This document shows, one piece after another, positions 1 through 64,000 of a stretch of 64,000 nt of DNA. Position 1 is the stretch's first letter. Each line of letters opens with the position of its first letter. The stretch spans positions 236,215 to 300,214 of the forward strand of contig CAYFPM010000001.1 of assembly GCA_964345045.1 (NCBI GenBank). The letters run 5' to 3'. Source of the DNA: an uncultured Gammaproteobacteria bacterium. Lineage in GTDB: Bacteria > Patescibacteriota > Patescibacteriia > Magasanikbacterales > UBA922. Under the pieces are notes generated by a model. The model did no database searches. It was not told the DNA's origin and saw only the letters and a list, made by a program, of their open reading frames with translations. Both the position numbers and the translations under genes were made by a program.

Positions 1-132
1 ATTGTGGTGGACACGATGAAAGAAAATGTTACCGGCGCAATAACCGCTAACATCGCAAACATCGTGATCGTGGGAGTGATTATCTTCTCAATCGGATTTG
101 TTTGGCGTCTTGCTCGTCGCTTCATGCGATAG
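1..132 (+). CDS. Partial CDS (C-terminus) of a small membrane protein resembling an inovirus major coat protein
   Basis: Frame 1 reads ...IVVDTMKENVTGAITANIANIVIVGVIIFSIGFVWRLARRFMR*. This gives an amphipathic N-part, a hydrophobic helix and a basic C-tail, which is the classic g8p architecture. It sits directly upstream of the large secreted ORF. Confidence 0.4.
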   Translation: MVVDTMKENVTGAITANIANIVIVGVIIFSIGFVWRLARRFMR

Positions 133-199
133 GCATAGCACGGTGGGGGCTTGCACTCAATATGCAAAGCCCCCAACGCCGTGCAGTAACGAACCTATT

Positions 200-1912
200 A
201 TGAAACTCTCCTTACTTAAATATAGATTACTCCGCACGCTTGCTGTTCTTTCCACTCTTGCCGTGTCTTTTTTGTTTGTCCATGCTGTTCATGCAGAATC
301 ATTCGAGGCAGATGTTGCCGATTTTGCCCCAGCGTCAAATTGGTACACCTGGTTTATTCGAAGCAGTAACGAAACAGGACACGGACAAAAGTTTATCACT
401 GCCGTTGATACAGAAGCAATCCAAACAGTAGGATTTAAATTGTGTCGTCTTGGAAACTTAGTACACCCAAAGACACTCACACTGTGCAACAGTGCAACCA
501 ACGGATGGTACGGAGGATGTAGTGATCCACTCGCCACAAAAGAATTTACCGCAGAAGAACTCAATGAGATGATCCACTACGACCTAAATTGTAATTCTAA
601 CTTAGAGGGTGGACAAGAAGACGGTGAATTTTTTAAGTGGGCATACTTTAGCTTTGATGAGCCTGTAAATGTTAGTAGCTCACAACATTACTTTGTTCTC
701 TTAAACAGTGCGTCGAGTGCTGACAACGAATCAGGCTCTAAACTTCGCACGATGTATAACAACTCAAACTATCTCGGAAGCAGTGCGGATTATCCCGATG
801 GACAAGCCTACTACTACAAAGGAGCAACCAGATACACCTCGGGAGCGTCCACAGATATTTTCTTCAAAATATTTAGTGCTGACCCGATTACAATTCCATT
901 TGAGATTACCTCACCCGTACAAGATCAAGAAGTTATCAATGACACATGGATTACTGTATCGGGAACCTGTCCGTACGTGGGAGAAAATAGAATCGGATTT
1001 ACTGATGACTGTCTCGGATTTGAAGAAATTGAATATACCGCCTCATGTACCGAAGACAATACCTTTTCCGCACAGTTCTACCACACCAGTTTATCCGACC
1101 GAGTGATAGCACGAGATATAGAAAGCGTCTCTGGTGATTGTGTTGATTACGATGACCTCATGGATTTCGTCACGGTAGACGGCATTGAATTTGTGGACGG
1201 CTACCCCGAGGATTGGTATTTCAACTTTGGACTCTACGACGATTACAACATACAAATTAAGTCACCGAGCTTTGATACCGCTCTCACACTCCCGAAAGGC
1301 TCAACCAGTAAAGACTTTACATTTAGCTTTACTTATCCCGATGGAACAATAGATAGCCTGACGTTCAACATCAAACAATATGACAGTGACGGAACAGAAC
1401 TTAATGCGGCATTTCATACTCGCACACTTGCAAGCATGGCGGACACGAACGACTACACCGTAACACTCTCCGCTTCTACGACACCGTATCATTATGTTGT
1501 GCAACTCATAGAAGACGGCACGCTGAAACGACAATATCCATTTGGAGTTTATGTTTCAGATTTAGATTTTGTCGGCAACCCCGACGACGACGGTGGATAT
1601 TTCTTTCCTCGCATTGTCGAAGAACTCCGCAAAAAGATTGTATTCAACTATTACTTTGCCTTTCATGACGGCTTTTACAACATGTTCAATGGACAATATT
1701 CAAGCCCCTCACCGACGGCACTCGACATTACATTCAAAAGTGTATCGGGCAATGGACAGTATGACCTTGACGTCAAAATATTTTCCGCGAGCGATCCACG
1801 AGTAAAGGCATTTTCAAGTGGTCTTCGTCCGTACATTGTCGCCCTCTTGTGGCTCGGCTTTGCTCTTTACGTGGTGTTCCGAGTGACGCATTTATTCAGT
1901 GATAACCAGTAG
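200..1912 (+). CDS. Large secreted protein with C-terminal membrane anchor. Candidate phage adsorption/minor coat protein (g3p-like by position).
   Basis: Internal Met at 200 begins MKLSLLKYRLLRTLAVLSTLAVSFLFVHAVHA, a signal peptide. The C-terminus PYIVALLWLGFALYVVFRV is a TM segment. It lies between the coat-like ORF and the Zot-like ORF. No sequence-level homolog recognised. Confidence 0.5.
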   Translation: MKLSLLKYRLLRTLAVLSTLAVSFLFVHAVHAESFEADVADFAPASNWYTWFIRSSNETGHGQKFITAVDTEAIQTVGFKLCRLGNLVHPKTLTLCNSATNGWYGGCSDPLATKEFTAEELNEMIHYDLNCNSNLEGGQEDGEFFKWAYFSFDEPVNVSSSQHYFVLLNSASSADNESGSKLRTMYNNSNYLGSSADYPDGQAYYYKGATRYTSGASTDIFFKIFSADPITIPFEITSPVQDQEVINDTWITVSGTCPYVGENRIGFTDDCLGFEEIEYTASCTEDNTFSAQFYHTSLSDRVIARDIESVSGDCVDYDDLMDFVTVDGIEFVDGYPEDWYFNFGLYDDYNIQIKSPSFDTALTLPKGSTSKDFTFSFTYPDGTIDSLTFNIKQYDSDGTELNAAFHTRTLASMADTNDYTVTLSASTTPYHYVVQLIEDGTLKRQYPFGVYVSDLDFVGNPDDDGGYFFPRIVEELRKKIVFNYYFAFHDGFYNMFNGQYSSPSPTALDITFKSVSGNGQYDLDVKIFSASDPRVKAFSSGLRPYIVALLWLGFALYVVFRVTHLFSDNQ

Positions 1913-1915
1913 CCT

Positions 1916-2161
1916 ATGTTTAGCTTTATAGAATCAATCCTTGTAAAGATTATTTCGCTTTTGCCTGACGCTGATCCGAGCAATTCCGTTATCACGGCCG
2001 TAACGAGTGCGTTTGCGACAATCACCCCGACATTCTCACAAATTGACCTTATCTTCCCGATATTCGTCTTGTTCAAAGTCTTGCTTCTCGTGATGTTCGT
2101 TGAAATGACCATATTCTTATTCACCTTTATCTTGCAAATCGCAACATTCTTTAAGCCATAA
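1916..2161 (+). CDS. Small hydrophobic membrane protein (g6p-like by position)
   Basis: 81 aa with two or three hydrophobic helices. It is tightly packed between the adsorption-like and Zot-like genes, with a 4-nt gap and then a 5-nt gap. Confidence 0.4.
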   Translation: MFSFIESILVKIISLLPDADPSNSVITAVTSAFATITPTFSQIDLIFPIFVLFKVLLLVMFVEMTIFLFTFILQIATFFKP

Positions 2162-2166
2162 CTAAT

Positions 2167-2871
2167 ATGATCACCATTGTTACAGGAAAACCAGGAGCAG
2201 GAAAAACCCTCTACATGACATACAAGGCACTTGAGATGTTTCTCAAAGGACATGATGTATACGCAAATTGGAAACTCAACTTCACGCCCTATGTCATAAA
2301 GAAAAAAGTGGACTTGAAAAAAGTCGGCCGTGTCTACTTCTGGTCTGAAATACCTGAACTCCTCCATATTAAAGGCGGACAGATATTTATAGACGAAGCC
2401 CAAGGATATTTTGATAGCCGTGAGTGGCAAGACATGCCTCCGTCGGCAAAACAAAAATTCTCTGCTCACCGTCACGATGTACGGAAAGATAAAGATGGAA
2501 ATACCATCCCACTCGACATATACGCAGGCGTACAACATACAGGAAACATTGATAAACGGATACGAGATTTAGGACAACACTTTCTAGAAGTACGCAATGT
2601 CTTCAAAAAAGTATTCATGGCTTCACACTTTGAACTGCATGATCTCAAAGATGACAACGTAAAACGACGAGCCATTAAACGCTCATTCTTCCTCATGAAC
2701 AAACTCAAAGCCAACTGCTACAACACCCACGAAGCCGTGAACTTCATCGAATACCCAAACTTCCCATACCACCGAAAATATCCGCACAGATTCTCCAACG
2801 AAAATACAGGACTCATTCCCGACACCCCAGACATACCCCCATATTCCAATCAGCAACGCAAAAAAAGGTAG
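2167..2871 (+). CDS. Zot-like P-loop NTPase (filamentous-phage assembly protein, g1p family N-domain)
   Basis: N-terminus MITIVTGKPGAGKTLYMTY is a Walker A motif. IFIDEAQ is a Walker B-like motif. 234 aa is consistent with the Zot N-terminal domain. Confidence 0.65.
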   Translation: MITIVTGKPGAGKTLYMTYKALEMFLKGHDVYANWKLNFTPYVIKKKVDLKKVGRVYFWSEIPELLHIKGGQIFIDEAQGYFDSREWQDMPPSAKQKFSAHRHDVRKDKDGNTIPLDIYAGVQHTGNIDKRIRDLGQHFLEVRNVFKKVFMASHFELHDLKDDNVKRRAIKRSFFLMNKLKANCYNTHEAVNFIEYPNFPYHRKYPHRFSNENTGLIPDTPDIPPYSNQQRKKR

Positions 2872-2879
2872 TAGTTCAA

Positions 2880-3281
2880 TTAAGAACTACTACCGACCTG
2901 TTCTACTTGCTTAATGTAAAACAGGTTTACCCGTTTCGGGTATTTGCGAACGACAGTACCGTCCTTGTCTTTCTTCTCAATGATGATGAAAGACTTGAGG
3001 GCTTTTTCGCCCTTTTTAACCTGATAGCCCATTTCGAGCCATCGGTTATACGTTAAACAATTACTTTTTGGATCGTAATTGTTTGCGTCTTCTTCGCCGA
3101 ACCGATCAAGGATCTGTTTGCGAATAAGGTCTGAAGTTACTTCAGAACCTTTCCATGTGGAAACTAATTTGTTTTCCATAGAACTAAATATATCACGGTC
3201 GAATGAAAACGTCCGTGGCTGACCGTTTAGTGCCGTATCGGACAGGAACAGAAACAGCGTCTGATAGCTTGCTTTAGTCAA
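2880..3281 (-). CDS. ArdC-N / DUF1738-like ssDNA-binding domain protein
   Basis: The motif CLTYNRWLEMGYQVKKGEKALKSFII matches the ArdC N-domain signature WLTFKQA..LGG.VRKGEKG. It is divergent to Rep, in the position where an ssDNA-binding protein (gV analogue) would be expected. Confidence 0.45.
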   Translation of the reverse strand: MTKASYQTLFLFLSDTALNGQPRTFSFDRDIFSSMENKLVSTWKGSEVTSDLIRKQILDRFGEEDANNYDPKSNCLTYNRWLEMGYQVKKGEKALKSFIIIEKKDKDGTVVRKYPKRVNLFYIKQVEQVGSSS

Positions 3282-3405
3282 GGTGGAGACTTGTACAACC
3301 TTTATTCAAGAAAAGCTGACGCTACACTGAAACAACCTGATACGGAAAAAACGAGCTACATATTATCTATCGGTGAATCTATACCGATCATCCCGTAAGT
3401 AATCA

Positions 3406-3435
3406 TTTTTTTCTCGTCTGCCCGACGAAAAAAAA
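3406..3435. promoter_or_regulatory. A/T-flanked hairpin in the divergent intergenic region upstream of Rep. Candidate rolling-circle origin (nick site hairpin).
   Basis: tttttttctcgtc tgccc gacgaaaaaaaa forms a long imperfect hairpin. A second inverted repeat atcggt..accgat lies at 3367-3390. Confidence 0.25.
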
Positions 3436-3514
3436 TGAGTGCTTGCGAGAGGTATATCGCAGATACAACTATTACTCTCTTAACTTGATTATATCCACAC
3501 ATCTAACGAAAACT

Positions 3515-4291
3515 ATGGCACATTCCTACACACTCAAAGTAGTTGTGTCGGGAAAGCAGGTCGAAGTATTCAAATATAGCAAAGAAGTGTGGCGTGACTA
3601 TGACTCATCTCCAAAACAAGTCACTACTCAAAAGGAGTCCAAGCAATTAAACATGTTCGAACAAGAAGCACTGCGACAGAAAAAGGTGCAATATTCAATT
3701 AACCGAACGAAAACAGAGATACGCCGTCAAATTAACGCCAATCCGCAACTGAATAAGTTTATGACCCTGACTTTCGCCGACAACATCACTGACATCAAAA
3801 CTGCGAACTACATGTTTAATCAGTTTATTAAGCGTATCTCATATAAATACAAAAATTTCGAGTACTTTGCTGTACCTGAATTTCAAAAGCGTGGGGCTGT
3901 TCACTATCATGTGCTATGCAACCTACCATACATCGAAATGAACGTCTTAGAGTACGTTTGGGGGCATGGCATGGTAAATATCCGTAAAGTAGACGAAGTG
4001 AACAACCTCGGGGCGTACATGAGCAAATACTTAGGTAAAGAACTGTTCTCTGGTCGCATGTTTGGTAAAAAGAAATTCTTTCGTTCACAGTCCTTAAAAT
4101 CTCCTGTAGAGCTTCTTGCATGGTGGGCGAGAAAGTTTATTGAGAAGTTTCTTTCACTGCTCACACCAGTCTTTGAAAAGACGTTTGAGAGTGAATACAT
4201 GGGAGAGGTTGAGTACAAGGCGTATACGCTCGACTTTTTCCCGTCCAAGTGCAATGACCCGCAATGGTCGATAGTTTTTAATAACTCCTAA
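3515..4291 (+). CDS. Rolling-circle replication initiator (HUH endonuclease superfamily, phage Rep/gpA-like)
   Basis: HUH motif in GAVHYHVLCN. Two-tyrosine motif YMSKYLGKE (YxxKY). The likely start is the internal Met MAHSYTLK. The listed ORF starts at 3443. Confidence 0.65.
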   Translation: MAHSYTLKVVVSGKQVEVFKYSKEVWRDYDSSPKQVTTQKESKQLNMFEQEALRQKKVQYSINRTKTEIRRQINANPQLNKFMTLTFADNITDIKTANYMFNQFIKRISYKYKNFEYFAVPEFQKRGAVHYHVLCNLPYIEMNVLEYVWGHGMVNIRKVDEVNNLGAYMSKYLGKELFSGRMFGKKKFFRSQSLKSPVELLAWWARKFIEKFLSLLTPVFEKTFESEYMGEVEYKAYTLDFFPSKCNDPQWSIVFNNS

Positions 4292-4292
4292 C

Positions 4293-4451
4293 ATGATCTC
4301 TCTTGCGAAATTCAAAGAGCTTACCGAGTCGGAAGGTCTATACCTATCTGATCTTGAGGCACTCGAAGCAAGAGAAACAATCTCCCAGTTATTAGAAATT
4401 GCGTTCAATACATGGATGGAACAACAAAAAGAAACAAAAACATCGACTTGA
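4293..4451 (+). CDS. Small hypothetical ORF (52 aa) between Rep and recombinase. Possible recombination directionality factor or other.
   Basis: ATG..TGA open frame MISLAKFKELTESEGLYLSDLEALEARETISQLLEIAFNTWMEQQKETKTST, below the ORF-track cutoff. No recognised motif. Confidence 0.2.
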   Translation: MISLAKFKELTESEGLYLSDLEALEARETISQLLEIAFNTWMEQQKETKTST

Positions 4452-4608
4452 TTTTTTTGTATGTTCTTGATACTATTCCTTTGGACTCAACTCAAATCAC
4501 GATTTTTTTGTGCCATAATTTTTGATATTGTGGCGAGAAAAGGGAGCAATCCTGCTTCAACGTCTTCGTGATTGTTGAGTCCAAGCAGTTCTTTGCTTCC
4601 TTTTTTAT

Positions 4609-6150
4609 TTGCATATGAAAAAACAACTACAACGAGGTGTCATCTATTACAGAGTATCGACAGCAGAACAGGCTGAACGTGGTTTTAGTTTGGAAAATCA
4701 ACGTGAGGCGTGTTTGCATTACGCAAAAAGCAAGGACATTGATGTGATAGGCGAATATCATGATGACGGAATTTCTGCAAAGACAACAAATCGCAAAGGG
4801 CTACAGAATATGCTCCAATTTTGTTCTACCAAAAGCAATAAGATTGATTGTGTGATTGTAAACAAGGTTGACCGCCTTTCTCGAGATGTGAATGATTACA
4901 CGAGTATTTTCACACAGCTCAAAGGGCGAGGTATCACGCTCATCTCTACCACGGAAGCAATAGACAATACACCATTTGGAAAGTGTGTCGGTAATATCAT
5001 GGCGACATTTGCACAGCTAGACAATGACATGCGAAGCGAGCGAGTCACGGCAGGAATGAAAAAATGTATTGAGTCTGGTCGCTGGCCGTTCAAGGCTCGC
5101 ATTGGGTATCTCAATTACACAGACGCAGACGGCAACAAAAGCATAATTGTTGATCACAAAAAAGCTCCATTGGTACGCTTCATTTTTGAAGAATATGCAA
5201 AAGGAGTATACACCGAGGAAGAAGTACGGCAACAAGTAAACGCCAAGGGATTGCGTTCATCGAATGGAAAAGAAGTATCTCCGCAGTTTATCCATAAAAT
5301 ACTCTCTGATAAATTCTATATCAGTATCATGACAATGAACGGCGTGGAATATCCAGCATCGCATGAGCCGATTATCCGCAATGAAACGTATTATCAGTGC
5401 CAAAAGTTCATGCGAAAGTACGACAAAAAGACAAACATGTCGCTCAAAAAGAAAAACGAGCTATTTCCGCTTAGAAATTTTGTATTGTGTGGAGAGTGTA
5501 GTCGTCCATTAACCGCTTCTTTGTCTACCAGTCATACAGGCAAGAAATTTCCATATTATCGGTGCTATAACAAAGAATGCACTGCTCCAAAGTCTCTCTC
5601 TAAGGACAGGCTAGAGAGTGAGTTTTTCGATTTTCTCAAAGAACTTGCACCAGACAAACGGTATCTCAAAGTTATACGACACATGGCTCTTGAACTATGG
5701 GAAAAGAAGTATAAAGAGATGAATGTAAGCAATGAACAAATACAGAGAGAAATTGACATACTCAAAGAGAAAAAAAGAAAGACCTTTGATCTGCTCGGCA
5801 AAGGTATTATTGATGATGAAGATTTCAAAGAAGAACTTGACCGCATTAAAGCCTCGATTCAAGATAAAGAAGAATTGCTACACCAAACACCCAAAGAAAA
5901 TTTTGACCTAGAGAAAGCAATGGATATGTGTTTTGATTTCTTTTTGGAAGTGCCTGAACATTGGCAAAAGGCGACCTACACAAAGAAAATACAACTTCAG
6001 AGTTCGATTTTTTCAAAAAAACCCTCGTACCATTATCCAAAATTTGGAACCCCTAATTTTTCGCTAATCTTTCAACAAAAAAGAGACTCTGCACATGCAA
6101 AATCCCTTTTGGTAGCCCGTAGGGGAATCGAACCCCTGTTCCCAGGATGA
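4609..6150 (+). CDS. Large serine recombinase (resolvase/invertase N-domain, recombinase domain and zinc ribbon). Candidate integrase of the element.
   Basis: N-terminus VIYYRVSTAEQAERGFSLENQRE carries the catalytic Ser motif. C-terminal half has Cys pairs LCGECSRPL...YYRCYN. The last 41 nt overlap the 3' end of tRNA-Glu on the opposite strand. Confidence 0.85.
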   Translation: MHMKKQLQRGVIYYRVSTAEQAERGFSLENQREACLHYAKSKDIDVIGEYHDDGISAKTTNRKGLQNMLQFCSTKSNKIDCVIVNKVDRLSRDVNDYTSIFTQLKGRGITLISTTEAIDNTPFGKCVGNIMATFAQLDNDMRSERVTAGMKKCIESGRWPFKARIGYLNYTDADGNKSIIVDHKKAPLVRFIFEEYAKGVYTEEEVRQQVNAKGLRSSNGKEVSPQFIHKILSDKFYISIMTMNGVEYPASHEPIIRNETYYQCQKFMRKYDKKTNMSLKKKNELFPLRNFVLCGECSRPLTASLSTSHTGKKFPYYRCYNKECTAPKSLSKDRLESEFFDFLKELAPDKRYLKVIRHMALELWEKKYKEMNVSNEQIQREIDILKEKKRKTFDLLGKGIIDDEDFKEELDRIKASIQDKEELLHQTPKENFDLEKAMDMCFDFFLEVPEHWQKATYTKKIQLQSSIFSKKPSYHYPKFGTPNFSLIFQQKRDSAHAKSLLVARRGIEPLFPG

Positions 6151-6184
6151 AAACCTGGTGTCCTAACCACTAGACGAACGGGCC
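6110..6184 (-). tRNA. tRNA-Glu (anticodon TTC), CCA encoded
   Basis: Reverse complement GGCCCGTTCGTCTAGTGGTTAGGACACCAGGTTTTCATCCTGGGAACAGGGGTTCGATTCCCCTACGGGCTACCA. The acceptor stem pairs, the anticodon loop is TTTTCAT and the T-loop is GGTTCGATTCC. Confidence 0.85.
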
Positions 6185-6185
6185 A

Positions 6186-6428
6186 TTAAATTATTCTCTT
6201 TAACAATTCTTCTTTTGTAGAACTGTGTTTTTTGAGTTTATTTTCTCTTTTTCTTGCTAAGCTCAATGTATTGTAAGCTTCGTAGTATACCAACTTCCAA
6301 GGTTTTTTTGTTTTTGTGTATTTTGATTTTCCCAAGTTGTGATCTTTAAATCTTTTTTTAAGATCACTTGTTGACCCAATATAATAAGTAAGATCTTTCT
6401 TACTTTGAATTACATATACGTAGTGCAT
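6186..6428 (-). CDS. GIY-YIG nuclease superfamily protein (YhbQ/UPF0213-like, about 80 aa)
   Basis: MHYVYVIQS...YYIGSTSDLKKRFKDHN...WKLVYYEAY..ARKRENKLKK. RBS AGGAGG lies 5 nt upstream of this Met. The listed ORF starts at 6470, but the extra N-terminal codons cover two tetraloop hairpins and a tRNA fragment. Confidence 0.7.
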   Translation of the reverse strand: MHYVYVIQSKKDLTYYIGSTSDLKKRFKDHNLGKSKYTKTKKPWKLVYYEAYNTLSLARKRENKLKKHSSTKEELLKRII

Positions 6429-6484
6429 ATACCCCTCCTGTAAAACATGGTGTCTGACCCTTCGGGTCATCAGCCGAAGGCTGG

Positions 6485-6514
6485 CTAACCACTAGACGAA
6501 CGGGCCATTAAATT
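6485..6514 (-). repeat. Duplicate of the first 22 nt of tRNA-Glu plus 8 nt of its upstream flank (direct repeat of 6163..6192)
   Basis: ctaaccactagacgaacgggccattaaatt occurs at both places. The copy is followed, on the minus strand, by hairpins CAGCC-TTCG-GGCTG and TGACCC-GAAG-GGGTCA. Confidence 0.8.
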
Positions 6515-6555
6515 TTGGTGATATAAGTATAGTTGAAAAGCTTCTGGGTGTCAAG

Positions 6556-6590
6556 CTGGAGATGGGTTTGACCTGGCGCGCTTGAGAAGA
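6556..6590 (-). terminator. Hairpin downstream of the minus-strand ORF 6609..6872
   Basis: cctggcg cgcttgagaagagt cgccagg, a 7-bp GC stem. Confidence 0.3.
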
Positions 6591-6608
6591 GTCGCCAGGT
6601 AGAGCTCC

Positions 6609-6872
6609 TTAGTTACCTTTGGAGGCAAACATTTTGTACAAAGTTTCCAGGGTGGTTTCTTGGTTTAGGCTTGCACAAACATAGTTTGGCAAAGACATTG
6701 ACTGCAGAAACCTTTCTGCCAAATCGCCGGCGATTTGGATAATTTGTAGGTCATCTAGATTTGCAAATGGCTTAGAACCTGACTCTCTACATTCTACTGG
6801 TCCTTTGTAAAGTTTTTTGAGAGCTTTTTCTACAGCTCTCGCAAAGTCGCAAAAGCTGATTGATTTACTCAC
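6609..6872 (-). CDS. Small hypothetical protein, paralog of 6987..7283. Possible carrier-protein-like fold.
   Basis: FCDFARAVEKALKKLYKGP and ANLDDLQIIQIAGDLAERF align with FEVFARELRKIIRKVVPLP and LDVTSGLESINVAGIIGELEDKY of the neighbour. The second motif resembles the ACP LGxDSLDxVELVMxLEEEF helix, but with Asp in place of the Ser. Confidence 0.45.
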   Translation of the reverse strand: MSKSISFCDFARAVEKALKKLYKGPVECRESGSKPFANLDDLQIIQIAGDLAERFLQSMSLPNYVCASLNQETTLETLYKMFASKGN

Positions 6873-6986
6873 AACAAAGACCTTAACTCAAAAATAACAA
6901 AAAGTCAATACAAAAACCCGACAAGGTGTCGGGTTGGTTTGTGAAGTGGTTGCCTGGTGTTTGCCCCCAATTTGACCAGGGCTTTT

Positions 6987-7283
6987 TTATGAGTCTTGAC
7001 TACGGCCTCTTCTAGACCTTATGCAGGCTTGGTAAATTTGCCAGGTTGTGGTATTGCTGTTCCAATGTGATTGCTTACCTAGGTTAGTGAGGCTGTACTT
7101 ATCCTCCAATTCGCCAATTATCCCGGCTACGTTTATAGATTCTAGGCCAGAGGTGACATCCAAAGGTTTGCCTCTTTCGCTTAGATCTAGTTGCGTGCCA
7201 CTGGGTAGAGGCACTACCTTTCTGATTATTTTTCGTAGCTCTCTTGCAAAAACTTCGAAACTGGGGAATTCTTTTTCGCTCAT
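6987..7283 (-). CDS. Small hypothetical protein, paralog of 6609..6872
   Basis: See the paralog. GC is higher than the backbone. Confidence 0.45.
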   Translation of the reverse strand: MSEKEFPSFEVFARELRKIIRKVVPLPSGTQLDLSERGKPLDVTSGLESINVAGIIGELEDKYSLTNLGKQSHWNSNTTTWQIYQACIRSRRGRSQDS

Positions 7284-7322
7284 AAACTTAAGTTACATTT
7301 TTGAAAAATAAAAGTCAATAAT

Positions 7323-7350
7323 TTTGAAAATAAAAAAACACCGCAAATGC
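7323..7350 (-). terminator. Bidirectional intrinsic-terminator-like hairpin
   Basis: On the plus strand: aaaataaaaaaacaccgcaaatgcgggtttgaattttttt. The hairpin ccgcaaatgcgg has an A-run on one side and a T-run on the other. Confidence 0.45.
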
Positions 7351-7379
7351 GGGTTTGAATTTTTTTGAGGTGGCCGGAA

Positions 7380-7760
7380 GAAGTCTACACTTGACTTCTC
7401 CGGCCTATCCCTCCTTGTTGTTTTTTTGAGTGCTATGCCGTTTCATATTTCATCCTTGGGGGGATCGTCAGCTGTCTAGACATTGAGTCCATATGCTGAT
7501 ACCACTTCCAGGCAACACTCAGAGCACTCTACAAGTAGACTGCCCTCATCCCAGCTCTCTTTGGTCATCCGTTTAGAACGGCTGTCCTAGCTGGGTTCTC
7601 TTTGGCCTCATCCAACTCGGAGGCGTTATGGGCGGCGGTACAGTTTACTCCTGTTTGACAGTATTCAGCCAAACGGGCTGTACCAGAGGTAGGCCTTCAA
7701 GGCTTTCCTCCTTTCTATCCCTTTTGGCCGAATAGGCCGCAGGGGATTAGTCTTTTTATC
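7380..7760 (-). ncRNA. GC-rich ORF-free segment. Candidate structured ncRNA of unknown class.
   Basis: About 380 nt at roughly 50% GC inside AT-rich DNA. No ORF of 60 aa or more on either strand except an antisense artefact. Many local hairpins, for example ggccggaagaagtc...gacttctccggcc and ggcc-tattc-ggcc. A terminator follows on the minus strand. I could not match RNase P, tmRNA or SRP motifs. Confidence 0.2.
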
Positions 7761-7859
7761 ATATAATTAGAGGTCTGTCAAGAAGAGTAGGTGGACAAAA
7801 CAAAAAATTACCTTAATTTAGGCAATTTTTATCTTTTAATTAGTCGGCTTGACTTTTTA

Positions 7860-8100
7860 TTGGTTTTGCGGTATTATGTAGCCGTTACCCCAAATGGGGT
7901 AGCAACCGCAGACAGTAGCTTCACCCTTCGGGTGATTAAATACGCTACCGAGGTATCCTAAGTTGGCTAAGTAAACTTAGTTCTCTAAGTTGCTTTAGTT
8001 AAAAAGGTCGAGGATAACCAAATAGGTCTGTGGTGAAAACCACAGTTTTTTAATTCAAAACTAAGTTAACTTAGATAACTTAGTTCAACTTAGAAACTTA
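7860..8100 (+). promoter_or_regulatory. Putative rplJ (L10) leader region
   Basis: Hairpins ccccaaatgggg, cacccttcgggtg and ctgtggtgaaaaccacag. Immediately before the start codon the AACTTAG-like motif repeats five times: actaagttaacttagataacttagttcaacttagaaacttag. Confidence 0.3.
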
Positions 8101-8103
8101 GCT

Positions 8104-8625
8104 ATGGCTAAGACAAGACAACAAAAAGAAGAAGCTGTACAAGGTTTGGCAACATCTATAAAAGATGCCAAAGCAGCAGTTTTTGCCAATTTTCAAGGTT
8201 TGAAAGTGTCTGAGTCCGAAGAACTTCGTGGCAAATGTAGAGAAAATAATATTTCTTACGTTGCTACCAAGAAAACCCTTTTGGGCAGAGCTCTAAAAGA
8301 AGCCGGATTAGAAGTAGACACCAAAACTTTCGAAGGTGGTGTGGCCACAATACTTGGGCAAGATGACGAAGTCGCTCCAGCCCAAATAATTGCTGACTTT
8401 GCCAAAGACCACGAACTAGTAACCATCTTTGGTGGTGTGCTAGAAGGTGAGTTTATTGACGCAGCCAAAGTAACAGAATTGTCCAAGCTTCCAAGCAAGC
8501 AACAATTGCTTGGTCAGTTGGTTGGCACATTGAACGCTCCAGTATCTGGATTTGTAAATGTACTTGCCGGCAATATGCGTGGACTAGTAAACGTCCTTAA
8601 CGGGATTAAAGAATCAAAAGCCTAA
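8104..8625 (+). CDS. rplJ: 50S ribosomal protein L10
   Basis: MAKTRQQKEEAVQGLA...FANFQGLKVSESEELRGKCRE...TKKTLLGRAL is the L10 family pattern. It is followed by rplL. Confidence 0.93.
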   Translation: MAKTRQQKEEAVQGLATSIKDAKAAVFANFQGLKVSESEELRGKCRENNISYVATKKTLLGRALKEAGLEVDTKTFEGGVATILGQDDEVAPAQIIADFAKDHELVTIFGGVLEGEFIDAAKVTELSKLPSKQQLLGQLVGTLNAPVSGFVNVLAGNMRGLVNVLNGIKESKA

Positions 8626-8628
8626 CCT

Positions 8629-8692
8629 TACCCCCTCAGTCCTTGCTCTACTTCGTGAGCTCGGACAGCTCCCCCTACTAGGGGGAGCAAAA
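8629..8692. repeat. GC-rich hairpin repeat, family F2 (CTCCCCCT-N4-AGGGGGAG core)
   Basis: cagctccccctactagggggagc with upstream ccttaccccctcagtccttgctctacttcgtgagctcgg. Related to the in-frame insert in uppP at 49655..49745 and to hairpins at 58377..58397. Confidence 0.5.
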
Positions 8693-8738
8693 GAAGAAAT
8701 ACTAATATAATTAGTTTAAATTCAATAACTTATATACT

Positions 8739-9179
8739 ATGAGTGAAGAAACACAAACTCCTGCAGTAGAGGAGAAAAAAGACGTAGAAGTACCTGCAAA
8801 ATTTAAATCTCTTGTAGAAGAGGTTGAAAAAATGTCTGTACTAGATTTGTCAGAACTTGTAAAAGTTCTAGAAGACAAATTTGGTGTTAGCGCTGCTGCT
8901 CCAGCTGCCATGATGATGGCTCCAGGAGCTGCTGCTGGTGGAGACGCTGGTGCTGCTGCCGAAGAAAAATCAGAATTCAATGTAGAACTTACAGATGCTG
9001 GTAGCAACAAAATTGCTGTTATCAAAGCTGTAAAAGCTGCTACTGGTTTGGGACTAGCAGATGCCAAAGCTTTGGTAGACGGTGCTCCAAAAGTAGTAAA
9101 AGAAAATGTAAAGAAAGAAGAAGCCGAAGAATTGAAAAAAGCTATCGAAGAAGCTGGTGGAAAAGCAGAACTAAAATAA
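8739..9179 (+). CDS. rplL: 50S ribosomal protein L7/L12
   Basis: MSEETQT...[22 protein letters not shown]..., an Ala/Gly hinge, then ...[13 protein letters not shown]. Confidence 0.95.
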
Positions 9180-9191
9180 GTTTTGTAAAAA

Positions 9192-9230
9192 CAAAAATCC
9201 GCATCCAAAAGATGCGGATTTTTTTATTTT
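9192..9230. terminator. Bidirectional rho-independent terminator between convergent rplL and the 717-aa gene
   Basis: aaaaatccgcatc caaaa gatgcggattttt ttatttt. Confidence 0.7.
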
Positions 9231-11384
9231 CTATTCTAGATCAAAAGAGTAAATTTTATTTTGATCCAAGATATATACCAAATCTTTTTCTTCTAGCACC
9301 ACCATGCCAGTTGGGTTTTGCCAATCTGTACTAGTATATTGGCCAATTAATCTACCATCTTTGGCCAAAATCACCACTCTTTTTTGGCTAGGTTCTAAAA
9401 TATATAAATTATTTACATCGTTGTAAGTCCATATTTGTTTAGGATTGGTTAGGGTTGGATCTAGGCCTGTGATATCAAAATTTTCTTTTCGGCCTTTGGT
9501 AAATTTGTTTAAGATTCCGTCTTCGTTTAGTACAAAGATATCCCCATCGATAGCCAATGAAGTAGCTTGACTCAAATCAATATTAGTATCTTTCAACCAT
9601 TTGGAACCACGATCAAAACCAGTTTGAGTGGTGCTGTGTTTTAGAATTTGGCTGTTATTTTTATCTACACTGTAGAGACGTTGATTGTATACAACCAAAC
9701 TTCCAATCTCAGAATCTTCAGACACATCCAAATCTTTGGCTACAACGGCGCCTGTTTCTTTGTCAAAAATCGCAATTTGGTTTTTCCCAGACAAAAATAC
9801 TATTTGGTCTTGTTCTTTTGGAGTACTGGCTTGTGCTAATTTTAGAGCAGAACTATATTCTTTTGACTCAAAATTATTGGTGTCTGTATCAAATAAATAT
9901 AATTTTTGTTCACCTTCTCCAAAGGCTACCAATTTATTGTCTATAATAGCTAGTTCGGAGACATTAACATTTTCGGTTTTTGTGGCAATATCAAAAACTA
10001 ATTTAGCTTCAACATCTTTTACTTTTCTTAGTACTTGTAATTTTTCTTCTATACTTTGGGCAAGTTTTTGTTTTTGGGATATTTCTTCGTCAGACTTGTC
10101 TGGCAAATTTTCTATCATTTGGCTGGCTTCTTGAAGTAGGTTAAAAGCTTTGCTTTCGTCTTCGTAGATCATACTAGCTTCGGCAGCATCTCTTTTGTCT
10201 ACAATTGCTTGAATTTGGTTTTGGTATTCGGCCTCGGCTTGGATTTTGGCTTCGCTTATTTTGGAAATAGAGACACTAGCCAAAAAACCAATCCCAAGCA
10301 AAACTGTAATCAAAAATAAAATTTTGCTAGCCAGAGGAAGATTAGTAACAAAATCTTTTTTCCTTTGGATAGAATTTTCTATACTTTGCAAAACAATTTG
10401 TCTTTGTCCGCCGCGGTTAGTGATTAGAAGTATAATAGAAACAAGTACCTGCCACAGCCAGATAGCAATAGATTTTATAAGTTTATAAACACCAATAGAA
10501 CCAGCTACCAAGGCTCTCCCCAAAGTAATAAGGGTAATCGCAAAAAAACTTTGTTCTTCCATATCATGTCTAGGACGGTAGTTGGTCTCTATTTTTGGTT
10601 TTTTTATAGAGTATTTAGGAGCAGTTTTTTTGAGGGTAGGTTTTTCTTCTATATAATCATCATCTTCTTCTTCCACAACGTTAGTAGCTTCTATTTTGGG
10701 GCTAGGATTTTTTGCAATCAAGCGGTTTGATTTTGTAGGGGAGTGAAAAAGAATTCCCCCATAAGATAGTTCATTTTTCAAATTACTTAAGACCTTTTGG
10801 ACATGAGCCGCACTGTGTCTGGTAGTCCTCGAGGCGACTATTTTTTTGATTCGGTCTACAGAGATAAAATCAATTACATGAGGAGTGGTAACATATAGGT
10901 AATCGCCATCTTTTAATTCTCCTTCCAATACGGCCGAAAAAAGTTGTTCGTCGTCAGCTTCTTCTTCGGTTGCCAAGATATCAATGTCGTGTAGTTCTTC
11001 TTTTTTGCTAAAGATTAGATTGGCAGATGGGTTGCCGTGGTAGGCCAGTGAAACCTTGTTTTCTTTTAGAACACCCACAATACAATTAACTATAGAATTT
11101 CTATTGTCTAATATATGGTGGCCACGTCGGTTGATATGCTCTAGGGTCAGTTCAAAAGGATCTTTGTCGTCTTTTGGTTCCAGTTCGTAATATCCAGATT
11201 CCAAGTCGTCTATCATTTCTTGCAAATGTTCGATTTGTTCTATAGAGCCTGCATTTATTTCGCAGACAGCAAAAAAATAGCCTCTCTCTATTTCATCGGA
11301 AGTTGTGGGTTCTGTGATGTGCAACAGTACGTGTGATCTATTTTGATCTCCACCTTCTACAAAAAATTCGTGTAACTCTATCAT
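9231..11384 (-). CDS. Large membrane protein with C-terminal beta-propeller-like repeats. Function unknown.
   Basis: 717 aa. Central TM helices (FFAITLITLGRALVAGSIGVY..., ILFLITVLLGIGFLASV). A coiled-coil stretch. C-terminal repeated YxxD/N-rich strands typical of propeller folds. Confidence 0.65.
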   Translation of the reverse strand: MIELHEFFVEGGDQNRSHVLLHITEPTTSDEIERGYFFAVCEINAGSIEQIEHLQEMIDDLESGYYELEPKDDKDPFELTLEHINRRGHHILDNRNSIVNCIVGVLKENKVSLAYHGNPSANLIFSKKEELHDIDILATEEEADDEQLFSAVLEGELKDGDYLYVTTPHVIDFISVDRIKKIVASRTTRHSAAHVQKVLSNLKNELSYGGILFHSPTKSNRLIAKNPSPKIEATNVVEEEDDDYIEEKPTLKKTAPKYSIKKPKIETNYRPRHDMEEQSFFAITLITLGRALVAGSIGVYKLIKSIAIWLWQVLVSIILLITNRGGQRQIVLQSIENSIQRKKDFVTNLPLASKILFLITVLLGIGFLASVSISKISEAKIQAEAEYQNQIQAIVDKRDAAEASMIYEDESKAFNLLQEASQMIENLPDKSDEEISQKQKLAQSIEEKLQVLRKVKDVEAKLVFDIATKTENVNVSELAIIDNKLVAFGEGEQKLYLFDTDTNNFESKEYSSALKLAQASTPKEQDQIVFLSGKNQIAIFDKETGAVVAKDLDVSEDSEIGSLVVYNQRLYSVDKNNSQILKHSTTQTGFDRGSKWLKDTNIDLSQATSLAIDGDIFVLNEDGILNKFTKGRKENFDITGLDPTLTNPKQIWTYNDVNNLYILEPSQKRVVILAKDGRLIGQYTSTDWQNPTGMVVLEEKDLVYILDQNKIYSFDLE

Positions 11385-11515
11385 ATAGCTCTTTACACCT
11401 AAGTTTGGCTAAATTATACTATATAAAAACCAAGCGAGCAATGGAGATTTTGCTCTTGATAGAAATAAGGAGAAATGCTAGAATCCCTTACTCGATATAG
11501 TAATAAAAAATATTT

Positions 11516-12097
11516 ATGCTTGAACACCTATTTGGTTCAAAAACAAGATTAAAATTATTAAAGATTTTTTTTAGAGACACTACGGCCTCTTATTTTGTAA
11601 GAGAGCTTACTAGGCTAACCGACTCTCAGATAAATGCTGTTAGAAGGGAGCTTGGCCTATTGGTAAAGGCTGGAATAGTAAAAGAAGTAAAAGATAAGAA
11701 AGAAGGTTCTGCTTTGCGCAAATATTATTCAATTGACACTGAGTCAATTTTGTATACAGAATTACAAGCCCTACTTTTGAAAGATCAAACTATTGGCGAG
11801 AAGCAGTTTATAAAAGATATAGAGACCAAAGCCGGTGATTTGAGACTACTTTTGCTTACTGGTAGATTTACCGGAGACAAAAGAGCTCCTAGTGATATGT
11901 TGCTCGTAGGTGAAAAAATAAAAGAAACTAGTGTAAATAAGTTGGTAAAAAAATACGAAAAAGAATTGGGGACAGAGATAAATTATACTATAATGTCTGT
12001 ACAAGAATTTACAGATCGCAGAAATGTAATGGACAAATTTTTGTTTTCTTTGTTTGAATCAAAAAGTGTAAAAGTTTTGGATAAACTTACAGAATAA
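11516..12097 (+). CDS. wHTH with minimal nucleotidyltransferase (MNT)-like domain protein
   Basis: N-terminus LFGSKTRLKLLKIF...RELTRLTDSQINAVRRELGLLVKAGIV is a winged helix. The central GRFTGDKRAPSDMLLVG resembles the NTase GS..RG....SDIDLLV motif. Confidence 0.45.
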   Translation: MLEHLFGSKTRLKLLKIFFRDTTASYFVRELTRLTDSQINAVRRELGLLVKAGIVKEVKDKKEGSALRKYYSIDTESILYTELQALLLKDQTIGEKQFIKDIETKAGDLRLLLLTGRFTGDKRAPSDMLLVGEKIKETSVNKLVKKYEKELGTEINYTIMSVQEFTDRRNVMDKFLFSLFESKSVKVLDKLTE

Positions 12098-12102
12098 TAT
12101 TT

Positions 12103-12486
12103 ATGTTTTTAGCTATAGATCTCTCGGAAAGAGCGTGTGTTAAATTATGTCTTTTTGATAATGAGAAAGAAATTGATTTTGAAGTAGAGGGAGAAAACAG
12201 AGAACTTTTAGAGTCTATAGACTCTTTTTTTATTAAAGAAAAATTTGATAAGGAAAAGTTATTAGGGATCGCCGTAGTAGTGGGATCGGGGGCTTTTACC
12301 AGTACTAGAATTGCGACTACCACAGCCAATGCCTTTGCTTTTGCTTTGGGTGTTCCTGTTTTGGCGATTACTATAGAAGATTTAAAAGATAAGAAGAAAA
12401 TAGTAAAAAAATTTGATACAGATATAAAAGGTAAATACATCTCGGCTACATATTCTGCTGAGCCGAATATAGGTAAAAAGAAATGA
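12103..12486 (+). CDS. tsaB: tRNA threonylcarbamoyladenosine biosynthesis protein TsaB-like (N-domain only, truncated form)
   Basis: MFLAIDLSER...LLGIAVVVGSGAFTSTRIATTTANAFAFALGVPVLAIT matches the YeaZ/TsaB core LDAIAVGRGPGSFTGVRIGIG.AQGLA...P. Only 127 aa. Confidence 0.55.
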   Translation: MFLAIDLSERACVKLCLFDNEKEIDFEVEGENRELLESIDSFFIKEKFDKEKLLGIAVVVGSGAFTSTRIATTTANAFAFALGVPVLAITIEDLKDKKKIVKKFDTDIKGKYISATYSAEPNIGKKK

Positions 12487-12758
12487 ACCAACTTAAATTA
12501 AAAATTTTTGGCAAGGTACAAGGAGTTTTTTTTCGAGTAGAGTTGTGTAAATTTGCCAAGGAGCTTGGTATTTTTGGTTGGATAAAAAACGTCTCCGACG
12601 GCACAGTAGAGATTTTGGCAGAAGGCAGTACCAAAGACTTGAAAAAATTGGTAAAATGGTGTAGAGTTGGTCCTTCTTTATCACATGTAGATAGAGTAGA
12701 AGAAAAGTGGGAAAAAATAGAAAAATGCCAATTTAGCAAGTTTATAATATTAGAATAA
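12483..12758 (+). CDS. acyP: Acylphosphatase
   Basis: KIFGKVQGVFFRVELCKFAKELGIFGWIKNVSDGTVEILAEGS...GP is the acylphosphatase signature. Confidence 0.75.
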   Translation: MNQLKLKIFGKVQGVFFRVELCKFAKELGIFGWIKNVSDGTVEILAEGSTKDLKKLVKWCRVGPSLSHVDRVEEKWEKIEKCQFSKFIILE

Positions 12759-12781
12759 TTACAAATTTTAAATTTTTAATC

Positions 12782-12810
12782 AATTATAAATTTAATTAAA
12801 ATTTATAATT
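12782..12810. promoter_or_regulatory. Near-perfect AT palindrome upstream of the GT2 gene. Possible operator or promoter element.
   Basis: aattataaattt aatta aaatttataatt. The ATTATAAATTT motif recurs upstream of mscS at about 38648. Confidence 0.25.
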
Positions 12811-12819
12811 TAAAATTAA

Positions 12820-14307
12820 ATGATCTCAGATTATCATCGCTACAGACTATACGAAATATTACCGGGTTTATCTATCTGGCTGACTTTGTTTTTAGGGATA
12901 TTTCTTTCTTTTGTAAAACCACTTTGGATAATTTATTTTATTATTTTGTTCGATATTTATTGGGTATTAAAAATTTTTAATTTCTCTTTTTATCTTTTGG
13001 TAGCCTGGCGCAGAATGAGCATTACCTTAAAGACGGATTGGTTTGGTAAACTAAAAGAAATTAGAGGCTGGGAAGAAAAAGAACATCTTGTTTTTTTGAC
13101 CGTGTTTAACGAAGAATGGGGGGTGGTAAAAACAGCCATTAGCAGTGTGGCCGATGCTGTTTATGACAAGAAAAAATTTACTTTGGTAGTAGCTGGTGAA
13201 GAAAGAAAAAAGGAACATTGTTTGGAAATAATAGAAAAAACCAAAGCAGAATTTGGAGACAAATTTGAAAAAATAATTGGGACGATCCACCCCAAAGATC
13301 TACCGGGAGAAATACCAGGCAAAGGATCAAACTTGCATTATGCCGAAAGACAAGTAAAAGAATATGTAGACAAAAAAGGTTGGAAATACAAAGATGTAAT
13401 TGTTACGGTTTTTGATATAGACACTGTTTGCCACAGAGAATATTTTAATTATTTGACGTATCTGTATTGCACTCACAAAAATCCAACTAGAACTTCTTTT
13501 CAACCAGTAGCGCTTTATAACAATAATATGTGGGAGTCCCCATCGGTACTTCGTGTAATGGCTTTTGGTACCACTTTTTGGCTTATGACAGCTCTGGCCA
13601 GACAAGATGCTCTTGTAACTTTTTCTTCTCATTCTATGAGTTTCGAAGCTTTGGTGGCTGCTGGTTTTCATGAAAAAAGAATTGTAAGTGAGGACTCTAG
13701 GATTTTTTATCAAGCTTTTTTGGCTTACAATGGCAAGTACGAAGTAACCCCAATGTATATACCAGTATCTATGGATACTGTACGAGATGATAATTGGTGG
13801 CAAAGTATGAAAAATCTTTATCTGCAACAGAGACGTTGGGCCTGGGGAGTAGAACATGTGCCATATCTACTTTGGGAATTTCGCAAAAAAGGCAAAAAAA
13901 TTGCTTGGTGGAAAAAATTTAAATGGGTGTTTATAGAATGGGAAGGCAAGTGGTCTTGGTCTTTGGTAGCAATTATGATTACTTTTTTCCCCAGATTACC
14001 TATGTGGGTGGCCTCGGATTCTGTCAATCAAAGTGCTTTGTTTTTCAATGCTCCACATTTGATTCAGGTGATTATTACCGGTTCTATGATAGGCATGCTT
14101 TTGTCGGCAATGTTTAGTTTTCCGCTTTTGCCAAAGCGGCCAAAATCTCATCCCAAGCATCGTTATATCACTATGCTTTTGCAGTGGCTGCTTTTGCCAA
14201 TCTCTCTTATTTTCGTTAGTGCTATACCGGCCATTGATGCTGTAACTCATCTTATGTTTGGTAAATATCTTGGTTTTAATATCTCGCAAAAGAAAAGAGC
14301 GAATTAA
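12820..14307 (+). CDS. Membrane-bound family-2 glycosyltransferase with QxxRW motif (processive beta-glycan synthase-like)
   Basis: N- and C-terminal TM helices. A D-x-D-like FDIDTV motif. The QQRRWAWG (QxxRW) motif. Confidence 0.75.
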   Translation: MISDYHRYRLYEILPGLSIWLTLFLGIFLSFVKPLWIIYFIILFDIYWVLKIFNFSFYLLVAWRRMSITLKTDWFGKLKEIRGWEEKEHLVFLTVFNEEWGVVKTAISSVADAVYDKKKFTLVVAGEERKKEHCLEIIEKTKAEFGDKFEKIIGTIHPKDLPGEIPGKGSNLHYAERQVKEYVDKKGWKYKDVIVTVFDIDTVCHREYFNYLTYLYCTHKNPTRTSFQPVALYNNNMWESPSVLRVMAFGTTFWLMTALARQDALVTFSSHSMSFEALVAAGFHEKRIVSEDSRIFYQAFLAYNGKYEVTPMYIPVSMDTVRDDNWWQSMKNLYLQQRRWAWGVEHVPYLLWEFRKKGKKIAWWKKFKWVFIEWEGKWSWSLVAIMITFFPRLPMWVASDSVNQSALFFNAPHLIQVIITGSMIGMLLSAMFSFPLLPKRPKSHPKHRYITMLLQWLLLPISLIFVSAIPAIDAVTHLMFGKYLGFNISQKKRAN

Positions 14308-14308
14308 T

Positions 14309-15778
14309 ATGATTCATTACAAAAACAAAAAAAGAAAAAAATGGCCATTTGTACTTTTGGCTTTTGTCTTGCTTTTGAGTGGGTTTGCTTTTTTTGTCTG
14401 GAGATTTGCTGGGACCCTGAATCCAGAAAAGATTTTGAATTTACCAGTGGTAAGACAAGAAGCAGAAAATATATTTGGAGGAGATACAGATTTTATTTAT
14501 AAATTACTACCACATTTTTTGGGCTTTTCAGAACCAAGAACAGTCTTGTTGCTTTTTCAAAATAATACCGAGCTTAGACCTTCCGGAGGTTTTATTGGTA
14601 GTTATGCCACGGTAAGAATAAACAAAGGGAAAGTAGATATCTTGAGAGTAGAAGGAAGTGAAAATTTGGATTGGCAAGCTCCAGATGATTGGATAGTAGA
14701 AGCACCAAGCATTTTAAAAGAAGAATTAAAAGTAGAAAAATGGTATTTTCGCGATAGCAATTGGTCGCCAGACTTTGTAGAGAGCGCCAAAAAAGCATTA
14801 GAATTTTATATAGCCGAAGGTGGGGTAGTTGGAGAAGAAATAGACACTGTAATCGCTATAACCCCGACTGTTTTGGAAAAAATGCTGGAATTATCTGGTT
14901 CGGTTATAGTAGATGGAATTGAATTTGATAATAATAATGTAACTGAAAAATTGGAATACGAAGTAGAATTTGGTTTTCGAGATAGAGGTATTCCTGTAGG
15001 AGAGAGAAAACAAATTATTGGTAGATTTATGTCGGTATTATTAAAAGAATTATCTAGTAATGCTTTTTCCAAAGGGTCTCAATACTTTGGAGAATTTAAG
15101 AAATTGGCAGAAGAAAAACATATTTTAGCTTTTAGCAAAAAAGAAGCTTTGCAAAATATTTTTGATGAAGAAGATTTGTCTGGTCGAGTAAAAGATTTTA
15201 GCGGGGACTACCTAATGTGGGTGGATGCCAATTTGGCAGCTCTAAAAACTGACCATGCGATTGAGAGAGAAGTTAGTTATAAAATTTTATCTTTGGAAAA
15301 TGATGCCGTGACCGCCTCGACCAAAATGACCTACAATCATACAGGGGAGTTTGACTGGCGTACCAGTAGATACAGAACTTATGCTAGATTGTATGTGCCA
15401 AATGGGGCCAAGCTTTTGGGTGTAAAACTTAATGGCAATGAAGAAAAATTTATAGATAGCAAAGTAGATACTGGCACAGAGTTGGGCAAGACCTGGTTTG
15501 GATATTTTACAGTTGTAGAACCAGGACAGATTGGTTCGGTCGAGTTTGTTTATGAATTGCCTAAACTCGTATTCGATAGCATAGATAATGGGGAGTACAA
15601 ATTATTTGTTCAAAAGCAGCCTGGCACAATTGAGCCAAAATTGACGCTAGACCTTAATTTTGATAAACCTATTACAGGGGCCAGCCCAGCAGAAGCAGAA
15701 AATGAGTGGGGCGATAGCTCTTACAAGCTAGAAACAAACCTTAGGGAAGATAGAGAGTTTGGAGTAGAACTGAAATAA
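14309..15778 (+). CDS. DUF4012-like membrane-anchored protein
   Basis: The internal Met at 14309 overlaps the GT2 stop. N-terminal TM (WPFVLLAFVLLLSGFAFFVW). ELRPSGGFIGSYATV motif. Co-located with a glycan synthase. Confidence 0.55.
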   Translation: MIHYKNKKRKKWPFVLLAFVLLLSGFAFFVWRFAGTLNPEKILNLPVVRQEAENIFGGDTDFIYKLLPHFLGFSEPRTVLLLFQNNTELRPSGGFIGSYATVRINKGKVDILRVEGSENLDWQAPDDWIVEAPSILKEELKVEKWYFRDSNWSPDFVESAKKALEFYIAEGGVVGEEIDTVIAITPTVLEKMLELSGSVIVDGIEFDNNNVTEKLEYEVEFGFRDRGIPVGERKQIIGRFMSVLLKELSSNAFSKGSQYFGEFKKLAEEKHILAFSKKEALQNIFDEEDLSGRVKDFSGDYLMWVDANLAALKTDHAIEREVSYKILSLENDAVTASTKMTYNHTGEFDWRTSRYRTYARLYVPNGAKLLGVKLNGNEEKFIDSKVDTGTELGKTWFGYFTVVEPGQIGSVEFVYELPKLVFDSIDNGEYKLFVQKQPGTIEPKLTLDLNFDKPITGASPAEAENEWGDSSYKLETNLREDREFGVELK

Positions 15779-15839
15779 TAAGTTTGTTTTCTTGTTTTAA
15801 TGATTTAATGTTCTAGTGTTTTAATGTTTTCATGAATTT

Positions 15840-16847
15840 ATGTTTGTAAAAAAAGTAGCCATTGATTTGGGAACAACAAACGTTTTGGTTCACGTGCCAA
15901 AGCGGGGAATTGTGGTAAATGAACCATCGGTAGTAGCCATTTCTAGAGAAGACAAAAAAGTTTTGGCAGTAGGAGCCGAGGCCAAAGATATGATAGGCCG
16001 TACGCCAGACACTATTATAGCCGAGCGGCCACTAAAAGATGGAGTAATTGCCAACTACCATACTACCGAAGCCATGCTTCGTTATTTTATCAATCGCGCT
16101 CTTGGTGGAGTAAGACTTTTTCGCCCCGAAGTAATGGTGGCTGTACCGGCTGGAATTACCTCTACAGAGCGTAGAGCTGTGATAGATGCTTCTATGGCTG
16201 CAGGAGCCAGAGCAGCTTATATTATAAAAGAGCCAATTGTAGCCGCTATTGGAGCCGACATTCCTATTGGTTCGGCTTCTGGACACATGGTAATAGATAT
16301 TGGAGGTGGTACAGCCGAGATTGCTGTTATTTCTTTGGGTGGGATTGTATCGGTTGGTTCGGTTAGAATTGGTGGCACCAGATTCGATCAATCAATTAGT
16401 GAATTTATTCGTCGCAAATATGGTTTGGCTGTGGGCGAGCGTACTGCCGAACAAATAAAAATCCAAGTTGGTTCGGCCATGTTTATGGATAAGCCCCTGA
16501 CAATGGAAGTAAAAGGGAGAGATGTGATTTCTGGCTTGCCTAGAAATTTGACGATTTCTTCGGACGATACTACCGAAGCTTTGCAACACGATATGGAAGG
16601 ATTGATAGAGGCTGTAAAAGAAGTACTTCACAAAACTCCACCAGAACTTTCGGCAGATGTAATGGACAAAGGTATTATTATGACCGGGGGGTCTTCTCAA
16701 CTTCGCAATTTGGACGAATTGATCTCGCAAGCTACTGGTGTTCCGTGTTACCTGGGCGAAGAGCCCCTTCTTTGTGTAGCCAAAGGAACTGGTATTGCTC
16801 TTGAAAACTTGGATAGTTACAAGAGGAGTATAATGTCAACAAAGTAA
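15840..16847 (+). CDS. mreB: Rod shape-determining protein MreB
   Basis: VAIDLGTTNVLVHV...VVNEPSVVA...DIGGGTAEIAVISLGGIV...IIMTGGSSQL are the actin-fold motifs. Confidence 0.95.
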   Translation: MFVKKVAIDLGTTNVLVHVPKRGIVVNEPSVVAISREDKKVLAVGAEAKDMIGRTPDTIIAERPLKDGVIANYHTTEAMLRYFINRALGGVRLFRPEVMVAVPAGITSTERRAVIDASMAAGARAAYIIKEPIVAAIGADIPIGSASGHMVIDIGGGTAEIAVISLGGIVSVGSVRIGGTRFDQSISEFIRRKYGLAVGERTAEQIKIQVGSAMFMDKPLTMEVKGRDVISGLPRNLTISSDDTTEALQHDMEGLIEAVKEVLHKTPPELSADVMDKGIIMTGGSSQLRNLDELISQATGVPCYLGEEPLLCVAKGTGIALENLDSYKRSIMSTK

Positions 16848-16852
16848 TTAAT

Positions 16853-16934
16853 GTACGAATTACGAATTTTACGAATGTACGAATTTTTAAAATTTAGTTA
16901 ATTCGCATATTCGCGATATTTGTAATTCGTACAT
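16853..16934. repeat. Palindromic array of TACGAAT/ATTCG units, family F3, copy A
   Basis: gtacgaattacgaattttacgaatgtacgaattttt aaaatttagtt aattcgcatattcgcgatatttgtaattcgtacat. A closely related copy lies at 63175..63249. Confidence 0.7.
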
Positions 16935-16939
16935 ATCTT

Positions 16940-17554
16940 ATGATTAAAGCAATCTTTTTTGATTTTGATGGAGTACTAACTTTGCATGGGTATGGTGGTT
17001 TTACGATTGTAAAAAATTTGGTGGCTCAAACTGGAGTAACAGAAGAAAAGATCAAAATTTGCTGGGAGCATTTTAAAAAAGATTTGAAAATAGGTAATGT
17101 AGAGTACAAAGATATGTGGCAAGAATTTTGTACTTGCCTTGGCAAAAAGATCGATATTAGCGTACTCGAATTTGTAAATAAAAACGTGCCACTAAATATT
17201 AAAATGATAGAGTTGGTTCGTAAGTTGCACGAGGCTGGTTACAAAACCGGAATTATTTCTTCCAACATAAAAGAAAGAATGGACGCGATTAGAGAAGAAT
17301 TTGGTCTCGATAATATTTTTGACACTTATTCTATTTCTAGTGATTTGCACAGCGACAAAAAAGATACCATGATTTTTGAAAAAGCTTTGCAAGATTTGTC
17401 TGTAGAAGTAGAAGAATCTGTGTTTATAGATAATCATGCTGTGAATCTTGTAGTTCCAGAAAAAATGGGTTTCAAAACCTACTTTTTTGATCATGAAAAA
17501 AATGATGTGGAGGCTTTTGTAAAACAATTAGAAATATGGGGAGTAAAAGTATAA
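16940..17554 (+). CDS. HAD-superfamily hydrolase
   Basis: The N-terminal IKAIFFDFDGVLT is HAD motif I. Confidence 0.8.
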   Translation: MIKAIFFDFDGVLTLHGYGGFTIVKNLVAQTGVTEEKIKICWEHFKKDLKIGNVEYKDMWQEFCTCLGKKIDISVLEFVNKNVPLNIKMIELVRKLHEAGYKTGIISSNIKERMDAIREEFGLDNIFDTYSISSDLHSDKKDTMIFEKALQDLSVEVEESVFIDNHAVNLVVPEKMGFKTYFFDHEKNDVEAFVKQLEIWGVKV

Positions 17555-18828
17555 CAATTGGTATAGACGTTAGCCGTGCCAACGAGGATGAAAAAACCGG
17601 AGTAGGTTGGTATGCTTGGCATCTTATTGAAAATTTAAAGAAACAAGAAACAAGAAACAAGGGGCCAAAGGGTGAAGATGTTTTTTTTATTGTTTATTCT
17701 CGGGAATCTTTGAAAGGGGAGTTAGCCAAACTTCCAGAAAATTGGAGTAACAAAGTTTTGCACTGGCCACCAAAAAGATTTTGGACACAAATCAGACTTA
17801 GTCTTGAGATGTTATTTAGTCCGCCAGATGTTCTTTTTGTGCCAGCTCATGTTTTTCCAATTATTCATCCCAAAAAAACTATTATGACAGTCCACGATGT
17901 GGCTGCATTAAAATTTTCAAAAAGTTATAATTGGTTTGAACGTTGGTATACAATTTGGTCTGCCAAGACAGCGTTAAAAAAACTTTGGAAGGTGATTGTG
18001 CCGAGTGAATTTACAAAAGGAGAAGTCCTTAAAACATTAAAACTTGAAAACATTAAAACAAATAAAATAAAAGTAGTACAACATGGGTATGATAAGAGGT
18101 ACAGAAAGATTGAGACTGATAATGAGATTGAGATTAATAAAGTTTTGAACAAATATAATATAAAAAAACCGTTCTTACTTTCTGTCGGTCGGTGGGAAGA
18201 AAAGAAAAATACGGCTAGGCTGATTGAATCTTTTGACACCCTATGTCATCTTGAGCGAAACGAACGACCGCAGGGAGAGAGTGAAGTCGAAAGATTTGTC
18301 ACTGGATCAAATTCAAAATCAGAACAGATTTCTCCACTTCATCCCGATTACGCTTCGCTACATCGGGATTACGGTCGAAATGACAATAATAGCAACTTAC
18401 AACTTGTGTTGGTGGGTAAACCTGGTCATGGTTACGAAAAGGTAGAGGAAGCCTTGGAAAAAAGTCCTAACAAAAAAGATATAATAATGCCTGGTTATGT
18501 AGATGTAGAAGATTTGGTTTATTTAATGAATGCGGCCGAGGCATTTGTATTCCCCAGTTTGTACGAGGGATTTGGCTTGCCAGTTTTGGAAGCTCTGGCA
18601 ACAGGTACTCCTGTGGTGGCTAGCAAGGGTACTAGTTTGGAAGAAGTAGGTGGAGAAGCTTGTGTTTATGTAGATCCGATATCGGTAGAGAGTATTGCAA
18701 AGGGGATTAATATGGCTTTGGGAGATAGCCAAAAGAGAAAGGCGAAAAGCGAAAAAGGACTGGAGAGAGTCAAGGATTTTTCTTGGGAAAAATGTGCAGA
18801 GGAGACACTCAAAGTTATCCTATCTTGA
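17536..18828 (+). CDS. Family-4 glycosyltransferase (GT4) carrying an in-frame repeat-element insertion
   Basis: The C-terminal EAFVFPSLYEGFGLPVLEALATGTPVV is the GT4 signature. An extra roughly 45-aa segment, ERNERPQGESEVERFVTGSNSKSEQISPLHPDYASLHRDYGRNDNNSN, sits between the two Rossmann halves. Confidence 0.8.
   Translation: MGSKSITIGIDVSRANEDEKTGVGWYAWHLIENLKKQETRNKGPKGEDVFFIVYSRESLKGELAKLPENWSNKVLHWPPKRFWTQIRLSLEMLFSPPDVLFVPAHVFPIIHPKKTIMTVHDVAALKFSKSYNWFERWYTIWSAKTALKKLWKVIVPSEFTKGEVLKTLKLENIKTNKIKVVQHGYDKRYRKIETDNEIEINKVLNKYNIKKPFLLSVGRWEEKKNTARLIESFDTLCHLERNERPQGESEVERFVTGSNSKSEQISPLHPDYASLHRDYGRNDNNSNLQLVLVGKPGHGYEKVEEALEKSPNKKDIIMPGYVDVEDLVYLMNAAEAFVFPSLYEGFGLPVLEALATGTPVVASKGTSLEEVGGEACVYVDPISVESIAKGINMALGDSQKRKAKSEKGLERVKDFSWEKCAEETLKVILS
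18245..18385. repeat. Degenerate copy of hairpin repeat family F1 inserted in-frame in the GT4 gene
   Basis: tgtcatcttgagcgaaacgaacga...agtgaagtcgaaagat aligns with the F1 consensus agtcatcctgagcgtaagcgaagga...agtggaagtccgaagagat. Confidence 0.5.
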
Positions 18829-18885
18829 AAATAAGAGCGGCAAATGTTTAAATGTTTGCATATTTAATTGTTTAAATGATTTTTT

Positions 18886-20535
18886 ATGAAAGCATCAGAT
18901 TTATTTGTAAAAGCTTTGGAAAATGAAGGGGTGGAATTTATATTTGGAGTGCCTGGAGAAGAAAACTTGGATTTTGTAGAATCTCTTCGCGATTCTAGCA
19001 TTAAGCTAATTGTAACTAGGCACGAGCAAGCTGCTGGTTTTATGGCAGCTACTTATGGTCGTTTTACTGGCAAACCTGGAGTTTGTTTGTCTACCCTTGG
19101 ACCGGGAGCCACTAATTTTGTAACGGCTGCAGCTTATGCCGAGCTTGGCGGTATGCCCATGCTTATGATCACTGGCCAAAAACCAATCAAATCTAGCAAA
19201 CAAGGGCGATTCCAAATAATAGATGTAGTGGGCATGATGAAACCAATTACCAAATACACTACCCAGATTGTAAGTGGTTCTACTATTCCAGCTAGAGTAC
19301 GCGAAGCTTTTCGCGTAGCTATGGAAGAGCGTCCAGGAGCAGTACATCTCGAATTACCAGAAGATATTGCTGCCGAGGAAGTCTCGGAAAGTTTTGTGGT
19401 TTTTCCAATTGAAAAAATTCGCAGACCATCTGCAGAAGAAAAAGCGGTAAAAGCTGCAGTGGATATGATTGAATCTGCCAAACGCCCTTTGATACTAATT
19501 GCAGCTGGCGCCAATAGAAAATTAGTTTCCAATGCTTTGCAAACTTTTGTAGACAAAACTGAAATTCCTTTTTTTACTACCCAGATGGGTAAGGGGGTTT
19601 TGGACGAGAGAAGTGATAAATATTTGGGTTGTGCTGCTCTCTCGGACAAAGATTTTCTCCACTGCGCTGTTGATCGAGCCGACTTAATTATAAATATTGG
19701 ACACGATGTAATAGAAAAACCACCTTTCTTTATGTCTCACCAAAGTGAAATGAAAGTGATTCACATTAATTATTCTTCTGCCAAAGTTGACGATGTTTAT
19801 TTTCCACATTGGGAAGTGGTCGGAGATATTGGAAATTCTTTGCAACAAATAGCAGAAAAAATAGAAGTACAAGATACTTGGGATTTTCACTATTTCACAC
19901 GTGTAAAAGAACAAATTGATGAGCATATCCATAGAGATGACCAAGACAATCGATTTCCAATTATTCCGCAGCGTATTGTGGCCGACGTAAGAAGTGCTGT
20001 GCCAGAAGATGGCATCATTTGCCTCGACAATGGCATGTACAAAATTTGGTTTGCGCGTCATTACAAAGCCTATGGCCAAAACACGGTACTCCTCGACAAT
20101 GCCTTGGCTACTATGGGGGCTGGACTACCTAGTGCTATGGCTGCCAAAATGGTCTACCCAAACAAAAAAGTAATGGCTATTGCCGGGGATGGTGGGTTTA
20201 TGATGAACTCGCAAGATCTCGAAACTGCAGTTAGGCTTAAACTCGATTTAGTAGTGCTAATTTTGAACGACAATGCTTATGGTATGATAAAGTGGAAGCA
20301 AGCTGGTATGGGGATGAAAGAATTTGGACTTGATTTTGGTAATCCAGACTTTGTAAAATATGCCGAAGCTTACGGAGCTATTGGGAAGCGAATTGAAAAA
20401 ACAGAAGACTTGCAAACTTCTATAAAAGAAGCATTTGAAAAAGGTGGAGTTCATGTAATAGAAGTTCCGGTTGACTATTCCGAGAACCAGAAGGTTTTGA
20501 TTGACGAGTTGAGGGATAAGGAGTGTTTGGTCTAA
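18886..20535 (+). CDS. Thiamine-pyrophosphate enzyme, acetolactate synthase large-subunit-like
   Basis: The N-terminal FGVPGEENLDFVESL...HEQAAGFMAATYGRFTGKPGVCLSTLGPGATN and the C-terminal GDGGFMMN are TPP-binding motifs. Confidence 0.75.
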   Translation: MKASDLFVKALENEGVEFIFGVPGEENLDFVESLRDSSIKLIVTRHEQAAGFMAATYGRFTGKPGVCLSTLGPGATNFVTAAAYAELGGMPMLMITGQKPIKSSKQGRFQIIDVVGMMKPITKYTTQIVSGSTIPARVREAFRVAMEERPGAVHLELPEDIAAEEVSESFVVFPIEKIRRPSAEEKAVKAAVDMIESAKRPLILIAAGANRKLVSNALQTFVDKTEIPFFTTQMGKGVLDERSDKYLGCAALSDKDFLHCAVDRADLIINIGHDVIEKPPFFMSHQSEMKVIHINYSSAKVDDVYFPHWEVVGDIGNSLQQIAEKIEVQDTWDFHYFTRVKEQIDEHIHRDDQDNRFPIIPQRIVADVRSAVPEDGIICLDNGMYKIWFARHYKAYGQNTVLLDNALATMGAGLPSAMAAKMVYPNKKVMAIAGDGGFMMNSQDLETAVRLKLDLVVLILNDNAYGMIKWKQAGMGMKEFGLDFGNPDFVKYAEAYGAIGKRIEKTEDLQTSIKEAFEKGGVHVIEVPVDYSENQKVLIDELRDKECLV

Positions 20536-20549
20536 TAGGGAGGAGGGAG

Positions 20550-21013
20550 TAGGCAGGAGGCAGTAGAGTTAGGGCTGAGGCAATAGGCAACAGGGAGTAA
20601 TTTATTTTTAATTTAGGAGGGTATGTCTAAAATAGAATCTTATAAAGATTTAATTGTTTGGCAAAAGGCCATCAGCCTAGTAGAGGAAATTTATTTACAA
20701 ACAAGTTTTTTGCCGAAAGAAGAATTATATGGGCTTTCGAGTCAAATGAGAAGATGTGCCGTGTCTATCCCGTCAAATATTGCAGAAGGATATAGACGTA
20801 GGTCAACAGGGGACTATGCCAGGTTTTTATCGATTGCCGATGGTTCAGCCGCAGAATTAGAAACCCAATTAATAATTGCAAATAAAATATATAAAAATAT
20901 TAATTTAGAAAAGAGTTTTTCAATTTTAGAAGAAATCCAAAAAATACTATTTACTATCATTAAAAAACTAAGAGCGTAGGAATACTGTTGCCTTTTGCCT
21001 CCTGCCTAACCCC
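20550..21013. repeat. Inverted repeats flanking the four-helix-bundle gene (IVS-like cassette outside rRNA)
   Basis: Left: gtaggcaggaggca...aggcaacag. Right: ctgttgcctttt gcctcctgcctaac. They are complementary and would form a long stem enclosing the ORF. The motif GGCAGGAGGCA recurs in the 61352..61399 hairpin. Confidence 0.55.
20623..20979 (+). CDS. Four-helix-bundle protein (the family usually encoded in 23S rRNA intervening sequences)
   Basis: IVWQKAISLVEEIY...LSSQMRRCAVSIPSNIAEGYRR...FLSIADGSAAELETQLIIA is the TIGR02436-type pattern. Confidence 0.75.
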   Translation: MSKIESYKDLIVWQKAISLVEEIYLQTSFLPKEELYGLSSQMRRCAVSIPSNIAEGYRRRSTGDYARFLSIADGSAAELETQLIIANKIYKNINLEKSFSILEEIQKILFTIIKKLRA

Positions 21014-21024
21014 TACAGAAAATT

Positions 21025-22386
21025 ATGTTACTTTCCACCAACCCCACAACCGAAGAAATAATCAACGAAACAGAAGAATTAACTAGCGAAGAAATTGAAC
21101 AGAAGCTAGCCGTGGCGCACGACACTTACTTGCAATGGCGAGAAACTAGCTTTGCCCACCGAGCCGAGCGTATGAAACGCTTGGCAGAGCTACTACGCAA
21201 AGACGCCAGAAAATATGCCGAAATTACTACCCGAGAAATGGGTAGACCTATCAAGCAGTCTCTAGCCTCTGTAGAAAAGTGTGCCTGGGTGTGTGACTAC
21301 TATGCAAAAGAGGCAGAAGAAATGCTAAAACCAGAAATGATCGAAGCTGACGCTAGCAAAAGTTATGTCCGTTTTGACCCGATTGGAATTGTACTCGCAG
21401 TGATGCCGTGGAATTATCCATTGTGGCAGGTAATGCGTTTTATTGTGCCTGCAGCCATGGCTGGAAATGTGGGAATCTTAAAACACGCCAGCAATGTGCA
21501 AATGTCTGCGCAGCTAATAGAAGAACTTTTTGACAAAGCTGGTTTTCCACAAGGAGTTTTCCAAAATTTGCCAATTGGTTCTAGCAAAGTAGCTGGGATT
21601 ATAGAAGATGATAGAGTGCGTGCCATCACCCTAACCGGTAGTGAGTACGCTGGTAGCAAAGTGGCCGAAGTGGCTGGCAAAGAAATTAAAAAAACAGTTT
21701 TGGAACTTGGTGGTAGTGACCCTTTTATTATTCTAAGTGACGCCGATATCCCTACGGCTTGCGAAGTTGGTACCACGGCCAGACTGCAAAATGCTGGTCA
21801 GAGTTGTATTGCTGCCAAAAGATTTATAGTAGTAAAAGACAGACTAGAAGAATTTTTGCAGATTTACAAAGAGCGTTACGAAGCTATGGTGGTGGGCGAC
21901 CCAATGGACGAGAATACCGACATGGGGCCAGTAGTCACAGAAAAAAGTTTAGAAGAAATACAAAAGCAAGTTGAGAAGTCTGTAGAACTGGGTGCTAAGG
22001 TTGTAACGGGTGGAAATAGAGTAGGGGACAAAGGTTACTTTTTTGCCCCCACCATCCTCCGCGATGTAGCGCCAGGTATGCCGGCCTACGACGACGAATT
22101 ATTTGGCCCGGTGGCTAGTGTAATTGTGGCCGAAGACGAAGATGATGCGATAAGAATTGCCAATGATCATCGCTATGGACTGGGTGGTTCGCTATGGTCC
22201 GAGGATACAGAGAAGGCCGAGAAGTTGGCAGCCAAGATTGATACTGGGGCAGTGTTTATAAATAGTATGACCAAGTCTGATCCGCGGTTGCCTTTTGGTG
22301 GTGTGAAAAAATCTGGTTTTGGTCGCGAGTTGTCGCACTATGGTATTAAGGAGTTTACGAATGTTAAGACGGTGTTGGTGAAGTAA
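21025..22386 (+). CDS. NAD(P)-dependent aldehyde dehydrogenase
   Basis: The ELGGSDPFII and GQSCIAAKRF motifs (catalytic Cys). Length is typical of the family. Confidence 0.85.
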   Translation: MLLSTNPTTEEIINETEELTSEEIEQKLAVAHDTYLQWRETSFAHRAERMKRLAELLRKDARKYAEITTREMGRPIKQSLASVEKCAWVCDYYAKEAEEMLKPEMIEADASKSYVRFDPIGIVLAVMPWNYPLWQVMRFIVPAAMAGNVGILKHASNVQMSAQLIEELFDKAGFPQGVFQNLPIGSSKVAGIIEDDRVRAITLTGSEYAGSKVAEVAGKEIKKTVLELGGSDPFIILSDADIPTACEVGTTARLQNAGQSCIAAKRFIVVKDRLEEFLQIYKERYEAMVVGDPMDENTDMGPVVTEKSLEEIQKQVEKSVELGAKVVTGGNRVGDKGYFFAPTILRDVAPGMPAYDDELFGPVASVIVAEDEDDAIRIANDHRYGLGGSLWSEDTEKAEKLAAKIDTGAVFINSMTKSDPRLPFGGVKKSGFGRELSHYGIKEFTNVKTVLVK

Positions 22387-22393
22387 AAGTTTT

Positions 22394-23245
22394 ATGGGTA
22401 GTTTAAAAAATCATTTCGATTTTGAGAGTAATGGTTTTTTTGGAGTAGTTGACTTAGAAGATGTGTATGACGGTTTTGATGTGTATAAAGCTTTGGGCAG
22501 AGATGGCTTCTTTTCTATTTTTAGCTTTTATATTACTGAAGATGATTTTAATGCTGCTAACGATAAGAAAGCAATCACAATAATAGTTAATAATGGTAAA
22601 TTTAAAAATGGTGAATTGATTACATCATCAACTACGATAAAAACTTCTACATTCGATCCAATATGTATAATTTCTAAAAAACAATATTTTTTTGATTCTA
22701 AAACAGAGGAATTTTATAAAAAAAATAAAAAAACACATAAAAAAATTTGCCCTCATAATATACTTAGTGAAGTGGAAAATTTGCACATAAAACCAACAAA
22801 AATGGTAGTTGGTTTTGGGATAAGATTTAAATTATTTTTTTGGCTTTTGTCAGCTAGATTATTTTATACTTTTTACAAAGTATTCTCTGCGGTTTTATTT
22901 TTGGTTGATGGCACAAAAACAAAGAATATATATTGGGGTAATCTTTATCCAGAAACTGTACACGAGAATGATTTTAAGGATCGTGAAAAAGGGAATCTTC
23001 TGGGTTATAAAGCTTCTTATTGGGCAATAACATCTTATTCTATACTACATATTTTTATATTTCTTACTTTTTATGTACTAAATATTAGACCAAGTATAAT
23101 CAGAGTTATATTAACTTACAATTTTATTACAGGAGTTTATATTGTTTCTTCAGTGTATTTGTATGAACATGCATTGCCATATTTTTTAAAATTTTTACTT
23201 ATTAAATTAGCAAGAGGGTACTTATTTTTAAGTAAAAAAATATAA
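22394..23245 (+). CDS. Hypothetical membrane protein, extremely AT-rich
   Basis: 283 aa with four C-terminal hydrophobic helices. Codon usage is much lower in GC than the neighbours. Confidence 0.45.
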   Translation: MGSLKNHFDFESNGFFGVVDLEDVYDGFDVYKALGRDGFFSIFSFYITEDDFNAANDKKAITIIVNNGKFKNGELITSSTTIKTSTFDPICIISKKQYFFDSKTEEFYKKNKKTHKKICPHNILSEVENLHIKPTKMVVGFGIRFKLFFWLLSARLFYTFYKVFSAVLFLVDGTKTKNIYWGNLYPETVHENDFKDREKGNLLGYKASYWAITSYSILHIFIFLTFYVLNIRPSIIRVILTYNFITGVYIVSSVYLYEHALPYFLKFLLIKLARGYLFLSKKI

Positions 23246-23306
23246 GTACGTGTTTGGTACAAATACCACTTTTTTTCTTCCTTTATCTATGCTACCATAA
23301 TCCCAT

Positions 23307-24236
23307 ATGAACATTGTAGGCCACGACCAAGTCCTAGAATTTTTTGATAAAGTCATAAAAAATGACAAACTTAGCCATGCCTACTGCTTTGCCGGCCCAG
23401 CAAACGTAGGCAAATTTACAATTGCTAAAAATATAGCTGCACAAATTTTGGGAGTAGAAATAGAAAAATTAGGTGTTCAACCAGATTACAGTTTGGTAGA
23501 GCAAGAAGAAAACGAGAAGACTGGCAAAACCAAAAGAAACATAGATATTGATCAAATTCGCAGTTTGCGCGAAACCCTAACCAGAAGAGCATTCCTAAAT
23601 GGTTACAAAGTAGCTATAATAAACGAGGCCGAAAAAATGAATACCAACTCGGCGAATGCTCTACTAAAAACACTGGAAGAACCAAAAGAAAAGACAGTCA
23701 TATTTTTGGTAACTGAAAACGAAGATTTGTTGCCAAGTACCATTCGCTCCCGTTCTCAAATAATCAATTTCGATTTGGTAAAAACAGAAAAAATAGAAAA
23801 AGTTTTAAAAGAAAAAAAAGTAGACAAAGCCGAAGAAATTTCTCGATTGTGTATGGGGAGACCAGGTCTAGCAATTACTTGGGCAGCAGACACAGAAGCT
23901 TACGAAGCACACAAAGCAGAGATAGTAAGGTTTGCAACTCTGTTTGGAAAGAATTTTCATGATAAAATAAAGATAGTAGAAGATTTGTTTGGCGACAAGA
24001 CCGATCATATTTTGGCCAGACAAAGATTGCAATCAGTTTTAAGTTTGTGGCTAGTACTTTTTCGAGATGCTCTTTCGGAAAATAGTGAACGCGCTTTTCA
24101 CAAAGTTAGTCAAAAACTAAATTTGAGCAATAAACAAATTTTAAAAAATATTTATCAAATTCAAAAAACCAAGGATTTACTAAACAAAAATGTACATCCT
24201 AGACTTCTTTTGGAAGAAGTCTTGCTAAATATATAA
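23307..24236 (+). CDS. holB: DNA polymerase III delta-prime subunit-like AAA protein
   Basis: HAYCFAGPANVGKFTIAKNIA is a P-loop. The later motif is truncated to LEEP, as in delta' (holB); this is why the call is not holA or dnaX. Confidence 0.75.
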   Translation: MNIVGHDQVLEFFDKVIKNDKLSHAYCFAGPANVGKFTIAKNIAAQILGVEIEKLGVQPDYSLVEQEENEKTGKTKRNIDIDQIRSLRETLTRRAFLNGYKVAIINEAEKMNTNSANALLKTLEEPKEKTVIFLVTENEDLLPSTIRSRSQIINFDLVKTEKIEKVLKEKKVDKAEEISRLCMGRPGLAITWAADTEAYEAHKAEIVRFATLFGKNFHDKIKIVEDLFGDKTDHILARQRLQSVLSLWLVLFRDALSENSERAFHKVSQKLNLSNKQILKNIYQIQKTKDLLNKNVHPRLLLEEVLLNI

Positions 24237-24239
24237 AAT

Positions 24240-25325
24240 ATGAAAAGTCTATACTTTCGTTTTGGTTTTGTCCTAGCCATGGTGTTACTTATTGGCCAAG
24301 GTTGTTTTTCACTTACTCCTGCGGACGGTTTGTCTACTACCGGTCCTGCCGGAGTTTTTGTATCTGTAGACAAGGGAGATAATTGGCAATCAATTTCATT
24401 ACTTCCTACAGTAGACGGGGTCAAAGATCTATCCGATGTTAGTGTATACAGACTCTTCCCAGATCCACAAGATCCAGAAGCCTTGTACTGGGCTACCAGA
24501 AGAAATGGTTTTTATTTTAGTTACGACGAAGGTAGAACTTGGCAACAACCAAGAGGTGGTATAGATCGTGGTTTTATTTACAGCATTACAGTTGATCCTC
24601 GCGACAGGTGTACTTTGTATATTACCAATGGTTTGCAGATAATGCGCAGTGATGATTGTAGTCGTTCTTGGGAAGAAGTTTATAGAGAATCTAGATCAGA
24701 TACCAAGATCACTTCTATCACCTTTAATCCTCACAATCCGGAAGAAATTTTTATGCTAGAGAGCGAAGGAGATTTGCTCAAAACTACTGATGAAGGAAAA
24801 AGCTGGACAGTAGTACATAGATTCGAAAGAGATAGCGCCGATATTTTTGCCGACAATCTCCAAAAAGATGTGTTTTTTGTAGCCACCAGAGATTCTGGAA
24901 TTTATCGTTCTATAGATGGTGGCGAAACTTGGGTGTCTCTAGAAGAAAACATGAGTGATTTTTCCGGAGCTCACGAATATCGTAGATTTTACCTTCATCC
25001 AACCCAGAGAGAAACCTTGTACTGGGTGTCTACCTATGGTATTCTGCGTTCTACCAATAGTGGCGATACGTGGGAATCTATTGACCTAATTACTCCTCCT
25101 GGCAGTGTACAAATTTACGGTTTTGCCGTAAATCCAAACAATGAGAACGAACTTTATTATACAGCCACTATCAATAATCGTTCGACATTTTATCGCAGTG
25201 TAGACGGTGGTATAAATTGGACTACCAAAAAACTTCCATCTGGTCAACTGCCAACATTATTATACGTACACCCCGAAAAAGAGGATATTGTTTATCTAGG
25301 TTTTACTATCCCACCATCACAATAA
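24240..25325 (+). CDS. Lipoprotein with BNR/Asp-box repeats (beta-propeller)
   Basis: Lipobox LLIGQGC. Repeats SVDKGDNW, SYDEGRTW, TTDEGKSW, SIDGGETW, STNSGDTW, SVDGGINW. Confidence 0.75.
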   Translation: MKSLYFRFGFVLAMVLLIGQGCFSLTPADGLSTTGPAGVFVSVDKGDNWQSISLLPTVDGVKDLSDVSVYRLFPDPQDPEALYWATRRNGFYFSYDEGRTWQQPRGGIDRGFIYSITVDPRDRCTLYITNGLQIMRSDDCSRSWEEVYRESRSDTKITSITFNPHNPEEIFMLESEGDLLKTTDEGKSWTVVHRFERDSADIFADNLQKDVFFVATRDSGIYRSIDGGETWVSLEENMSDFSGAHEYRRFYLHPTQRETLYWVSTYGILRSTNSGDTWESIDLITPPGSVQIYGFAVNPNNENELYYTATINNRSTFYRSVDGGINWTTKKLPSGQLPTLLYVHPEKEDIVYLGFTIPPSQ

Positions 25326-25329
25326 TTAT

Positions 25330-25881
25330 ATGAATTTTGTAGACCCGCAAAAAGAAAATTTTGACAAATCTATCGATCATTTGAAACACGAGCTTTTGGG
25401 ACTTCGTACCGGTAGAGCTACTCCGGCGATTGTAGAAGATATTTCTGTAGAAGCTTATGGTAGCAAACAACAATTAAAATCTTTGGCTTCTATAGCTGTG
25501 GCTGATGCCAAAACTATTACTGTAGAGCCTTGGGACAAAAGTGTTTTGGCGGCTGTAGAAACGGCTATTCGTAATTCGGATTTGGGGATTAATCCTGTGA
25601 ACGATGGATCACTAATTAGATTGGTTTTGCCAGATTTAACTCAAGACAGAAGACAAGAACTTATAAAAGTGCTTCACAAAAAATTGGAAGAAGCCAGAAT
25701 TGCGGTACGCAAAGTTAGAGAAGATGTAAAGAAAAAAATAGATAACGCAGAAAAAAACAAAGAAATTGCTGAAGATGAAAAGTTTAAACAAAATGATGAT
25801 TTGGAAAAAATGGTAAAAGAATATAATGACAAGATAAAAGAAATCGGTGAAGAAAAAGAAAAAGAAATAAATACAGTTTAG
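25330..25881 (+). CDS. frr: Ribosome recycling factor
   Basis: LRTGRATPAIVEDISVEAYG...DLGINPVNDGSLIRLVLPDLTQDRRQEL is the RRF signature. Confidence 0.95.
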   Translation: MNFVDPQKENFDKSIDHLKHELLGLRTGRATPAIVEDISVEAYGSKQQLKSLASIAVADAKTITVEPWDKSVLAAVETAIRNSDLGINPVNDGSLIRLVLPDLTQDRRQELIKVLHKKLEEARIAVRKVREDVKKKIDNAEKNKEIAEDEKFKQNDDLEKMVKEYNDKIKEIGEEKEKEINTV

Positions 25882-26002
25882 AATACGGATTACGCAGATT
25901 TTTTAAAAAGATTACACAGATTTGAATTGATTTTTATATTAATCAAAACTTAATAACTAAACGCTATACGCTAAAATCTAACCCCTAAACATCTAAAAAA
26001 AT

Positions 26003-26848
26003 ATGCCTGCATCCAAAAAATCAATGGCCAAAAAAAGAAGAGAAAAAGCCGATATCCCTAGAGCCGAAGGCCCGGAGCACTCCAATGGAGTCGTGGTAGC
26101 ACTATCTTTAATAATTTTTTTGTTAGTAGCTGCTGGACTTTTTGGAGCTTTTCAAACTAGATTAAAAAAAGAAATTGGTGGTATAAGTAATTTGTCTCAA
26201 AAAACAAAAGTAGAATTACAACAAGAAATTGAAGTTTTGAAAAATGAATTGGCCGAAGCCAATGCTTCGGAAGAAGCTAGAATTTCTGAAAGACTTTCCA
26301 AATTAGAATTGTCTGCCAGAGTAGATTGTTCAAACATTGGATCAAAATGGTCTACTTTTGTAGATGTTGGTAACAACTGGGCATTTTGTTATTTAAATGA
26401 TTGGGGGGAACCAGAATTAGTTGAATCAACCGGCTCAGCCGCCTGCGAAGCCGGTACTAGTTGGTCTGTAGCCTTTGGCGGTGAAGAAGCTCCAACTATG
26501 AGATTTGATACTCCGGATTTTGATGTGGCCTGCCCTGCCACTGGTAATTTGGCTTTTTGCTGGTCTTGTATAAATGATTTATCGGATGATGAAGAAGTGA
26601 TTGAAGAAAGTTTGCAATTGGAAGAAGAAGCCGAGATAGAATTATTTGCAACTAAAAGTGCTCATGCTGTGTTAAAGTTAGAAGCAGAAATTTTGGATGA
26701 GGACGAAGAAACTATTCAAACTTCTGGGTACTATATCCCAAAATCTATTCGTTCTGCCGAATACAATTTGCAAGTTGTTACCAACGGTGATGAAGACAAT
26801 GTAGAAACAATGATAAAAAATATGTTTATTGGAGAAGTTGTAAAATAG
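26003..26848 (+). CDS. Hypothetical membrane-anchored, Cys-rich, acidic protein
   Basis: N-terminal basic segment, a TM helix, a coiled coil, a Cys-rich ectodomain and an acidic tail. Confidence 0.55.
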   Translation: MPASKKSMAKKRREKADIPRAEGPEHSNGVVVALSLIIFLLVAAGLFGAFQTRLKKEIGGISNLSQKTKVELQQEIEVLKNELAEANASEEARISERLSKLELSARVDCSNIGSKWSTFVDVGNNWAFCYLNDWGEPELVESTGSAACEAGTSWSVAFGGEEAPTMRFDTPDFDVACPATGNLAFCWSCINDLSDDEEVIEESLQLEEEAEIELFATKSAHAVLKLEAEILDEDEETIQTSGYYIPKSIRSAEYNLQVVTNGDEDNVETMIKNMFIGEVVK

Positions 26849-26851
26849 TTT

Positions 26852-27322
26852 ATGAAAGTGGTATTGCAACGAGTAAAAAGAGCATCCGTAGAAATATCAG
26901 GTGAATTTGATACAGAGGTCGTCGGTTCTATCGCCGACGGCTTTGTTTTATTGTTGGGTATTACTCATGCAGATACAGAAAAAGAGGCTGATTGGTTGGT
27001 AAACAAAATTTTGAATTTAAAACTTTTTGCAAAAGATGGTAGTGAAAGTTTTATGGATTCTAGTATAGAAGATGTTGGTGGAGCCATATTAATAGTTTCT
27101 CAGTTTACACTGTATGGAGACACTAGAAAGGGAACCAAGCCAAGTTTTTCCGAAGCCGCTAGGCCAGAACAAGCCACAAAATTATATGATTATTTTGTAA
27201 ATAAAATGATTGAATCAGGTTTACATATAGAGACCGGGAGGTTTGGTGCTCACATGGAGGTGGACTTGGTAAACGATGGGCCGATTACTTTGATACTTGA
27301 CACAGACAAAAAGAATCTATAA
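26852..27322 (+). CDS. dtd: D-aminoacyl-tRNA deacylase
   Basis: MKVVLQRVKRASV...SQFTLYGDTRKGTKPSF...GPITLIL is the Dtd signature. Confidence 0.9.
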   Translation: MKVVLQRVKRASVEISGEFDTEVVGSIADGFVLLLGITHADTEKEADWLVNKILNLKLFAKDGSESFMDSSIEDVGGAILIVSQFTLYGDTRKGTKPSFSEAARPEQATKLYDYFVNKMIESGLHIETGRFGAHMEVDLVNDGPITLILDTDKKNL

Positions 27323-27465
27323 TATATATATTGCAGTGATACAGGGTGGCATCTGTGGAGCAACTACAAACCTAAAGAGTCTCCCAAAGGGAGGAAACTG
27401 GGTGGAACCGCTCCGACAACGTCGGAGTCCCAGACCGCAAACAATGCTGGTCTTTTTTTATTGTA
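27323..27465 (+). promoter_or_regulatory. Probable T-box leader (glycine-specific) upstream of glyQS
   Basis: AACTGGGTGGAACCGCT matches the T-box core AATTAGGGTGGTACCGCG. A candidate specifier GGC followed by A lies at 27348..27351. Downstream are the hairpin ctccgac aac gtcggag and the weak terminator agacc..ggtct ttttttt. Confidence 0.4.
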
Positions 27466-27479
27466 ATAATATAACAACA

Positions 27480-27551
27480 GTCATCCTGAGGTAAAACCGA
27501 AGGATCTCATTGGAAGTCCGAAGAGATTCTTCCCTGTCGCTTAGAATGACT
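27480..27551. repeat. Hairpin repeat family F1, copy 1
   Basis: gtcatcctgag gtaaaaccgaaggatctc attggaagtccgaag agattcttccctgtcgc ttagaatgact. Confidence 0.7.
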
Positions 27552-27561
27552 TATAAAACAT

Positions 27562-28929
27562 ATGAGCTTAGAAAATTTTGATTCAATAGTGTCACTAGCC
27601 AAACGTCGTGGTTTTATTTTCCAGTCCTCAGAAATTTATGGCGGACTTTCTTCTTGCTACGATTATGGCCCACTTGGGGTACTATTAAAAAACAATGTAA
27701 AACAAGCTTGGTGGAAAGCCATGGTGCAAGATAGAAATGATGTTGTTGGACTCGATTCATCAATACTTATGCACCCCAAAGTTTGGGAAGCCAGTGGCCA
27801 TGTAGAAGGATTTACCGATCCACTTGTAGATTGTAAAAAGTGTAAAAAAAGATGGCGTGCCGACCATTTGCTAGAAGCCAAAGGGATCAAGCCAGATTTT
27901 CGACCAGGTGAATGGAACAAAGATGTAAAATGTCCAGAGTGTGATGGTGAATTAACAGACGTACGCAATTTTAACCTAATGTTCAAATCTGAGATGGGAG
28001 CGGTAGAAGGTGGTGGAAACGAAGTTTATTTTCGTCCAGAAACTGCACAAGGTATCTATGTTAATTTTCTCAATGTACAACAAACCATGAGAAAAAAATT
28101 ACCATTTGGTATTGCACAAATTGGTAAAGCTTTTCGTAACGAAATAACACCGGGTAATTTTACTTTTCGTACTCGTGAATTTGAACAAATGGAGCAACAA
28201 TACTTTGTGCGAGAAGAAGATGCTGAAAAATATTTTGATGAGTGGCAACAAATTAGAATGCAATGGTATCGAGACTATGGTATGAAAGAAGAGAATTTGC
28301 GTTTTCGCGAACACGAAAAAGATGAACTAGCCCACTATGCCAAAAGGGCGCTTGATATAGAGTACAATTATCCTGGGTTAGGATTCAAAGAGCTTGCCGG
28401 TATTCACAACCGAGGTACTTGGGATTTATCTCGTCACGAAGAATTTAGTGGTGAAAACATGAAGTACCTTGACCAAGAAAAGAATGAAAAAATTACACCA
28501 CACATTATAGAAACTTCGGATGGTGCTGACCGGGCTACCTTGGCTTTCTTGATCGACGCCTACGAAGAAGTAGAAACTAGAAGTGGAGACGACAATGCCA
28601 AACACGAAAAAGAAACAGTGCTGCGACTTCACAAAGATTTGGCTCCTATTAAAGTAGCTATTTTGCCACTCTCGAAAAAAGAACCTTTGCAAAATTTGTC
28701 TGCAGAAATTCAAGACTCTATCAAAGGTGAACTTATGACTCAGTACGATGAGACTGGTAGTATTGGTAAGCGCTACCGCCGCCAAGATGAGATCGGTACA
28801 CCATATTGTGTTACTGTGGATTTTGATAGTCTAGAAGACAAAAAAGTTACTGTGCGTGATAGAGATACTATGGAGCAGGAAAGAGTGAGTATAGAAGAGT
28901 TGAATGATTACTTTTTAGATAAGTTTTAA
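27562..28929 (+). CDS. glyQS: Glycyl-tRNA synthetase (class II, dimeric GlyQS type)
   Basis: FQSSEIYGGLSSCYDYGPLGVLLKNN...FRNEITPGNFTFRTREFEQME are class II motifs. A Zn-ribbon-like CKKCKK...CPEC is present. Confidence 0.92.
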   Translation: MSLENFDSIVSLAKRRGFIFQSSEIYGGLSSCYDYGPLGVLLKNNVKQAWWKAMVQDRNDVVGLDSSILMHPKVWEASGHVEGFTDPLVDCKKCKKRWRADHLLEAKGIKPDFRPGEWNKDVKCPECDGELTDVRNFNLMFKSEMGAVEGGGNEVYFRPETAQGIYVNFLNVQQTMRKKLPFGIAQIGKAFRNEITPGNFTFRTREFEQMEQQYFVREEDAEKYFDEWQQIRMQWYRDYGMKEENLRFREHEKDELAHYAKRALDIEYNYPGLGFKELAGIHNRGTWDLSRHEEFSGENMKYLDQEKNEKITPHIIETSDGADRATLAFLIDAYEEVETRSGDDNAKHEKETVLRLHKDLAPIKVAILPLSKKEPLQNLSAEIQDSIKGELMTQYDETGSIGKRYRRQDEIGTPYCVTVDFDSLEDKKVTVRDRDTMEQERVSIEELNDYFLDKF

Positions 28930-28937
28930 TCAAATTT

Positions 28938-29099
28938 ATGCTTAGCAATAAGTTCACTTTGATACTTGGGATAACAAGTTTACTTTTAATTATTTTTTTT
29001 GTGGTTGGTTTTGTTGTGGCTGGAAGAATTGGAAAATCATTGCAGAAAAAATCTAATATAATAAATTCAGAAGACCGTGAACAATCAATAAATAAATGA
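28938..29099 (+). CDS. Small membrane protein (53 aa), hypothetical
   Basis: MLSNKFTLILGITSLLLIIFFVVGFVVAGRIGKSLQ..., a single TM. Below the ORF-track cutoff. Confidence 0.3.
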   Translation: MLSNKFTLILGITSLLLIIFFVVGFVVAGRIGKSLQKKSNIINSEDREQSINK

Positions 29100-29109
29100 T
29101 ACCTAGATT

Positions 29110-30372
29110 ATGTACGAACAATATAAACTAAAAAACAAAGCCAATGTCGTTTTGGTGCCACAAAACGATACTAAGTCTGTAACAGTTTTAATAATGTATC
29201 CAGTTGGCTCTCGCTACGAACCACAAAAATTAAATGGGGTGTCTCACTATGTAGAACACCTCATGTTTAAGGGTACAAAAAAACGAAAAAATACTTTGGT
29301 ATTAACGAGAGAAATAGACAGACTCGGTGCGGAGTACAATGCCTTTACAGGCAAAGAATACACTGGCTACTATATTAAGACAGATCACAATTTTAGTGGG
29401 GTAGCTCTAGATATTCTATCTGACATGCTTTTTAACTCAGTCTTTGATGCTAAAGAAATGGAGAGAGAAAAAGGACCAATTATAGAGGAGCTTCGCATGT
29501 ATCGCGACAATCCGCTGATTAATATCGACAACATTTTTGAAGAGCTGATGTTTGACGGATCTCCACTTGGTTGGGATATCGGTGGGACAGTCAAACACGT
29601 AAAAAGTTACAAGAGAGAGGATGTTTTGGCTTATCGTGACAAGTACTATGGTCCAAACAATATGACTATAGTAGTGGCTGGTAACGTAACAGACAAAACC
29701 AAAGAGTTAGTAGAAAAATATTTTGGGTCAGAAAATTCAAGAAAACTGCCTCCAAACAAATATAAACCAGCAGTGTTTGGATCTAGAAAAAAGAGTGATC
29801 GGTTGGTAATAGAAAAAAAGAGTACTGAACAAGTGCAACTAATGTTAGGTTGGCCTGGATTTGAAATAGGCAACAAAATAAATCCTGTAGTTTCGGTGAT
29901 GAACACAATTTTGGGTGGTTCTATGAGTTCTCGTCTTTTTATTCGGATTAGGGAAAGATTGGGACTAGCTTATACAGTCCGCAGTGGAGCCGAAAATTAC
30001 CGAGATGCAGGTTATGTATATGTAAGAGCTGGATTAGAAGCCAAAAATATAAACAAAGCGATAAAAGAAATAAAAAAAGAAATAGAAAAATTAGCTAAAA
30101 AAGGTGTGAGTAAAAGAGAATTGGCAGATGCCAAAACACATATTCGTGGTGGGCTAACCTTGTCTATGGAAGATTCTAGTGTGCAGGCCAACTACTATGG
30201 CAAGGTGGCTTTGTTTGAGCCAGAAGGTATAAAAACTCCAGAAGAAAAATTACAAAAAATAGAAAAAGTAACTGCCGAGCAAATCAAAAAATTAGCTAAG
30301 CAAATTTATAAAGATAATGAACTTAGGGTAGCAATTATTGGGGATGTTGAAAGAGAAGATGTTGTGTTTTAA
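29110..30372 (+). CDS. M16-family zinc peptidase (insulinase-like)
   Basis: HxxEH zinc motif in SHYVEHLMFKGT. Confidence 0.85.
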   Translation: MYEQYKLKNKANVVLVPQNDTKSVTVLIMYPVGSRYEPQKLNGVSHYVEHLMFKGTKKRKNTLVLTREIDRLGAEYNAFTGKEYTGYYIKTDHNFSGVALDILSDMLFNSVFDAKEMEREKGPIIEELRMYRDNPLINIDNIFEELMFDGSPLGWDIGGTVKHVKSYKREDVLAYRDKYYGPNNMTIVVAGNVTDKTKELVEKYFGSENSRKLPPNKYKPAVFGSRKKSDRLVIEKKSTEQVQLMLGWPGFEIGNKINPVVSVMNTILGGSMSSRLFIRIRERLGLAYTVRSGAENYRDAGYVYVRAGLEAKNINKAIKEIKKEIEKLAKKGVSKRELADAKTHIRGGLTLSMEDSSVQANYYGKVALFEPEGIKTPEEKLQKIEKVTAEQIKKLAKQIYKDNELRVAIIGDVEREDVVF

Positions 30373-30383
30373 CGTTATTATCT

Positions 30384-30477
30384 AGTCATCCTGAGCAAAG
30401 TGAGCTTAAAAGGCGAACGCCGTCGAAGGATCTCTTCGGACTTCCACTGAGATTCTTCGCTGACGCTCAGAATGACT
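30384..30477. repeat. Hairpin repeat family F1, copy 2 (central loop inverted relative to copy 3)
   Basis: agtcatcctgagc ... cgaaggatctc ttcggacttccactgag attcttcgc tgac gctcagaatgact. The loop is the reverse complement of the copy-3 loop. Confidence 0.7.
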
Positions 30478-30509
30478 TTTACAAATTAGTCATTTAATTA
30501 CAAAACAAT

Positions 30510-31259
30510 ATGAAACACATACTTGCAAATTGGAAAATGTATTTGGATTTTGATGAAACCATGATTTTGGTAAATCAACTTGCTAATGAAACATTTGATA
30601 GTAAAAAAGTAGATGTTGGAATTTTCCCAAATTTTTTGGCAATATCAGAAACTCAAAAAAGTTTGGAAGATTCAGATATAAAATATGGTGGACAGAACTG
30701 TAGTTGGGAACCAAAAGGAGCTTACACTGGCGCAATTTCTCCACTTTTTTTGAGAAGTCTGGATTGTAAATATGTTTTGCTTGGACACTCCGAGCGCAGA
30801 CACATATTTAACGAAGGCGATACTGATATTAGAAAAAAGTTAGAAGCTGCTCTTGATGCGGGTCTTACCCCTGTACTTTGTGTAGGAGAAACCAAAGCAG
30901 AAAGAGAATCTGGTGAAACAGAATATAGAATCAAAAAGCAAATAATGAAGGCCTTGGAAAATCTTGACTTAGATGAAAAAAATATTATTGTTGCCTATGA
31001 ACCAGTGTGGGCTATCTCTAATGCCGGGGTAGGAGAATCTTGTGATGCCGAGGTCGCAGCAAATATGCACAGTTTTATAAAAGAAGAAATAAAAAATTAT
31101 CAGGACAAAGAAATTCCGGTTGTATATGGTGGTAGTGTAAAGGCTGAAAATGTGTTAGAATATGTCTCGAAGACAGAAGTAGATGGTGTTTTGGTAGGTA
31201 ATGCCTCTACAAAATTAGAAACTTTTTTGCCCATTATTAGAGCTGTAGAAAATTTATAA
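30510..31259 (+). CDS. tpiA: Triosephosphate isomerase
   Basis: ILANWKMY...LLGHSERR...IVAYEPVWAIS...GGSV. Confidence 0.95.
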   Translation: MKHILANWKMYLDFDETMILVNQLANETFDSKKVDVGIFPNFLAISETQKSLEDSDIKYGGQNCSWEPKGAYTGAISPLFLRSLDCKYVLLGHSERRHIFNEGDTDIRKKLEAALDAGLTPVLCVGETKAERESGETEYRIKKQIMKALENLDLDEKNIIVAYEPVWAISNAGVGESCDAEVAANMHSFIKEEIKNYQDKEIPVVYGGSVKAENVLEYVSKTEVDGVLVGNASTKLETFLPIIRAVENL

Positions 31260-31262
31260 ATT

Positions 31263-32162
31263 ATGAGCTATAGCTTTTTGCCATTTTTTTTAATTATAAT
31301 CTCCATAGGAGTTATAATTTTTATTATAGTTAGAAAATTTCCTCAGATATCTCTAATTGATGTAGAAAATTTGCCAGAAGTAAAAGCAGACAAAAGAAAA
31401 GACGAAATTCTAAAAAAGAAAGCCGAGGCAAAAGCAATAGAATCTAGAAATACCCTAATAAAAAAATTAAAACCACTACTTTCTAAATTAAAAGAAATTC
31501 AACTTTCTTTTCGTAAATATGTGGGTAATGTAGAAAGAAAAGTTTCTCAAGAAAAAGGCAGAAAAGCGATAGAATCCAAAAAAGTAGTATCTGGTGTAAA
31601 AAAAGAAAGTTTTAGAACTCTCTTAAGAGAAGGTTCTGTTTTGGGAGAAGAAAAAAATTTCGATTCTGCAGAAAAAAAATATTTATCAGCTATTAAAATT
31701 GATCCAAAAGGTATAGAAGCTTACAAGGGATTGGCTGGGGTATATGTAAAGCAAAATCAATTGGAAGAAGCCAAAGAAACCTATGATTTTATTTTGCATT
31801 TGGACAAAAAAGATGCCGATACTATGACCAAGTTGGCAGAAATAGCCGAAACAGAAAAGGACGATAAAACGGCCGTGGATTATTACGAAAAAGCAGCTTC
31901 TACGGATGACCAAAATCCACAAAGATTTGCTAAGTTAGCCGAAATTTTCAATAGGCTAGGGGAGTACGACAAGGCTCTAGAAGCGATAGCTCAATCTGTG
32001 GAGATGGAAGCCCAAAATCCAAAATATCTTGACATGTGGGCAGAAATCAGTATAATGGGTGGACATCGGGGTGAAGCAGAAAAGGCTTATACCGAATTAC
32101 GCTTGGTAAACCCGGAAAACAAAAAGTTAGATCTTTTGAAAGATAGAATCAGCAAACTCTAA
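31263..32162 (+). CDS. TPR-repeat protein with N-terminal TM anchor
   Basis: N-terminal hydrophobic helix. TPR-like YxxLAxxY repeats in the C-terminal half. Confidence 0.65.
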   Translation: MSYSFLPFFLIIISIGVIIFIIVRKFPQISLIDVENLPEVKADKRKDEILKKKAEAKAIESRNTLIKKLKPLLSKLKEIQLSFRKYVGNVERKVSQEKGRKAIESKKVVSGVKKESFRTLLREGSVLGEEKNFDSAEKKYLSAIKIDPKGIEAYKGLAGVYVKQNQLEEAKETYDFILHLDKKDADTMTKLAEIAETEKDDKTAVDYYEKAASTDDQNPQRFAKLAEIFNRLGEYDKALEAIAQSVEMEAQNPKYLDMWAEISIMGGHRGEAEKAYTELRLVNPENKKLDLLKDRISKL

Positions 32163-32176
32163 CAAAATTTGTACAC

Positions 32177-32217
32177 ACGCCACCTTTCCTCCGACATGTC
32201 GGAGGAGGTAGAGCACA
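32177..32217 (+). repeat. Degenerate duplicate of the 5' part of tRNA-Thr(TGT)
   Basis: acgccaccttTCCTCCGACATGTCGGAGgaggtagagcaca versus the tRNA acgccaccttagctcagctggtagagcacc. The D-loop is replaced by the hairpin cctccgacatgtcggagg. Confidence 0.5.
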
Positions 32218-32225
32218 TACCATAC

Positions 32226-32301
32226 GCCACCTTAGCTCAGCTGGTAGAGCACCGGTTTTGTAAACCGTAGGTCGTCGGTTCGATCCCGACAGGTGGCTCC
32301 A
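32226..32301 (+). tRNA. tRNA-Thr (anticodon TGT), CCA encoded
   Basis: GCCACCTTAGCTCAGCTGGTAGAGCACCGGTTTTGTAAACCGTAGGTCGTCGGTTCGATCCCGACAGGTGGCTCCA. Confidence 0.85.
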
Positions 32302-32378
32302 ATACAAAAAAGCATTAAAACAAAAAAACATTAAAGCAATTGTTTTATTGTTTTCTTGATTTCATGTTTTTATGAAAT

Positions 32379-32460
32379 GGGTCGGTACCGAAGCGGTCAA
32401 CCGGGGCGGACTGTAAATCCGCTGGCTCAGCCTTCGCAGGTTCGAATCCTGCCCGGCCCA
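32379..32460 (+). tRNA. tRNA-Tyr (anticodon GTA), long variable arm, CCA not encoded
   Basis: GGGTCGGTACCGAAGCGGTCAACCGGGGCGGACTGTAAATCCGCTGGCTCAGCCTTCGCAGGTTCGAATCCTGCCCGGCCCA. Confidence 0.85.
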
Positions 32461-32463
32461 CAA

Positions 32464-32496
32464 AAAACAGCTCTTAAAGCTGTTTTTTATTTTTGT
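32464..32496 (+). terminator. Rho-independent terminator after tRNA-Tyr
   Basis: aacagctcttaaagctgtt ttttatttttg. Confidence 0.65.
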
Positions 32497-32577
32497 GGAA
32501 AAAATTTCTTGCCGAGGTTATGTAATTATGATAATTTAGCAGCTATAAATATAATAATTAACTTAATTCAATAAACT

Positions 32578-33708
32578 ATGAAAAAGCTTAGTTTTTTGGG
32601 AGGTTTGTTTGCTATATTGCTACTCATTGGGCAAGGCTGTGCAAATGGAGCTGTAAATCAAGAAAATCAACCAAAAGTAGATGAACCTATAAAAATCGGT
32701 TGGGTTGGTCCACTTACTGGAGACTTGTCTACTGTAGGTGAATCTATGAAACAGTCTGTAGAATTGGCTGTAAAAGAAGTTAACGAATCTGGGGGAGTAG
32801 ATGGCAGAGAAGTAGAAGTAATCTACGAAGATGGTGGTTGTGATGCCAAAATGGCAAGTACTGCTGGTAACAAACTTATCAACGTAGACCAAGTTCAAGC
32901 CATTATTGGTGGTACCTGTTCTGGTGAAACTCTGGCTATTGCACCAGTAGCCGAGCAAAATAAGGTACTCATGGTTTCTCCAGCCTCTACTGCTCCATCT
33001 GTTAGTGAAGCCGGAGACTATGTGTTTAGAGTGGTTCCATCAGATTCTTTTCAAGGTAATTTTGCGGCCGAGTATATCTACAATGATTTGGAAGTAAGAA
33101 AGGTGGCTGTGCTAAATGCTGTCACAGACTATACTTCTGGTTTGGCAGATTCTTTCAAAGCTAAATTTCAAGAACTAGGTGGAGAAGTAGTAGTAGAGGA
33201 TACATTCTTGCAAGATGACAGAGATCTAAAAACTCAACTTACTAAAGTAAAAAATTCAGACGCAGAGCTAATCTACTTTATGTCTTATACCGAAGCCGCT
33301 GTGATTGGACTAAAACAAGCCAAAGAACTTGGGCTAACTCAAAAAATCTTTGGAGCAGATGCCATGGACGATCCAAAACTTTTGAATGTTGATGGAGCCG
33401 AAGGGATGCTTTACACCGTGCCAAAATCAGAAGAGAGTGAAGATTTTAAGCAAAAGTATTTGGCTGCAGTTGGTGGGGACAGCTTGCCTGTTTACACTGC
33501 CCAAAGCTATGACGCCATTAACGTTTTGGTAGAAACAATGAAAAAAGTGGGAACAGATAGAGAAGCTGTTAAGAATGAACTTTACAGTGTAGCTTCTTAC
33601 AAGGGTGTTTCTGGAGATATTGCCTTTGATGAAAATGGTGATTTGACTTCTGCACTTTATGTAGTGAAGGAAATCAAAGATGGTAGTAGTGAAGAAGTAG
33701 TAGAGTAA
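32578..33708 (+). CDS. ABC transporter substrate-binding lipoprotein, branched-chain amino acid (LivJ/K-like)
   Basis: Lipobox LLLIGQGC. Type-I periplasmic binding fold pattern. Followed by livHMGF-like genes. Confidence 0.8.
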   Translation: MKKLSFLGGLFAILLLIGQGCANGAVNQENQPKVDEPIKIGWVGPLTGDLSTVGESMKQSVELAVKEVNESGGVDGREVEVIYEDGGCDAKMASTAGNKLINVDQVQAIIGGTCSGETLAIAPVAEQNKVLMVSPASTAPSVSEAGDYVFRVVPSDSFQGNFAAEYIYNDLEVRKVAVLNAVTDYTSGLADSFKAKFQELGGEVVVEDTFLQDDRDLKTQLTKVKNSDAELIYFMSYTEAAVIGLKQAKELGLTQKIFGADAMDDPKLLNVDGAEGMLYTVPKSEESEDFKQKYLAAVGGDSLPVYTAQSYDAINVLVETMKKVGTDREAVKNELYSVASYKGVSGDIAFDENGDLTSALYVVKEIKDGSSEEVVE

Positions 33709-33725
33709 TAATTTAAGATTAGATC

Positions 33726-33762
33726 AAGCCCGCCAGAGTAATTGGCGGGCTTTATTTTTGGG
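33726..33762 (+). terminator. Rho-independent terminator after the binding-protein gene
   Basis: aagcccgccagagtaattggcgggcttt atttttg. Confidence 0.65.
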
Positions 33763-33769
33763 GTTAGAT

Positions 33770-34100
33770 TTGTTAATCTAAGCAAAGTGGCGCTGAATAA
33801 CAGGGCAGGAGAGTGATCCTGTTTTGTTTACGGCGTTAGATTCTCTAAGGAAGGAGGAGATGTGGTACTCAAATACTGGCATAAGCTATGCCGTTGGTGG
33901 TCTTCACCACCTGTACAGGAGGTGGTTGTCTCGCGACACAAGTCGACCGTCATCGAGAGCGTCAACTTGCGGATGTGGAGCGCTCCGGCCTGGAGGCGCA
34001 TCGCTCGCAAGCTCGAACTGTCGCGTCGGGGGGCAAGCTAGACGAGTCTTGGCTGGCAGGTATCGGTTGTCACTGACCGATACCTGCCATCTGCCTATCA
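33770..34100. other. GC-rich (about 60%) segment with no convincing ORF, inside the liv operon
   Basis: Strong hairpins, including ccacctgtacaggaggtgg and the 13-bp stem ggcaggtatcggt tgtcactg accgatacctgcc. The overlapping listed ORFs give low-complexity Arg/Ser/Gly-rich translations. Confidence 0.3.
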
Positions 34101-34146
34101 GAATTTCAAAGTTTTGTTTTATAGTTTTAATTTACAAAATTAAGTC

Positions 34147-35025
34147 ATGGTTTTTTCGCAACTTTTAGTAAATGGCCTTATTGCTGGATCGATTTACGCC
34201 CTAATTGCTAGTGGTTTTGCTTTGATTTATTCCACCAACAGATTTGTGCATTTTGCTCATGGCTCGGTAGCTGCTACTGGGGCGTATTTTGTCTATTTAT
34301 TCTTTAGCATTATAGGATTAAATTTTTATTTAGCTTCATTTTTAGCGATTATTTTTACTGGCCTGTTTGGCGGGTTAATCTTTTTCTTATTTTACAATCC
34401 GCTCATCAAACGCGAATCTTCGGCCGCTATTTTGCTTATTGCTAGCCTTGGTCTTTCAATCTTACTCGACAATTTACTTCTTTTAGTTTTTGGAGCGGAT
34501 GTTAAGATTTTGAATTTTATAGAATCGAGCAAAGGTTTGGAATTTTTGGGAGCAGTTATTACCCCCCTACAAATAATAATTATTCTTACTTCATTAGTTT
34601 CTTTGTGTTTACTTTGGTTTTTTGTTTACAAAACCAACTTTGGCCGGATAGTGCGAGCTGTGGCTGACAATAGCAACTTGGCCGAGATAACCGGTATAAA
34701 CGTAAGATTAGTCAGGTATGCTGGGTTTGTGGTTGGCTCGCTCATGGCTGGGGTAGCAGGCATTCTCATTGGCCTAGAGCAAAATATCGAACCCACCATG
34801 GGCGTGCATCTAATAGTCAAAGGCTTTACTGGGGCTATTGTCGGGGGAGTAACCTCTATTCCAGGTTCTGTCTTGGGGAGTTATCTCTTGGGCATAGTAG
34901 AGAATTTTGGAATCTGGTACTTGCCAAGTGGTTACAAAGACGCCATTGCTTTTGGTTTGCTATTGGTATTTTTGCTGTTTAGGCCAACTGGCATCTTGGG
35001 CATAAACAAAGGCGCTAGAAAATAA
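34147..35025 (+). CDS. Branched-chain amino acid ABC transporter permease (LivH-like)
   Basis: Multi-TM protein with the family pattern ...GLIFFLFYNPL... Confidence 0.8.
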   Translation: MVFSQLLVNGLIAGSIYALIASGFALIYSTNRFVHFAHGSVAATGAYFVYLFFSIIGLNFYLASFLAIIFTGLFGGLIFFLFYNPLIKRESSAAILLIASLGLSILLDNLLLLVFGADVKILNFIESSKGLEFLGAVITPLQIIIILTSLVSLCLLWFFVYKTNFGRIVRAVADNSNLAEITGINVRLVRYAGFVVGSLMAGVAGILIGLEQNIEPTMGVHLIVKGFTGAIVGGVTSIPGSVLGSYLLGIVENFGIWYLPSGYKDAIAFGLLLVFLLFRPTGILGINKGARK

Positions 35026-35026
35026 T

Positions 35027-35899
35027 ATGTTGTCTACATTTATTATTCACATTTTAATTATTGCCGCCATCTTTGCTATTTTGGCTATTAGCTTAAATTT
35101 GGCCATGGGTTACCTTGGTCTAATTAATGTGGGGCACATTGCTTTTTATGGCATTGGGGCTTATGCTTCGGTACTTTTGGTCAAAGCAGGTCTTCCTTTT
35201 GTTTTGGCAATAGTAGCGGCCGGGCTAATAGCTGGAGTGTGTGGCTTACTACTTACGCTTATCACCAGCAAACTCTCTGGGGATTATTTTGCCTTGGCTA
35301 CGCTTGGTTTTGGGTTTGTAGTTTATTCGGTTATGCTAAACTGGACAGAATTAACCAGAGGACCATTGGGGATTCCAGGCATCCCTAGGCCAGAATTTTT
35401 TGGCTGGGTAGTTAGATCCAATTTTTCTTATTTAATTTTTGTTTTAATAGTTTTGGCTTTGGTAAGTGGTTTTATTTATCTACTAACCAGATCCAAATAT
35501 GGCAAATTGCTAGAGGCGGTTCGTGACGATCAGATTGGGGTGGCAGGTCTGGGTAAGAATGTAGCGAAATTAAAATACCAAGGAGTAATGATGTCAGCCT
35601 TTTTTGCTGGGGTGGCCGGAAGTCTATATGCTCATTATATTAGTTTTATAGATCCATCCACTTTTTTTCTAACAGACATTATTATTATCATTACTATTGT
35701 AATTGTTGGCGGGCTAGCCTCTCTAAAGGGAAGTATTATTGGAGCTTTGATTATTATCATCCTACCAGAGCTACTGCGCTTTGCTCCGATTCCAGACTCT
35801 ATGATTGGCCCAATGCGACAAATCCTTTATGCTCTAATTTTAATTTTAATTTTGATGTACAGGCCAAGAGGAATATTTGGTAGAGTTGATTTAGAATAG
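35027..35899 (+). CDS. Branched-chain amino acid ABC transporter permease (LivM-like)
   Basis: Multi-TM protein with GLINVGHIAFYGIGAY. Confidence 0.8.
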   Translation: MLSTFIIHILIIAAIFAILAISLNLAMGYLGLINVGHIAFYGIGAYASVLLVKAGLPFVLAIVAAGLIAGVCGLLLTLITSKLSGDYFALATLGFGFVVYSVMLNWTELTRGPLGIPGIPRPEFFGWVVRSNFSYLIFVLIVLALVSGFIYLLTRSKYGKLLEAVRDDQIGVAGLGKNVAKLKYQGVMMSAFFAGVAGSLYAHYISFIDPSTFFLTDIIIIITIVIVGGLASLKGSIIGALIIIILPELLRFAPIPDSMIGPMRQILYALILILILMYRPRGIFGRVDLE

Positions 35900-35900
35900 T

Positions 35901-36629
35901 ATGTTACACGTAAATAATATAAAAAAATCATTCGGTGGGGTGGAAGCGATCAAAGGCTCGGATTTTGTAATTGAAAAGAACAAAACCACGGCTTTGATTG
36001 GACCAAATGGAGCTGGCAAAACGACACTTTTTAATATTATTTGTGGGTTGGTAAAACCAGATCATGGCGACATTATTTTTGAAAATAAAAACTTAAATAA
36101 TCTTAGGCCAGACGAGCGGATAAACCTAGGGATTAGTAGAACTTTTCAACAGGTTAGGCTTTTTAAATACTTAACCATCTTAGATCATCTGCGCATGATA
36201 GAGGATAATGAAGATACTAAGATTTTTAAAAATATTTTTTCTAAAAATAAAGTAGACAAAGAAAAGTACCAGAAAGTATTAGATGAATTTGGAATAAAAA
36301 GATCTGTAGAAGCCTTAGCTAGCGAGCTTAGCTACGGACAGGGGAAACTGCTCGACATTGTCATGGCTCTGAAAAAGAAACATAGCTTGCTAATGCTAGA
36401 CGAACCTGTAGCTGGGGTAAACAGTGTGATTCAAAATCAAATAGAGGATTTATTATTATCTCTAAAAGAAAAAGGCGAGACAATTCTCTTGATTGACCAT
36501 GATATGGAATTTGTGATGAGGCTAGCAGATCATGTGGTTGTGCTAGACGCCGGGGTGGTACTTACCCAAGGCGAGCCAGATGAAGTTTTGCAGGATAAAC
36601 GGGTTTTGGAAGCTTATTTAGGGGAATAA
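35901..36629 (+). CDS. ABC transporter ATP-binding protein (LivG-like)
   Basis: Walker A GPNGAGKTT, signature LSYGQGKLL, Walker B LLMLDEP. Confidence 0.9.
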   Translation: MLHVNNIKKSFGGVEAIKGSDFVIEKNKTTALIGPNGAGKTTLFNIICGLVKPDHGDIIFENKNLNNLRPDERINLGISRTFQQVRLFKYLTILDHLRMIEDNEDTKIFKNIFSKNKVDKEKYQKVLDEFGIKRSVEALASELSYGQGKLLDIVMALKKKHSLLMLDEPVAGVNSVIQNQIEDLLLSLKEKGETILLIDHDMEFVMRLADHVVVLDAGVVLTQGEPDEVLQDKRVLEAYLGE

Positions 36630-36630
36630 T

Positions 36631-37353
36631 ATGAAAAGTATTTTAAAAATAAAAAATTTAAATGCTGGCTACAAAGATGTTCAGATTCTCAAGAACATTG
36701 ATTTGGAATTGGAGCCTAGCACTATTTCTGTCTTAATGGGGCCAAATGGAGCGGGCAAATCTACCTTGCTTAAGTCTATTTTTAATATTACTGATATTTC
36801 TTCTGGAAGTTTGAGTTTAGAAGACAAAGATATTACTAAGTTGCCATCACATAAATTGTTGGAATTAGGCGTGGCGTTTGTATCACAAGGCAAGGTTAAT
36901 TTTGGAAATCTAAGTGTAAAAGATAATCTCATCTTGGGAGCTCATCTAGAAAAAGATAAGAATAAGATTGAGACTAAGATTAAGAGCATTTTTGCTCAGT
37001 TTCCTATTTTAGAAAAAAAACAGACAGAATATGCTTTTGCCCTCTCTGGTGGAGAGCAGCAAATGCTGGCCATTGGTCGGGCGCTAATGAGTAATCCTAA
37101 GCTCCTTCTAATGGATGAACCTTCACTTGGCCTCTCTCCCAAATTAGTCAAAGAAATTTTTGAACATATCAGAAAAATAAAAGAAGAGTTTGGTGTGACT
37201 ATTTTAATTGTTGAACATAATTTGAAGAGTTTAATGGAAATTGCAGATTATGGTTTTGTGTTGGTGCAGGGTGAGATTGTAGCTCATGACAAATGTGAAA
37301 TTCTAAAAAATAGTGAGATAATGAAAAAAGTTTTTGTGGGGGAATTTGATTAG
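36631..37353 (+). CDS. ABC transporter ATP-binding protein (LivF-like)
   Basis: Walker A GPNGAGKST, signature LSGGEQQML, Walker B LLLMDEPS. Confidence 0.9.
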   Translation: MKSILKIKNLNAGYKDVQILKNIDLELEPSTISVLMGPNGAGKSTLLKSIFNITDISSGSLSLEDKDITKLPSHKLLELGVAFVSQGKVNFGNLSVKDNLILGAHLEKDKNKIETKIKSIFAQFPILEKKQTEYAFALSGGEQQMLAIGRALMSNPKLLLMDEPSLGLSPKLVKEIFEHIRKIKEEFGVTILIVEHNLKSLMEIADYGFVLVQGEIVAHDKCEILKNSEIMKKVFVGEFD

Positions 37354-37454
37354 TAAAAAATAGTTATCCACAATGAGTTTTGTAAGATAGTTAGAAATTT
37401 AAAAAAATGTTATAATTATAAACAGTATTTTAATTACTCTTAATTCATATTCTT

Positions 37455-37679
37455 ATGAAGGAAGGAAAAAATGGGTTGTCAAAACTAGCGTTTTGGCTTG
37501 TAATTATTGGTGCTCTTAATTGGGGTCTAGTAGGCCTTGGGGGGTTCCTGGGTGGCAATTGGAATATTGTTAACCTGATTTTTGGCTCATGGGCTTGGCT
37601 AGAAAATCTAGTCTACCTATTGGTGGGTCTTTCTGCTGTAATGGTGATGATGGATTGTAAAGGTAAGAAGGGGATGTAA
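37455..37679 (+). CDS. DUF378-family small membrane protein
   Basis: IGALNWGLVGLGGF...NLVYLLVGLSAV. Confidence 0.55.
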   Translation: MKEGKNGLSKLAFWLVIIGALNWGLVGLGGFLGGNWNIVNLIFGSWAWLENLVYLLVGLSAVMVMMDCKGKKGM

Positions 37680-37775
37680 TCTAAATCAGAATATCTTCTT
37701 AGTAAAGACGCTCTTTTGAGAGCGTTTTTGCATTTTTATTTAATATGTTAAGCTTTATGTTAGTATTAATAAATT

Positions 37776-38630
37776 ATGCCAGAATTACCAGAAGTCGAGA
37801 CAATTAGACGAGATTTGCTAGAAAAGGTTTTGCAAAAAGCTATTAGCAAAGTAGAAATAATGAGAGAGAAAACCGTCCGATCAGATCATGATTTTTTCAA
37901 GAACACTCTTACCAAGAGTAAATTTTTGGATATAGATAGAATTGGCAAATTACTTATGTTTGACTTGGGAAACTTACATATGTTGGTGCATCTCAAAATG
38001 ACTGGCCAGTTGATTTACAAAGAAAGTGAAAAAGTTATTGCCGGTGGACACAGCGATGGAGAATTAGATTTGAAAGTCCCAAATAATCATACTAGAGCGG
38101 CAATTTACTTTGCCGATGGTTCGGGTCTTTTTTTCAACGACATGAGGGTGTTTGGTTATTTGCAGTTAGCTAATGAAGAGGAGAAACAAAAGATCAAAGC
38201 CAAATATGGTATAGAGCCTTTGACAAATAATTATACATATGAAAATTTTGAAAAAGCTTTGCAAAATAGAAAGAAAAATTTGAAGGCAGTTTTACTTGAT
38301 CAGAGTATATTTTCTGGGATTGGTAATATCTATGCAGACGAAGCTTGTTTTATGGCGGGAGTCAGGCCAGATAGGTTAGCAAATTCTCTTTCTACAGAAG
38401 AAAAACAAAAATTATTTAAATCAATAGAAACAGTGATAGCCAAAGCAGTAGATGAAAGAGGAACTACTTTTAATGATTATGTTGATCCGTATGGTAGGAA
38501 GGGTAATTTTGTAAATTTTTTGCAAGTTTATGGCCGAGGTGGGGAACTTTGTAATAAGTGTGGCGAAAGTTTACAGAAAATTAAAGTAGCCGGGCGAGGG
38601 ACTGTAGTTTGTGCAAAATGTCAGAAGTGA
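37776..38630 (+). CDS. mutM: Formamidopyrimidine-DNA glycosylase
   Basis: N-terminal MPELPEVETIRR. C-terminal zinc finger CNKCGE...CAKCQK. Confidence 0.9.
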   Translation: MPELPEVETIRRDLLEKVLQKAISKVEIMREKTVRSDHDFFKNTLTKSKFLDIDRIGKLLMFDLGNLHMLVHLKMTGQLIYKESEKVIAGGHSDGELDLKVPNNHTRAAIYFADGSGLFFNDMRVFGYLQLANEEEKQKIKAKYGIEPLTNNYTYENFEKALQNRKKNLKAVLLDQSIFSGIGNIYADEACFMAGVRPDRLANSLSTEEKQKLFKSIETVIAKAVDERGTTFNDYVDPYGRKGNFVNFLQVYGRGGELCNKCGESLQKIKVAGRGTVVCAKCQK

Positions 38631-38673
38631 TATAATTAAATTATAAATTTAAAATCTAAAATCATAAATTTTT

Positions 38674-39738
38674 ATGCCTTATTTAGATTATTTGGAGAAT
38701 ATTACCTATTTAAACAACACCTTGCTGGACTATGCTTATGCTGTAGTTGGTTTTGTGCTTTCTATGGTTGTATTAAAGGTTTTTCAGATGGTGGTGTTAA
38801 GTAGGCTAAAAAAATTGGCCGAGAAAACTAAGACTGATTTGGATGATGTCTTTGTGGGGTTAGTATCTAGTGTCAAGCCACCTTTGTATTTTTTTATATC
38901 TGTATATATTGGTTATCAATTTTTGGATTTTGATGATCGCATAGACAATATCGTAGGAATGATAATATTTGTACTTATCGTCTACGAGATAATAAGATCT
39001 TTGGCAGGACTATTTGACTACTTTATAGAGAAACAGGCCAAAAGACAAAAAACAGAAGGTGAAAGAAAACAAACCAAAACTGTTTTGGGGGTATTAAAAA
39101 CTTTTGTGATGATAGGTTTGTGGATTGTGGCGGTGATTCTTATCCTTTCAAACTATGGCGTAAATGTTAGTTCTATTATTGCTAGTTTGGGTATTGGTGG
39201 TTTGGCTGTAGCTTTGGCTCTACAAAATATCCTGACAGATATATTTAGTTCTTTTTCTATTTTTGTAGACAAACCGTTTCAAATAGGAGATTTTATAATA
39301 GTGGGTGAACATTCTGGTAATGTACAACAAATTGGATTAAAAACTACCAGAATAAAAACTTTGGAAGGACAAGAATTAGTTATTTCAAATAAGGAATTGA
39401 CCAGTGCCAGAGTAGAGAATTATGGTCGCATGAAAAGAAGACGAGTTGTTGTTACTTTGGGGGTTGAATATGGAACTAGTAAAAAAGTCTTAGAAAGTAT
39501 CCCAGATCTTACCAAACGAATTGTGGATAATGTAGAAAAAGCAACTTTTGACAGATGCCATTTCAAAACTTATGGCCCTTACAGTTTGGATTTTGAATTG
39601 GTTTACTATGTAGAATCTGCAGACTATGTAGATTATATGGACATAAATCAGGCCATAAATATGGATATATACGAAGTATTTACCAAAGAAAATATCAACT
39701 TTGCTTTTCCAACTCAGACGGTATTTGTACAGAAATAA
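38674..39738 (+). CDS. Small-conductance mechanosensitive channel (MscS family)
   Basis: N-terminal TM helices. GIGGLAVALALQNIL...FSIFVDKPFQIGDFIIVGEHSGNVQQIGLKTTRIKTLEGQELVISN. Confidence 0.85.
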   Translation: MPYLDYLENITYLNNTLLDYAYAVVGFVLSMVVLKVFQMVVLSRLKKLAEKTKTDLDDVFVGLVSSVKPPLYFFISVYIGYQFLDFDDRIDNIVGMIIFVLIVYEIIRSLAGLFDYFIEKQAKRQKTEGERKQTKTVLGVLKTFVMIGLWIVAVILILSNYGVNVSSIIASLGIGGLAVALALQNILTDIFSSFSIFVDKPFQIGDFIIVGEHSGNVQQIGLKTTRIKTLEGQELVISNKELTSARVENYGRMKRRRVVVTLGVEYGTSKKVLESIPDLTKRIVDNVEKATFDRCHFKTYGPYSLDFELVYYVESADYVDYMDINQAINMDIYEVFTKENINFAFPTQTVFVQK

Positions 39739-39755
39739 TCTATTGACTAATATCA

Positions 39756-39786
39756 AAAAGTGACGTATAATGACGTCACTTTTTAT
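39756..39786 (+). terminator. Rho-independent terminator after mscS
   Basis: aaaagtgacgt ataatg acgtcactttt. Confidence 0.6.
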
Positions 39787-39823
39787 ATAAGCTTGCAACA
39801 GCGTAGCCTGTAGGCGAAGACGT

Positions 39824-39836
39824 GCCATCATAGCTC
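39824..39836 (+). repeat. Duplicate of the first 13 nt of tRNA-Thr(GGT), 80 nt upstream of the gene
   Basis: gccatcatagctc is identical to the tRNA 5' end. Confidence 0.5.
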
Positions 39837-39915
39837 CCCGATGCTCACTGCGTTTGATCGGGGCAGGCAGTTGGCCTACTTTCGCTAAAATTGTGGCGGA
39901 AGATATTTAGATTAT

Positions 39916-39988
39916 GCCATCATAGCTCAGTTGGTAGAGCGCATCCATGGTAAGGATGAGGTCACCAGTTCAATCCTGGTTGATGGCT
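39916..39988 (+). tRNA. tRNA-Thr (anticodon GGT), CCA not encoded
   Basis: GCCATCATAGCTCAGTTGGTAGAGCGCATCCATGGTAAGGATGAGGTCACCAGTTCAATCCTGGTTGATGGCT. Confidence 0.85.
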
Positions 39989-40064
39989 CAGCGTGGAGCG
40001 CCCCGACGTGACGTCGGGGAGGTCTCCGGTTTCAGCCAAAGGCTGACCAGGTCGGATGACCTGG

Positions 40065-40085
40065 CAATCCTGGTTGATGGCTCAG
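40065..40085 (+). repeat. Duplicate of the last 21 nt of tRNA-Thr(GGT), about 75 nt downstream of the gene
   Basis: caatcctggttgatggctcag repeats the T-arm/acceptor 3' end. GC-rich hairpins ccccgacgtgacgtcgggg and ccaggtcggatgacctgg lie between the gene and this copy. Confidence 0.6.
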
Positions 40086-40252
40086 AAATACTGTCCATAT
40101 AGGCAGTATTTTTTTGTTAAATAATTAATTGGGTTTTATTTTGCTAAAATAAGCCAAAAAGTTAGAGATTAGATAGTATTTATGTACTATTGACAAGTTT
40201 ATTCTTTTTGTATATAATACGTCCACTCTAAATAAAATTTAATTTTTCGCCT

Positions 40253-40408
40253 ATGTCACAAGATAACATGATAAAAATGGAGTGCGAAGATTGTAAACAG
40301 ACCAACTATTTTTCTAGAAAGAACAAAAAAACTCTTAAAGAAAGATTGGGTCTAATGAAGCACTGCAAAGAGTGTGTATCTCACAAACTTCACAAAGAAA
40401 CAAAATAA
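40253..40408 (+). CDS. rpmG: 50S ribosomal protein L33
   Basis: MSQDNMIKMECEDCKQTNYFSRKNKKTLKERLGLMKHCKECVSHKLHKETK is the L33 pattern with CxxC...CxxC. Below the ORF-track cutoff. Confidence 0.85.
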   Translation: MSQDNMIKMECEDCKQTNYFSRKNKKTLKERLGLMKHCKECVSHKLHKETK

Positions 40409-40410
40409 TT

Positions 40411-40436
40411 TCTTCCGGCCGATAGGCCGGTTTTTG
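40411..40436 (+). terminator. Rho-independent terminator after rpmG
   Basis: ccggccgataggccgg tttttg. Confidence 0.65.
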
Positions 40437-40480
40437 TCTCTTGATTTTTAGTTTTTTTTGGTATAAAATTGTTTTCATAT

Positions 40481-40551
40481 GGGCGAGTCGTATAGTGGTA
40501 GTACTGGGGTCTCCAAAACCTCAAGCGGGGGTTCGATTCCCTCCTCGCCTG
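40481..40551 (+). tRNA. tRNA-Trp (anticodon CCA), CCA end not encoded
   Basis: GGGCGAGTCGTATAGTGGTAGTACTGGGGTCTCCAAAACCTCAAGCGGGGGTTCGATTCCCTCCTCGCCTG. Confidence 0.8.
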
Positions 40552-40650
40552 CGCAAGAGCGTAAAAATAAAGATACTCTTATTACGGAGTATTTTTATTT
40601 TTTTCTCTATGTTAAAATATTTTTGAATAAAAAATTAAGAAAAAATAATT

Positions 40651-41271
40651 ATGAATTTTGTAGATGCTAATACTTATCCCGATGTAACAAAAGAAGAATT
40701 TAATAAAATAAAAAATAGTTATTTAGAAAAAATTAAATTGCCAAATCAAAAACCAACAAAACCAATATTGCTTTGCCCGGTTGGTTTTGTAGGGGCTGGA
40801 AAAACAACAATAGTAAAACCTCTTTCCCAAAAATTAAATTTGGCTAGAGTTTCTACCGATGAATTAAGAAAAGTATTGAAAGAACACAAACGAAATTATG
40901 ATTCTGTAAGAGAAATTGCTTGGGAGATAATTTCTGAATTGTTGCAAAAAGGTTATAGTGTGGCAGTGGATGCAAACTGTTCCAAACCGATAACCAGAGA
41001 AAAAATCAGTAAAGCAGAAAAAGAATTTGATATAAAAACAATTTGGATTCATATTGATCCTCCGGAAGAATTTATTTTTAATAAATTAAGAAATTACCAA
41101 CACACTTGGCTTTTTAGAGATGGAGAGCAAGCCATAGAAGTGTACAAACTTGCCAAAGAAAATGCAGATCTTTCTGGTATAAATTTTGACTATCGGTTTG
41201 ATACGTCAAAGGAAAATTTACAAGAGCAGATAGAACAGTTTGTTAATAAATTTAATCACATTAATAAATAA
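40651..41271 (+). CDS. P-loop kinase-like protein (AAA_33/zeta-toxin-like fold), function unknown
   Basis: Walker A LLCPVGFVGAGKTT. About 200 aa. Confidence 0.55.
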   Translation: MNFVDANTYPDVTKEEFNKIKNSYLEKIKLPNQKPTKPILLCPVGFVGAGKTTIVKPLSQKLNLARVSTDELRKVLKEHKRNYDSVREIAWEIISELLQKGYSVAVDANCSKPITREKISKAEKEFDIKTIWIHIDPPEEFIFNKLRNYQHTWLFRDGEQAIEVYKLAKENADLSGINFDYRFDTSKENLQEQIEQFVNKFNHINK

Positions 41272-41298
41272 AGATAACTGTGGTAAAATAGATTCACT

Positions 41299-42666
41299 AT
41301 GCCACAAAAACAAAAAAATAAATTTAAAGAAGCTTACATTGTAACTGTAGATATGGGATATGGCCACCAGAGAGCCATGTACCCACTAAAACATTTGGCT
41401 GCCAAACCTGTTGGTATAAAAACCAAGGAAAATAATATACTTACCGCCAACAATTATGACGGCATCCCTAAATTGGATAAAACCAGATGGGAAGGAGGCA
41501 GATCACTTTACGAAACAGTTTCTAGGATGAAAAAATTGCCACTAGTAGGTAAGTATATTTTTGGTTTTATGGATTACTTGCAAAGGATAGAAGCTTTTTA
41601 TCCAAAAAGAGATTTGTCCAAACCAACCCAACAACTAAGACAAATATACAGAATGATGAAAAGAGGTTGGGGTAGAGATCTTATAAATAAATTAAACAAG
41701 AAACCACTTCCGCTAATTACTTCTTTTTTTACAATTGCTTTTTTTGCAGAGTATCATGGTTACAAAGGGGATATATATTGTCTGTGTACCGATACAGATA
41801 TAAGTAGAGCTTGGGTTCCATTAAAACCTTACAATAGCAATATAAAATATTTTGCTCCAAACAAACGTGTTCACGATAGATTGATTTCTTATGGAGTAAA
41901 AAAGGAAAATATTTTTGTAACTGGCTTTCCTTTGCCACAAGAAAATATTGGCAAAGCAGAAAATGTACTTCGTACCAATTTGGGGTGCAGAATTGGTCAC
42001 TTGGATCCAAAAGGCAAATACCAAAAAAAATACCAGCATACTTTAAATTATTATTTGGGTTCTAGATATTGCAAATTAGATCATTCTTACCCACTTACTA
42101 TTACCTTTGCGGTTGGTGGAGCTGGCGCCCAAAGAGACATTGGAGTAACAATTTTGGATTCTTTGCACAAAGAAATCGACGCCGGTAAGATTAGATTAAT
42201 TTTGGTAGCCGGAGTAAGAGAAGATGTTTATAACTATTACAAAAAAGAAGTTGGTAGGTTGCATTTGGACAAAAAACATAGTGGATCAATAGAGATTTTG
42301 TACGAAAAATCCAAAGACAAATATTTTCAAAAGTTTAATGAAGTTTTGCATACTACCGATGTATTGTGGACCAAACCGAGTGAATTGTCTTTTTATGCTG
42401 CCTTGGGTATCCCGATTATTATGGCTCCAACCATAGGTTCTCAAGAAACTTTTAATCAGGCTTGGTTACATCAGATTGGTGCTGGTTTTGAACAAGAAGA
42501 TCCAAAATACACCAACCAATGGTTTTTTGACTGGTTGGATTCTGGTTGGTTGGCTCAAGCAGCTATGGAAGGATTTATGGATGCTCCACAACACGCTGTA
42601 AATCATATAGAAAATATTATCCTAAAAGGAAAAAGAAGTGAGATAGAGGATATACATTTTTTATAG
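41299..42666 (+). CDS. GT28-family (MurG/MGDG-synthase/UgtP-like) glycosyltransferase
   Basis: The N-terminal VDMGYGHQRA resembles the GGGH motif of MGDG-synthase/MurG N-domains. C-terminal Rossmann half. Confidence 0.5.
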   Translation: MPQKQKNKFKEAYIVTVDMGYGHQRAMYPLKHLAAKPVGIKTKENNILTANNYDGIPKLDKTRWEGGRSLYETVSRMKKLPLVGKYIFGFMDYLQRIEAFYPKRDLSKPTQQLRQIYRMMKRGWGRDLINKLNKKPLPLITSFFTIAFFAEYHGYKGDIYCLCTDTDISRAWVPLKPYNSNIKYFAPNKRVHDRLISYGVKKENIFVTGFPLPQENIGKAENVLRTNLGCRIGHLDPKGKYQKKYQHTLNYYLGSRYCKLDHSYPLTITFAVGGAGAQRDIGVTILDSLHKEIDAGKIRLILVAGVREDVYNYYKKEVGRLHLDKKHSGSIEILYEKSKDKYFQKFNEVLHTTDVLWTKPSELSFYAALGIPIIMAPTIGSQETFNQAWLHQIGAGFEQEDPKYTNQWFFDWLDSGWLAQAAMEGFMDAPQHAVNHIENIILKGKRSEIEDIHFL

Positions 42667-42741
42667 GCCAGAAAGGCCAGAGAGGCTGGAGAAGCTTAAT
42701 TTTAGCCTCTTAAGCCTCTTAAGCTTTTTAAGCCTCTTAAT

Positions 42742-43665
42742 ATGTGGTTTTTTATTTCATTGCTTGGTTATCTTTTTTTAGCGATTGTTTTTGTTTTGGA
42801 TAAGTTAATTTTGACCAAGTCTATAGATAAGCCGGTGGTTTATACTTTTTATTCCACCATTTTTATGTTTGGAGCGCTTTTGACTTGGCCGTTTGGGGTA
42901 GAGTTACTTATTAGCGTAGATTGGATTTGGGCAACAGTTTCTGGTTTGGCCTTTGGCTTTGCTCTCTGGACTATGTTTATAGCTGTAAAAAAAGAAGAAG
43001 CTAGTCGGATAAATCCGTTTATTGGTTCTATTATTACAATTGCCACTTTTGGGCTGGCTTCTATATTTTTGGGTGAATCACTCAATGCCTGGCAAATAAT
43101 TGGAATTTTGTTATTATTTTTTGCCACGTTGTTATTATCTTTTTTTGGTGAACAACATGGTAAAAGAGGTTTGTCTGTTGGTTTCCTCTGGGGTATTCTT
43201 TCTGGTATTTTGTTTGCAGTTTCTCACACTACAGCCAAATATATTTACGAAATATATCCGTTTTTAACTGGTTTTATCTGGACTCGTGCTACGGTTGGTT
43301 TGGTTGGTTTGGTTTGTTTGTTTTTTCCGGCTGTTTGGGATACATTCAAACGCAAAGAAAGTAAATCTCTCAAACATTGTAAGAAAAAGGGTTTTGCCAA
43401 AAAACATGCTGTAGGTATAGTAGTGACAAACAAAGTCTTGGGGGTTTTGGCAGTGGTTTTGATTCAATATGCGATTGCGATTGGAAGTGTTACAATTGTA
43501 AACGCTCTGGTTGGGGTACAATACGCTATAATGTTATTGATGATATATCTTTTAACGATTTATACTCCCAAAATTTTTAAAGAGCATTTTTCCAAAGGAG
43601 AATTGAAAGTAGAAATAATTGCGATTGCTTTGATTATTGTGGGTTCGGCTATGGTGGTTTTTTAA
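42742..43665 (+). CDS. EamA/DMT-superfamily-like membrane transporter
   Basis: About ten TM helices in a two-fold repeat. Confidence 0.55.
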   Translation: MWFFISLLGYLFLAIVFVLDKLILTKSIDKPVVYTFYSTIFMFGALLTWPFGVELLISVDWIWATVSGLAFGFALWTMFIAVKKEEASRINPFIGSIITIATFGLASIFLGESLNAWQIIGILLLFFATLLLSFFGEQHGKRGLSVGFLWGILSGILFAVSHTTAKYIYEIYPFLTGFIWTRATVGLVGLVCLFFPAVWDTFKRKESKSLKHCKKKGFAKKHAVGIVVTNKVLGVLAVVLIQYAIAIGSVTIVNALVGVQYAIMLLMIYLLTIYTPKIFKEHFSKGELKVEIIAIALIIVGSAMVVF

Positions 43666-43747
43666 CTTTTAAGTAAATGGTAAATAGTAAATTGTAAACA
43701 GTTTTGTGTGTTTATTACAATTTACTATTTACAGTTTACTATAATTT

Positions 43748-44731
43748 ATGAAATACATATTTTACTTAGGAGTTGGGTTGGCTATTTTGTACGCATCACT
43801 TTGGGTGAGTAGTTTAAAAAAATATCCAATTGATTATGGAATTAGTTTCAATCAGAATCACGCGACTTCTTTGGGATTGGATTGGAAAGAAGTGTATAGA
43901 TCCATGCTAGAAGATATCAAACCAAAGTATATTAGGATTGCTGCTATGTGGAGTGAGGTAGAAAGAGAAAAAAATACTTTTGATTTTGCAGATGTAGATT
44001 GGATGATGAATCTGGCGGAAGAGAACAATGCAAAAGTAGTTTTGGTGGTTGGCCAAAAAGCGCCTCGTTGGCCAGAGTGCCATGTGCCAGAATGGATAGG
44101 GGATTATGAATCAAAAAGCGCAGAAGATCATTTGTTTAGATATATAACCGCTACTGTTGAAAAATACAAAGATCATAAAACTTTGGAAATATGGCAAGTA
44201 GAAAACGAAGCTTTTATAAAATTTAAATTTGGTGAATGTGAAGATTATCGTTCGGATTTGGTAGAAAAAGAAATTAAGCTGGTAAAGAGCTTGGATAGTG
44301 AACACAAAATAATGCTTACAGATAGTGGAGAATTGGGAACCTGGAAAAAACCAATGGAGCTGGGAGATTATTTTGGGACTACTTTGTATCGTATTGTCCG
44401 TACTCCTGGCAATAGAATTTTTCACTACGATTGGTTGCCGGCAGCTTTTTATAGGTGGAAAGCTCAGGTACTTGGCCAAGATTTGAATACTTTTTTTGTA
44501 GCCGAATTGCAGGCCGAGCCGTGGTTTACCGATGCAGGAGCAGAAAATACTTCTGTAGAAGAACAAGAGGAAACTATGAACATAAGAAGACTGCGGGAGC
44601 ACCTGGACTATGCTTCTAGAATTGGGACCCCTAGAGCTTATCTTTGGGGGGTAGAGTGGTGGTATTTTATGAAGGAAGTGAATAATGATAATCGGTATTG
44701 GGAGCTTATAAAAGAGGAGATTAATAGATAA
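43748..44731 (+). CDS. Putative secreted glycoside hydrolase (TIM-barrel, clan GH-A-like)
   Basis: N-terminal TM or signal. VENEAF, a candidate catalytic Glu in an NEx context. No firm family assignment. Confidence 0.4.
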   Translation: MKYIFYLGVGLAILYASLWVSSLKKYPIDYGISFNQNHATSLGLDWKEVYRSMLEDIKPKYIRIAAMWSEVEREKNTFDFADVDWMMNLAEENNAKVVLVVGQKAPRWPECHVPEWIGDYESKSAEDHLFRYITATVEKYKDHKTLEIWQVENEAFIKFKFGECEDYRSDLVEKEIKLVKSLDSEHKIMLTDSGELGTWKKPMELGDYFGTTLYRIVRTPGNRIFHYDWLPAAFYRWKAQVLGQDLNTFFVAELQAEPWFTDAGAENTSVEEQEETMNIRRLREHLDYASRIGTPRAYLWGVEWWYFMKEVNNDNRYWELIKEEINR

Positions 44732-44740
44732 AAAACAAAA

Positions 44741-44764
44741 GAACACCTGATTAGGTGTTCTTTT
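44741..44764. terminator. Bidirectional terminator between convergent genes
   Basis: gaacacctgattaggtgttc tttt. Confidence 0.55.
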
Positions 44765-44845
44765 GATGATCCCCGAATTTTGTTTGAATGTCCGAAGACT
44801 TTTTTGCAAGTTCGGGGGCGAACGCGCTTGGCGCATTTTGGCCTC

Positions 44846-45715
44846 CTAGATGTTTTTTTCAAAGACAAGTAGTTCGTGGTACTCGGGAACCAAAGGTAGA
44901 TCTATCCCGAGAGTCTCTTGGGCTACTAGTGTTGTGCCGCTAGCTTGGAATGTTTCGATCCATTCGTATTTTCGGAAGAAGTTCCCCGGTACAGGGATCT
45001 CTGCTCCATTGTGCAGACAACGGTTGTAGAACCAGTTGATGAACGCTTGCACATGCCAAGGAATGTACTGGTTGATAACTGATTCTATGATCACCACTTT
45101 TTGGGCCACCTGCAAGAGGCGATCTATTTCTGCAATTGGATCATCGCAATGATGGAGTACCGTAGATGCAACCGCCACGTCAAAAGGCGCGGCCTTGATC
45201 ACTTCTTCCCAATCTGTAGTAAACTGGAAACCGGAAGCTTGAGTAGCCTCGTGGATACGGTAGTCCGATACGTCGTATAATACCGTTTGACCAAATGGTC
45301 CCAGTCGTTCCGAAAGCCGGAGCATGATTTCGGCATCTCCGCAGCCAAAGTCAAGGACTTTTTGACCTTTGTGGCCGATCATATATGGAGTCAGATGCCC
45401 CACAAAGACTTCTGTCCTATCGTGGAGAGAGGGACGAATTACCGTTCCGCTCCTTTGGAGGAGCTTGTAGATTTCTTGAACAGCTTCTGGTTCACCCTCG
45501 GTGTCGTGAACTACAGTGGCAATCTGGGATTCCAGTTGAACACGTTGGGCGTGTTCGATCCCTAGTTGGATCAGCATCATCTGTAGTGGCCAGAAAATTT
45601 GTTCTAGTGGATATGAACCTAGGGATTCACGCATTTTGGTGTACATCTTTTGGGTGCTCTCGAGCATCTTTGCTCTCCTTCCGCTACTTGGCGGGGTTGG
45701 GGGTGAAAAAAACAA
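44846..45715 (-). CDS. Class I SAM-dependent methyltransferase (GC-rich, likely horizontally acquired)
   Basis: VLDFGCGDAEIMLRL is motif I. GC is well above the backbone. The true start may be the internal MLESTQK. Confidence 0.7.
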   Translation of the reverse strand: MFFSPPTPPSSGRRAKMLESTQKMYTKMRESLGSYPLEQIFWPLQMMLIQLGIEHAQRVQLESQIATVVHDTEGEPEAVQEIYKLLQRSGTVIRPSLHDRTEVFVGHLTPYMIGHKGQKVLDFGCGDAEIMLRLSERLGPFGQTVLYDVSDYRIHEATQASGFQFTTDWEEVIKAAPFDVAVASTVLHHCDDPIAEIDRLLQVAQKVVIIESVINQYIPWHVQAFINWFYNRCLHNGAEIPVPGNFFRKYEWIETFQASGTTLVAQETLGIDLPLVPEYHELLVFEKNI

Positions 45716-45832
45716 AAAATATCATAACTATTGTTATGACAAATTAAATTAACATATTTTTATATTTACGTCAATTTAGGGGGGGAATGTTTTACAAAAC
45801 AAAAAAACTACTTTTCAGTAGCTTTTTTTTCT

Positions 45833-45851
45833 GTGCGCGCCGAGGGAATCT
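45833..45851. repeat. Direct repeat of the 3' end of tRNA-Val, about 145 nt from the gene
   Basis: tgtgcgcgccgagggaatc versus cgtgcgcgccgagggattc at the tRNA 3' end. Confidence 0.6.
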
Positions 45852-45995
45852 CACTCGCTTCGCTCTCACGAAAACCTTCGGGTTTTCGTGGACTTTCCTC
45901 GGCATGTAAGGGGCTCTGCCCCTTACCATCCCCGGTTCGAATCCCTGTGCACTTACAAAACAAAAAAACCACCATCTGGTGATTTTTTTATTTCG

Positions 45996-46069
45996 TGCGC
46001 GCCGAGGGATTCGAACCCCCGACCCCCTCGGTGTAAACGAGATGCTCTAACCAACTGAGCTAGGCGCGC
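45996..46069 (-). tRNA. tRNA-Val (anticodon TAC), CCA not encoded
   Basis: Reverse complement GCGCGCCTAGCTCAGTTGGTTAGAGCATCTCGTTTACACCGAGGGGGTCGGGGGTTCGAATCCCTCGGCGCGCA. Confidence 0.85.
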
Positions 46070-46127
46070 TTTTTTGATGAGATTAAATATACCAGAAAGT
46101 GATTGAGTCGTCAAGATGTGATATAAT

Positions 46128-47330
46128 GTGTCCATTATGATAGAAGAAAAACCATACGAACCATTAAAAGAAACCAAGCTAATCAAGCACCATGGAATTT
46201 TTCGTAGAGAGCTTACCTTGTTCCAAGCTACCGCTCTTATAATAAGTACTACCATTGGAGCCGGGATCTTGGGAGTACCTTTTGTAATTGCCAAAATCGG
46301 AGTTGGTTTTGGAATTACCTATATTATACTAGTAGGTATCCTAATGATGGGATTGAACCTGTTGGTAGGGGAGATCGCTGTAAACAACGGCAAGAGAATG
46401 CAGCTGGTTGGTTTTGCCGGAAGATATCTGGGAAAAACCGGAAAATGGATCATGGCTATATTGATGTATTCTTTGGGAATGGGATCTATAAGCGCGTACA
46501 TAATTGGAGAAGGTCAAACTTTGGCAGAACTTTTTGGCAATACCCCTTTTTTCTGGAGTTCTGTTTTTTTTATTGTTATTGCATTTTTAATTTTTGTAGG
46601 ACTTCGAACTATAAAAACAGTAGAACTTTTTTTGAGTTTAGGAATTTTGTTGGTAGCCATAGGTATTGCAGCCGTATCTGCTCCACATATAGAGTTGCCA
46701 CATTTGGGTCATGTAGATTTGGCACATATATTTTTGCCTTATGGTGTACTTTTGTTTGCATATCACGGGGTCAATGCTATCCCAGAAGCACACAGTTTGC
46801 TTATAAAAAGAGATGTTACTTTCAAAAAAGCGATTGTTATTTCTTCTATCGTTAGTATTTTTATTTATGCTTTGTTTTCTTTTGTAGTAGTAGGAGCAAC
46901 CGGTCTAGAAACTACAGAAATAGCCACCATCGGTTTGGGGCAAAAAGTTGGTAAAGCCGTGTTTGTATTTGGAAATATTTTTGCTGCTTTGGCTATGGGG
47001 ACAAGTGCACTTATGGTGGGGCTAGCTATGACAGATTCATTAAGTTGGGATTACAAAGTAAATAGAATACTGGCAACAGCTATTGCCTGTTTGCCGCCAT
47101 ATTTGGTTTTTGTGTTTGGATTTAGAGATTTTATCGTTGCTCTAAATGTGGTTGGTGGCATCCTTATGAGTATAGAATCTTTGCTAATCTTGCTTATGTA
47201 CTGGCGAGCCAAACAAATGGGGCATTGGAAAAGAGGCAAATACAACCTACATCACACAGCTTTTATAGGTATGGCACTGTTACTTGCATTGTCTCTAGGG
47301 GCGGTGTATAGTGTATGGAAGTTGTTTTAG
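46128..47330 (+). CDS. Amino-acid-permease-like membrane transporter (APC-type)
   Basis: 400 aa with about 11 TM helices. The N-terminal LFQATALIISTTIGAGILGVPF is a typical aa-transporter signature. Confidence 0.6.
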   Translation: MSIMIEEKPYEPLKETKLIKHHGIFRRELTLFQATALIISTTIGAGILGVPFVIAKIGVGFGITYIILVGILMMGLNLLVGEIAVNNGKRMQLVGFAGRYLGKTGKWIMAILMYSLGMGSISAYIIGEGQTLAELFGNTPFFWSSVFFIVIAFLIFVGLRTIKTVELFLSLGILLVAIGIAAVSAPHIELPHLGHVDLAHIFLPYGVLLFAYHGVNAIPEAHSLLIKRDVTFKKAIVISSIVSIFIYALFSFVVVGATGLETTEIATIGLGQKVGKAVFVFGNIFAALAMGTSALMVGLAMTDSLSWDYKVNRILATAIACLPPYLVFVFGFRDFIVALNVVGGILMSIESLLILLMYWRAKQMGHWKRGKYNLHHTAFIGMALLLALSLGAVYSVWKLF

Positions 47331-47562
47331 AGGCTTAGGGGGCTTGCAAAGCTTGCTAGGCTTACAAAGCTGCTTCTAAATCATGTTGAGAAAATGGTGT
47401 TCGTTGTTGGCCGGTTTACCTATACCAATTGGTTACTGCTCAACAACGTCCTCATGCATTCCCAAAATGCATCCTATCTTCTCAAACAACTTAGCGTTGT
47501 TTTTTTATTATTAAAGCCTTGTGAGCCTAGCAAGCCTCACAGGCCTTGTAAGCTTTTTTAGT
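47331..47562 (+). promoter_or_regulatory. metK 5' leader with mutually exclusive pairings. Candidate riboregulator, class unassigned.
   Basis: gttgag and cgttgttg can each pair with the downstream ctcaacaacg. The palindrome atgcatt..aaatgcat is present. Repeated gcttgcaaagcttgc / aagcctcacagg motifs. Confidence 0.2.
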
Positions 47563-48711
47563 ATGTCAGAAAAATATTATTTTACTTCGGAATCTGTATC
47601 CGAAGGGCATCCGGACAAAATTTGTGATCAGATATCCGACGCAGTCCTAGACGCAATTATTGCCGACGATCCAGAGGCAAGAGTAGCCGTAGAGTGTCTT
47701 ACCAAAACCGGTTTTGTAATTGTTGCCGGAGAAGTGCGTACCAAGACTTATGTAGACGTACAAAAGATCGCTCGCGATACAATTTTGGAAATTGGTTACA
47801 ATGATCCTTCTTTTGGATTTGAAGGAAGTACTTGTGGAGTCTTGTCTGCTATCTCGGAGCAATCACCAGATATTGCTATGGGAGTAGACGAAGGGCAAGA
47901 AAAAGAATTGGGAGCAGGGGATCAAGGATTGATGTTTGGTTATGCCAGTAATGAAACTCCGGAATACATGCCACTACCAATTATAATGGCACACAAAATT
48001 ACCAAAAAATTATCAGAAGTGCGAAAAGCAAAAGAGCTAAATTATTTGCGTCCCGATGCCAAGAGCCAGGTAACAGTAGAGTACGTAGATGGGCAACCTC
48101 AAAGAATTGATACTGTAGTAGTCTCTACCCAACACAATCCAGACATATCACTAGAAACTATTCGTGAAGATGTAATTGAAAAAATTGTAAAACCAGTTTG
48201 TGGAGATTGGTTGGACGAAAATACCAAATACCATATCAACCCTACAGGTAAGTTTGTAATCGGAGGGCCGGTAGGAGATGCTGGTTTAACCGGTAGAAAA
48301 ATTATTGTCGATACTTATGGTGGACATGGTAGCCATGGTGGAGGATGTTTTTCTGGCAAAGATCCAAGCAAGGTAGACAGATCTGCTTCTTACTATGCTC
48401 GCTACGTAGCCAAAAATGTAGTCGCTGCCGGATTGGCCGACAAGTGTGAAGTGCAAGTAGCTTATGCTATTGGGGTGACTGACCCGGTTAGTATTTTGGT
48501 ACAAACTTTTGGAACTGGCAAAAAATCAGATAACGAAATTGAAAAAATTGTTAAAGAAGTTTTTGATTTTCGACCAAAAGCTATTATAGAGCAGCTAGAT
48601 CTACTAAAGCCTATTTACAAAGCTACGGCAGCCTACGGACACTTTGGTCGAGACGAATTCCCTTGGGAAAAATTGGACAAAGTAGAAGAATTAAAAATTA
48701 AAATAAGTTAA
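47563..48711 (+). CDS. metK: S-adenosylmethionine synthetase
   Basis: [21 protein letters not shown]...GGGAFSGKD-type motifs ([10 protein letters not shown]). Confidence 0.95.
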
Positions 48712-48718
48712 ATAAAAA

Positions 48719-48750
48719 TCCCGTACCAATTAGGTACGGGATTGTTTTTT
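48719..48750 (+). terminator. Rho-independent terminator after metK
   Basis: cccgtaccaattaggtacggg attgtttttt. Confidence 0.65.
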
Positions 48751-48756
48751 GAGAAG

Positions 48757-49339
48757 TTGAGTGTCGCGTGACCCAACTCTTCACCTAAGGAAGTTCAGAC
48801 CCTTCATCCCTACCTGGCCTCAAGAGGAGGCGCAGGTGGGCTTCCGTTTTGTCAGTTTGAGGGGCCCCAAGCAACTTGTCCGCCGGTTGCTTTCGGGGAA
48901 GTATGTTTAGGGCGGCATTCACCACCCCTTTCAACGTGTCGGAAGTGTAAGGTCTTTCCAAGTACCCCTGAATTATCCCACCTTCAATCAACTGGCGCAT
49001 TTCGGGCACAACAGCGCTCGACCAGCCAGAAGTTATGACGACAGAAGTCTCCCAGTCGGTTCCTCGGAGTTCCTGAACAAATCGCAAACCGAACGCGTCC
49101 TTACCTAGGTTTACAATAACCAGGCGGAATTGTCCGGATTGTGCTCGTTGAATTCCTTCGCCGCCATCGCTGGTCGACGAAACTTCCACACTTTTCACAC
49201 AGCGTGAGATGCCCCGATGTAACATCTCTGCCATCGGGAACCTCACGTTGGTGTCCACTACCAGTATTTTGTGCAAGAGGCACCCCCTTTCGTGGGGTCA
49301 TCCCTTCTCGCTAGCTAGGAGTGGGTCACGCGACAAGCC
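48757..49339. mobile_element. GC-rich (about 55%) cassette bounded by inverted repeats of about 18 bp, carrying one ORF
   Basis: Left gagtgtcgcgtgacccaactc and right gagtgggtcacgcgacaag are reverse complements of each other, 17 of 18 positions. The cassette sits between the metK terminator and uppP. Confidence 0.45.
48785..49276 (-). CDS. Stand-alone CheY-like receiver domain with Asp-to-Asn at the phospho-acceptor position (pseudo-receiver)
   Basis: KILVVDTN... QFRLVIVNLGKD ... SVVITSG ... GGIIQGYLERPYT follow the receiver-fold motif order. Asn stands where the phosphorylated Asp would be. Confidence 0.5.
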   Translation of the reverse strand: MHKILVVDTNVRFPMAEMLHRGISRCVKSVEVSSTSDGGEGIQRAQSGQFRLVIVNLGKDAFGLRFVQELRGTDWETSVVITSGWSSAVVPEMRQLIEGGIIQGYLERPYTSDTLKGVVNAALNILPRKQPADKLLGAPQTDKTEAHLRLLLRPGRDEGSELP

Positions 49340-49414
49340 ATTCTATTATATTTTTTAGGTATTGTCAAGGCATAAGATTGCTTTTTTGCCTAAAATAAGC
49401 TATTATCTCTGTAT

Positions 49415-50323
49415 ATGACAGCTCTAGAAGCCCTAGTTTTGGGCATAATCCAAGGTTTAACAGAGTTTTTGCCAGTCTCTTCGTCTGGCCATCTTGTATT
49501 TATGCCACATATTTTTGGCTGGGCATATCAGGGTTTGGCTTTCGATGTAGTGGTGCATATGGGCACTTTGGTGGCAGTAATTTTTTATTTTAGAAAAAAG
49601 CTGTGGCAGATAGTAAAGTCTCTTTTTTCCAAGAATATTGGTCAGACTGCCGGTACTCCCTTAGACTCGTCCTCCCTTCCGCAGACCCCCTCTTCCCGCT
49701 CGCTCCGCTCGCGGGGTCTCCCCCTAAAAGGGGGAGAGGAAACAAATGTTTCTAGACTAGGATGGTTTCTTTTGCTTAGCATTATCCCAGCTGGTTTATT
49801 TGGATTGCTACTGGGGGATTTTGTAGAGACTAGTTTGCGTTCGCCTTGGGTGGTGGGAGTTAGTCTAATTTTTTGGGCAGTGGTACTGGCTGCTGCCGAT
49901 GGTTTTGGCAAAGGCCTTGCAGACAAAAAAGCCAACAAAGACTTAGAAAAAATAACTTTTAAAAATGTGTTGTTTATTGCCTTGGCTCAGGCAATAGCTT
50001 TAATCCCAGGGACTTCTCGTTCTGGTATTACTATGACTGCCGGGCTATTTGCTAAGCTAGACAAAAAGTCTGCTGCCGAATTTAGTTTTCTTATGTCGGT
50101 GCCGGTCATAACTTTGGCCGGAGTCTACAAACTTTTTCAAGTAATAAACAATGGAACAATGGGGCAATGGGACAATACGTTTTTAGTAGGCTTCTTGGCT
50201 TCCACAATCAGTGGTTTTCTAGCTATCAAGTTTTTAATGAAGATAATCCAAAAGTGGAGTTTTATGCCGTTTGTAGTTTATAGAGTGGCCATTGGGACTC
50301 TCATCCTTTTTTATCTTACTTAA
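49415..50323 (+). CDS. uppP: Undecaprenyl-diphosphatase (BacA/UppP) with an in-frame GC-rich hairpin insertion in a loop
   Basis: GLTEFLPVSSSGHL ... PGTSRSGITM are BacA motifs. A roughly 35-aa Pro/Ser/Arg-rich insert (TAGTPLDSSSLPQTPSSRSLRSRGLPLKGGEETNV) sits between TM2 and TM3. Confidence 0.9.
   Translation: MTALEALVLGIIQGLTEFLPVSSSGHLVFMPHIFGWAYQGLAFDVVVHMGTLVAVIFYFRKKLWQIVKSLFSKNIGQTAGTPLDSSSLPQTPSSRSLRSRGLPLKGGEETNVSRLGWFLLLSIIPAGLFGLLLGDFVETSLRSPWVVGVSLIFWAVVLAAADGFGKGLADKKANKDLEKITFKNVLFIALAQAIALIPGTSRSGITMTAGLFAKLDKKSAAEFSFLMSVPVITLAGVYKLFQVINNGTMGQWDNTFLVGFLASTISGFLAIKFLMKIIQKWSFMPFVVYRVAIGTLILFYLT
49655..49745. repeat. F2-family GC-rich hairpin element inserted in-frame in uppP
   Basis: gctcgctccgctcgcgggg tctcccccTAAAAgggggaga gg. 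Compare 8629..8692. Confidence 0.55.
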
Positions 50324-50326
50324 GAT

Positions 50327-51778
50327 ATGGATATAAAGAAAGTTTTTAAAACAATTTACAAAGTTTCCAAAGCTACAAAAACAGAAGTCTACATTGTGGG
50401 TGGTTTTGTGCGTGATGAAATTTTGGGAAAAGAAATTAAAAAAGATCTAGACTTTGTAGTGCTTGGTTCTGGATTGGAATTTGCCAAAGCAGTTGATAAA
50501 GAATTAAAAGAAGCTGGATCTTTGGTAGAATTTTCAGATTTTGATACTGCCAGATACGTATTTACTCACGAAAACAAAGAAGGTCAAAAAATAATAGATC
50601 TGGAAGTAGAATTTGCCGGAGCCAGAAGTGAGAAATACGAAAAAGACTCTAGAAAACCAGTTGTTTCTCCGGCTACTTTGGAAGAAGATTTGAGCAGGCG
50701 AGATTTTACAGTCAATGCAATGGCTAGAAAGGTTGGGGCATTGGGAAAACTTGGCAAAGTAGTCGATCCATTCGATGGGCAAAAAGATTTGAAGGCAAAA
50801 ATTTTGAAAACTCCTCTTGATCCGGATGAAACATTTTTTGATGATCCTTTGCGAATGATGAGGGCTGCTAGGTTTGCAGCTCAGCTGGATTTTGCTATTG
50901 AACCAAAAGTTCTAGAAGCTATAGAAAGAAATGCTGAAAGATTAAAAATAATTTCCAAAGAAAGAATAAAAGAAGAACTATTCAAACTTTTGGCAACAAA
51001 AAAACCATCAGTTGGTCTGTGGCTGCTTTATGGTACCAAGTTATTCGATTATTTCTTACCAGAAGTAAACGAGCTTTCTGGAGTAGAAGAGCAAAAAGGT
51101 TATAGTCACAAAGATAATTTGTCTCATAGTTTTGCAGTGGTAGACAATATTGCCGAGTTAACAGATAAACCAATTTTGCGTTATGCTGCACTTTTGCACG
51201 ACATTGCCAAACCTCAAACCAAGAAATTTATTCGTGGCCGTGGTTGGACATTTGATATGCACGAACACCTGGGCAAAAAAATGGCCAGAGATATAAATAG
51301 ACGCTTGCGACTTTCTACAGACGAAAGTAAGTTTGTTTGCAAATTAATCCGGTGGCATTTGCAACCAATTGCGCTAATGGACAAAGGAATAACTGATAGT
51401 GCTGTACGTAGATTAATTGTTAACACTGGAGATGATTTGGAAGATTTGCTTTTTTTGTGTCGTAGCGATATTACAACCGGTAACCAAAATAAAAAGGCCA
51501 GAAGATTAAAAAATTATGATGTATTAAATGAGAGGATAGAAGAAGTAATTGAAAAAGATAAATTGAGAGAATTTCAGTCTCCGGTGCGTGGAGAAGAAAT
51601 TATGAAGATCTGTGGTCTTAAACCAGGGCCAACTATTGGTTCAATTAAAAAAGAATTAGAGCGCGCAATATTGGATGGTGAAGTTCCCAATGAGTACGAG
51701 GCAGTCAAAAAATATTTTGAAGAAATAAAAGAAGACTATTGTAAAAAAGCAGAAGATTGGGAGAAGGAACAAAAATAA
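50327..51778 (+). CDS. cca: tRNA nucleotidyltransferase (CCA-adding enzyme) / poly(A) polymerase family with HD domain
   Basis: VYIVGGFVRDEILGK...DLDFVV is the polymerase-beta-like head. The HD motif is in LLHDIAKP. Confidence 0.85.
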   Translation: MDIKKVFKTIYKVSKATKTEVYIVGGFVRDEILGKEIKKDLDFVVLGSGLEFAKAVDKELKEAGSLVEFSDFDTARYVFTHENKEGQKIIDLEVEFAGARSEKYEKDSRKPVVSPATLEEDLSRRDFTVNAMARKVGALGKLGKVVDPFDGQKDLKAKILKTPLDPDETFFDDPLRMMRAARFAAQLDFAIEPKVLEAIERNAERLKIISKERIKEELFKLLATKKPSVGLWLLYGTKLFDYFLPEVNELSGVEEQKGYSHKDNLSHSFAVVDNIAELTDKPILRYAALLHDIAKPQTKKFIRGRGWTFDMHEHLGKKMARDINRRLRLSTDESKFVCKLIRWHLQPIALMDKGITDSAVRRLIVNTGDDLEDLLFLCRSDITTGNQNKKARRLKNYDVLNERIEEVIEKDKLREFQSPVRGEEIMKICGLKPGPTIGSIKKELERAILDGEVPNEYEAVKKYFEEIKEDYCKKAEDWEKEQK

Positions 51779-51780
51779 TC

Positions 51781-51835
51781 CTTTTTATTTTTTTAGCAAA
51801 TAAAAATCACCGATTTTTGTCGGTGTTTTTTTGTT
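51781..51835 (+). terminator. Terminator-like hairpins after cca
   Basis: aaaaatcaccgatttttgtcggtg ttttttt. Confidence 0.5.
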
Positions 51836-51844
51836 TTGATTCGG

Positions 51845-52110
51845 TGCCGAGTCTGTAGGATAGATCTGGATAAGCCTTGAATACCAGTTTCAACTTTGGG
51901 ATCCGCAGCATGGGACTTCCTCTCTTTTATACTTTACTTAGTTGGTAGATTAGAGGAATGTGCTCCAATGGTGGGGATCTCTCGGCATCTGCCAATGTCC
52001 TTGGTCTACCCGGATCAATCTTACCCCCCAAGGTCGATTACAGCCAGCGTTGGCTACGTTTTTTGGAGGCAGACTCAGCCTATTTATGATAACAAATTTA
52101 GGTGATTTTT
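51845..52110. other. ORF-poor segment of moderately elevated GC. Possible sRNA or gene remnant.
   Basis: About 48% GC. Only a 69-aa low-complexity ORF. No recognisable RNA-family motif. Confidence 0.15.
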
Positions 52111-52149
52111 CAAATTTCAGTAGACTTTTATAGCTAAATTTGCTATTAT

Positions 52150-52875
52150 ATGGCTATAAAACATATGCTTACTATTTGGAACGATTATCTATACCAGCCA
52201 CTTTTTAATTTTTTGATTTGGGTATACAACAATTGGACAGATCAAAATTTGGGTTGGGCTATAGTTTATCTTACTATAATTCTTCGTACAGCTTTGCTCC
52301 CGTTTACATTGGTAAGTGAAAGGAACCGAGTTAGAAACGAAGATTTGGTACAAGAGGTAAAAGATGTACAAAAATCTTATGCCAATGATCCAATCTTGCA
52401 AAAAGAAGAAGTAAGAAAAGTTCTTCGCAAAAGAAAAGTACAACCATGGGCAAAAGTAGTAACACTGGGGATGCAGCTTTTGGTATTGGTACTTTTGTAT
52501 CAAGTATTTTTGCGAGGGATCACTGGAGAGAAGCTGCTAAAAATATTATACCCGACCATAGCTTTTCCAGGTAAGATTGAAACTATTTTTTATGGATTTG
52601 AGCTAGAGGCTAGATATGGTTATGTATTTCCTGGTATAGTTACAACAATGTTATTTTTGGAAATTTATCTAGAATTCCGCAAAAGAGAAACTCCTCTCAA
52701 CAAAGGAGATTTGGCTTATTTTGTACTTTTCCCAATTGGGGTGTTTATTGTACTTTGGACGTTGCCGATGGTAAAAGCTCTCTTTATATTGACATCAATG
52801 GTATTTTCTATTATCATTGGTTGGTTAAGTCGAGGTATGTTTCGTAGTATAAAAAACAAGGCTAAACCGGCTTAG
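52150..52875 (+). CDS. yidC: YidC/Oxa1-family membrane protein insertase (short form)
   Basis: LGWAIVYLTIILRTALLPFTL ... conserved C-terminal TM bundle. Confidence 0.7.
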   Translation: MAIKHMLTIWNDYLYQPLFNFLIWVYNNWTDQNLGWAIVYLTIILRTALLPFTLVSERNRVRNEDLVQEVKDVQKSYANDPILQKEEVRKVLRKRKVQPWAKVVTLGMQLLVLVLLYQVFLRGITGEKLLKILYPTIAFPGKIETIFYGFELEARYGYVFPGIVTTMLFLEIYLEFRKRETPLNKGDLAYFVLFPIGVFIVLWTLPMVKALFILTSMVFSIIIGWLSRGMFRSIKNKAKPA

Positions 52876-52892
52876 TATTTAATAAATAAAAT

Positions 52893-53483
52893 ATGTCAGA
52901 ATCATTGGACAAATTGATGTATTCATTTGTAATGGAGGATGTCCTCAAAGGACTCTTTATTTACGTTCCACCAGGATACGTAGCTTGTGTTTATGATTTG
53001 GGTAGGGGAGTATTGAAAAAAGTTCTTACACCAGGACTACATTTCAAAATTCCTTTTTGGCAAAAGGCCAAACTTTTTAACACTCAAACTTTGGAATACA
53101 GTATCAATAGAGATTTTAATGCTATCAATGAAAAAGCTATGGGAGACATTCCCATTGCTGCTGTGACTCAAGATGGTAAACGTATCGGAGTAGAAGGAAC
53201 AATCTTACTTAGATTGGATATTCATCAAATCCCGGCTATTTGGCAAACTATAGGAGAAGATTTTGTAGCCAAAATTATTCGTCCTACCGTGCGCAGTCGT
53301 ATCCGCATGGTAGCTAGTCGCTACGAACAAGACCAAATGATGGGCGCCCAAAGAGATGCTGTGGAGACAGATCTAAAAAACGAATTAGAAAGAATATTTT
53401 ACTCCAGAGGAATTTTTGTAGAAAATATTTTGCTTAGTGAAATTGCCAATATTAGTGAGTACAGCAAAACCGCCGAAAAATAA
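52893..53483 (+). CDS. SPFH/band-7 domain protein
   Basis: VPPGYVACVYDLGRGVLKKVLTPGLHFKIPF... is the SPFH fold pattern. Confidence 0.7.
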   Translation: MSESLDKLMYSFVMEDVLKGLFIYVPPGYVACVYDLGRGVLKKVLTPGLHFKIPFWQKAKLFNTQTLEYSINRDFNAINEKAMGDIPIAAVTQDGKRIGVEGTILLRLDIHQIPAIWQTIGEDFVAKIIRPTVRSRIRMVASRYEQDQMMGAQRDAVETDLKNELERIFYSRGIFVENILLSEIANISEYSKTAEK

Positions 53484-53557
53484 AATAAAATTTTTAGCTA
53501 AAAAAATCCCTAAATTTAGGGATTTTTTTGTGTTTGATTAGCACTTGTGGATAAACG

Positions 53558-53608
53558 TTGACAGCTTTTTTTGGGCATGATAGTATCACTCTACTAATAT
53601 GAGTGATA
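53558..53608 (+). promoter_or_regulatory. Sigma70-type promoter followed by a CIRCE-like inverted repeat (HrcA operator variant)
   Basis: -35 TTGACA at 53558-53563, a 17-nt spacer, -10 TAGTAT at 53581-53586. Then TATCACTC-N9-GAGTGATA at 53584-53608, against the CIRCE consensus TTAGCACTC-N9-GAGTGCTAA. An extra TTAGCACTT half-site lies at 53537-53545. Confidence 0.5.
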
Positions 53609-53632
53609 ACCTGCCCAACTTTCTATTTTGCT

Positions 53633-53872
53633 ATGTATTATGTCTATTTACTACAAAGTCAAGAAGACGATGCTCTATACACGGGTTATGCCAATGATCT
53701 AAAAAAAGATTGGTAGAGCACAATGGTGGCAAGAATTTTTCTACCAAATACAGGAGACCCTTTACCCTGGTTTACTACGAAGCTTATCAGAATATCAAAG
53801 ACGCTAAAGCTAGGGAAAAATTTTTAAAAACAGGTTGAGGTAGAAACTATATTAAAAAAGTTTTGAAGAATT
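53633..53872 (+). pseudogene. GIY-YIG nuclease gene (paralog of 6186..6428) disrupted by frameshifts at A-homopolymers
   Basis: MYYVYLLQSQEDDALYTGYANDLKK then stop. The +1 frame continues RLVEHNGGKNFSTKYRRPFTLVYYEAYQNIKDAKAREKFLK. The break is in a run of seven A. A second likely shift is in the a5 run near 53840. Confidence 0.5.
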
Positions 53873-53875
53873 ACT

Positions 53876-54583
53876 ATGAAGATAGAAAGTTGGGCGGGTG
53901 ATAACCTTACAAATAGAAAAAAACAGCTTTTGGCTTTGGTAGTAGAAAGCTATATTGAGACCGCTGAACCAGTGGGCTCTAGATTTTTGGTAGAAACAGC
54001 CGGACTAGAAATGAGTGGAGCTACAGTAAGAAATGAGCTGCGAGAATTAGAAGAAATGGGCTATCTAAGCCACCCTCATACTTCGGCCGGTCGTGTCCCC
54101 ACAGAAGCTGGTTACAAATATTACATCCAAAATGTAATGAAGCCAGTAGAACCAAAAAAACGAGTTAGAGAAGAACTCCAACAAATTAGACAAGCCGAAG
54201 CCGAGCAAAATGCCAAGTTAAAACAGATTGCCAAATATTTGTCTGGTTATATGGGCGGAGCTGTAATTGTTTCTTTTCCAGACAATAGTTTGTACTACAC
54301 AGGTTTGTCCAATTTGTTTAGTCAACCAGAGTTTCATGATTTTGATCAAACTATAAGTATTTCGGCAGTTTTTGATGAATGTGAAAATTATATGCTAGAA
54401 TTGCTCGATCGTATGGGACTAGAAGATTCGGCTGTAATGCTTGGTTCTGGAAATCCTTTTGGAGAAAATTATAGCACTGTAACTATAAAAATGGATGATA
54501 ACGTAATAGCCCTGGTAGGACCAATGCGTATGCCGTACAGAAAAACAATGGGAATATTAGAATTTATTAAAGATTTACAATAA
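53876..54583 (+). CDS. hrcA: Heat-inducible transcription repressor HrcA
   Basis: LLALVVESYIETAEPVGSRFL...GATVRNELRELEEMGYL. Confidence 0.9.
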   Translation: MKIESWAGDNLTNRKKQLLALVVESYIETAEPVGSRFLVETAGLEMSGATVRNELRELEEMGYLSHPHTSAGRVPTEAGYKYYIQNVMKPVEPKKRVREELQQIRQAEAEQNAKLKQIAKYLSGYMGGAVIVSFPDNSLYYTGLSNLFSQPEFHDFDQTISISAVFDECENYMLELLDRMGLEDSAVMLGSGNPFGENYSTVTIKMDDNVIALVGPMRMPYRKTMGILEFIKDLQ

Positions 54584-54586
54584 TTT

Positions 54587-55093
54587 ATGACTAAGGAACA
54601 AGGAACAAAAAATCAGCCTTCGGCTGATCACCCGGAGGATAACAAAGAAAATGAACAAGCTTGTGAAAAGTGTGGAGAGTACAAAGCTGGTTGGCAAAGA
54701 GCCCAAGCTGATTATAAAAATTTGGTAAAGGAAGTAGAAAACAACAGGAGTGAATTGGTCAAGCTAAGTGAAAGACAGATTCTGGAAGATTTTATACCGG
54801 TATATGATAATTTTAAAAAAGCCTTTGCCATGGAACAAGGAACAATGAGCAAGGAACAAGAAAATTGGACAGCAGGGATTGGGTTTATAAAAAAACAATT
54901 CGGTGATATTTTGAAAAATTATAATGTGGAAGAGATTAAAACTGTAGGTGGAAAATTTGATCCGGAGTTGCACGAGGCTTTGAGCGAAGAAGAATCAGAT
55001 CAAGAGCCTGGAACTATTTTAAAAGAAATGGATAGTGGATATATAAAAGATGGCAAGGTGATAAAAGCGGCGAAGGTGATAGTAAGTAAATAA
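54587..55093 (+). CDS. grpE: Nucleotide exchange factor GrpE
   Basis: A coiled-coil N-part. ILEDFIPVYDNFKKAF ... and the C-terminal beta domain with GKVIKAAKV. Confidence 0.88.
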   Translation: MTKEQGTKNQPSADHPEDNKENEQACEKCGEYKAGWQRAQADYKNLVKEVENNRSELVKLSERQILEDFIPVYDNFKKAFAMEQGTMSKEQENWTAGIGFIKKQFGDILKNYNVEEIKTVGGKFDPELHEALSEEESDQEPGTILKEMDSGYIKDGKVIKAAKVIVSK

Positions 55094-55140
55094 ATTAAAA
55101 AGTAATTTAGTAAGAGTTTAATCGAATATTTATAAAATTT

Positions 55141-55878
55141 ATGGATTTTTCCAAGTTAAAGAATTTAAAACTAAAAGCAGGCGAATTACCAGATCCCTTT
55201 CTTGATTTGGTCAGGAGTGAAAGTGGGATGCATAAATTTTCAGTTTTTGTTTATTACACCAGTATGGTTGTGTTGATAGTTATAGCGGTCTATAATTTTT
55301 TTACTGGTAGAGATTATTCTAATTTGATCATGCCTGGTTTGGTTTTTTTGGCAGCGTATTTTGGTGGTCAACTCACTTTGCGTAGAGCTTACAAAAAAGG
55401 AGAAGACCTACTAACAAAGGACTCTAAAATTGTTTTAGCGTCTATTGTGCAGGCAAATAATAAATTATTTTCTGCGCCAGAGTATGGAGAATATCCAGCT
55501 GTGGTAGTTTATTCGATGTCTGAGGAAAGGCGTTTTGACGAAGAATGGCTAACAAAAACAGCCGATAAAATATTTGATATAAGAAATAAAAAACCTGAGA
55601 CCAAAGGTGAAAAATATATTTATAGTAAACTTAATGACGAACATAGCTTTTTCAAAAATGAAAAAGTTCCAATAGATGTGATACCTGAAGCAGAAACGTA
55701 TTGGAGTGTAGAATTGATATTTGCTTCAGATTTGTCTAGGTCTTTCTTTTTTGATGATAGAAAGATAATACCCTATATAGCAAAAACCAGACAAGACGAA
55801 GACAAAACTGGTTATGAGCCACATTTGTGGGAGATCGTGCCAAAAGCTTTGTGGCCTGGACAGCATGATGTGAAATAG
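55141..55878 (+). CDS. Hypothetical membrane protein in the heat-shock cluster
   Basis: Two N-terminal TM helices. No recognised domain. Confidence 0.55.
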   Translation: MDFSKLKNLKLKAGELPDPFLDLVRSESGMHKFSVFVYYTSMVVLIVIAVYNFFTGRDYSNLIMPGLVFLAAYFGGQLTLRRAYKKGEDLLTKDSKIVLASIVQANNKLFSAPEYGEYPAVVVYSMSEERRFDEEWLTKTADKIFDIRNKKPETKGEKYIYSKLNDEHSFFKNEKVPIDVIPEAETYWSVELIFASDLSRSFFFDDRKIIPYIAKTRQDEDKTGYEPHLWEIVPKALWPGQHDVK

Positions 55879-55900
55879 GTTTAATTAATAATTAACAAAA

Positions 55901-55972
55901 AGTCATCCTGAGCGTAAGCGAAGGATCTCAGTGGAAGTCCGAAGAGATCCTTCGCTTACGCTCAGGATGACT
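55901..55972. repeat. Hairpin repeat family F1, copy 3 (perfect 29-bp stem)
   Basis: agtcatcctgagcgtaagcgaaggatctc agtggaagtccgaag agatccttcgcttacgctcaggatgact. Confidence 0.8.
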
Positions 55973-56019
55973 GCACTACTAATTAACTAATAATCTAATC
56001 AACTAATAAATTAATATAT

Positions 56020-57948
56020 ATGAGTAAAATTCTCGGAATTGACCTAGGTACTACCAACTCTGCAATGGCTATTACAGAAGGTGGTCAACCAAAAGTACTA
56101 GAAAACAAAGAGGGAAACAGAACCACTCCATCTATGGTGGCTGTGGGCAAATCTGGCGAAAGATTGGTAGGGCAACTAGCCAAGCGCCAAGCGGTAACCA
56201 ACCCCAAGAATACTTTGTATTCTGTAAAACGTCTTATTGGTCGCAAGGCCAATGACAAAGAAGTGGATTTGGTAAAAGAACATGTCCCATTTGAGGTAGT
56301 CCCAGATGGCGACAGAGTAAAAGTAAAAATGAACGATAAAGATTATACTGCTCCGGAAATATCGGCTATGGTTTTGCAAAAACTAAAAGCAGATGCCGAA
56401 GAAAAAACTGGTGAAAAAATCACTCAAGCTGTAATTACAGTACCAGCTTACTTCGATGATTCTCAACGCCAGGCTACCAAACATGCCGGTGAAATTGCCG
56501 GGCTAGAAGTGCTTCGTGTAATCAACGAACCAACTGCGGCTGCTTTTGCCTACGGATTTGATAAAAAAGATGACCAACAAATTGTAGTATACGATTTGGG
56601 TGGTGGTACTTTTGATGTGTCTGTACTAGATATTTCTCACGATGCCGAAGACGGCCACTCTACTGTAGAAGTAAAAGCTACCAATGGAGACACTCACTTG
56701 GGTGGAGACGACTTTGATAAAAAGATTATCGAGTGGATCTTAGAAGAGTTTAAAAAGAGCGAAGGGGTAGACCTAAGTTCTGATCCACTATCACTCCAAC
56801 GTGTAAAAGACGCTGCCGAAAAAGCTAAGATAGAATTGTCTAGTACTCCGGAAAGTGAAATTAATGAACCATTTATTACCAGCACAGCTGACGGTCCAAA
56901 ACATTTGAATATAAAACTATCTCGCGCCAAGATGGAAGAGCTAGTAGGCGAGCTAGTAGAAAAAACCATGGGCCCAGTGAAAAAAGCGATTGAAGACGCT
57001 GGGATGAGTAAAGGAGACATTGACGAAGTAATTATGGTAGGTGGCATGACTCGTATGCCACTAGTACAAAAAAAGGTAGAAGAATTTTTTGGCAAAAAGC
57101 CAAATGCTAGTGTAAACCCAGACGAAGTCGTATCTATCGGAGCGGCTATCCAAGCTGGTCAGTTGCAAGGTGACCTGGGCAAAGATATTTTGCTACTAGA
57201 CGTAACTCCACTTTCACTAGGTATCGAAATCATGGGAGGAGTTTGTACCAAACTGATTGAAAGAAACACCACTATTCCAACTAGCAAATCTCAGGTGTTT
57301 TCTACTGCTGCAGATAGTCAACCTAGCGTAGAGATTCATGTACTACAAGGTGAACGTGAGATGGCTGCCGACAATAAATCTCTTGGTAGATTTATGCTAG
57401 ACGGTATCCCACCAGCTCCACGTGGTGTACCACAGATCGAAGTTAAATTCGATATCGATGCCAATGGTATTGTAAATGTATCTGCCAAAGACAAAGGCAC
57501 TGGCAAAGAACAATCTATTCGGATTGAAGCCAGCAGTGGACTAAGCGAAGACGAAATTGAAAAAATGAAAAAAGACGCCGAAGCCCATGCCGACGAAGAC
57601 AAGAAAAAACGCGAAATGATTGATGTAAAAAATACTGCCGACACCATGATTTATACTACGGAAAAAATGATGAAAGATGTAGAAGAGAAAAAGATTGAAG
57701 TTACTGATGAAGAAAAGAAAAAAGTAGAAGATGGCCTAGCCGCTATAAAAGCTGCTTTGGAAAAAGAAGATATAGAAGAAATTAAAAAGACTTCTGAAGA
57801 GCTTTCTAAAGATGCTCAGGCTGTGGGTATGAAACTTTATCAATCTGAGCAGGCTGCTTCGCAGCAAGGTGGTGAAGAACCAAAGGCTGAAGAAAAAGGT
57901 GAAGATGGTTCTGTAGAGGGAGAAGTGGTTGATGAAGATAAACAATAA
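56020..57948 (+). CDS. dnaK: Molecular chaperone DnaK (Hsp70)
   Basis: [12 protein letters not shown]...[12 protein letters not shown]...[15 protein letters not shown] are the canonical Hsp70 motifs. Confidence 0.97.
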
Positions 57949-58010
57949 TTTTGTTTATAAAGGCAAGTAGGGTAGAATAAGCTCTACTTGCTTTAATTAA
58001 ATATAAATTT

Positions 58011-58352
58011 ATGTCTTATTACCTAAGATGTTCCAACTGCGGTGCTTATACAAATAACCGAAGCTGATTCCCAAATGATTCATCTGAAAAAATTTGTCCC
58101 AAATGTTATTTGAGTTTTGAAAAAGATACTTTGGTAGAGGGATTTGGTAAATTTGGTAATTTATTAGACGAAGGTGATGATCCAAACAAAGAAAAATTAA
58201 GAATGGCAAAAAAAGCAATGGAGCGTGCTTTTGATTTGGGAGCAGAATGGGTAGAAAAAGATGGTACTCCTATAACAGATGAAAAATACCTTGAACTTTT
58301 GGCAGAGATGAAAATAGAAAGAGGTGAAGGGGGGCCTGGGGTAAAAAAATAA
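58011..58352 (+). pseudogene. Zinc-ribbon plus acidic small protein ORF interrupted by one in-frame TGA
   Basis: MSYYLRCSNCGAYTNNRS, then TGA at 58065-58067, then FPNDSSEKICPKCYLSFEKDTLVEGF...GEGGPGVKK in the same frame. The stop falls between the CxxC and CPKC halves. Confidence 0.4.
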
Positions 58353-58511
58353 TGATTTAAACTAACATAGAAAGTTCTCCCTCCTGATAGGAGGGAGGCA
58401 GAGGGAGGTCTCTATCTAGCTTAAGACCTCACCCCTGCCTACCGGCAGGCAGGCTGCCTCTCTCCTAGAAGGAGAGGGGACTTGTTAAAAAAGTAAATTA
58501 TATAAAAAGTC
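58353..58511. repeat. GC-rich multi-hairpin intergenic block, related to family F2
   Basis: ctccctcc tgat aggagggag, cctgcc tacc ggcagg, cctctctcc taga aggagagg. Confidence 0.4.
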
Positions 58512-59606
58512 ATGTCCAAAGATTATTACAAAACTCTCGGTGTGGAGAAAAGCGCTAGTGCCGACAAAATCAAAAAAGCTTTTCGTAAATTAGCTCACAA
58601 ATACCACCCAGACAAAAAAGATGGAGACGAAGAAAAGTTCAAAGAAGTGAACGAGGCTTTTCAGGTATTAGGAGACGAAGACAAACGCAAACAATACGAC
58701 CAATTTGGCTCTGACTTTGCTCAGCAAGGTGGATTTGGTGGGGGAGCTGGTTGGGAAGATTTTATGCGAGCAGCCAGGGGTCAAGGCGGTGGCGGTATGC
58801 ACTTTGACTTTGGAGGTATGGATTTTGGAGATATTTTTGGCGGTATGTTTGGTGGAGGTGGCGGTAGACGCAGACAACGCAGAGGAAACGATGTACAGGT
58901 AAATGTAAAATTAGATTTTAAAGAAGCAGTCTTTGGAGTAGAGCGAGAAATAAAACTAAACAAACAAAATGAATGTGATGTTTGTAAAGGAGATGGCAAC
59001 GAGCCAGGCAGCAGCATGAAAAAATGTGATGACTGTGATGGCCAAGGCAAAGTAAGACGAGTGCAACAAACCATACTAGGCCCTATGGAAACGGTAAACT
59101 ACTGTGCAGCTTGTGATGGCCAGGGAGAAACTGCCGAGAAAAAATGTAAGCACTGTAGTGGTGCTGGTAGTGTAAAAAGTGAATCTGTTTACAAAGTAAA
59201 AATTCCCGCTGGTATAGACAATGGCGAAACCATTCGCTTAACAGGCAAAGGAGAAAGTGGGGGAGCTGGGTCGCAAGCAGGGGACCTGTATGTTGTGGTA
59301 CATGTAGATAGCGACAAAAACTTTGTACGCGATGGTTATGATGTACACACAGATTTGCACATTACCTATCCACAAGCTGTGCTTGGCGATACGATTGAAA
59401 TAGAAACTCTAGATGGTAGAAAAAAGCTAGTAGTGCCAAGTGGTACCCAGTCTCACCAAAAAATTAGGCTAAAAGGTCTAGGGATTCCACATTTGCGAGG
59501 TGGTAGTAGGGGGAGTCAGTATGTAAAAGTAATAGTAGATGTACCAAAGAAAGCTGGTAGAAAGATGAAGAAGATTTTGGAAGAATTGAGTGAAGAATTA
59601 AATTAA
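58512..59606 (+). CDS. dnaJ: Chaperone DnaJ
   Basis: The J-domain with HPD in KYHPDKK. A G/F region. Four CxxCxGxG repeats. Confidence 0.95.
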   Translation: MSKDYYKTLGVEKSASADKIKKAFRKLAHKYHPDKKDGDEEKFKEVNEAFQVLGDEDKRKQYDQFGSDFAQQGGFGGGAGWEDFMRAARGQGGGGMHFDFGGMDFGDIFGGMFGGGGGRRRQRRGNDVQVNVKLDFKEAVFGVEREIKLNKQNECDVCKGDGNEPGSSMKKCDDCDGQGKVRRVQQTILGPMETVNYCAACDGQGETAEKKCKHCSGAGSVKSESVYKVKIPAGIDNGETIRLTGKGESGGAGSQAGDLYVVVHVDSDKNFVRDGYDVHTDLHITYPQAVLGDTIEIETLDGRKKLVVPSGTQSHQKIRLKGLGIPHLRGGSRGSQYVKVIVDVPKKAGRKMKKILEELSEELN

Positions 59607-59635
59607 ATTTATAAAAATTCCCATATAGGGAATTT

Positions 59636-60061
59636 TTATTTACATATTATTTCTTCTTTATTCGAAGGTTTAAGCTCCCCATCATAATTCATTTTTAAAT
59701 TAAGCTCATAGCATTTTCTAATTACTCCAATACACTGTGTACTGGGGCTTCTTAATTTTGTTTTTTCTATACCTAAACAAGTACAATCTTTTGTTTGCAC
59801 ATATTCACTTCCAGCGAAATATTTGCAAGTTTTCCCTGGTACGAAATTTATAACAATATTTGGTAAGAGTATTATAAATAATATAGGATATATTACTGTC
59901 CTGGTTTTCCCTTTAAAAATAAGCACAATAGAAAGTGCTATGTGAGCTAGGTATGTTGCGCCAAGGATTAGTATATTAAAATAAAAAAATACAAAAATGT
60001 AAAAATATATTAAAGAACCTAGACCAGTAATATATACCGATCTTAAAAGGTTAATAAACAT
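59636..60061 (-). CDS. Hypothetical membrane protein with Cys-rich C-terminal tail
   Basis: Three hydrophobic helices and the C-terminus CKYF..CTC..C..C..C. Confidence 0.45.
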   Translation of the reverse strand: MFINLLRSVYITGLGSLIYFYIFVFFYFNILILGATYLAHIALSIVLIFKGKTRTVIYPILFIILLPNIVINFVPGKTCKYFAGSEYVQTKDCTCLGIEKTKLRSPSTQCIGVIRKCYELNLKMNYDGELKPSNKEEIICK

Positions 60062-60089
60062 TTTTTATTATTTTTCTTCATCTGTTGAG

Positions 60090-60926
60090 TTACTTTTTTT
60101 TGTTATAAATAATATTATCGCAATTTTTACACTCTACATTTAATTTTTTTGTATTTAGGGTAGTCGCTACAAAAATTGCTTTTGGCAAAGCTTTGGAAAG
60201 TACAAAAACTTCTTTGGCTGATTTTAGATTATTTATTTTGAATTTGTTAGTTTTACTACATTTTGAACAATAAAAAACTGTAGTAGTATCGCTATTTAGC
60301 AAAGATAATTTCATTTCTTCCAAAGAAAACCAAGTAAAGATAAAAAACATCAAAAGGGCCGCTATCCCAATTAAGAAAGAAATTTCTAGTACCAAATAAT
60401 TGTCTTGTTGGGCTCTTTTTGACAAAGCTGTATAAACAATAAAAATAACAGGTAAAGAAAGTGCAAAAATATATGCTACCAAAGCAATCGCTCCCTTGTA
60501 ACGCAATTTTCTAAAAAGATTTTCAACTTCTATGTCTGGGATTACAGTTTGATAATCTTCTCCAAAATTTTGGAATTCTGGATATTTTTTCTTTACTCTT
60601 TGCTTTATTCCTTCTCTGTAACGATAAGATGCATAAAATATAGACACAAATAACCAAGCAAAAAACGTTAGTAAAAAAAGATATTTAAATTGCCACCAAA
60701 TAGACGCAATTAATAATATAAAAAAAGGCAAAATCAAGAAACCATTAACGCGAGCGTACAGAACTGATCTCTCGTTTTGTTCTTTTTTACCAAGTTTTTT
60801 GTAGGGCAAAGGATTTACTTTTTTAGCATAAAAGTACGAAGCAAATGGGATTGCTATTACGACCAAAACAAAAAGTATACTAAAAATAGTATCTTGTATT
60901 TGGTGATTTAGTATCTCTGCAAGCAT
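60090..60926 (-). CDS. Hypothetical multi-TM protein with C-terminal zinc-ribbon-like CxxC...CxxC
   Basis: TM helices throughout. The tail is YCSKCSK...ECKNCDN. Confidence 0.55.
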   Translation of the reverse strand: MLAEILNHQIQDTIFSILFVLVVIAIPFASYFYAKKVNPLPYKKLGKKEQNERSVLYARVNGFLILPFFILLIASIWWQFKYLFLLTFFAWLFVSIFYASYRYREGIKQRVKKKYPEFQNFGEDYQTVIPDIEVENLFRKLRYKGAIALVAYIFALSLPVIFIVYTALSKRAQQDNYLVLEISFLIGIAALLMFFIFTWFSLEEMKLSLLNSDTTTVFYCSKCSKTNKFKINNLKSAKEVFVLSKALPKAIFVATTLNTKKLNVECKNCDNIIYNKKK

Positions 60927-60928
60927 GC

Positions 60929-61330
60929 TTACTTTTGGTTATCAAGTACTTTGTTCACTTCAGCATCGGCCTCTTTGTTACCTTCGCGCAAAGTGTGTTT
61001 GATAGTTACTTTTTTAAAATTTTGCAGTTCGTTCCAAGCTTGTAAAAAAAGTTTTTGAATACTAGGTTCTTTTACCTTCCAATTTCTGTTTAGCTGCTCT
61101 ACTACCAGTTTGCTGTCAGAGATACACTCTACCTCGTCGGCACCCAAATTTTTAGCTTTTTTGAGACCAGATATTATGGCAGAATATTCGGCAAAGTTGT
61201 TGGTAGCAATATCAAGATACTCACCATAGTTGGCCAGTACTTTTCCAGATTCGTCTTTGATAACCACGCCAGTAGCAGCCGGACCAGGGTTACCACGCGA
61301 ACCTCCGTCTGTGTAGATGAATAGTTTCAT
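60929..61330 (-). CDS. rnhA: Ribonuclease HI
   Basis: IYTDGGSRGNPGPAATGVVI ... and the conserved C-terminal segment LREGNKEADAEVNK. Confidence 0.9.
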   Translation of the reverse strand: MKLFIYTDGGSRGNPGPAATGVVIKDESGKVLANYGEYLDIATNNFAEYSAIISGLKKAKNLGADEVECISDSKLVVEQLNRNWKVKEPSIQKLFLQAWNELQNFKKVTIKHTLREGNKEADAEVNKVLDNQK

Positions 61331-61351
61331 ATTTTTTAGGCAGTAGGGTAT

Positions 61352-61399
61352 AGGCAGTAGGCAATAGAGTGTTTCTAGTTACTATTGCCTCCTGCCTAC
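61352..61399. terminator. Long hairpin (17-bp stem) after recJ, sharing the GGCAGGAGGCA motif with the four-helix-bundle cassette repeats
   Basis: taggcagtaggcaatag agtgtttctagttac tattgcctcctgcctac, preceded by the tandem aggcagtagg gtat aggcagtagg. Confidence 0.55.
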
Positions 61400-63162
61400 T
61401 CACTCTTTTTAAGATCCACAATCGTCAATTGCAATTCTCTATTTCCATTCCATTCGTTTACACCAATTTCAAAAACTATATCAATAATATCGTTTTCTTG
61501 CAAAAGTTCGCACCAGTTTGGGTCGCTACCCGCGCACAGGCTCCAGCCAACAGCTTTTTTAATTAGTCCTTTTTTACTCTGGAGCATTAGCTTGATATGC
61601 TTGGCTCCAGCGCCAATCGCTTCTACGCTCAAAACTTTCAAACCAGTGCTCATGTATTTTGGCTTAGGGTTGGCTTGGCCAAATGGGGCAAATTTATCTA
61701 GAACATCATATAGTTCCCAATTGACTTCGCTAAGGTCGAGCTCGGCATCTATTTTTATTTTTGGGCTAGTATCTATATCTTTTGTTTTGGCTTCAAATTT
61801 TTCAATCAGTTTGGCTTTCATTTCGTCTACCTTGTCTTCGCTGGCCAGAGTAAAACCACAGGCCATGGGGTGGCCACCAAATTTGCTAAACATTTGGGGC
61901 ATTTCTTGCAAGCTCTCTATTAGACTAAAGCCTTCTATACTGCGACCAGAACCAGTTACTTCGCCATTATTAATAGCCATTACAATGGTAGGCTTTTGGT
62001 ACTTTTCTTTGAGTCTTCCAGAAACTAGGCCCACAATGCCAGTAGACCATTCCTTTCCAACTACAAATAGAACTGGATTATTAAGCTGGTTTTCTTCGAC
62101 TTGTTTTATTCCTTCGGCTACCAGTTCTTCGGTTAGAGTTCTTCTGTCGTTGTTGTTTTGCTCTAGCTCGTAGGCTAGGTCTACAGCATCTGTACCAACT
62201 TTGGAAACAAGTAGTTTGTAAGCCACATTGGCATGGTTCATACGGCCAGCGGCATTGATGCGAGGAGCAATTTGAAAACCAATAGTATCTTCGGAAACAT
62301 TTCTTTTAAAACTACCATCTTCTTGCATTAGGCCAGATTCTAGAAAAAGTTTTTTCATGCCAAGTCTTCTAGATTTTTCTAGCACTATCAAACCATATTT
62401 GGTAAGAGTTCTAGATTCTCCCAAGAGTGGCACCATATCGGCTACACTAGCAATAGCTGCCATATCTAGCTGCCACTTTTCAAACGCTTCGTGACTTTCA
62501 CCATTGGGTAGTTTTTCATTGCTCTTTTTATGTTTTCTTAGTATGGCCTGCATTAGTTTAAAAGCCACTGCTCCACCAGCCAAACTTTTGTCTGGGTAAG
62601 GTTCGGATTCAATCTTGGGGTGGACTATGGCGTAGGCATTGGGGATTTTGGCTGGTATAGAGTGATGATCAGTAATAATTACATCTAATCCCAGCTCATT
62701 GGCGAGTTCTACTTCTTCGTAATTGCTAATGCCACAGTCACAAGTAATGACTAATTTGGTATTTTCATTGTGAAAAGTTTGGATATTTTTTTTGTTTAGA
62801 CCATAGCCATCTACTTCTCTGTGGGGTAGAAAAATATCAAAATTTTCATAATTGAGTGCACGAAATAGAGAAGTAAGGATAACAGCTGCCGAAACTCCAT
62901 CGGCATCGTAATCTCCATAGACCACGATTCTTTCATTTTTTTCCATAGCTTCAAAAATCCTATCTACAGTTTTTTCCATATCTTGAAAGAGGTACGGATC
63001 GTGGATGTCGGTAGAGTAGTCTGGATTGAGAAATTCATCTACTTGTTCTTGGGTATGTAGATTTCGGTGAAATAATAAACTGGCCACCACAGGTGGGAGG
63101 TCTGGGAAATTATTTATAAATTCTTGGCTTGGTTCGGACAATAGTTGCCAGGTTTTATTCAT
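61396..63162 (-). CDS. recJ: Single-stranded-DNA-specific exonuclease RecJ
   Basis: DHH family motifs VVYGDYDADGVSAAVIL and IITDHH. A C-terminal OB-like region. Confidence 0.9.
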   Translation of the reverse strand: MNKTWQLLSEPSQEFINNFPDLPPVVASLLFHRNLHTQEQVDEFLNPDYSTDIHDPYLFQDMEKTVDRIFEAMEKNERIVVYGDYDADGVSAAVILTSLFRALNYENFDIFLPHREVDGYGLNKKNIQTFHNENTKLVITCDCGISNYEEVELANELGLDVIITDHHSIPAKIPNAYAIVHPKIESEPYPDKSLAGGAVAFKLMQAILRKHKKSNEKLPNGESHEAFEKWQLDMAAIASVADMVPLLGESRTLTKYGLIVLEKSRRLGMKKLFLESGLMQEDGSFKRNVSEDTIGFQIAPRINAAGRMNHANVAYKLLVSKVGTDAVDLAYELEQNNNDRRTLTEELVAEGIKQVEENQLNNPVLFVVGKEWSTGIVGLVSGRLKEKYQKPTIVMAINNGEVTGSGRSIEGFSLIESLQEMPQMFSKFGGHPMACGFTLASEDKVDEMKAKLIEKFEAKTKDIDTSPKIKIDAELDLSEVNWELYDVLDKFAPFGQANPKPKYMSTGLKVLSVEAIGAGAKHIKLMLQSKKGLIKKAVGWSLCAGSDPNWCELLQENDIIDIVFEIGVNEWNGNRELQLTIVDLKKSE

Positions 63163-63174
63163 AAGATTATTTAT

Positions 63175-63249
63175 GTGCGAATTACGAATATTGCGAATTT
63201 ACGAATTTTATTTTATTCGCATATTCGTGCGATTCGCAATTCGCACATT
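63175..63249. repeat. Palindromic TACGAAT/ATTCG array, family F3, copy B
   Basis: gtgcgaattacgaatattgcgaatttacgaatttta ttttattcgcatattcgtgcgattcgcaattcgcacat. Confidence 0.7.
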
Positions 63250-63636
63250 CTTAAAGCTCCAATAAGAGTCTGCTAAAAACAAACTAAATATTGCAAACAT
63301 TAGGTCTACCGAAAGAAGCTGTTCCATAGACCGAGGTTGTACATGCAGAGCTATTAGGGTTAGACCCAGCAATACCCAATGAGCAATAGGTCTTTTTAAA
63401 GGAGAAATTTTTTCGGAGGGCTTGATTTTTCGTCTGGTGTTGAAAGAGTATAGTATATAAAAAATCATCCAAGGCCAAAAGAAATACCATTGCCAAACTT
63501 GTTGTTCCAATGCAAATTCTTCCATGAGAAGTTGGTAAGGAATATAGATAAAAAATCCAAAAACAAAAAGAAGTATAACTTCTATTTGGTAACGATGGTG
63601 TGGTTGTAGAGCATGATGCTTGGTAAACCATTTCAT
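63208..63636 (-). CDS. Hypothetical membrane protein. Its C-terminal codons lie within the F3 repeat.
   Basis: Three hydrophobic helices. The last roughly 10 codons (…ANRTNMRIK) are encoded by the palindromic repeat. Confidence 0.45.
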   Translation of the reverse strand: MKWFTKHHALQPHHRYQIEVILLFVFGFFIYIPYQLLMEEFALEQQVWQWYFFWPWMIFYILYSFNTRRKIKPSEKISPLKRPIAHWVLLGLTLIALHVQPRSMEQLLSVDLMFAIFSLFLADSYWSFKNVRIANRTNMRIK

Positions 63637-63673
63637 AGTTAGTAGTGCATGACCAATAGTTCGTGGCCAAGTA

Positions 63674-64000
63674 TTATTTTTTTAATTTGGTTTCAAAAAG
63701 TATTTCACGGCAGGTACAAGGAAAACCTAAGTGACAAATAGCCAAACGATCAGCTGTGAATTTTATTGGTAATTTGTGTCCAGCCAAATTTCTACTATGG
63801 GTGGTAACATGTGGGTTGAAGATTTCAAAATTTTGATCAATCGTAAATCTGTTTATATAATCAAGATGTCTTTGCTCCATTATATCTTTATCCTCCTCAA
63901 AGATAGATTCTCTATCTGCATCGTGAGAATTGTAAGGTTCTATCGCTTCTACAATTTGTTCAAATAAATTTTTAAAATTTTCTTTTTTTGCACCAAGTCC
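63674..64000 (-). CDS. Hypothetical protein, 5'-partial (it continues beyond the window end)
   Basis: The frame is open from 64000 down to the stop at 63674: ...GLGAKKENFKNLFEQIVEAIEPYNSHDADRESIFEEDKDIMEQRHLDYINRF.... Confidence 0.45.
   Translation of the reverse strand, partial: GLGAKKENFKNLFEQIVEAIEPYNSHDADRESIFEEDKDIMEQRHLDYINRFTIDQNFEIFNPHVTTHSRNLAGHKLPIKFTADRLAICHLGFPCTCREILFETKLKK

Follow-up and report, generated by a model that had tools for sequence, protein, structure and literature searches.

Inovirus prophages of the candidate phyla radiation (CPR) are on record: the main text and Supplementary Table 4 of Roux et al. 2019 (PMC6813254) name nine CPR inovirus species, give a Magasanikbacteria prophage as an example (GW2011_GWA2_56_11, contig Ga0076004_106) and count serine recombinases among inovirus integration genes. 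The Ralstonia inoviruses phiRSM1 and phiRSM3 (Askora et al. 2011, reviewed in PMC4471427) use a serine recombinase of their own to integrate at the 3' end of tRNA-Ser, with a 13-bp att sequence, and have a repressor gene near attP. The large serine recombinases (LSRs) of phiC31, Bxb1, TP901-1 and A118 recombine short att sites that have minimal identity, with a crossover presumed to span 2 bp, and a small adjacent gene is a possible directionality factor. In SSV1-type archaeal integrases, which are tyrosine recombinases, attP lies inside the int gene, a tRNA gene is the target and the integrase is altered in the integrated form.

Here, we present an analysis of a window of 64,000 nucleotides, in which positions 1-6118 are very probably the rightmost 6.1 kb of a temperate inovirus-like element of 14,227 bp, carried on the chromosome of a Magasanikbacteria-like (CPR) bacterium, the same host group as that of the catalogued example. 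The length was obtained from a three-way comparison of attP, attL and attR, and the left end, 8.1 kb upstream of window position 1, is outside the window as an earlier note on this DNA had proposed. Four runs assembled identical sequence. The host L10 protein is 64-73% identical to L10 of Magasanikbacteria MAGs, which supports the CPR host suggested in that note. From left to right, the features are as follows, in window coordinates unless L005 or L121 is named, the three att cores being taken from the three-way comparison.

Upstream of the window, L005 1684-1692, no strand: attL core TGGTAGACC, then an orphaned 35-codon integrase tail
Upstream of the window, minus strand: cargo slot with a 1300-aa GNAT-domain protein and LOOT RNA
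Upstream of the window: LexA/S24-type repressor, conserved 271-aa protein, SoFic-like Fic protein
Upstream of the window: 86-aa pV-sized protein, small transmembrane (TM) proteins
1-132, plus strand: 3' part of the putative major coat protein gene (pVIII-like; C-terminal part 4-132)
200-1912, plus strand: putative pIII-like adsorption/minor coat protein, 570 aa, with N-terminal signal peptide and C-terminal TM anchor
1916-2161, plus strand: putative pVI-like hydrophobic protein, 81 aa, with a TM-like segment at residues 39-79
2167-2871, plus strand: pI/Zot-like morphogenesis ATPase, 234 aa (PF05707, PHROG 197)
2880-3179, minus strand: ArdC_N-like protein, 99 aa (PF08401 at 26.7 bits, cut-off 22.6; PHROG 7245)
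3391-3450, no strand: imperfect inverted repeat between the ArdC_N-like and Rep genes, with 22-nt arms that are 82% complementary and 16 nt apart
3515-4291, plus strand: HUH rolling-circle replication initiator (Rep), 258 aa (PF23343, PHROG 3419, motifs)
4293-4451, plus strand: 52-aa acidic protein (p52), directly upstream of the integrase
4615-6150, plus strand: LSR in its prophage form, 511 aa (Resolvase, Recombinase, Zn_ribbon_recom)
6110-6118, no strand: attR common core TGGTAGCCC
6110-6184, minus strand: host tRNA-Glu(UUC) (ARAGORN and Rfam), the integration target, on the attB' side
L121 52-60, no strand: attP core TGGTAGCCC

The genes that had been read as an integrated inovirus-like element lie where the earlier note had put them, and the profile searches it had proposed (Zot PF05707, ArdC_N PF08401, Resolvase and Recombinase) all returned matches. 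The Zot ATPase matches PF05707 (31.7 bits, cut-off 20.3), PHROG 197 (6.5e-20) and PHROG 1675, 'protein I of M13' (2e-10), has the Walker A motif GKPGAGKT and, among GenBank phages, matches inoviruses only. The TM segment of canonical pI is missing from it, which counts against the likeness. A Zot/pI ATPase, an HUH Rep, a small coat protein and the module order are shared with Thermus phages OH3/phiOH16, Vibrio and Ralstonia inoviruses and M13, but the ATPase identity is just 24-30%, and the element differs from these isolates in its larger size (14.2 kb), its defence-type cargo and the absence of a secretin gene, for which family searches gave no match on any ORF, in line with the earlier reading.

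The coat, pIII-like, pVI-like and pV-like proteins had no family match (for the pIII-like protein in Pfam and PHROG), and their identities are putative, based on size, topology and position. The full coat product has 89 aa, and its gene, kept in IMG/VR relatives, begins 137 nt ahead of the window (L005 9664-9933); the N-terminus is signal-like, a single TM segment spans residues 55-85, and the C-terminus, RLARRFMR, is basic. Fifteen related viral contigs match the C-terminal half of the pIII-like protein at 50-69% identity, and in them its gene invariably lies between the coat and pVI-like genes; the pVI-like gene likewise immediately precedes the Zot gene in relatives.

Rep is assigned by PF23343 REP_ORF2-G2P (7.3e-21), PHROG 3419 (1e-33) and its HYH and YMSKY motifs, and the inverted repeat upstream is a candidate origin or regulatory hairpin. 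A divergent ssDNA-binding protein had been proposed for the ArdC_N-like gene, which is kept, divergent from Rep, in relatives; it stands as an additional candidate ssDNA binder or anti-restriction protein, while the likelier binder, judging from its size and position, is the 86-aa ORF just outside the window. The p52 protein had no family match; its gene adjoins the integrase upstream in L101-L104 and L122 (76-87% identity) and also occurs in the circular element L107 (38% identity), whose Rep differs. As with the small adjacent genes of phiC31, Bxb1, TP901-1 and A118, p52 may act as a recombination directionality factor for excision.

The integrase (Resolvase 5.5e-36, Recombinase 4.3e-12, Zn_ribbon_recom 1.7e-9) has the domain architecture of the phiC31, Bxb1, TP901-1 and A118 LSRs, whereas the phiRSM enzyme is of the small resolvase/invertase type. 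In a sequence search, solved structures match it mainly in the catalytic domain, and one full-length integrase entry aligns weakly over residues 23-317. As the earlier note had stated for an LSR at tRNA-Glu, the final 41 nt of the ORF overlap the tRNA gene, by exactly that number; the last 11 codons of the prophage form are tRNA-Glu antisense and encode ARRGIEPLFPG, with the TGA stop opposite the anticodon. The attP form, by contrast with this 511-aa protein, has 535 aa and a native 35-aa tail. Read from the junctions, attP sits within the 3' end of the LSR's own ORF, so that integration swaps the native tail for the 11-aa tRNA-antisense peptide. In a homologue search, 99 of 120 clusters ended in a tRNA-antisense peptide and 4 in a native tail, and the V codon at the tail junction is invariant across the family. 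Relatives with 83-91% LSR identity adjoin tRNA-Glu (UUC or CUC) in two or more distinct host flanks and overlap it by the same 41 nt, and one known CPR contig, L104, cut at the integrase stop, carries a member of the same integrase family (68% identity) with the same ending. The AlphaFold model of a native-tail homologue is confident to residue ~490, and since the tail scores pLDDT <50 in it, the swap spares the folded enzyme. The arrangement resembles SSV1 in the position of attP in the integrase ORF, the tRNA target and the altered integrase of the integrated form; the SSV1 gene, however, is split into two large parts, whereas the serine recombinase here loses only a poorly ordered 35-aa tail. 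To our knowledge, no characterised large serine integrase has attP in its own coding sequence and a protein changed by integration, and our literature search returned no report of a serine integrase attP inside its own ORF that alters the protein; the tail swap thus appears to be an undescribed detail.

The att sites share only a 9-bp core, TGGTAG(C/A)CC, the antisense of the 3'-terminal nucleotides of tRNA-Glu (positions about 68-76), and the crossover dinucleotide would be CC at window 6117-6118. The attP form is represented by metagenome contig L121, in which the LSR 3' end (90% identity to window 6059-6118) is joined to the tail sequence (92.9% identity to L005 1684-1823). The attP site would read AAATCCCTTTTGGTAGCCCACAGCACTGACC plus flanks. 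With 90-93% nucleotide identity at the junction, L121 is a relative and not the same phage, and its junction could in principle stem from a tandem dimer instead of a free circle. In phiRSM, attP is intergenic between int and the repressor, while here it lies within the LSR ORF, with a 9-bp core and tRNA-Glu as target. The direct-repeat criterion of Roux et al. 2019 (at least 10 bp; PMC6813254) could not define these sites, which are defined here.

A different layout had been proposed before, in which the phage brings along the 3' ~41 nt of tRNA-Glu, at the LSR end, and rebuilds the tRNA, with a second copy of about 40 nt as attL. Such an arrangement is common in tyrosine-integrase elements and agrees with the 41-nt overlap, but we regard it as hardly credible, and the attP/attL/attR comparison rules out a 41-nt tRNA copy. 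No 25-mer copy (up to three mismatches) or significant local match was present in 24 kb leftward, a repeat test which is invalid here because the integrase is of the serine type, and the actual attL shares the 9-bp core only. The tRNA portion varies with the host across five related prophages, with compensatory changes in the acceptor stem and either a UUC or a CUC anticodon, while the LSR-coding P arm is conserved, and the attP forms L121 and L107 have no tRNA sequence past the core. On these comparisons, the 41 tRNA nucleotides in the ORF are host DNA, of which the phage supplies at most the last 7-9, and with a shared core of just 9 bp the tRNA body therefore stays host-derived after integration. 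The proposed search for empty sites found phage-free tRNA-Glu upstream of rplJ in the relatives L009 and L011-L014.

At its left end, the phage joins directly onto the LSR gene of an older element with 60% GC, and the displaced 35-aa tail now ends that gene; the phage therefore inserted between the older element and the tRNA (tandem accretion). Both could instead form one composite with two serine recombinases, moving jointly and with its left end beyond the examined sequence. At least 11.5 kb of mobile-element-like DNA (55-69% GC) directly adjoins the phage, the left side reached no host flank, and tandem elements are able to co-excise; even so, we consider a composite unlikely, as attL contains the P' arm of the phage itself and coincides exactly with the border to the high-GC recombinase gene, which is the hallmark of a 14.2-kb unit inserted independently. 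Two observations count against this boundary. The GC3 change point in the gene of the neighbouring recombinase does not coincide with the att core but is about 80 nt upstream of it, and the best protein match of the tail is the closest homologue of that recombinase, which had argued for another boundary before L121.

The cargo slot bears on the extent as well. An element of ~9.7 kb beginning with LexA would place attL between the GNAT gene and LexA, at a T-rich stretch plus GTAG (L005 ~5926-5940), and make the GNAT gene and LOOT RNA host DNA; its circle junction would read ...TTTTGGTAG then TATTGGCATACCC, with ...TGGTAGCCCACAGCACTG as the contrary junction. The gene set common to relatives does begin at LexA, relative L112 has no cargo, the GNAT gene is host-like in GC3 (0.25), and the proposed stretch resembles the trailer of empty sites. 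This shorter extent is nevertheless very unlikely: L121 runs from the LSR into the sequence of L005 1684-1823, not that of L005 ~5940, and in relatives the same slot is filled with minus-strand cargo. The slot downstream of attP may be a hot spot for defence cargo. Among these relatives, L107 is circular (a 10,823-nt sequence whose ends overlap by 30 nt, k-1, so that the circle measures 10,793 bp), and its integrase keeps the native tail, with minus-strand restriction-modification cargo after it.

In the 14,227-bp element, the LSR integrates the phage at the very 3' end of tRNA-Glu, with a probable crossover at CC, replication would proceed by rolling circle through Rep, assembly and extrusion would use the Zot ATPase without a secretin, a LexA-like repressor would control lysogeny, and p52 would set the excision direction. 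Prophage activity is unproven, and searches of the protein collection and IMG/VR found no excised circle or empty site for exactly this phage. It is conceivable, though we doubt it, that the locus is a prophage that has become defective or been domesticated, or an integrative plasmid of the rolling-circle type keeping inovirus genes, which now neither excises nor forms virions: besides the missing excised form, the prophage-form LSR is without its native tail, no inovirus genes are visible on some near-identical backbones (L103, type I RM), and remnants are deleted or IS-disrupted (L119, L120). Against this, every ORF is intact, as are the two att sites, whose cores match, more than 100 related clusters retain the morphogenesis module, evidently under selection, and a related attP junction occurs in nature (L121).

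This kind of phage had been called barely described, which overstates the case given the CPR species and serine recombinases listed by Roux et al. 2019 (PMC6813254) and at least 15 close relatives in IMG/VR. The order LexA-p271-pV-like-coat-pIII-pVI-Zot-ArdC-Rep is kept in 15 IMG/VR contigs and further contigs, and contigs from such scans (IMGVR_UViG_3300025152_000016, IMGVR_UViG_2711768762_000001) share the morphogenesis module and LexA-to-Rep order, with 73-80% identity of Zot in 14 IMG/VR contigs. The phage is a well-delimited, distinct species-level variant of this catalogued kind, with its own cargo (GNAT protein, LOOT RNA and SoFic-like Fic).

The GC enrichment of the prophage segment is modest: window 1-6109 has 41.4% GC against 37.6% for the remaining window, so the enrichment claimed earlier holds but is not clear-cut, as backbone windows of equal size (mean 37.5%, sd 1.7%) reach 42.7%. 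Element and flanks are separated better by GC3, which is 0.36-0.54 in element genes and 0.18-0.42 (mostly <0.33) in five flanking genes.

All features named in the earlier note are present in the window at their places, and its main reading of a real inovirus-like prophage, inserted by a large serine recombinase at a tRNA-Glu gene, is right, while its account of the att mechanism and its claim of novelty are corrected here. Profile searches returned the predicted families, namely Zot (PF05707), ArdC_N (PF08401), Rep, and Resolvase plus Recombinase. The part of the element lying in the window, together with its target gene, comprises the following features.

4-132, plus strand: ORF, end of the coat protein gene
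200-1912, plus strand: ORF of the 570-aa protein
1916-2161, plus strand: ORF of an 81-aa hydrophobic protein
2167-2871, plus strand: ORF of the Zot/pI-like ATPase
2880-3179, minus strand: ORF with an ArdC_N match (PF08401, 26.7 bits)
3515-4291, plus strand: ORF of the Rep protein
4293-4451, plus strand: 52-aa ORF (p52)
4615-6150, plus strand: integrase ORF
6110-6184, minus strand: tRNA-Glu(UUC)

The leftward extension of the locus (L005) is from the 134-kb contig ERZ930070 k127_30324; the L005 coordinate equals the window position plus 9801, and L005 9802-21713 is identical to the window. Assemblies of four runs of project PRJEB17505 gave this sequence alike. The CPR-like host proposed earlier is borne out by ribosomal protein L10 (window 8104-8625), which shares 64-73% identity with L10 from Candidatus Magasanikbacteria MAGs; its other credibly named relatives all belong to Patescibacteria/CPR. 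Related genomes were also searched for the empty site, and the minus-strand tRNA-Glu just upstream of rplJ is kept in five relatives, none of which (0/5) carries phage genes beside it, so that they can be taken as empty sites at genus or family level.

On its gene content, through which it is known here, the element belongs to the inovirus-like filamentous phages (Tubulavirales). The Zot ATPase scores 31.7 bits against PF05707, above the curated cut-off, matches PHROG 197 (6.5e-20) and PHROG 1675 ("protein I of M13"), carries the Walker A motif GKPGAGKT, and in tblastn against GenBank phages found inoviruses only, at 24-30% identity. Unlike canonical pI, this ATPase (window 2167-2871) has no TM segment, and we speculate that the 81-aa hydrophobic protein encoded just upstream may be its membrane anchor. 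The Rep protein matches REP_ORF2-G2P (PF23343, 7e-21) and PHROG 3419 (1e-33) and has HYH and YMSKY motifs. The coat and other structural proteins gave no profile match, and the coat protein was assigned by sequence features alone, being an 89-aa ORF with a signal-like N-terminus, a single TM helix and a basic C-terminus; the structural module also includes the 570-aa protein, with signal peptide and C-terminal anchor, and small hydrophobic proteins. The inovirus module order Rep / ssb / small TM / coat / pIII / pVI / pI is found in L005 and conserved in relatives, where the ssb assignment of the 86-aa, pV-sized ORF is inferred. As the earlier note had observed, no secretin was found among the ORFs. 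The GC enrichment it reported is real but modest (41.4% versus 37.6%, with same-size backbone windows reaching 42.7%), and GC3 separates the element from the backbone better than GC.

An element reconstituting the tRNA through a long att duplication, as first proposed, is ruled out: no second copy of the tRNA-Glu 3' segment, the expected attL, occurs within 24 kb to the left, and the att sites share only a 9-bp core. The P-arm 25-mer, a conserved integrase-coding stretch that is absent from IMG/VR, was found in five contigs when JGI metagenomes were scanned for it, namely three integrated copies, one ending at the core, and L121, in which the integrase 3' end runs directly into the tail. Positions 1-60 of L121 are 90% identical to window 6059-6118, and positions 52-191 are 92.9% identical to L005 1684-1823. 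The three junctions read as follows.

attL: ...GCAGTTCTCCAG TGGTAGACC ACAGCACTGACCATTGG...
attR: ...AAAATCCCTTT TGGTAGCCC GTAGGGGAATCGAACC...
attP: ...GAAATCCCTTT TGGTAGCCC ACAGCACTGACCATTGG...

These sites have the 9-bp core in common and otherwise unrelated arms, as in the short att sites of serine integrases, and their comparison delimits an element of 14,227 bp (40.6% GC), from L005 1684-1692 to window 6110-6118. From the single A/C difference in the core and the point at which the phage (P') and host tRNA (B') sides diverge, the crossover would lie in the CC at window 6117-6118, assuming that the attP of this phage has the C of L121. Only the last 7-9 nt of the tRNA-Glu come from the phage, including an encoded CCA that is absent from the empty sites L011-L013. 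Excision would yield the attP junction ...GCACATGCAAAATCCCTTTTGGTAGCCCACAGCACTGACCATTGG... on the phage and leave the site ...CAGTTCTCCAGTGGTAGACCGTAGGGGAATCGAACC... (or C for the A).

Several other candidate boundaries were rejected. Among the ends of Logan contigs considered as att junctions, the left end of L006 (L005 6447) falls inside the LexA gene and is no att site; the right end of L002 (window 6138) fits a graph branch starting at 6109; and the ends of L117 (L116 131 and 18213) did not fit a simple circle or empty-site model. Composition alone misplaces attL, since the GC3 change point is 80 nt upstream of the core, and assigning the orphan tail by protein similarity was ambiguous and leaned to the wrong side. 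Direct or inverted repeats bounding the element were limited to chance-level families and an unrelated 30-nt repeat at a GIY-YIG gene, and a search for attL in the relative L112 by likeness to the L091 tail gave chance matches only.

The integrase is a large serine recombinase of the phage type, with Resolvase, Recombinase (PF07508) and Zn_ribbon_recom (PF13408) domains in 511 aa, the motif YYRVSTAEQ and, in the model of a 47%-identical homologue, a long helical hairpin (residues 347-423) corresponding to the coiled coil. Its ORF overlaps the tRNA-Glu by exactly 41 nt and, in the prophage form, stops at a TGA opposite the anticodon. The same 41-nt overlap is found in relatives at 83-91% identity, all adjoining tRNA-Glu (UUC or CUC) in different host flanks, and L104, a relative at 68% identity, has the same tRNA-antisense ending. 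The tRNA part differs by host, with compensatory acceptor-stem changes, and the integrase-coding arm is conserved.

Among 120 homologue clusters (32-91% identity, from CPR-type sources), 99 end in tRNA-antisense translation, e.g. ...LVARRGIEPLFPG, and four have a longer tail with the motif W-N-x2-I-x-E-I-x2-W. A native-tail homologue (47% identity) lies on the 10,823-nt Logan contig L107, the ends of which overlap by exactly 30 nt (k-1) and thus define a 10,793-bp circle, with minus-strand restriction-modification cargo directly after the integrase gene. Since this integrase is on a circle, the native tail marks the free (attP) form, and a tail read from the tRNA marks the integrated one. No native tail was found among the members of the integrase's own 90% cluster, and its free form is predicted to have 535 aa (...AKSLLV-AHSTDHWNLFIEEIRQWSLLIPSVFRECDLSCEQL). 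Because attP lies inside the 3' coding end of the integrase, insertion at the tRNA end swaps the native tail for a tRNA-antisense peptide. In an AlphaFold model of the 47%-identical homologue with the native tail, confidence is high up to about residue 490 and pLDDT is below 50 in the tail, and the V at the junction is invariant in 48 aligned sequences, which indicates that the swap spares the folded enzyme. Judged solely by position, p52 is a candidate directionality factor. The coding sequence of the integrase motif G-F/Y-G/R-T-P (window 6046-6054; L005 1618-1632) resembles the antisense of the tRNA T-arm in another frame, with ATCGAACACCTGTTC matching the tRNA-Glu segment at 14/15 positions, which is probably a coincidence.

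To the left of the element (L105 1-11600 / L005 1-1690), at least 11.5 kb of DNA with 55-69% GC adjoins the phage in a genome of 37% GC, and this junction is present in two independent assemblies. The high-GC DNA encodes a DnaG-like primase, a DUF87/TrwB-like ATPase, an SprT-like protein and a 549-aa serine recombinase (SerRec549). The displaced tail of the phage integrase now forms the C-terminus of SerRec549, with a body of 60% GC and GC3 of 0.70 and a tail of 39% GC and GC3 of 0.37; a regular expression for the native-tail motif matched only this end in the upstream regions. The family of SerRec549 itself has the same two tail types. In the simplest history, the high-GC element was first at tRNA-Glu and the phage inserted later between it and the tRNA. 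The TsaD/DnaE block, which is left of tRNA-Glu in relatives, was not found in the leftward DNA examined for this genome.

Read upstream from the coat gene, the left part of the element and, beyond it, the gene of the second large serine recombinase have the following order.

small TM ORFs
86-aa pV-sized ORF
Fic protein gene, L005 7855-8805
271-aa protein gene (p271)
repressor gene with LexA_DNA_bind and Peptidase_S24 domains
LOOT RNA, L005 6028-6156, minus strand (Rfam RF03000, 78 bits, full length)
1300-aa protein gene with C-terminal GNAT domain, minus strand
SerRec549 gene

The Fic gene, which separates p271 from the pV-like gene some 1 kb to the left of the window, fits the SoFic model of PADLOC (4.5e-46) and is missing from most relatives; in the related viral contig L088 (2677-3681, minus strand) a reverse transcriptase with a YADD motif occupies this same moron position. 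The LOOT RNA, some 3.7 kb to the left of the window, is on the same strand as the GNAT-domain gene and 227 nt upstream of it, and together they form the cargo of this phage in the slot just after the integrase tail, the gene content of which differs between relatives. The LOOT RNA is not a conserved component of these phages, since 14 related viral contigs lack it. The GNAT protein gave no defence-family match, and a part in defence is a guess from its position. The cargo of relatives, with restriction-modification genes that are type I, II and III-like, is as follows.

L121 263-5549, minus strand: slot cargo, CBASS (SMODS + SAVED) and ResIII helicase
L107 2888-9125, minus strand: slot cargo, restriction-modification genes
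L116 259-9229, minus strand: slot cargo, restriction-modification genes
L109 1-2365, minus strand: slot cargo, restriction-modification genes
L103 1-7882, minus strand: restriction-modification genes, directly beside the ArdC gene

In IMG/VR, 14 contigs carry a Zot gene 73-80% identical to that of this phage in the order LexA-p271-pV-like-TM-coat-pIII-pVI-Zot-ArdC(-)-Rep, and a fifteenth additionally has the same integrase family (68% identity). The p271 protein defines 127 clusters in CPR MAGs, those named being Magasanik-, Komeili- and Falkowbacteria. Integration modules have been exchanged among these relatives, which include other serine recombinases at tRNA-Asn (L112) and tRNA-Gln (L116), others ending in tRNA-antisense peptides (L092, L094) and a tyrosine integrase (L090), and minus-strand methyltransferase or restriction genes lie upstream of LexA/p271. 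The contig L103 (GCA_020049755.1 JAHZTO010009895.1) has an ArdC-Rep-p52-integrase backbone 91-94% identical to that of the window, at tRNA-Glu(CUC), with a type I restriction-modification cluster in place of the Zot and coat genes, which shows modular exchange between phage and non-phage versions. Decayed copies were also observed: L119 (JGI Ga0210057_1051231) is reduced to LexA, half of p271 (N-terminal) and a third of the integrase (C-terminal) by tRNA-Glu(CUC), and in L120 (JGI Ga0210019_1063263) the last ~65 integrase codons directly follow an IS-type transposase end, the contig stopping 3 nt past the P-arm 25-mer, where the att core ends.

The earlier claim that such prophages are barely described does not hold: inovirus hosts have been extended to CPR, with an integrated prophage of Magasanikbacteria as an example (Supplementary Table 4), and serine recombinases are among the reported inovirus integration genes (Roux et al. 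2019, PMC6813254), so the phage belongs to a known kind. The phiRSM phages integrate at the 3' 13 bp of tRNA-Ser with a small serine recombinase (PMC4471427). The core is likewise a tRNA 3' end here, the antisense of the tRNA-Glu 3' terminus, whereas the phiRSM enzyme is of the small resolvase/invertase type and the present one has 511 aa with PF07508 and PF13408. For a serine integrase with attP in its own ORF, we take the SSV1-type tyrosine integrase to be the nearest analogy; there too integration alters the integrase coding sequence, as seen here from the native tail in L121 and L107 and the tRNA-antisense tail in prophages, but the recombinase domains here are of the serine type. No account of a serine integrase that has attP within its ORF and acts at the 3' end of a tRNA was found in the literature, and the tail swap, visible in 99/120 homologue clusters, is a simple observation that is apparently undescribed in the literature searched.

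We offer tentatively, as a rather doubtful extension, that there is a CPR-wide family of serine integrases with attP in the 3' coding end, in which a tail of ~30-35 aa (V-D/A-x5-W-N-x2-I-x-E-I-x2-W...) is swapped as a built-in switch, the free and integrated enzymes differing in activity or directionality, and in which the slot downstream of attP serves as a site for defence cargo (CBASS, RM, SoFic, possibly the GNAT protein and LOOT RNA) on filamentous phages of ultra-small bacteria. Of this, the tail swap is shown by the sequences compared here, and the switch function is conjecture. The analysis delimits a CPR filamentous prophage completely, with att sites known to the base, tRNA-Glu as the defined target and a candidate directionality factor; it also records what is most simply read as tandem accretion at one tRNA, and indicates a slot for defence cargo on CPR inoviruses. 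It further illustrates why prophage finders that depend on direct repeats overlook such elements or trim them wrongly. To our knowledge, almost no genetic tools are available for CPR bacteria, and an integrase for the conserved tRNA-Glu 3' end across Magasanikbacteria-like genomes, with its ~50-bp attP, is a candidate tool.

Next to the prophage, an 80-aa GIY-YIG gene (window 6186-6428, minus strand) lies between perfect 30-nt direct repeats (6163-6192 and 6485-6514), each consisting of the first 22 nt of tRNA-Glu and 8 nt upstream. After the upstream repeat copy, in the sense of the tRNA, come two GC hairpins and a degenerate stretch resembling an anticodon arm, which gives the RBS of the GIY-YIG gene. 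The gene is absent beside tRNA-Glu in five relatives and resembles a small mobile insertion by which the 5' part of the tRNA was duplicated or replaced. A second GIY-YIG-like sequence (window 53633-53829), 48-51% identical to 6186-6428 and split over two frames, is probably a pseudogene.

Follow-up and report, generated by a model that had tools for sequence, protein, structure and literature searches.

The extra 140 nt carried by a glycosyltransferase gene of Candidatus Magasanikbacteria, a small-genome CPR bacterium, are best explained overall as an old, decayed and composite copy of a small hairpin repeat, here called F1, a reading that we hold with a probability of about 0.8. The gene lies in a 64,000-nt stretch of DNA, referred to here as the window, and its coordinates are given together with those of the other features in Table 1. 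Its product (GT4) belongs to glycosyltransferase family 4 (GT-B fold), with an N-terminal Glyco_transf_4 domain (PF13439, residues 47-186) and a C-terminal Glycos_transf_1 domain (PF00534, residues 284-408) in Pfam, and, of the candidates scored, 5877 homologs reached E <= 1e-10, with Candidatus Magasanikbacteria as the source of the nearest ones that carry a name. Despite the insert, the protein retains 41 of 41 invariant alignment columns, it keeps the invariant residues E344, G345, F346 and G347 plus the nearly invariant E352, and its two-Rossmann-type secondary structure was modelled with confidence by AlphaFold2 (mean pLDDT 88.8, pTM 0.86). As the closest ortholog is only 58% identical, the insertion can be neither dated nor polarised finely.

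Table 1 Features of the window discussed in the text, in order of position.
Feature	Position	Strand	Remarks
GIY-YIG nuclease gene	6186..6470	-	Intact, 94 aa, PF01541 E 4e-19; same superfamily as the arm-bracketed proteins
Intergenic F2 copy	8631..8687	+	Between rplJ and rplL
GT4 glycosyltransferase gene	17536..18828	+	Intact ORF, 430 aa; carries the insertion
Composite degenerate F1-type element (GTCAT...ATGAC)	18245..18384	.	Encodes residues ~237-284 (CHLERNER...GRND)
Left arm of the GT4 insert	18245..18295	+	GTC-ATCTT-GA...GA-AAGAT, 34-nt apical loop; R1 13.9 bits, E 0.74; strict-motif match
Right arm of the GT4 insert	18328..18384	-	GTCATTTCGACCGTA(33 nt)GGAGAAATC; R1 14.5 bits, E 0.56; strict-motif match
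Predicted junction-crossing peptides of the GT4 insert			FVTGSNSK, NDNNSNLQLVLVGK
Intergenic F1 copy	27479..27551	.	Between ORFs ending 27322 and starting 27562
Intergenic F1 copy	30384..30477	.	Between ORFs ending 30372 and starting 30510; left-arm loop expanded by 28-30 nt
uppP (BacA) gene	49415..50323	+	Intact, 302 aa; F2 insertion host
Extra uppP segment in variable loop	49649..49738	+	From ortholog occupancy; F2 core 49686-49736
GIY-YIG gene remnant, frameshifted	53603..53838	+	tblastn matches in two frames, split ORFs
Intergenic F1 copy	55901..55972	.	29-nt perfectly complementary arms, 14-nt centre; between ORFs ending 55878 and starting 56020

In a 120-ortholog alignment, GT4 residues 239-281 (nt 18250-18378) were missing in at least 71%, and mostly in more than 95%, of the other orthologs, so that the extra segment measures ~43-47 residues relative to 119 orthologs. 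Both ends of the element, 18245 and 18384, fall within ~2 codons of the ends of this indel, and the reading frame is kept across the insert with zero stop codons inside. The first-pass annotation had described an in-frame lengthening of the inter-domain linker by about 45 residues. The size and the frame stand, but the location does not: within the C-terminal Rossmann domain, the insert follows the first helix (226-242) and precedes the second strand (289-293), and since it interrupts the Glycos_transf_1 match of Pfam at position 44 of the profile, it does not belong to the inter-domain linker. A point against a simple insertion is that the length of the insert, 140-142 nt, is no multiple of three; the original insertion may have had another length, or compensating indels may have followed it.

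Membership of the F1 family was assessed from the structure of its arms. Each arm is a hairpin in which GTC is followed by a 5-bp helix (AT-NNN/N'N'N'-AT), by tandem G.A/A.G and by a second, short helix with a small loop, and a full element has two arms in inverted orientation flanking a variable middle. Across 55 independent arms, 97.9% of the cells were paired and 62 cells were compensatory; none of 500 shuffles was as good, and slid controls were only 24-45% paired. At the GT4 site, a nhmmer profile of the three window copies did no better than E = 2, and the insert used as a single-sequence query (nhmmer or blastn) gave no significant match. Because the window-copy profile was too weak, we used instead a family-wide covariance model, R1, trained on 55 arms that all come from other phyla. 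R1 ranked the six known arms of the window first, then the right end of the GT4 insert (18327-18384, - strand; E 0.56) and its left end (18245-18296, + strand; E 0.74), with the next match elsewhere in the window at E >= 3.4. A strict motif (GTC-AT-NNN-GA...GA-N'N'N'-AT), the loop range of which was fixed after matches had been seen, had seven matches in the window, namely five F1 arms and the two arms of the GT4 insert, compared with a mean of 0.022 per window in 1000 dinucleotide shuffles, none of which had two or more. The significance of a single R1 match in GT4 is low (E ~0.6); the assignment rests on the pair, the orientation, the position and the strict-motif test.

The two arms of the insert are convergent, with 32 nt between them and with outer 17 nt that are 76% complementary, and additional arm fragments are nested within the loops of both. 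The loop of the left arm contains CGACCGCAGGGAGAGA, which, compared by eye, is similar to the inner portion of arms in the TTC subfamily. The 33 nt inserted in the loop of the right arm form a hairpin of their own (AT-CCC...GGG-AT; 18341-18348 / 18362-18369), and, this insertion aside, 24 of 25 bases of the arm are identical to GTCATTTCGACCGTAGGGAGAAATC, an arm that flanks a GIY-YIG gene in a metagenomic locus (L190). GC content is 0.48 and 0.50 in the two arm matches vs 0.376 in the surrounding 1 kb, and the encoded peptide CHLERNER resembles CHSERMRRI and CHPERMRRI from ORF-borne copies in two other loci (L089 and L064). The GT4 copy starts with TGTCAT rather than the AGTCAT of the window's intergenic copies, and thus is not simply derived from them. 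It folds no better than shuffled sequence (z = -0.81) and as a whole is not a stable palindrome; the label of palindrome fits the F1 family and not the present GT4 copy, the poor folding of which fits decay and loop insertions. On the sequence evidence, we therefore regard the insert as a member of the F1 hairpin family, confirming the initial observation of a degenerate F1 copy in the GT4 coding sequence. The left arm had been recognised correctly in that observation, which was incomplete in that the insert is a two-armed composite with nested fragments, and the repeat similarity, weak with the window copies alone, was decisive in the family-level tests.

The AlphaFold2 model places the insert in coil at pLDDT 45-69 (blocks over residues 251-280 average 45-50, the two edge blocks 69), beside a helix and a strand at pLDDT 95-98, and it is thus predicted to sit in a tolerated, low-confidence loop. 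This loop differs in length among orthologs, and several of them carry inserts of their own there: a hairpin insert in P0002 (fold z = -3.3), a solo family arm in P0070 (GTCATTGCGA...AGCAATC, the top, albeit weak, R1 match in its own locus), and likewise inserts in P0043 and P0048. When R1 was run on these four ortholog loci, the inserts of P0002, P0043 and P0048 were unrecognisable as F1 family members, and no further copies were found in the short contigs of any of the four. The GT4 loop thus appears to be a permissive site at which other orthologs hold other inserts. A nearby PF05635 gene (23S_rRNA_IVP) was considered as a partner of the repeat and rejected, being without flanking arms.

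The F1 arm is present in more than 120 species of many phyla, and near-identical sequences cross phylum boundaries; the family is not specific to CPR genomes. The first-pass annotation had held such in-frame elements to be undescribed for CPR genomes. We found no paper that describes an F1-type element, nor one that describes such elements in CPR genomes, but the phenomenon is not particular to CPR bacteria, as in-frame F1-type copies occur in MurB, SpoU/TrmH and HI0933-like genes of other bacteria, and in ThiF downstream of the Pfam match. Of 136 arms sampled, only ~5 are located in good ORFs, and in four cases the ORF is a housekeeping gene confirmed by Pfam. A bias toward coding compatibility was rejected, there being no clear preference for multiples of three and no clear coding design (element lengths modulo 3 of 2, 0 and 1 numbered 36, 26 and 18, and usually 1-2 of 6 frames are open). 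Within the window, the copy at 55901-55972 folds far better than shuffled sequence (z = -13.6). No Rfam family matched an F1 copy at the gathering or E-value threshold, the only hits being sub-threshold ones to generic (miRNA-like) hairpins, and in the scan of the whole window tRNAs alone reached the gathering threshold. A mainly viral or plasmid vector is unsupported: the 72-nt consensus had no BLAST match in plasmid and phage collections, and a pattern scan of IMG/VR returned 26 contigs, none with a GIY-YIG gene. We saw by eye no target-site direct repeat flanking the four F1 copies of the window, of which the GT4 copy is old and degenerate, and no empty-site allele of an F1 insertion; in the absence of both, the mobility of F1 has not been demonstrated.

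In other phyla, a small nuclease gene of the Slx1-like GIY-YIG type lies between F1 arms, in units of 348-594 nt, and gene-less F1 palindromes far outnumber these nuclease-carrying units. All six GIY-YIG genes in loci sampled by the element were flanked by arms (6/6). In the reciprocal sample of 80 loci picked by GIY-YIG protein, an arm was found within 300 nt of the gene in 51, and of the 63 genes evaluable for bracketing, 28 were preceded by a + arm and followed by a - arm; the density of arms was 3.8 per kb close to the GIY-YIG gene vs 0.23 per kb farther off. Neither R1 nor the strict motif places an arm next to the GIY-YIG genes of the window itself, which are only ~31-35% identical to the arm-bracketed subfamily. 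From this association we infer that F1 is a gene-less derivative of the arm-bracketed GIY-YIG unit, and that it is mobilised by the nuclease unit.

If so, the gene-less palindromes would be non-autonomous derivatives of the nuclease-carrying unit, comparable to MITEs and their insertion sequences or to REPs and RAYT genes, and they would spread in trans through a structure-specific nuclease followed by repair or copying. Insertions within genes would persist only where they are in-frame, stop-free and in a tolerant surface loop, a survival filter that would explain why differing hairpin inserts occur at the same GT4 loop. Once inside a gene, the palindrome would decay, because it is unmaintained there or because a strong intragenic hairpin is disfavoured. 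The peptide encoded by the insert would be a disordered surface loop without required function; its translation is inferred, there being no expression or protein evidence. In its widest form, which we advance only tentatively and at slightly less than even confidence, the proposal is that F1 palindromes are the gene-less offspring of undescribed, very small selfish elements (~350-600 bp) of many bacterial phyla, in which a minimal Slx1-like GIY-YIG gene lies between two tandem-G.A hairpin arms, and which nest in each other's loops and occasionally supply essential enzymes (GT4, MurB, TrmH, ThiF) with additional in-frame peptide loops, reduced CPR genomes included.

The same association can be read in the opposite direction, a possibility that we consider unlikely but worth retaining. 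The hairpins would then be targets, either host sites or independently spreading sites of a terminator-like or REP-like kind, into which the GIY-YIG gene homes; the palindromes would not be derivatives of the nuclease, and recombination or template switching would have brought the GT4 copy to its place. In favour of this reading, arms are often interrupted by other arms, as expected from insertion into hairpin loops, the window's intergenic copies lie just past stop codons, as terminators or REPs do, no target-site duplication was seen, and the window has arms without an arm-bracketed nuclease. In 28 of the 63 loci that could be evaluated, however, the gene has a + arm on one side and a - arm on the other, in the manner of cargo between inverted ends; this and the near-identity of arms across phyla, hard to square with host-owned sites, both speak against hairpins as mere targets, and neither is decisive.

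A second hairpin family, F2, bears on whether such inserts are retained for a function. Its motif consists of CCCCCTC, a 5-35-nt spacer and a tight hairpin (CTCCCCCT-loop-AGGGGGAG), and it occurs at exactly two sites in the window, 8631-8687 and 49686-49736, compared with none in 100 shuffles. The second site lies in uppP, the product of which is identified as UppP / BacA by PF02673 (residues 6-295, profile positions 1-256 of 257, E 7.5e-81). There, residues 79-105 (nt 49649-49729) are missing in most orthologs, the F2 core reads CCCCCTC...CTCCCCCT-AAA-AGGGGGAG, and a perfect 9-bp hairpin spans 49717-49737. An in-frame F2 insertion into a loop of uppP had been placed at 49655..49745; the insertion and the variable loop hold, with the core narrowed to 49686-49736. 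The same motif was found in L130 and L094, and close variants in L131, L095 and L105, other phyla included. Both of the closest uppP orthologs hold an F2-type hairpin at this position of the loop; in P0122 (L130) it matches that of the window exactly, and in P0127 (L131) it is a variant one base shorter. As these orthologs carry the repeat DNA itself, the finding that would have refuted the insertion, the same peptide in relatives without the repeats, was not made; the uppP insertion may be older or recurrent. The uppP insert folds no better than shuffled sequence (z = -1.12).

Retention of the GT4 and uppP hairpins for a function in place, as RNA or DNA structures that slow translation or mark the transcript, rather than as neutral selfish relics, could account for the identity of the uppP hairpin CTCCCCCTAAAAGGGGGAG in an ortholog with a protein only 59% identical, and for the one-base-shorter hairpin at the same place in the second; the arm covariation also implies structural selection somewhere. 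We nevertheless judge it improbable: the fold of the GT4 insert no longer beats shuffles, 119 GT4 orthologs lack the insert, unrelated inserts occupy the same loop in others, and independent insertions from a conserved F2 family, with its intergenic copy in the window and its copies in other phyla, would account equally well for the uppP identity. Already disfavoured is an ordinary, lineage-specific expansion of the GT4 loop by slippage or duplication, with a chance likeness to F1. Variable loop length among orthologs, the E = 2 of the window-copy profile and the poor hairpin now formed by the segment would allow it, but both ends fit the independently built R1 in the correct convergent orientation, two strict-motif matches were never reached by 1000 shuffles (0.022 matches per shuffled window), the right arm shares 24 of 25 bases with a metagenomic arm, and GC is raised in both arm matches, leaving this reading with very little room. 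Lastly, removal of the insert before the mature protein (intron-like or intein-like) or an assembly chimera, either of which would leave the enzyme unchanged, has no direct support and is scarcely tenable. Intervening sequences in rRNA genes are a known trait of CPR genomes, but the window has no Rfam intron family at threshold, 47 residues are too short for an intein and no such Pfam domain is present, and the identical GT4 protein was recovered from three runs (ERR2281800, ERR2281802 and ERR2281803) with two assemblers (MEGAHIT and Logan assemblies), so that the insert is no assembly artefact.

Returning to F1 as a mobile hairpin family, several known systems offer comparisons. REPtrons, the REP/RAYT systems, are the closest architectural parallel: in both, dispersed hairpin repeats are mostly intergenic, and a small nuclease-type gene between inverted repeat copies is the proposed spreader. 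RAYTs are relatives of HUH/Y1 transposases, and REPs have a conserved GTAG head and are species-specific, whereas the F1 units have a minimal GIY-YIG domain of the Slx1 type (PF01541) as their enzyme, a GTCAT head and near-identical arms that cross phyla. F1 also has basic features of MITEs (terminal inverted repeats, small size, no coding capacity and several copies). Like the bacterial MITEs (Correia/NEMIS, ERIC, BOX, QMITE and Anabaena MITEs; PMC10969869), it is small, non-coding, multi-copy and mostly intergenic with inverted ends, it is occasionally fused in-frame with host ORFs, and it has a longer, gene-carrying relative with the same ends. MITEs derive from transposase-bearing insertion sequences and usually leave target-site duplications (PMC10969869); for F1 no duplication was seen, and the longer same-ended relatives encode a GIY-YIG nuclease and not a transposase.

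The Rickettsia palindromic elements (RPEs; Ogata et al. 2000, 2002) are ~100-150 bp long and were described from Rickettsia, each family encodes a conserved peptide, and of the copies described first nearly half are located in ORFs (PMC10969869). Like F1, they are short palindromic repeats found both between genes and in-frame within unrelated housekeeping genes, where the added peptide is apparently compatible with the host protein fold. F1 differs in its presence in many phyla, in the bracketing of a GIY-YIG gene, no partner enzyme of RPEs being mentioned in the review (PMC10969869), and in having few arms in good ORFs and no clear preference for lengths that are multiples of three. The parallel with RPEs drawn by the first-pass annotation is apt as an analogy of behaviour, that of an in-frame palindromic repeat, without any comparison of sequences. 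The F1 units share their catalytic domain with GIY-YIG homing endonucleases and Slx1 nucleases. Slx1 enzymes cut branched or structured DNA, and homing endonuclease genes spread as selfish DNA (PMC1564403); by analogy, a cleavage preference of the Slx1 type would suit hairpin or cruciform arms. Classical GIY-YIG homing enzymes have extra DNA-binding domains and reside in introns or between phage genes, and the stand-alone Slx1-like proteins of bacteria are described as probable repair enzymes, with no mention of flanking hairpin repeats (PMC1564403).

These results have several consequences. Spurious small ORFs and odd peptide tails (VILS.SEGS, CHPERMRRI, RSFA.AQDD) arise from the F1 repeats, which also inflate the lengths of loops in protein families derived from metagenomic data. 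They also point to a possible role for the widespread and unexplained stand-alone GIY-YIG genes of bacteria, which the pairing of arm and gene makes directly testable in cultured hosts such as Mucilaginibacter. The in-frame survival of selfish palindromes has so far been a textbook oddity of Rickettsia, and the same outcome is now seen in a CPR bacterium, in the GT4 case produced by a repeat family common to many phyla; in-frame insertion by such a family would thus be a general way, open to testing, in which conserved enzymes acquire disordered loops.

The GT4 glycosyltransferase gene follows mreB and a HAD hydrolase gene and precedes a TPP-enzyme gene, a neighbourhood that recurs in orthologous loci. 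The nearest named relatives of its product are GT4 enzymes from the CPR/Patescibacteria lineage Candidatus Magasanikbacteria, with a best identity of only 58%. In an alignment of 120 sequences, the strand LQLVLVG follows the end of the helix (...AF(D/N)x(L/I)) after 51 residues in this protein versus 5-10 in most orthologs, and residues 239-281 (nt 18250-18378) occupy columns with an occupancy below 30%, mostly below 5%; the extra peptide noted in the first-pass annotation is therefore mostly missing elsewhere. P0002, P0043, P0048, P0070, and other orthologs carry distinct inserts of their own at the same loop. An assembly chimera is very unlikely, because contigs from three sequencing runs and two assemblers all encode an identical 430-aa protein.

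Three intergenic palindromes of the dispersed hairpin family F1 occur in the window, and the one at 55901-55972 has perfectly complementary arms of 29 nt (fold z = -13.6). A profile of these copies matches the GT4 site only at E = 2, and the GT4 insert folds no better than shuffled sequence (z = -0.81); as these results alone left its F1 identity open, we examined F1 beyond the window. When one genome per species was scanned for exact copies of the arm GTCATYCTGAGCGNNNGCGAAGRATC, at least 120 stretches of DNA matched, and the matches listed include Acidobacteriota, Chloroflexota, Bacteroidota, Bacillota, Cyanobacteria, Omnitrophota, Verrucomicrobiota, and Planctomycetota, together with several proteobacterial classes and several CPR groups. 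Alignment of 55 partner arms, which were not selected by the search pattern, established the arm as a hairpin consisting of GTC, a 5-bp helix (AT-NNN / N'N'N'-AT), G.A/A.G, a helix of at least 2 bp, and a small loop. In this alignment 97.9% of cells are paired, with both-side changes in 62 cells; none of 500 shuffles was as good, and slid controls were 24-45% paired.

A covariance model built only from arms of other phyla (R1) was run unfiltered over the window. Its top matches are the two arms of each intergenic copy (six in all; E 1.7e-6 to 0.02), followed by 18327-18384 (-; E 0.56) and 18245-18296 (+; E 0.74), with the match after these (E 3.4) located elsewhere. The two GT4 matches are convergent, as in a real element, and lie one at each end of the indel; judging by the E-values, the chance expectation for such a pair within 150 nt anywhere in the window is about 3e-4. 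An exact structural motif (GTCAT-NNN-GA, loop of 4-45 nt, GA-N'N'N'-AT), whose fixed positions were taken from the foreign alignment and whose loop range was chosen after the matches were known, has seven matches in the window, namely five known F1 arms and the two arms of the GT4 insert; 1000 dinucleotide-preserving shuffles gave a mean of 0.022 matches per window, and none had two or more. The right arm, GTCATTTCGACCGTA(33 nt)GGAGAAATC, is identical at 24 of 25 bases to GTCATTTCGACCGTAGGGAGAAATC, an arm from metagenome locus L190 that adjoins a GIY-YIG gene, and is also close to arms in L171, L176, and L197. The 33 nt inserted in its loop form a hairpin of their own (AT-CCC...GGG-AT), and CGACCGCAGGGAGAGA in the left-arm loop is similar to the inner portion of the right-arm subfamily. 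Arms nested in arms are common among bona fide elements (e.g. L159, L160, L179, L181, L182, and L220), and the window copy at 30385 has a loop expanded by 28-30 nt. Based on the R1 and motif matches, the identity to the L190 arm, and the nesting seen in bona fide elements, we assign the GT4 segment, from sequence comparison, to the F1 family as a decayed and composite copy. The proposal that an F1 copy lies within this coding sequence is thereby upheld, with two convergent arms at the two ends of the indel.

Features of the window and of sampled loci (L-numbers)
Feature	Locus	Position	Strand	Remark
GT4 glycosyltransferase ORF	window	17536..18828	+	430 aa
GT4 insert, left arm	window	18245..18295	+	
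GT4 insert, right arm	window	18328..18384	-	
Intergenic F1 palindromes	window	27479-27551, 30384-30477, 55901-55972		
BacA/UppP gene	window	49415..50323		302 aa
F2 core in uppP	window	49686-49736		CCCCCTC...CTCCCCCT-AAA-AGGGGGAG
Further F2 copy	window	8631-8687		between rplJ and rplL
Serine recombinase gene	window	4609-6150	+	Resolvase, Recombinase, Zn_ribbon_recom
tRNA gene	window	6113-6184	-	
Intact GIY-YIG gene	window	6186-6470	-	
Frameshifted GIY-YIG copy	window	about 53603-53838		
Sigma-70-like sequence	window	53560-53595		
TTGTTTTMWTG runs	window	15784-15842, 32340-32374		
CGAAT/ATTCG palindromes	window	16851-16934, 63173-63248		
23S_rRNA_IVP (PF05635) gene	window	about 20623-20979		
Inverted repeats, 39 nt	window	47333-47371, 47515-47553		
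Hairpin insert, P0002	L006	866-940		
Solo arm, P0070	L009	1713-1749		
F2-like hairpins	L105	6249-6400		Nitrospinota
F2-like element	L095	248-300		Intestinimonas
F1 arm in MurB	L021			Micavibrio; inside gene (Pfam)
F1 arm in SpoU/TrmH methyltransferase	L026			Candidatus Gilichinskyi gelida; inside gene (Pfam)
F1 arm in HI0933-like flavoprotein	L055			Bacteroidales; inside gene (Pfam)
F1 arm in ThiF/MoeB	L089			Flavobacteriaceae; just downstream of ThiF match (Pfam)
F1 arm in Fibrobacter lipoprotein	L020			Ser-rich linker, upstream of sole Pfam match

Pfam places Glyco_transf_4 at residues 47-186 of the GT4 protein and Glycos_transf_1 at residues 284-408. AlphaFold2 modelling from an alignment of 69 sequences (mean pLDDT 88.8, pTM 0.86) predicts the insert to be mostly coil, with 10-residue blocks averaging 45-50 over residues 251-280 and 69 in the two edge blocks, between a helix (226-242) and a strand (289-293) that score 95-98. 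Because the Glycos_transf_1 match resumes at residue 284 with profile position 44, the insert interrupts the C-terminal Rossmann domain at its first helix-strand connection, and the original placement of the insert in the inter-domain linker has to be abandoned. All 41 invariant alignment columns are retained, E344-G347 included, as is E352 in a nearly invariant column, and the gene looks functional as far as its sequence can tell. The position in a tolerant loop of an intact host gene is demonstrated; translation of the extra peptide, without harm to the enzyme, is inferred.

Other repeats were observed in and around this gene. The closest ortholog, P0002, has another, different hairpin insert in this loop (fold z = -3.3), and the AGCTTACAGCT(C) direct repeats on either side of it may represent either a target duplication or a portion of a heptad run. 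The P0070 loop holds a solo family arm, GTCATTGCGA...AGCAATC, encoding ...EIASSPAKASRNDS..., which is the best R1 match among four ortholog loci at an E of only 2.7. Runs of an 8-nt periodic unit (TTGTTTTMWTG) occur upstream of mreB and near tRNA genes, and 45 nt within the GT4 coding sequence (18022-18066), which are no insertion when compared with orthologs, are 78% complementary to them. A third palindromic family, AT-rich with CGAAT/ATTCG units (ATGTACGAATTACGAATTT...AATTCGTACAT), has one copy between mreB and the HAD gene, just 5' of the GT4 gene. Downstream of the TPP-enzyme gene lies a gene for a 23S_rRNA_IVP four-helix-bundle protein, and ortholog locus L008 has a gene of this Pfam family too; no F1 arms were found beside the window gene.

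When ORFs adjoining F1 elements were clustered, a small GIY-YIG protein stood out. The element-sampled loci (815 kb) contain six genes of this kind, all of them arm-flanked, and five of the six lie within 124 nt of a pattern match, with only 12% of the 815 kb within 400 nt of one. In a reciprocal test on 80 metagenome loci picked by GIY-YIG protein and not by element, the strict motif placed an arm no more than 300 nt from the gene in 51, with arms on both sides in 35 of these, and arms numbered 165 in 43 kb near the gene versus 27 in 119 kb farther off. An upstream + arm and a downstream - arm bracket 28 of 63 evaluable genes, in units of 348-594 nt (median 447 nt). Stand-alone bacterial GIY-YIG proteins were described in a 2006 superfamily survey as Slx1-like, probable repair enzymes, without mention of flanking repeats (PMC1564403). 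The two GIY-YIG genes of the window are only distantly related to the arm-bracketed subfamily, and neither R1 nor the strict motif found arms beside them. The frameshift in the broken copy falls at an A-run (ctaaaaaaagattgg), with an apparent sigma-70-like promoter sequence upstream, identified by eye. The intact gene adjoins a large serine recombinase gene that overlaps a tRNA gene, and an element integrated at the tRNA may have its edge in this stretch (4609-6470).

About 5 of 136 F1 pattern matches in other phyla are in-frame in good ORFs, and in-frame arms encode recurring peptides (VILS.SEGS, CHSERMRRI, and RSFA.AQDD). Given the copies in L021, L026, L055, L089, and L020, in-frame survival is a general but infrequent fate of the family. 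An in-frame element in a CPR genome is present in GT4, but F1 is not restricted to CPR.

The second, unrelated family, F2, was likewise found in-frame in uppP, as first suggested. UppP has at least 27 extra residues in a loop of ortholog-variable length, and the F2 motif, present twice in the window, had no matches in 100 shuffles of it. The two closest UppP orthologs (protein identity 59% and 57%) both have F2-type hairpins in this position of the loop, with the same CTCCCCCTAAAAGGGGGAG in L130 and a variant one base shorter in L131; one old insertion retained in a small clade and repeated insertion into a permissive loop could each account for this, and they cannot be distinguished. F2-related elements also occur on Rhodothermales, Intestinimonas, and Nitrospinota contigs. 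On the Nitrospinota contig, F2-like CCCTCCCC...GGGGAGGG hairpins adjoin an F1 arm, and the Intestinimonas element, ACCCCCTCAGTCC...GGACAGCTCCCCC...GGGGGAGC, is close to the rplJ-rplL copy; the two families co-occur, both across phyla.

Elsewhere in the window, two inverted repeats with GCTTG/CAAGC-like units are 77% complementary and 143 nt apart. GC skew turns from negative to positive at about 4 kb and back to negative at about 60 kb (cumulative minimum near 3-4 kb, maximum near 60 kb), and these changes (1-6000 and 59000-64000) could mark strand switches or the boundaries of rearrangements.

Arms are observed to accompany GIY-YIG genes, and in-frame copies are observed in other phyla; the mechanism is inferred. 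Gene-less F1 palindromes would be non-autonomous derivatives spread in trans by the GIY-YIG nuclease, selection would leave only genic insertions that are in-frame, stop-free, and in loops, and the palindrome would decay once inside a gene. In the main rival reading, the GIY-YIG gene targets the hairpins and does not carry them as passengers. Mobility of F1 remains unproven because no target-site duplication or empty site was seen.

In its in-frame palindromic insertion, F1 matches the behaviour of Rickettsia palindromic elements and of in-frame MITEs (PMC10969869). In architecture, the F1 unit, with a nuclease gene between hairpin repeats of its own, comes closest to REP/RAYT units, but the F1 partner belongs to a different enzyme family and the F1 repeat crosses phyla. 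No Rfam family matched F1, and we found neither the element nor insertions of this kind in CPR genomes described in the literature, although journal coverage was incomplete and a prior description is possible. The in-frame hairpin repeats in GT4 and uppP are confirmed, and the interpretation first given to them is supported once insert location and CPR restriction are corrected. In-frame palindromic insertion is itself a further case of a known phenomenon; what sets this case apart is the F1 repeat family with its GIY-YIG partner, which makes it worth following up.

Follow-up and report, generated by a model that had tools for sequence, protein, structure and literature searches.

Among the closest described counterparts of the repeats analysed here is a hairpin repeat paired with a small nuclease, SsnA, which has 94 aa and GIY-YIG as its single domain (Chenal et al., Nat Commun 2025; PMC11893778). 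Ssn binds the folded NTS hairpin as single-stranded DNA only, cuts a few nucleotides upstream of it, and is inactive on double-stranded DNA and on RNA. For cleavage, the three nucleotides ahead of the palindrome are important; for binding, it is above all the C directly behind it. Homologs occur in several phyla, flanked by "Ssn-related motifs" (SRMs), and the arrangement NTS-ssnA-NTS resembles an insertion sequence; the same study leaves open whether the Ssn/SRM system is "IS-like" or "domesticated".

A broader grouping of such repeats, the CGTC-tagged REP superfamily, was defined by Di Nocera et al. (BMC Genomics 2013; PMC3733652); TGTC and CCTC are admitted as variants of its tag, and its stems begin with AT. 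Neisserial dRS3 was assigned to family CGTC-1, and Rickettsia RPE-4 and RPE-6 are members. Head-to-head homodimers and heterodimers predominate, intragenic in-frame copies exist, and the superfamily was recorded in 5 phyla, mostly in alpha-Proteobacteria, with no associated enzyme and no dedicated transposase known. For SRM and CGTC repeats alike, the literature offers no established mechanism of multiplication. Dimeric repeats are also found in REPIN/RAYT systems, which carry a GTAG tag and an HUH Y1 transposase, are lineage-specific and are inherited vertically; according to Bertels and Rainey (2011; PMC3116915), two inverted REPs and a spacer form a long hairpin, presumed to be what replicates, and singletons are regarded as decay products.

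Here we analyse a window of 64,000 nucleotides (the whole stretch presented above) from the genome of a Candidatus Magasanikbacteria member, in which several long hairpins recur. We consider it likely that these hairpins are recent copies of a CGTC-tagged REP or Ssn-related repeat with an Ssn-type GIY-YIG partner family. Their constituent units were scored with a covariance model that was trained solely on units of other genomes and then run on the window (E values below). The features concerned are as follows.

27479-27552, no strand assigned: c1, a head-to-head dimer of two GTC-tagged hairpin units
27476-27511, plus strand: left unit of c1, C/G type (E = 1.4e-5)
27520-27554, minus strand: right unit of c1, T/A type (E = 0.022)
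30384-30477, no strand assigned: c2, a 94-nt head-to-head dimer
30388-30432, plus strand: left unit of c2 (E = 0.69)
30446-30480, minus strand: right unit of c2 (E = 1.1e-6)
55901-55972, no strand assigned: c3, a palindromic head-to-head homodimer of two C/G-type units (left E = 9.2e-7, right E = 1e-7)
18244-18388, plus strand: GT4 copy, a degenerate dimer of about 145 nt, in frame within the GT4 glycosyltransferase ORF (17536-18828)
18241-18274, plus strand: first unit of the GT4 copy (E = 0.0012)
18362-18388, minus strand: second unit of the GT4 copy (E = 3.1)
27201-27435, plus strand: T-box leader of glyQS (Rfam RF00230, 32.5 bits, E = 1.5e-5, below the gathering threshold)

The copy c1, with the loop ATTGGAAGTCCGAA, has the T-box terminator (about 27428-27460) on one side and the glyQS ATG (27562) on the other. 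The first base of c2 lies 12 nt past the stop codon of an M16 peptidase gene and its last base 33 nt ahead of the TIM ATG; the apex of its left unit is about 22 nt longer and holds a mini-hairpin of its own, GGCGAACGCC. Between a 245-aa orphan ORF (55141-55878), for which no homolog turned up in the protein database, and dnaK (56020) lies c3, whose predicted RNA fold reaches -59.7 kcal/mol (z = -13.8) and whose sequence, loop orientation included, is unchanged in a contig from a sibling sample. The repeat finder resolves c3 into a perfect 29-bp inverted repeat around the 14-nt loop AGTGGAAGTCCGAA. The other two intergenic copies are imperfect, their arms differing at two positions, such that the left arm is of the C/G type and the right arm of the T/A type; c1 and c2 are hence heterodimers in which a C/G-type unit is followed by a T/A-type unit.

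These results agree with much of an earlier reading of the window, made from the sequence only. Three intergenic near-palindromic copies had been described, the third with a perfect 29-bp stem; they are recovered by both sequence reading and the repeat finder, the latter confirming the stem, and the start of c1 is corrected to 27479. The additional copy that had been placed inside GT4 is also real, being a diverged relative of about 145 nt that is recognised by the covariance model of foreign units. It codes for approximately LCHLERNERPQGESEVERFVTGSNSKSEQISPLHPDYASLHRDYGRNDN. The 13-mer AGTCATCCTGAGC, with up to two mismatches, occurs eight times in the window against 0.78 expected, a count reached in none of 100 shuffles. 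Beyond the eight units of c1 to c3 and the GT4 copy, the covariance model found nothing else convincing in the window, and Rfam returned only tRNAs at gathering thresholds and, around c1 at E <= 1, only the T-box.

Each arm corresponds to one unit of about 27 nt, (T/A)GTC-ATYCT-GA-GC-GNA-GC-GA-AGRAT-CTC, which folds on its own: a 5-bp ATYCT/AGRAT stem is continued by a tandem G.A/A.G and two G-C pairs (GC/GC) and closed by a GNA triloop, with an unpaired GTC tag at the 5' border of the hairpin and a C at the 3' border. The nine stacked positions of the stem are therefore A-T, T-A, Y-R, C-G, T-A, G.A, A.G, G-C and C-G. The modal loop has 3 nt (GNA), and longer apices are common. Among 556 units, the base preceding GTC is T in 453, C in 77, G in 16 and A in 10, so that the AGTC tag of the intergenic window copies is a rare variant (10/556); the GT4 copy is tagged TGTC. 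The tail of the unit is CTC, with TC following ATC in 425 of about 556 units. The apex reads exactly GCGNAGC (N is C in 41 units, A in 33, G in 14 and T in 14), and d(GCGNAGC) was reportedly recognised by Hirao and colleagues in the 1990s as an extraordinarily stable DNA mini-hairpin.

The pattern of substitution favours folding inside each arm and not along the long stem. Across 97 distinct units from other genomes, all 7 Watson-Crick pairs have changed on both sides and 94% of the cells pair; none of 500 shuffles attained the covariation score, and in slid controls only 19-52% paired. In the same units, G13 and A14 are invariant, and G22, A23, the GTC tag (columns 5-7) and C29 are conserved at 90% or more. 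The Y/R position is occupied within one arm by T-A 98 times, C-G 83 times and G-C 6 times, with 3 non-pairs, and this pairing is kept within the arm even in dimers whose arms are of different type, such as c1 and c2. Given a covarying hairpin inside each arm, the window elements are head-to-head dimers of a small directional hairpin unit.

The unit is by no means restricted to the window. We found the exact 27-mer GTCATYCTGAGCGNAGCGAAGRATCTC in at least 120 stretches of GTDB contigs (one genome per species), where chance would yield about 0.001 by our own arithmetic, and these stretches span about 15 phyla among the matches listed. The hosts comprise Chloroflexota, Acidobacteriota, Nitrospirota (Nitrospirales), Saccharibacteria, Omnitrophota, Gemmatimonadota, Abditibacteria, Clostridia, Bacteroidota (Bacteroidales and a cultured Pedobacter), Planctomycetota, Verrucomicrobiota, and alpha-, gamma- and delta-Proteobacteria, among others. 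In viral contigs, the gapped pattern GTCATYCTGAGC-N(0-14)-CGAAGRATCTC, derived from one arm, matched at least 120 stretches, and the motif TGTCATYCTGAGCGNAGCGAAGRATCTC stands there solo, in arrays and as inverted pairs with widely differing spacers. The 120 listed GTDB loci hold 278 units, arranged as 94 head-to-head dimers (spacers of 4-155 nt) and 91 single units. Over all 240 loci, neighbouring units face each other head to head 144 times, tail to tail 30 times and head to tail 27 times, and 63 of the 144 head-to-head dimers have heterotypic arms. Two loop-specific scans, with GATCTCANTGGAAGTCCGAAGAGAT against JGI metagenomes and with TGGAAGTCCGAAGAGATYCTTC against GTDB species genomes, returned no matches, indicating that the window copies have a spacer private to this genome. 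Used as a literature search string, the arm sequence led to PCR primers only.

In several of these genomes, the units bracket a gene. Inverted units 250-600 nt apart enclose an ORF of about 95 aa encoding a GIY-YIG protein in a Chloroflexota locus (L179), in Pedobacter (L204), at locus L240 and on a viral contig (L111); counting L246-L255 and L257, a GIY-YIG gene lies between units at no fewer than 8 independent loci. Pfam PF01541 (GIY-YIG) is the sole domain of the unit-bracketed protein, and NCBIfam supplied no informative name for the GIY-YIG proteins. Among at least 8000 candidate matches to the unit-bracketed ORF, the best of those listed are about 80% identical and come from Deltaproteobacteria, Binatia and NC10; in three of the top matches the gene sits between bioA and bioD, each time with inverted units on both sides. 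A copy on a Planktothrix plasmid is 77% identical and is surrounded by heterodimers, and a Spirosoma copy is accompanied by the variant unit GTCATCCCGAGGAACGAGGGATC. The unit-bracketed protein is 49% identical (E = 3e-18) to an ssnA homolog of N. gonorrhoeae, whose gene in turn lies between canonical NTS repeats, CGTCATTCCCGCGMAVGCGGGAATCYRG, and several of these repeats are paired head to head.

We compared the window copies with syntenic relatives of the source genome, in which the glycyl-tRNA synthetase (GlyRS) is 80-86% identical. In one of them (L123), the T-box terminator is followed by about 30 nt and the glyQS ATG, with no hairpin, where the window has 19 and 10 nt around c1. The spacer between the M16 and TIM genes comprises 65 nt and no unit in a second relative (L124), and a third (L122) has a different cassette at this position. 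The window GT4 protein has 430 aa compared to 369-386 aa in three orthologs, and protein alignment locates a window-only insert of 41-45 aa. Across 62 kb of the syntenic relatives the covariance model reported no unit, as opposed to eight in the source genome, of which about 82 kb were covered; an apparent relic of a solo unit after the M16 stop codon of L123 was rejected, as the model lent it no support. Since the hairpins are missing at three of the four sites (c1, c2 and GT4) in the relatives, these three copies are lineage-specific insertions. The earlier proposal of a dispersed hairpin repeat family is borne out, as a MITE- or REP-like family and not a set of conserved terminators, by the glyQS leaders and M16-TIM spacers without hairpins, by the GT4 orthologs without the insert and by the arm unit in at least 120 GTDB stretches across many phyla. 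The proposal was to be given up if only these copies existed and relatives conserved them in synteny as ordinary terminators; the units are widespread, and none occurs in the 62 kb of the relatives.

Several other explanations of the hairpins deserve consideration. One is that they are Rho-independent terminators of the ordinary kind, or hairpins that stabilise mRNA, kept together with their genes and alike only by common function. In its favour, the three intergenic copies all lie in short spacers of co-directional genes, 12-160 nt past a stop codon, and their RNA folds are highly stable (-29 to -60 kcal/mol). However, an intrinsic terminator is a GC-rich stem-loop that runs directly into a U-tract where a transcription unit ends, and none of the copies has this form: no T-run follows the hairpin at any copy, and a terminator scan calls none of them. 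Moreover, c1 comes after the T-box terminator and ends 10 nt short of the ATG of the sole, essential glyQS gene, which puts it inside the read-through 5' UTR (a promoter-like site is located farther upstream, at 27297-27325, in the T-box leader region), and c3 lies within the gene string hrcA-grpE-ORF-dnaK-dnaJ. The suggestion that the hairpins double as terminators thus finds no support, given the missing U-tracts and the position of c1 between terminator and start codon, and with orthologous sites that are devoid of hairpins, one copy within a coding sequence and covariation confined to the arms, we regard a terminator or stabiliser origin as very improbable. The hairpins may have effects on RNA, but these do not account for the existence of the sequences. 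Classical MITEs, which derive by deletion from an insertion sequence with a DDE transposase and would here have the arms for terminal inverted repeats, would explain short, dispersed elements with inverted ends, for presence/absence polymorphism and for the TG...CA termini seen in most other genomes. Yet no target-site duplication is visible at c1 to c3, about one-third of the units are solo (91 against 94 dimers), each arm contains its own covarying hairpin, and in about 240 loci no DDE transposase is enclosed, the only recurrently enclosed gene being the GIY-YIG gene of about 95 aa. Strict REPINs, GTAG-type REP doublets that owe their mobility to a RAYT, an HUH tyrosine transposase of the IS200/IS605 kind, are anatomically similar, with small palindromic units, spaced inverted doublets, singleton remnants and hairpins formed by the single strand (PMC3116915). 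The tag of the present unit is nevertheless (T/C/A)GTC and not GTAG, the gene bracketed at the eight or more independent loci encodes a GIY-YIG nuclease and not a Y1 transposase, and REPIN/RAYT pairs are lineage-specific and vertical, unlike a 27-mer that is identical across about 15 phyla among the matches listed. Neither the tag nor the enclosed gene agrees with the REPIN/RAYT or the terminal-inverted-repeat MITE explanation, and we reject both; the MITE origin is hardly credible, and there is scarcely any chance that these are REPINs in the strict sense.

A further question concerns the central loops, which had been taken as a sign of insertion in opposite orientations. The underlying observation is correct: the 17-nt centre of c2, CTCTTCGGACTTCCACT, is the exact reverse complement of that of c3, AGTGGAAGTCCGAAGAG, and the c2 loop TTCGGACTTCCACT is the c3 loop reverse-complemented. 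Of 72 aligned positions, c2 shares 69 with c3 when reverse-complemented and 61 when aligned as it stands. Apart from the spacer, the two strands of a head-to-head dimer read alike, and insertion either way would consequently produce this picture, which makes opposite insertion the simplest reading. However, c3 is a perfect palindrome and its arms give no information on orientation, and c1 and c2 have the same order of arm types on the plus strand despite their opposite loops; a flip in situ or compensatory change within a unit fits equally well. Hairpin loops that are bounded by inverted repeats are known to undergo small inversions by mutation, as in non-coding hairpins of plastids. Recombination or template switching between the arms might have inverted the 14-nt loop where it stands, and the shared C/G-then-T/A order of c1 and c2 is what would be expected in that case. 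Against this stand the small number of informative copies (two, for which a shared order arises by chance in 50% of cases), the lack of polarity in c3, the identical loop orientation of c3 in the sibling-sample contig, and the loops of neighbouring dimers in other genomes, which are co-oriented in 21 cases, many of them tandem copies, and flipped in one, at an Omnitrophota locus (L133). We hold inversion in place to be possible, if less likely than not; insertion in opposite orientations is the simplest reading, but the two explanations fit the two informative copies about equally.

If the hairpins are indeed Ssn-related repeats, a nuclease should be sought in the same genome. The window contains one candidate.

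6186-6428, minus strand: gene for an 80-aa single-domain GIY-YIG protein (Pfam GIY-YIG)

In the part of the source genome examined, roughly 82 kb out of at least 621 kb, this divergent gene is the only one of the GIY-YIG kind. Its product shares 38% identity (E = 1e-10) with the N. gonorrhoeae ssnA homolog that lies between NTS repeats, and 32% with an Ssn homolog flanked by units. The gene stands without neighbouring hairpin units, 1 nt upstream of tRNA-Glu, and belongs to a tRNA-adjacent cassette; a 30-nt copy of the 5' part of tRNA-Glu precedes it. A relative with a 50%-identical GIY-YIG gene carries no units. A unit-flanked ssn gene was not found in the 82 kb, and tblastn of three unit-flanked Ssn proteins gave no match in the window. 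The 80-aa protein is a possible cognate nuclease of the hairpins.

Collectively, these observations suggest the following scenario. Two units of about 27 nt, placed head to head with a short spacer, form the long hairpins of the window. The unit would belong to the CGTC/TGTC-tagged REP superfamily, along with dRS3/NTS of Neisseria and RPE-4/-6 of Rickettsia, and its partner would be the Ssn family of single-domain GIY-YIG nucleases of about 95 aa. Copies would have been inserted into two intergenic spacers, into one 5' UTR and, in frame, into a surface loop of the glycosyltransferase. On either strand, the dimer has a forward unit at its 5' side and, being symmetric, reveals its orientation by the spacer only, which would be why one copy appears loop-flipped. 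Presumably, an Ssn-type nuclease acts on the window copies, and either this nuclease or host replication and repair spreads them. A bolder extension, which we put forward tentatively and think unlikely as it stands, is that the CTGAGCGNAGCGAAG-class unit and the conserved GIY-YIG protein of about 95 aa together make up a selfish element spreading horizontally across phyla, of which head-to-head dimers would be derivatives that transpose actively but not autonomously. Between Deltaproteobacteria, Binatia, NC10 and Cyanobacteria, the partner proteins share about 80% identity. Were this extension true, the window would directly capture recent transposition of the Ssn type in a minimal CPR genome, with insertion both ways, entry into a riboswitch-controlled 5' UTR and in-frame exonisation in a glycosyltransferase.

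Under the likelier reading as Ssn-related repeats, a previously unexplained hairpin family of a CPR genome would find its place in the recently characterised Ssn/SRM system, and the presence/absence comparisons show the repeats entering spacers, a 5' UTR and coding sequence. The unit class presumably explains the recurrent spurious peptides of the VILSEAKNL or ILRFAQND type in metagenome bins, with which the translations are consistent. Hairpins of this kind should not be annotated as terminators. For enzymology, this new and strongly conserved pair of hairpin and nuclease could provide a basis for single-strand DNA tools.

How, then, does the family compare with the systems described so far? 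Its apex is that of the d(GCGNAGC) mini-hairpin, a biophysical observation and not a repeat family, which fits folding as single-stranded DNA. REPIN/RAYT pairs combine a GTAG tag with an IS200/IS605-type Y1 transposase, neither of which was encountered here; the present unit combines a GTC tag, a GIY-YIG nuclease and a 27-mer that is identical across phyla. The likeness to CGTC REPs is closer. Both have a terminal CGTC/TGTC tag, a stem of 8-9 positions that begins with A-T and T-A, and a short unpaired tail, and both are found mainly as head-to-head homodimers and heterodimers; in CGTC REPs the spacers measure 20-100 bp. A position after coding regions is also the usual one. In-frame intragenic CGTC REPs encode 20-80 aa, and the GT4 copy is similar in this regard. 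The unit thus has the GTC tag, the stem and the head-to-head dimers of the superfamily and departs from it in loop length and tail: CGTC REPs have a loop of 4-5 nt and a CCA tail, whereas the unit has a 3-nt loop and a CTC tail, with only the first C in common. In addition, two of its nine stem positions are G.A, and the window copies are tagged AGTC.

With the Ssn/SRM system, the unit shares a directional hairpin repeat in which a 5' GTC(AT) tag precedes an AT...AT palindrome followed by a conserved C. The unit class also occurs in hundreds of copies, in clusters and in inverted pairs, and in other genomes lies as inverted repeats on both sides of a GIY-YIG gene for about 94 aa; its conserved GTC tag and post-stem C are the very positions that are critical for cleavage and binding in PMC11893778. 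Differences exist nevertheless. The stem of the unit is CTGAGCGNAGCGAAG, with the tandem G.A and the GNA triloop, instead of CCCGCG-MAV-GCGGG as in NTS. The host is a member of the Patescibacteria/CPR, a group without mention in PMC11893778, and the 82 kb examined of its genome contain no unit-flanked ssn gene. The published SRM pattern, HGTCWYN(0-2)YYVSBRHN(0-5)WNVSBRGN(0-2)RNCYNB, has no matches in the window; neither the consensus units nor any of the six window arms fit it, whereas NTS passes the same test. The pattern therefore misses a very widespread class, represented by an identical 27-mer in about 15 phyla among the matches listed and by viral contigs; one example of an SRM-type pattern that permits the G.A tandem is HGTCRYNYYGAN(2-25)GARRNRYC. 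The hairpin family described here is a new sequence class, with a new host range, within a known kind of system.

Further features of the window and of other loci are listed here, beginning with those that resemble small mobile genes or integrated elements.

Putative mobile genes and elements
Window 2167-2871, Zot-like ATPase, in the cluster beside tRNA-Glu
Window ~3515-4291, REP_ORF2-G2P rolling-circle replication protein, same cluster
Window, within ~1-6150, ArdcN-like gene, same cluster
Window ~4615-6150, large serine recombinase, same cluster
Window 6186-6428 (within 6110-6510), minus strand, GIY-YIG gene of 80 aa, 1 nt upstream of tRNA-Glu
L124, within 14470-14950, GIY-YIG gene of 78 aa, 2 nt upstream of tRNA-Thr
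L122 12711-13126, 23S_rRNA_IVP (bAvd-like four-helix-bundle) gene, in the M16-TIM spacer
Window 20623-20979, the window's own 23S_rRNA_IVP-type gene, away from the M16-TIM spacer

In L122, a syntenic relative, the 23S_rRNA_IVP gene occupies the exact position that the hairpin dimer c2 holds in the window, and has a 16-nt inverted repeat (GGGATTAGGTGGTTAG / CTAACCACCTAATCCC) on either side. Small genes of this type seem to be hairpin-enclosed mobile cassettes.

Ahead of the GIY-YIG gene of the window, 30 nt of the 5' part of tRNA-Glu are copied in direct orientation (AATTTAATGGCCCGTTCGTCTAGTGGTTAG). The GIY-YIG gene of L124, another syntenic relative, is 50% identical to the window gene and likewise follows a partial copy of the 5' part of tRNA-Thr as well as a GC-rich structured stretch. 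The arrangement suggests a GIY-YIG cassette targeting tRNA genes, here tRNA-Glu in the window and tRNA-Thr in L124, and restoring the tRNA 5' end. Also adjoining tRNA-Glu is the gene cluster at ~1-6150 (gene table of L260), which resembles an inovirus-like or single-strand DNA element that has integrated into a CPR genome.

Other features of the window
16851-16934 and 63173-63248, two intergenic copies (~80 nt each) of a palindromic repeat, ATGTRCGAATTACGAAT...ATTCGYACAT
27201-27460, short T-box leader (glycine) of glyQS
45833-45955, plus strand, tRNA-like segment of ~122 nt with a tRNA-Val-like 5' end, T-arm and acceptor pairing
55141-55878, 245-aa ORF between grpE and dnaK

The palindromic repeat, composed of octamers containing TTCG/CGAA, is unrelated to the GTC-tagged hairpin units and constitutes a second palindromic family in the window. 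The T-box leader scores 32.5 bits, far below the Rfam gathering threshold of 93; its T-box/antiterminator sequence is clear, a terminator is present, and a promoter-like site (27297-27325, 10/12 match) overlaps the end of dtd. The tRNA-like segment, called neither by ARAGORN nor by Rfam, resembles the neighbouring tRNA-Val at its 5' end (GTGCGCGCCGAGGGA) and carries a GGTTCGAATCC T-arm and an acceptor end that pairs; it could be an interrupted tRNA, an unusually long tRNA or a pseudogene, and downstream of it lies a terminator-like hairpin that is bidirectional and shared. Since the 245-aa ORF matched only itself at E <= 1e-20 in a collection of 5.8 billion proteins, the usual adjacency of grpE and dnaK is broken by an orphan gene together with the hairpin dimer c3.

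Beyond the window, in loci L246-L255 of other genomes, inverted units enclose an Ssn-type GIY-YIG cassette that is inserted in a biotin operon, with bioA on one side and bioD on the other; the cassette is kept at this position in several metagenomes, and some annotated ORFs run on into the unit, acquiring the C-terminus ...RRDSSLRSE. On a viral contig, the units form an array:

L061 8546-8969, five heterodimers repeated in tandem every 87-88 nt

The spacers, of 14-16 nt, are unlike between neighbouring heterodimers, and naive repeat finders could mistake such an array for a CRISPR-like one.
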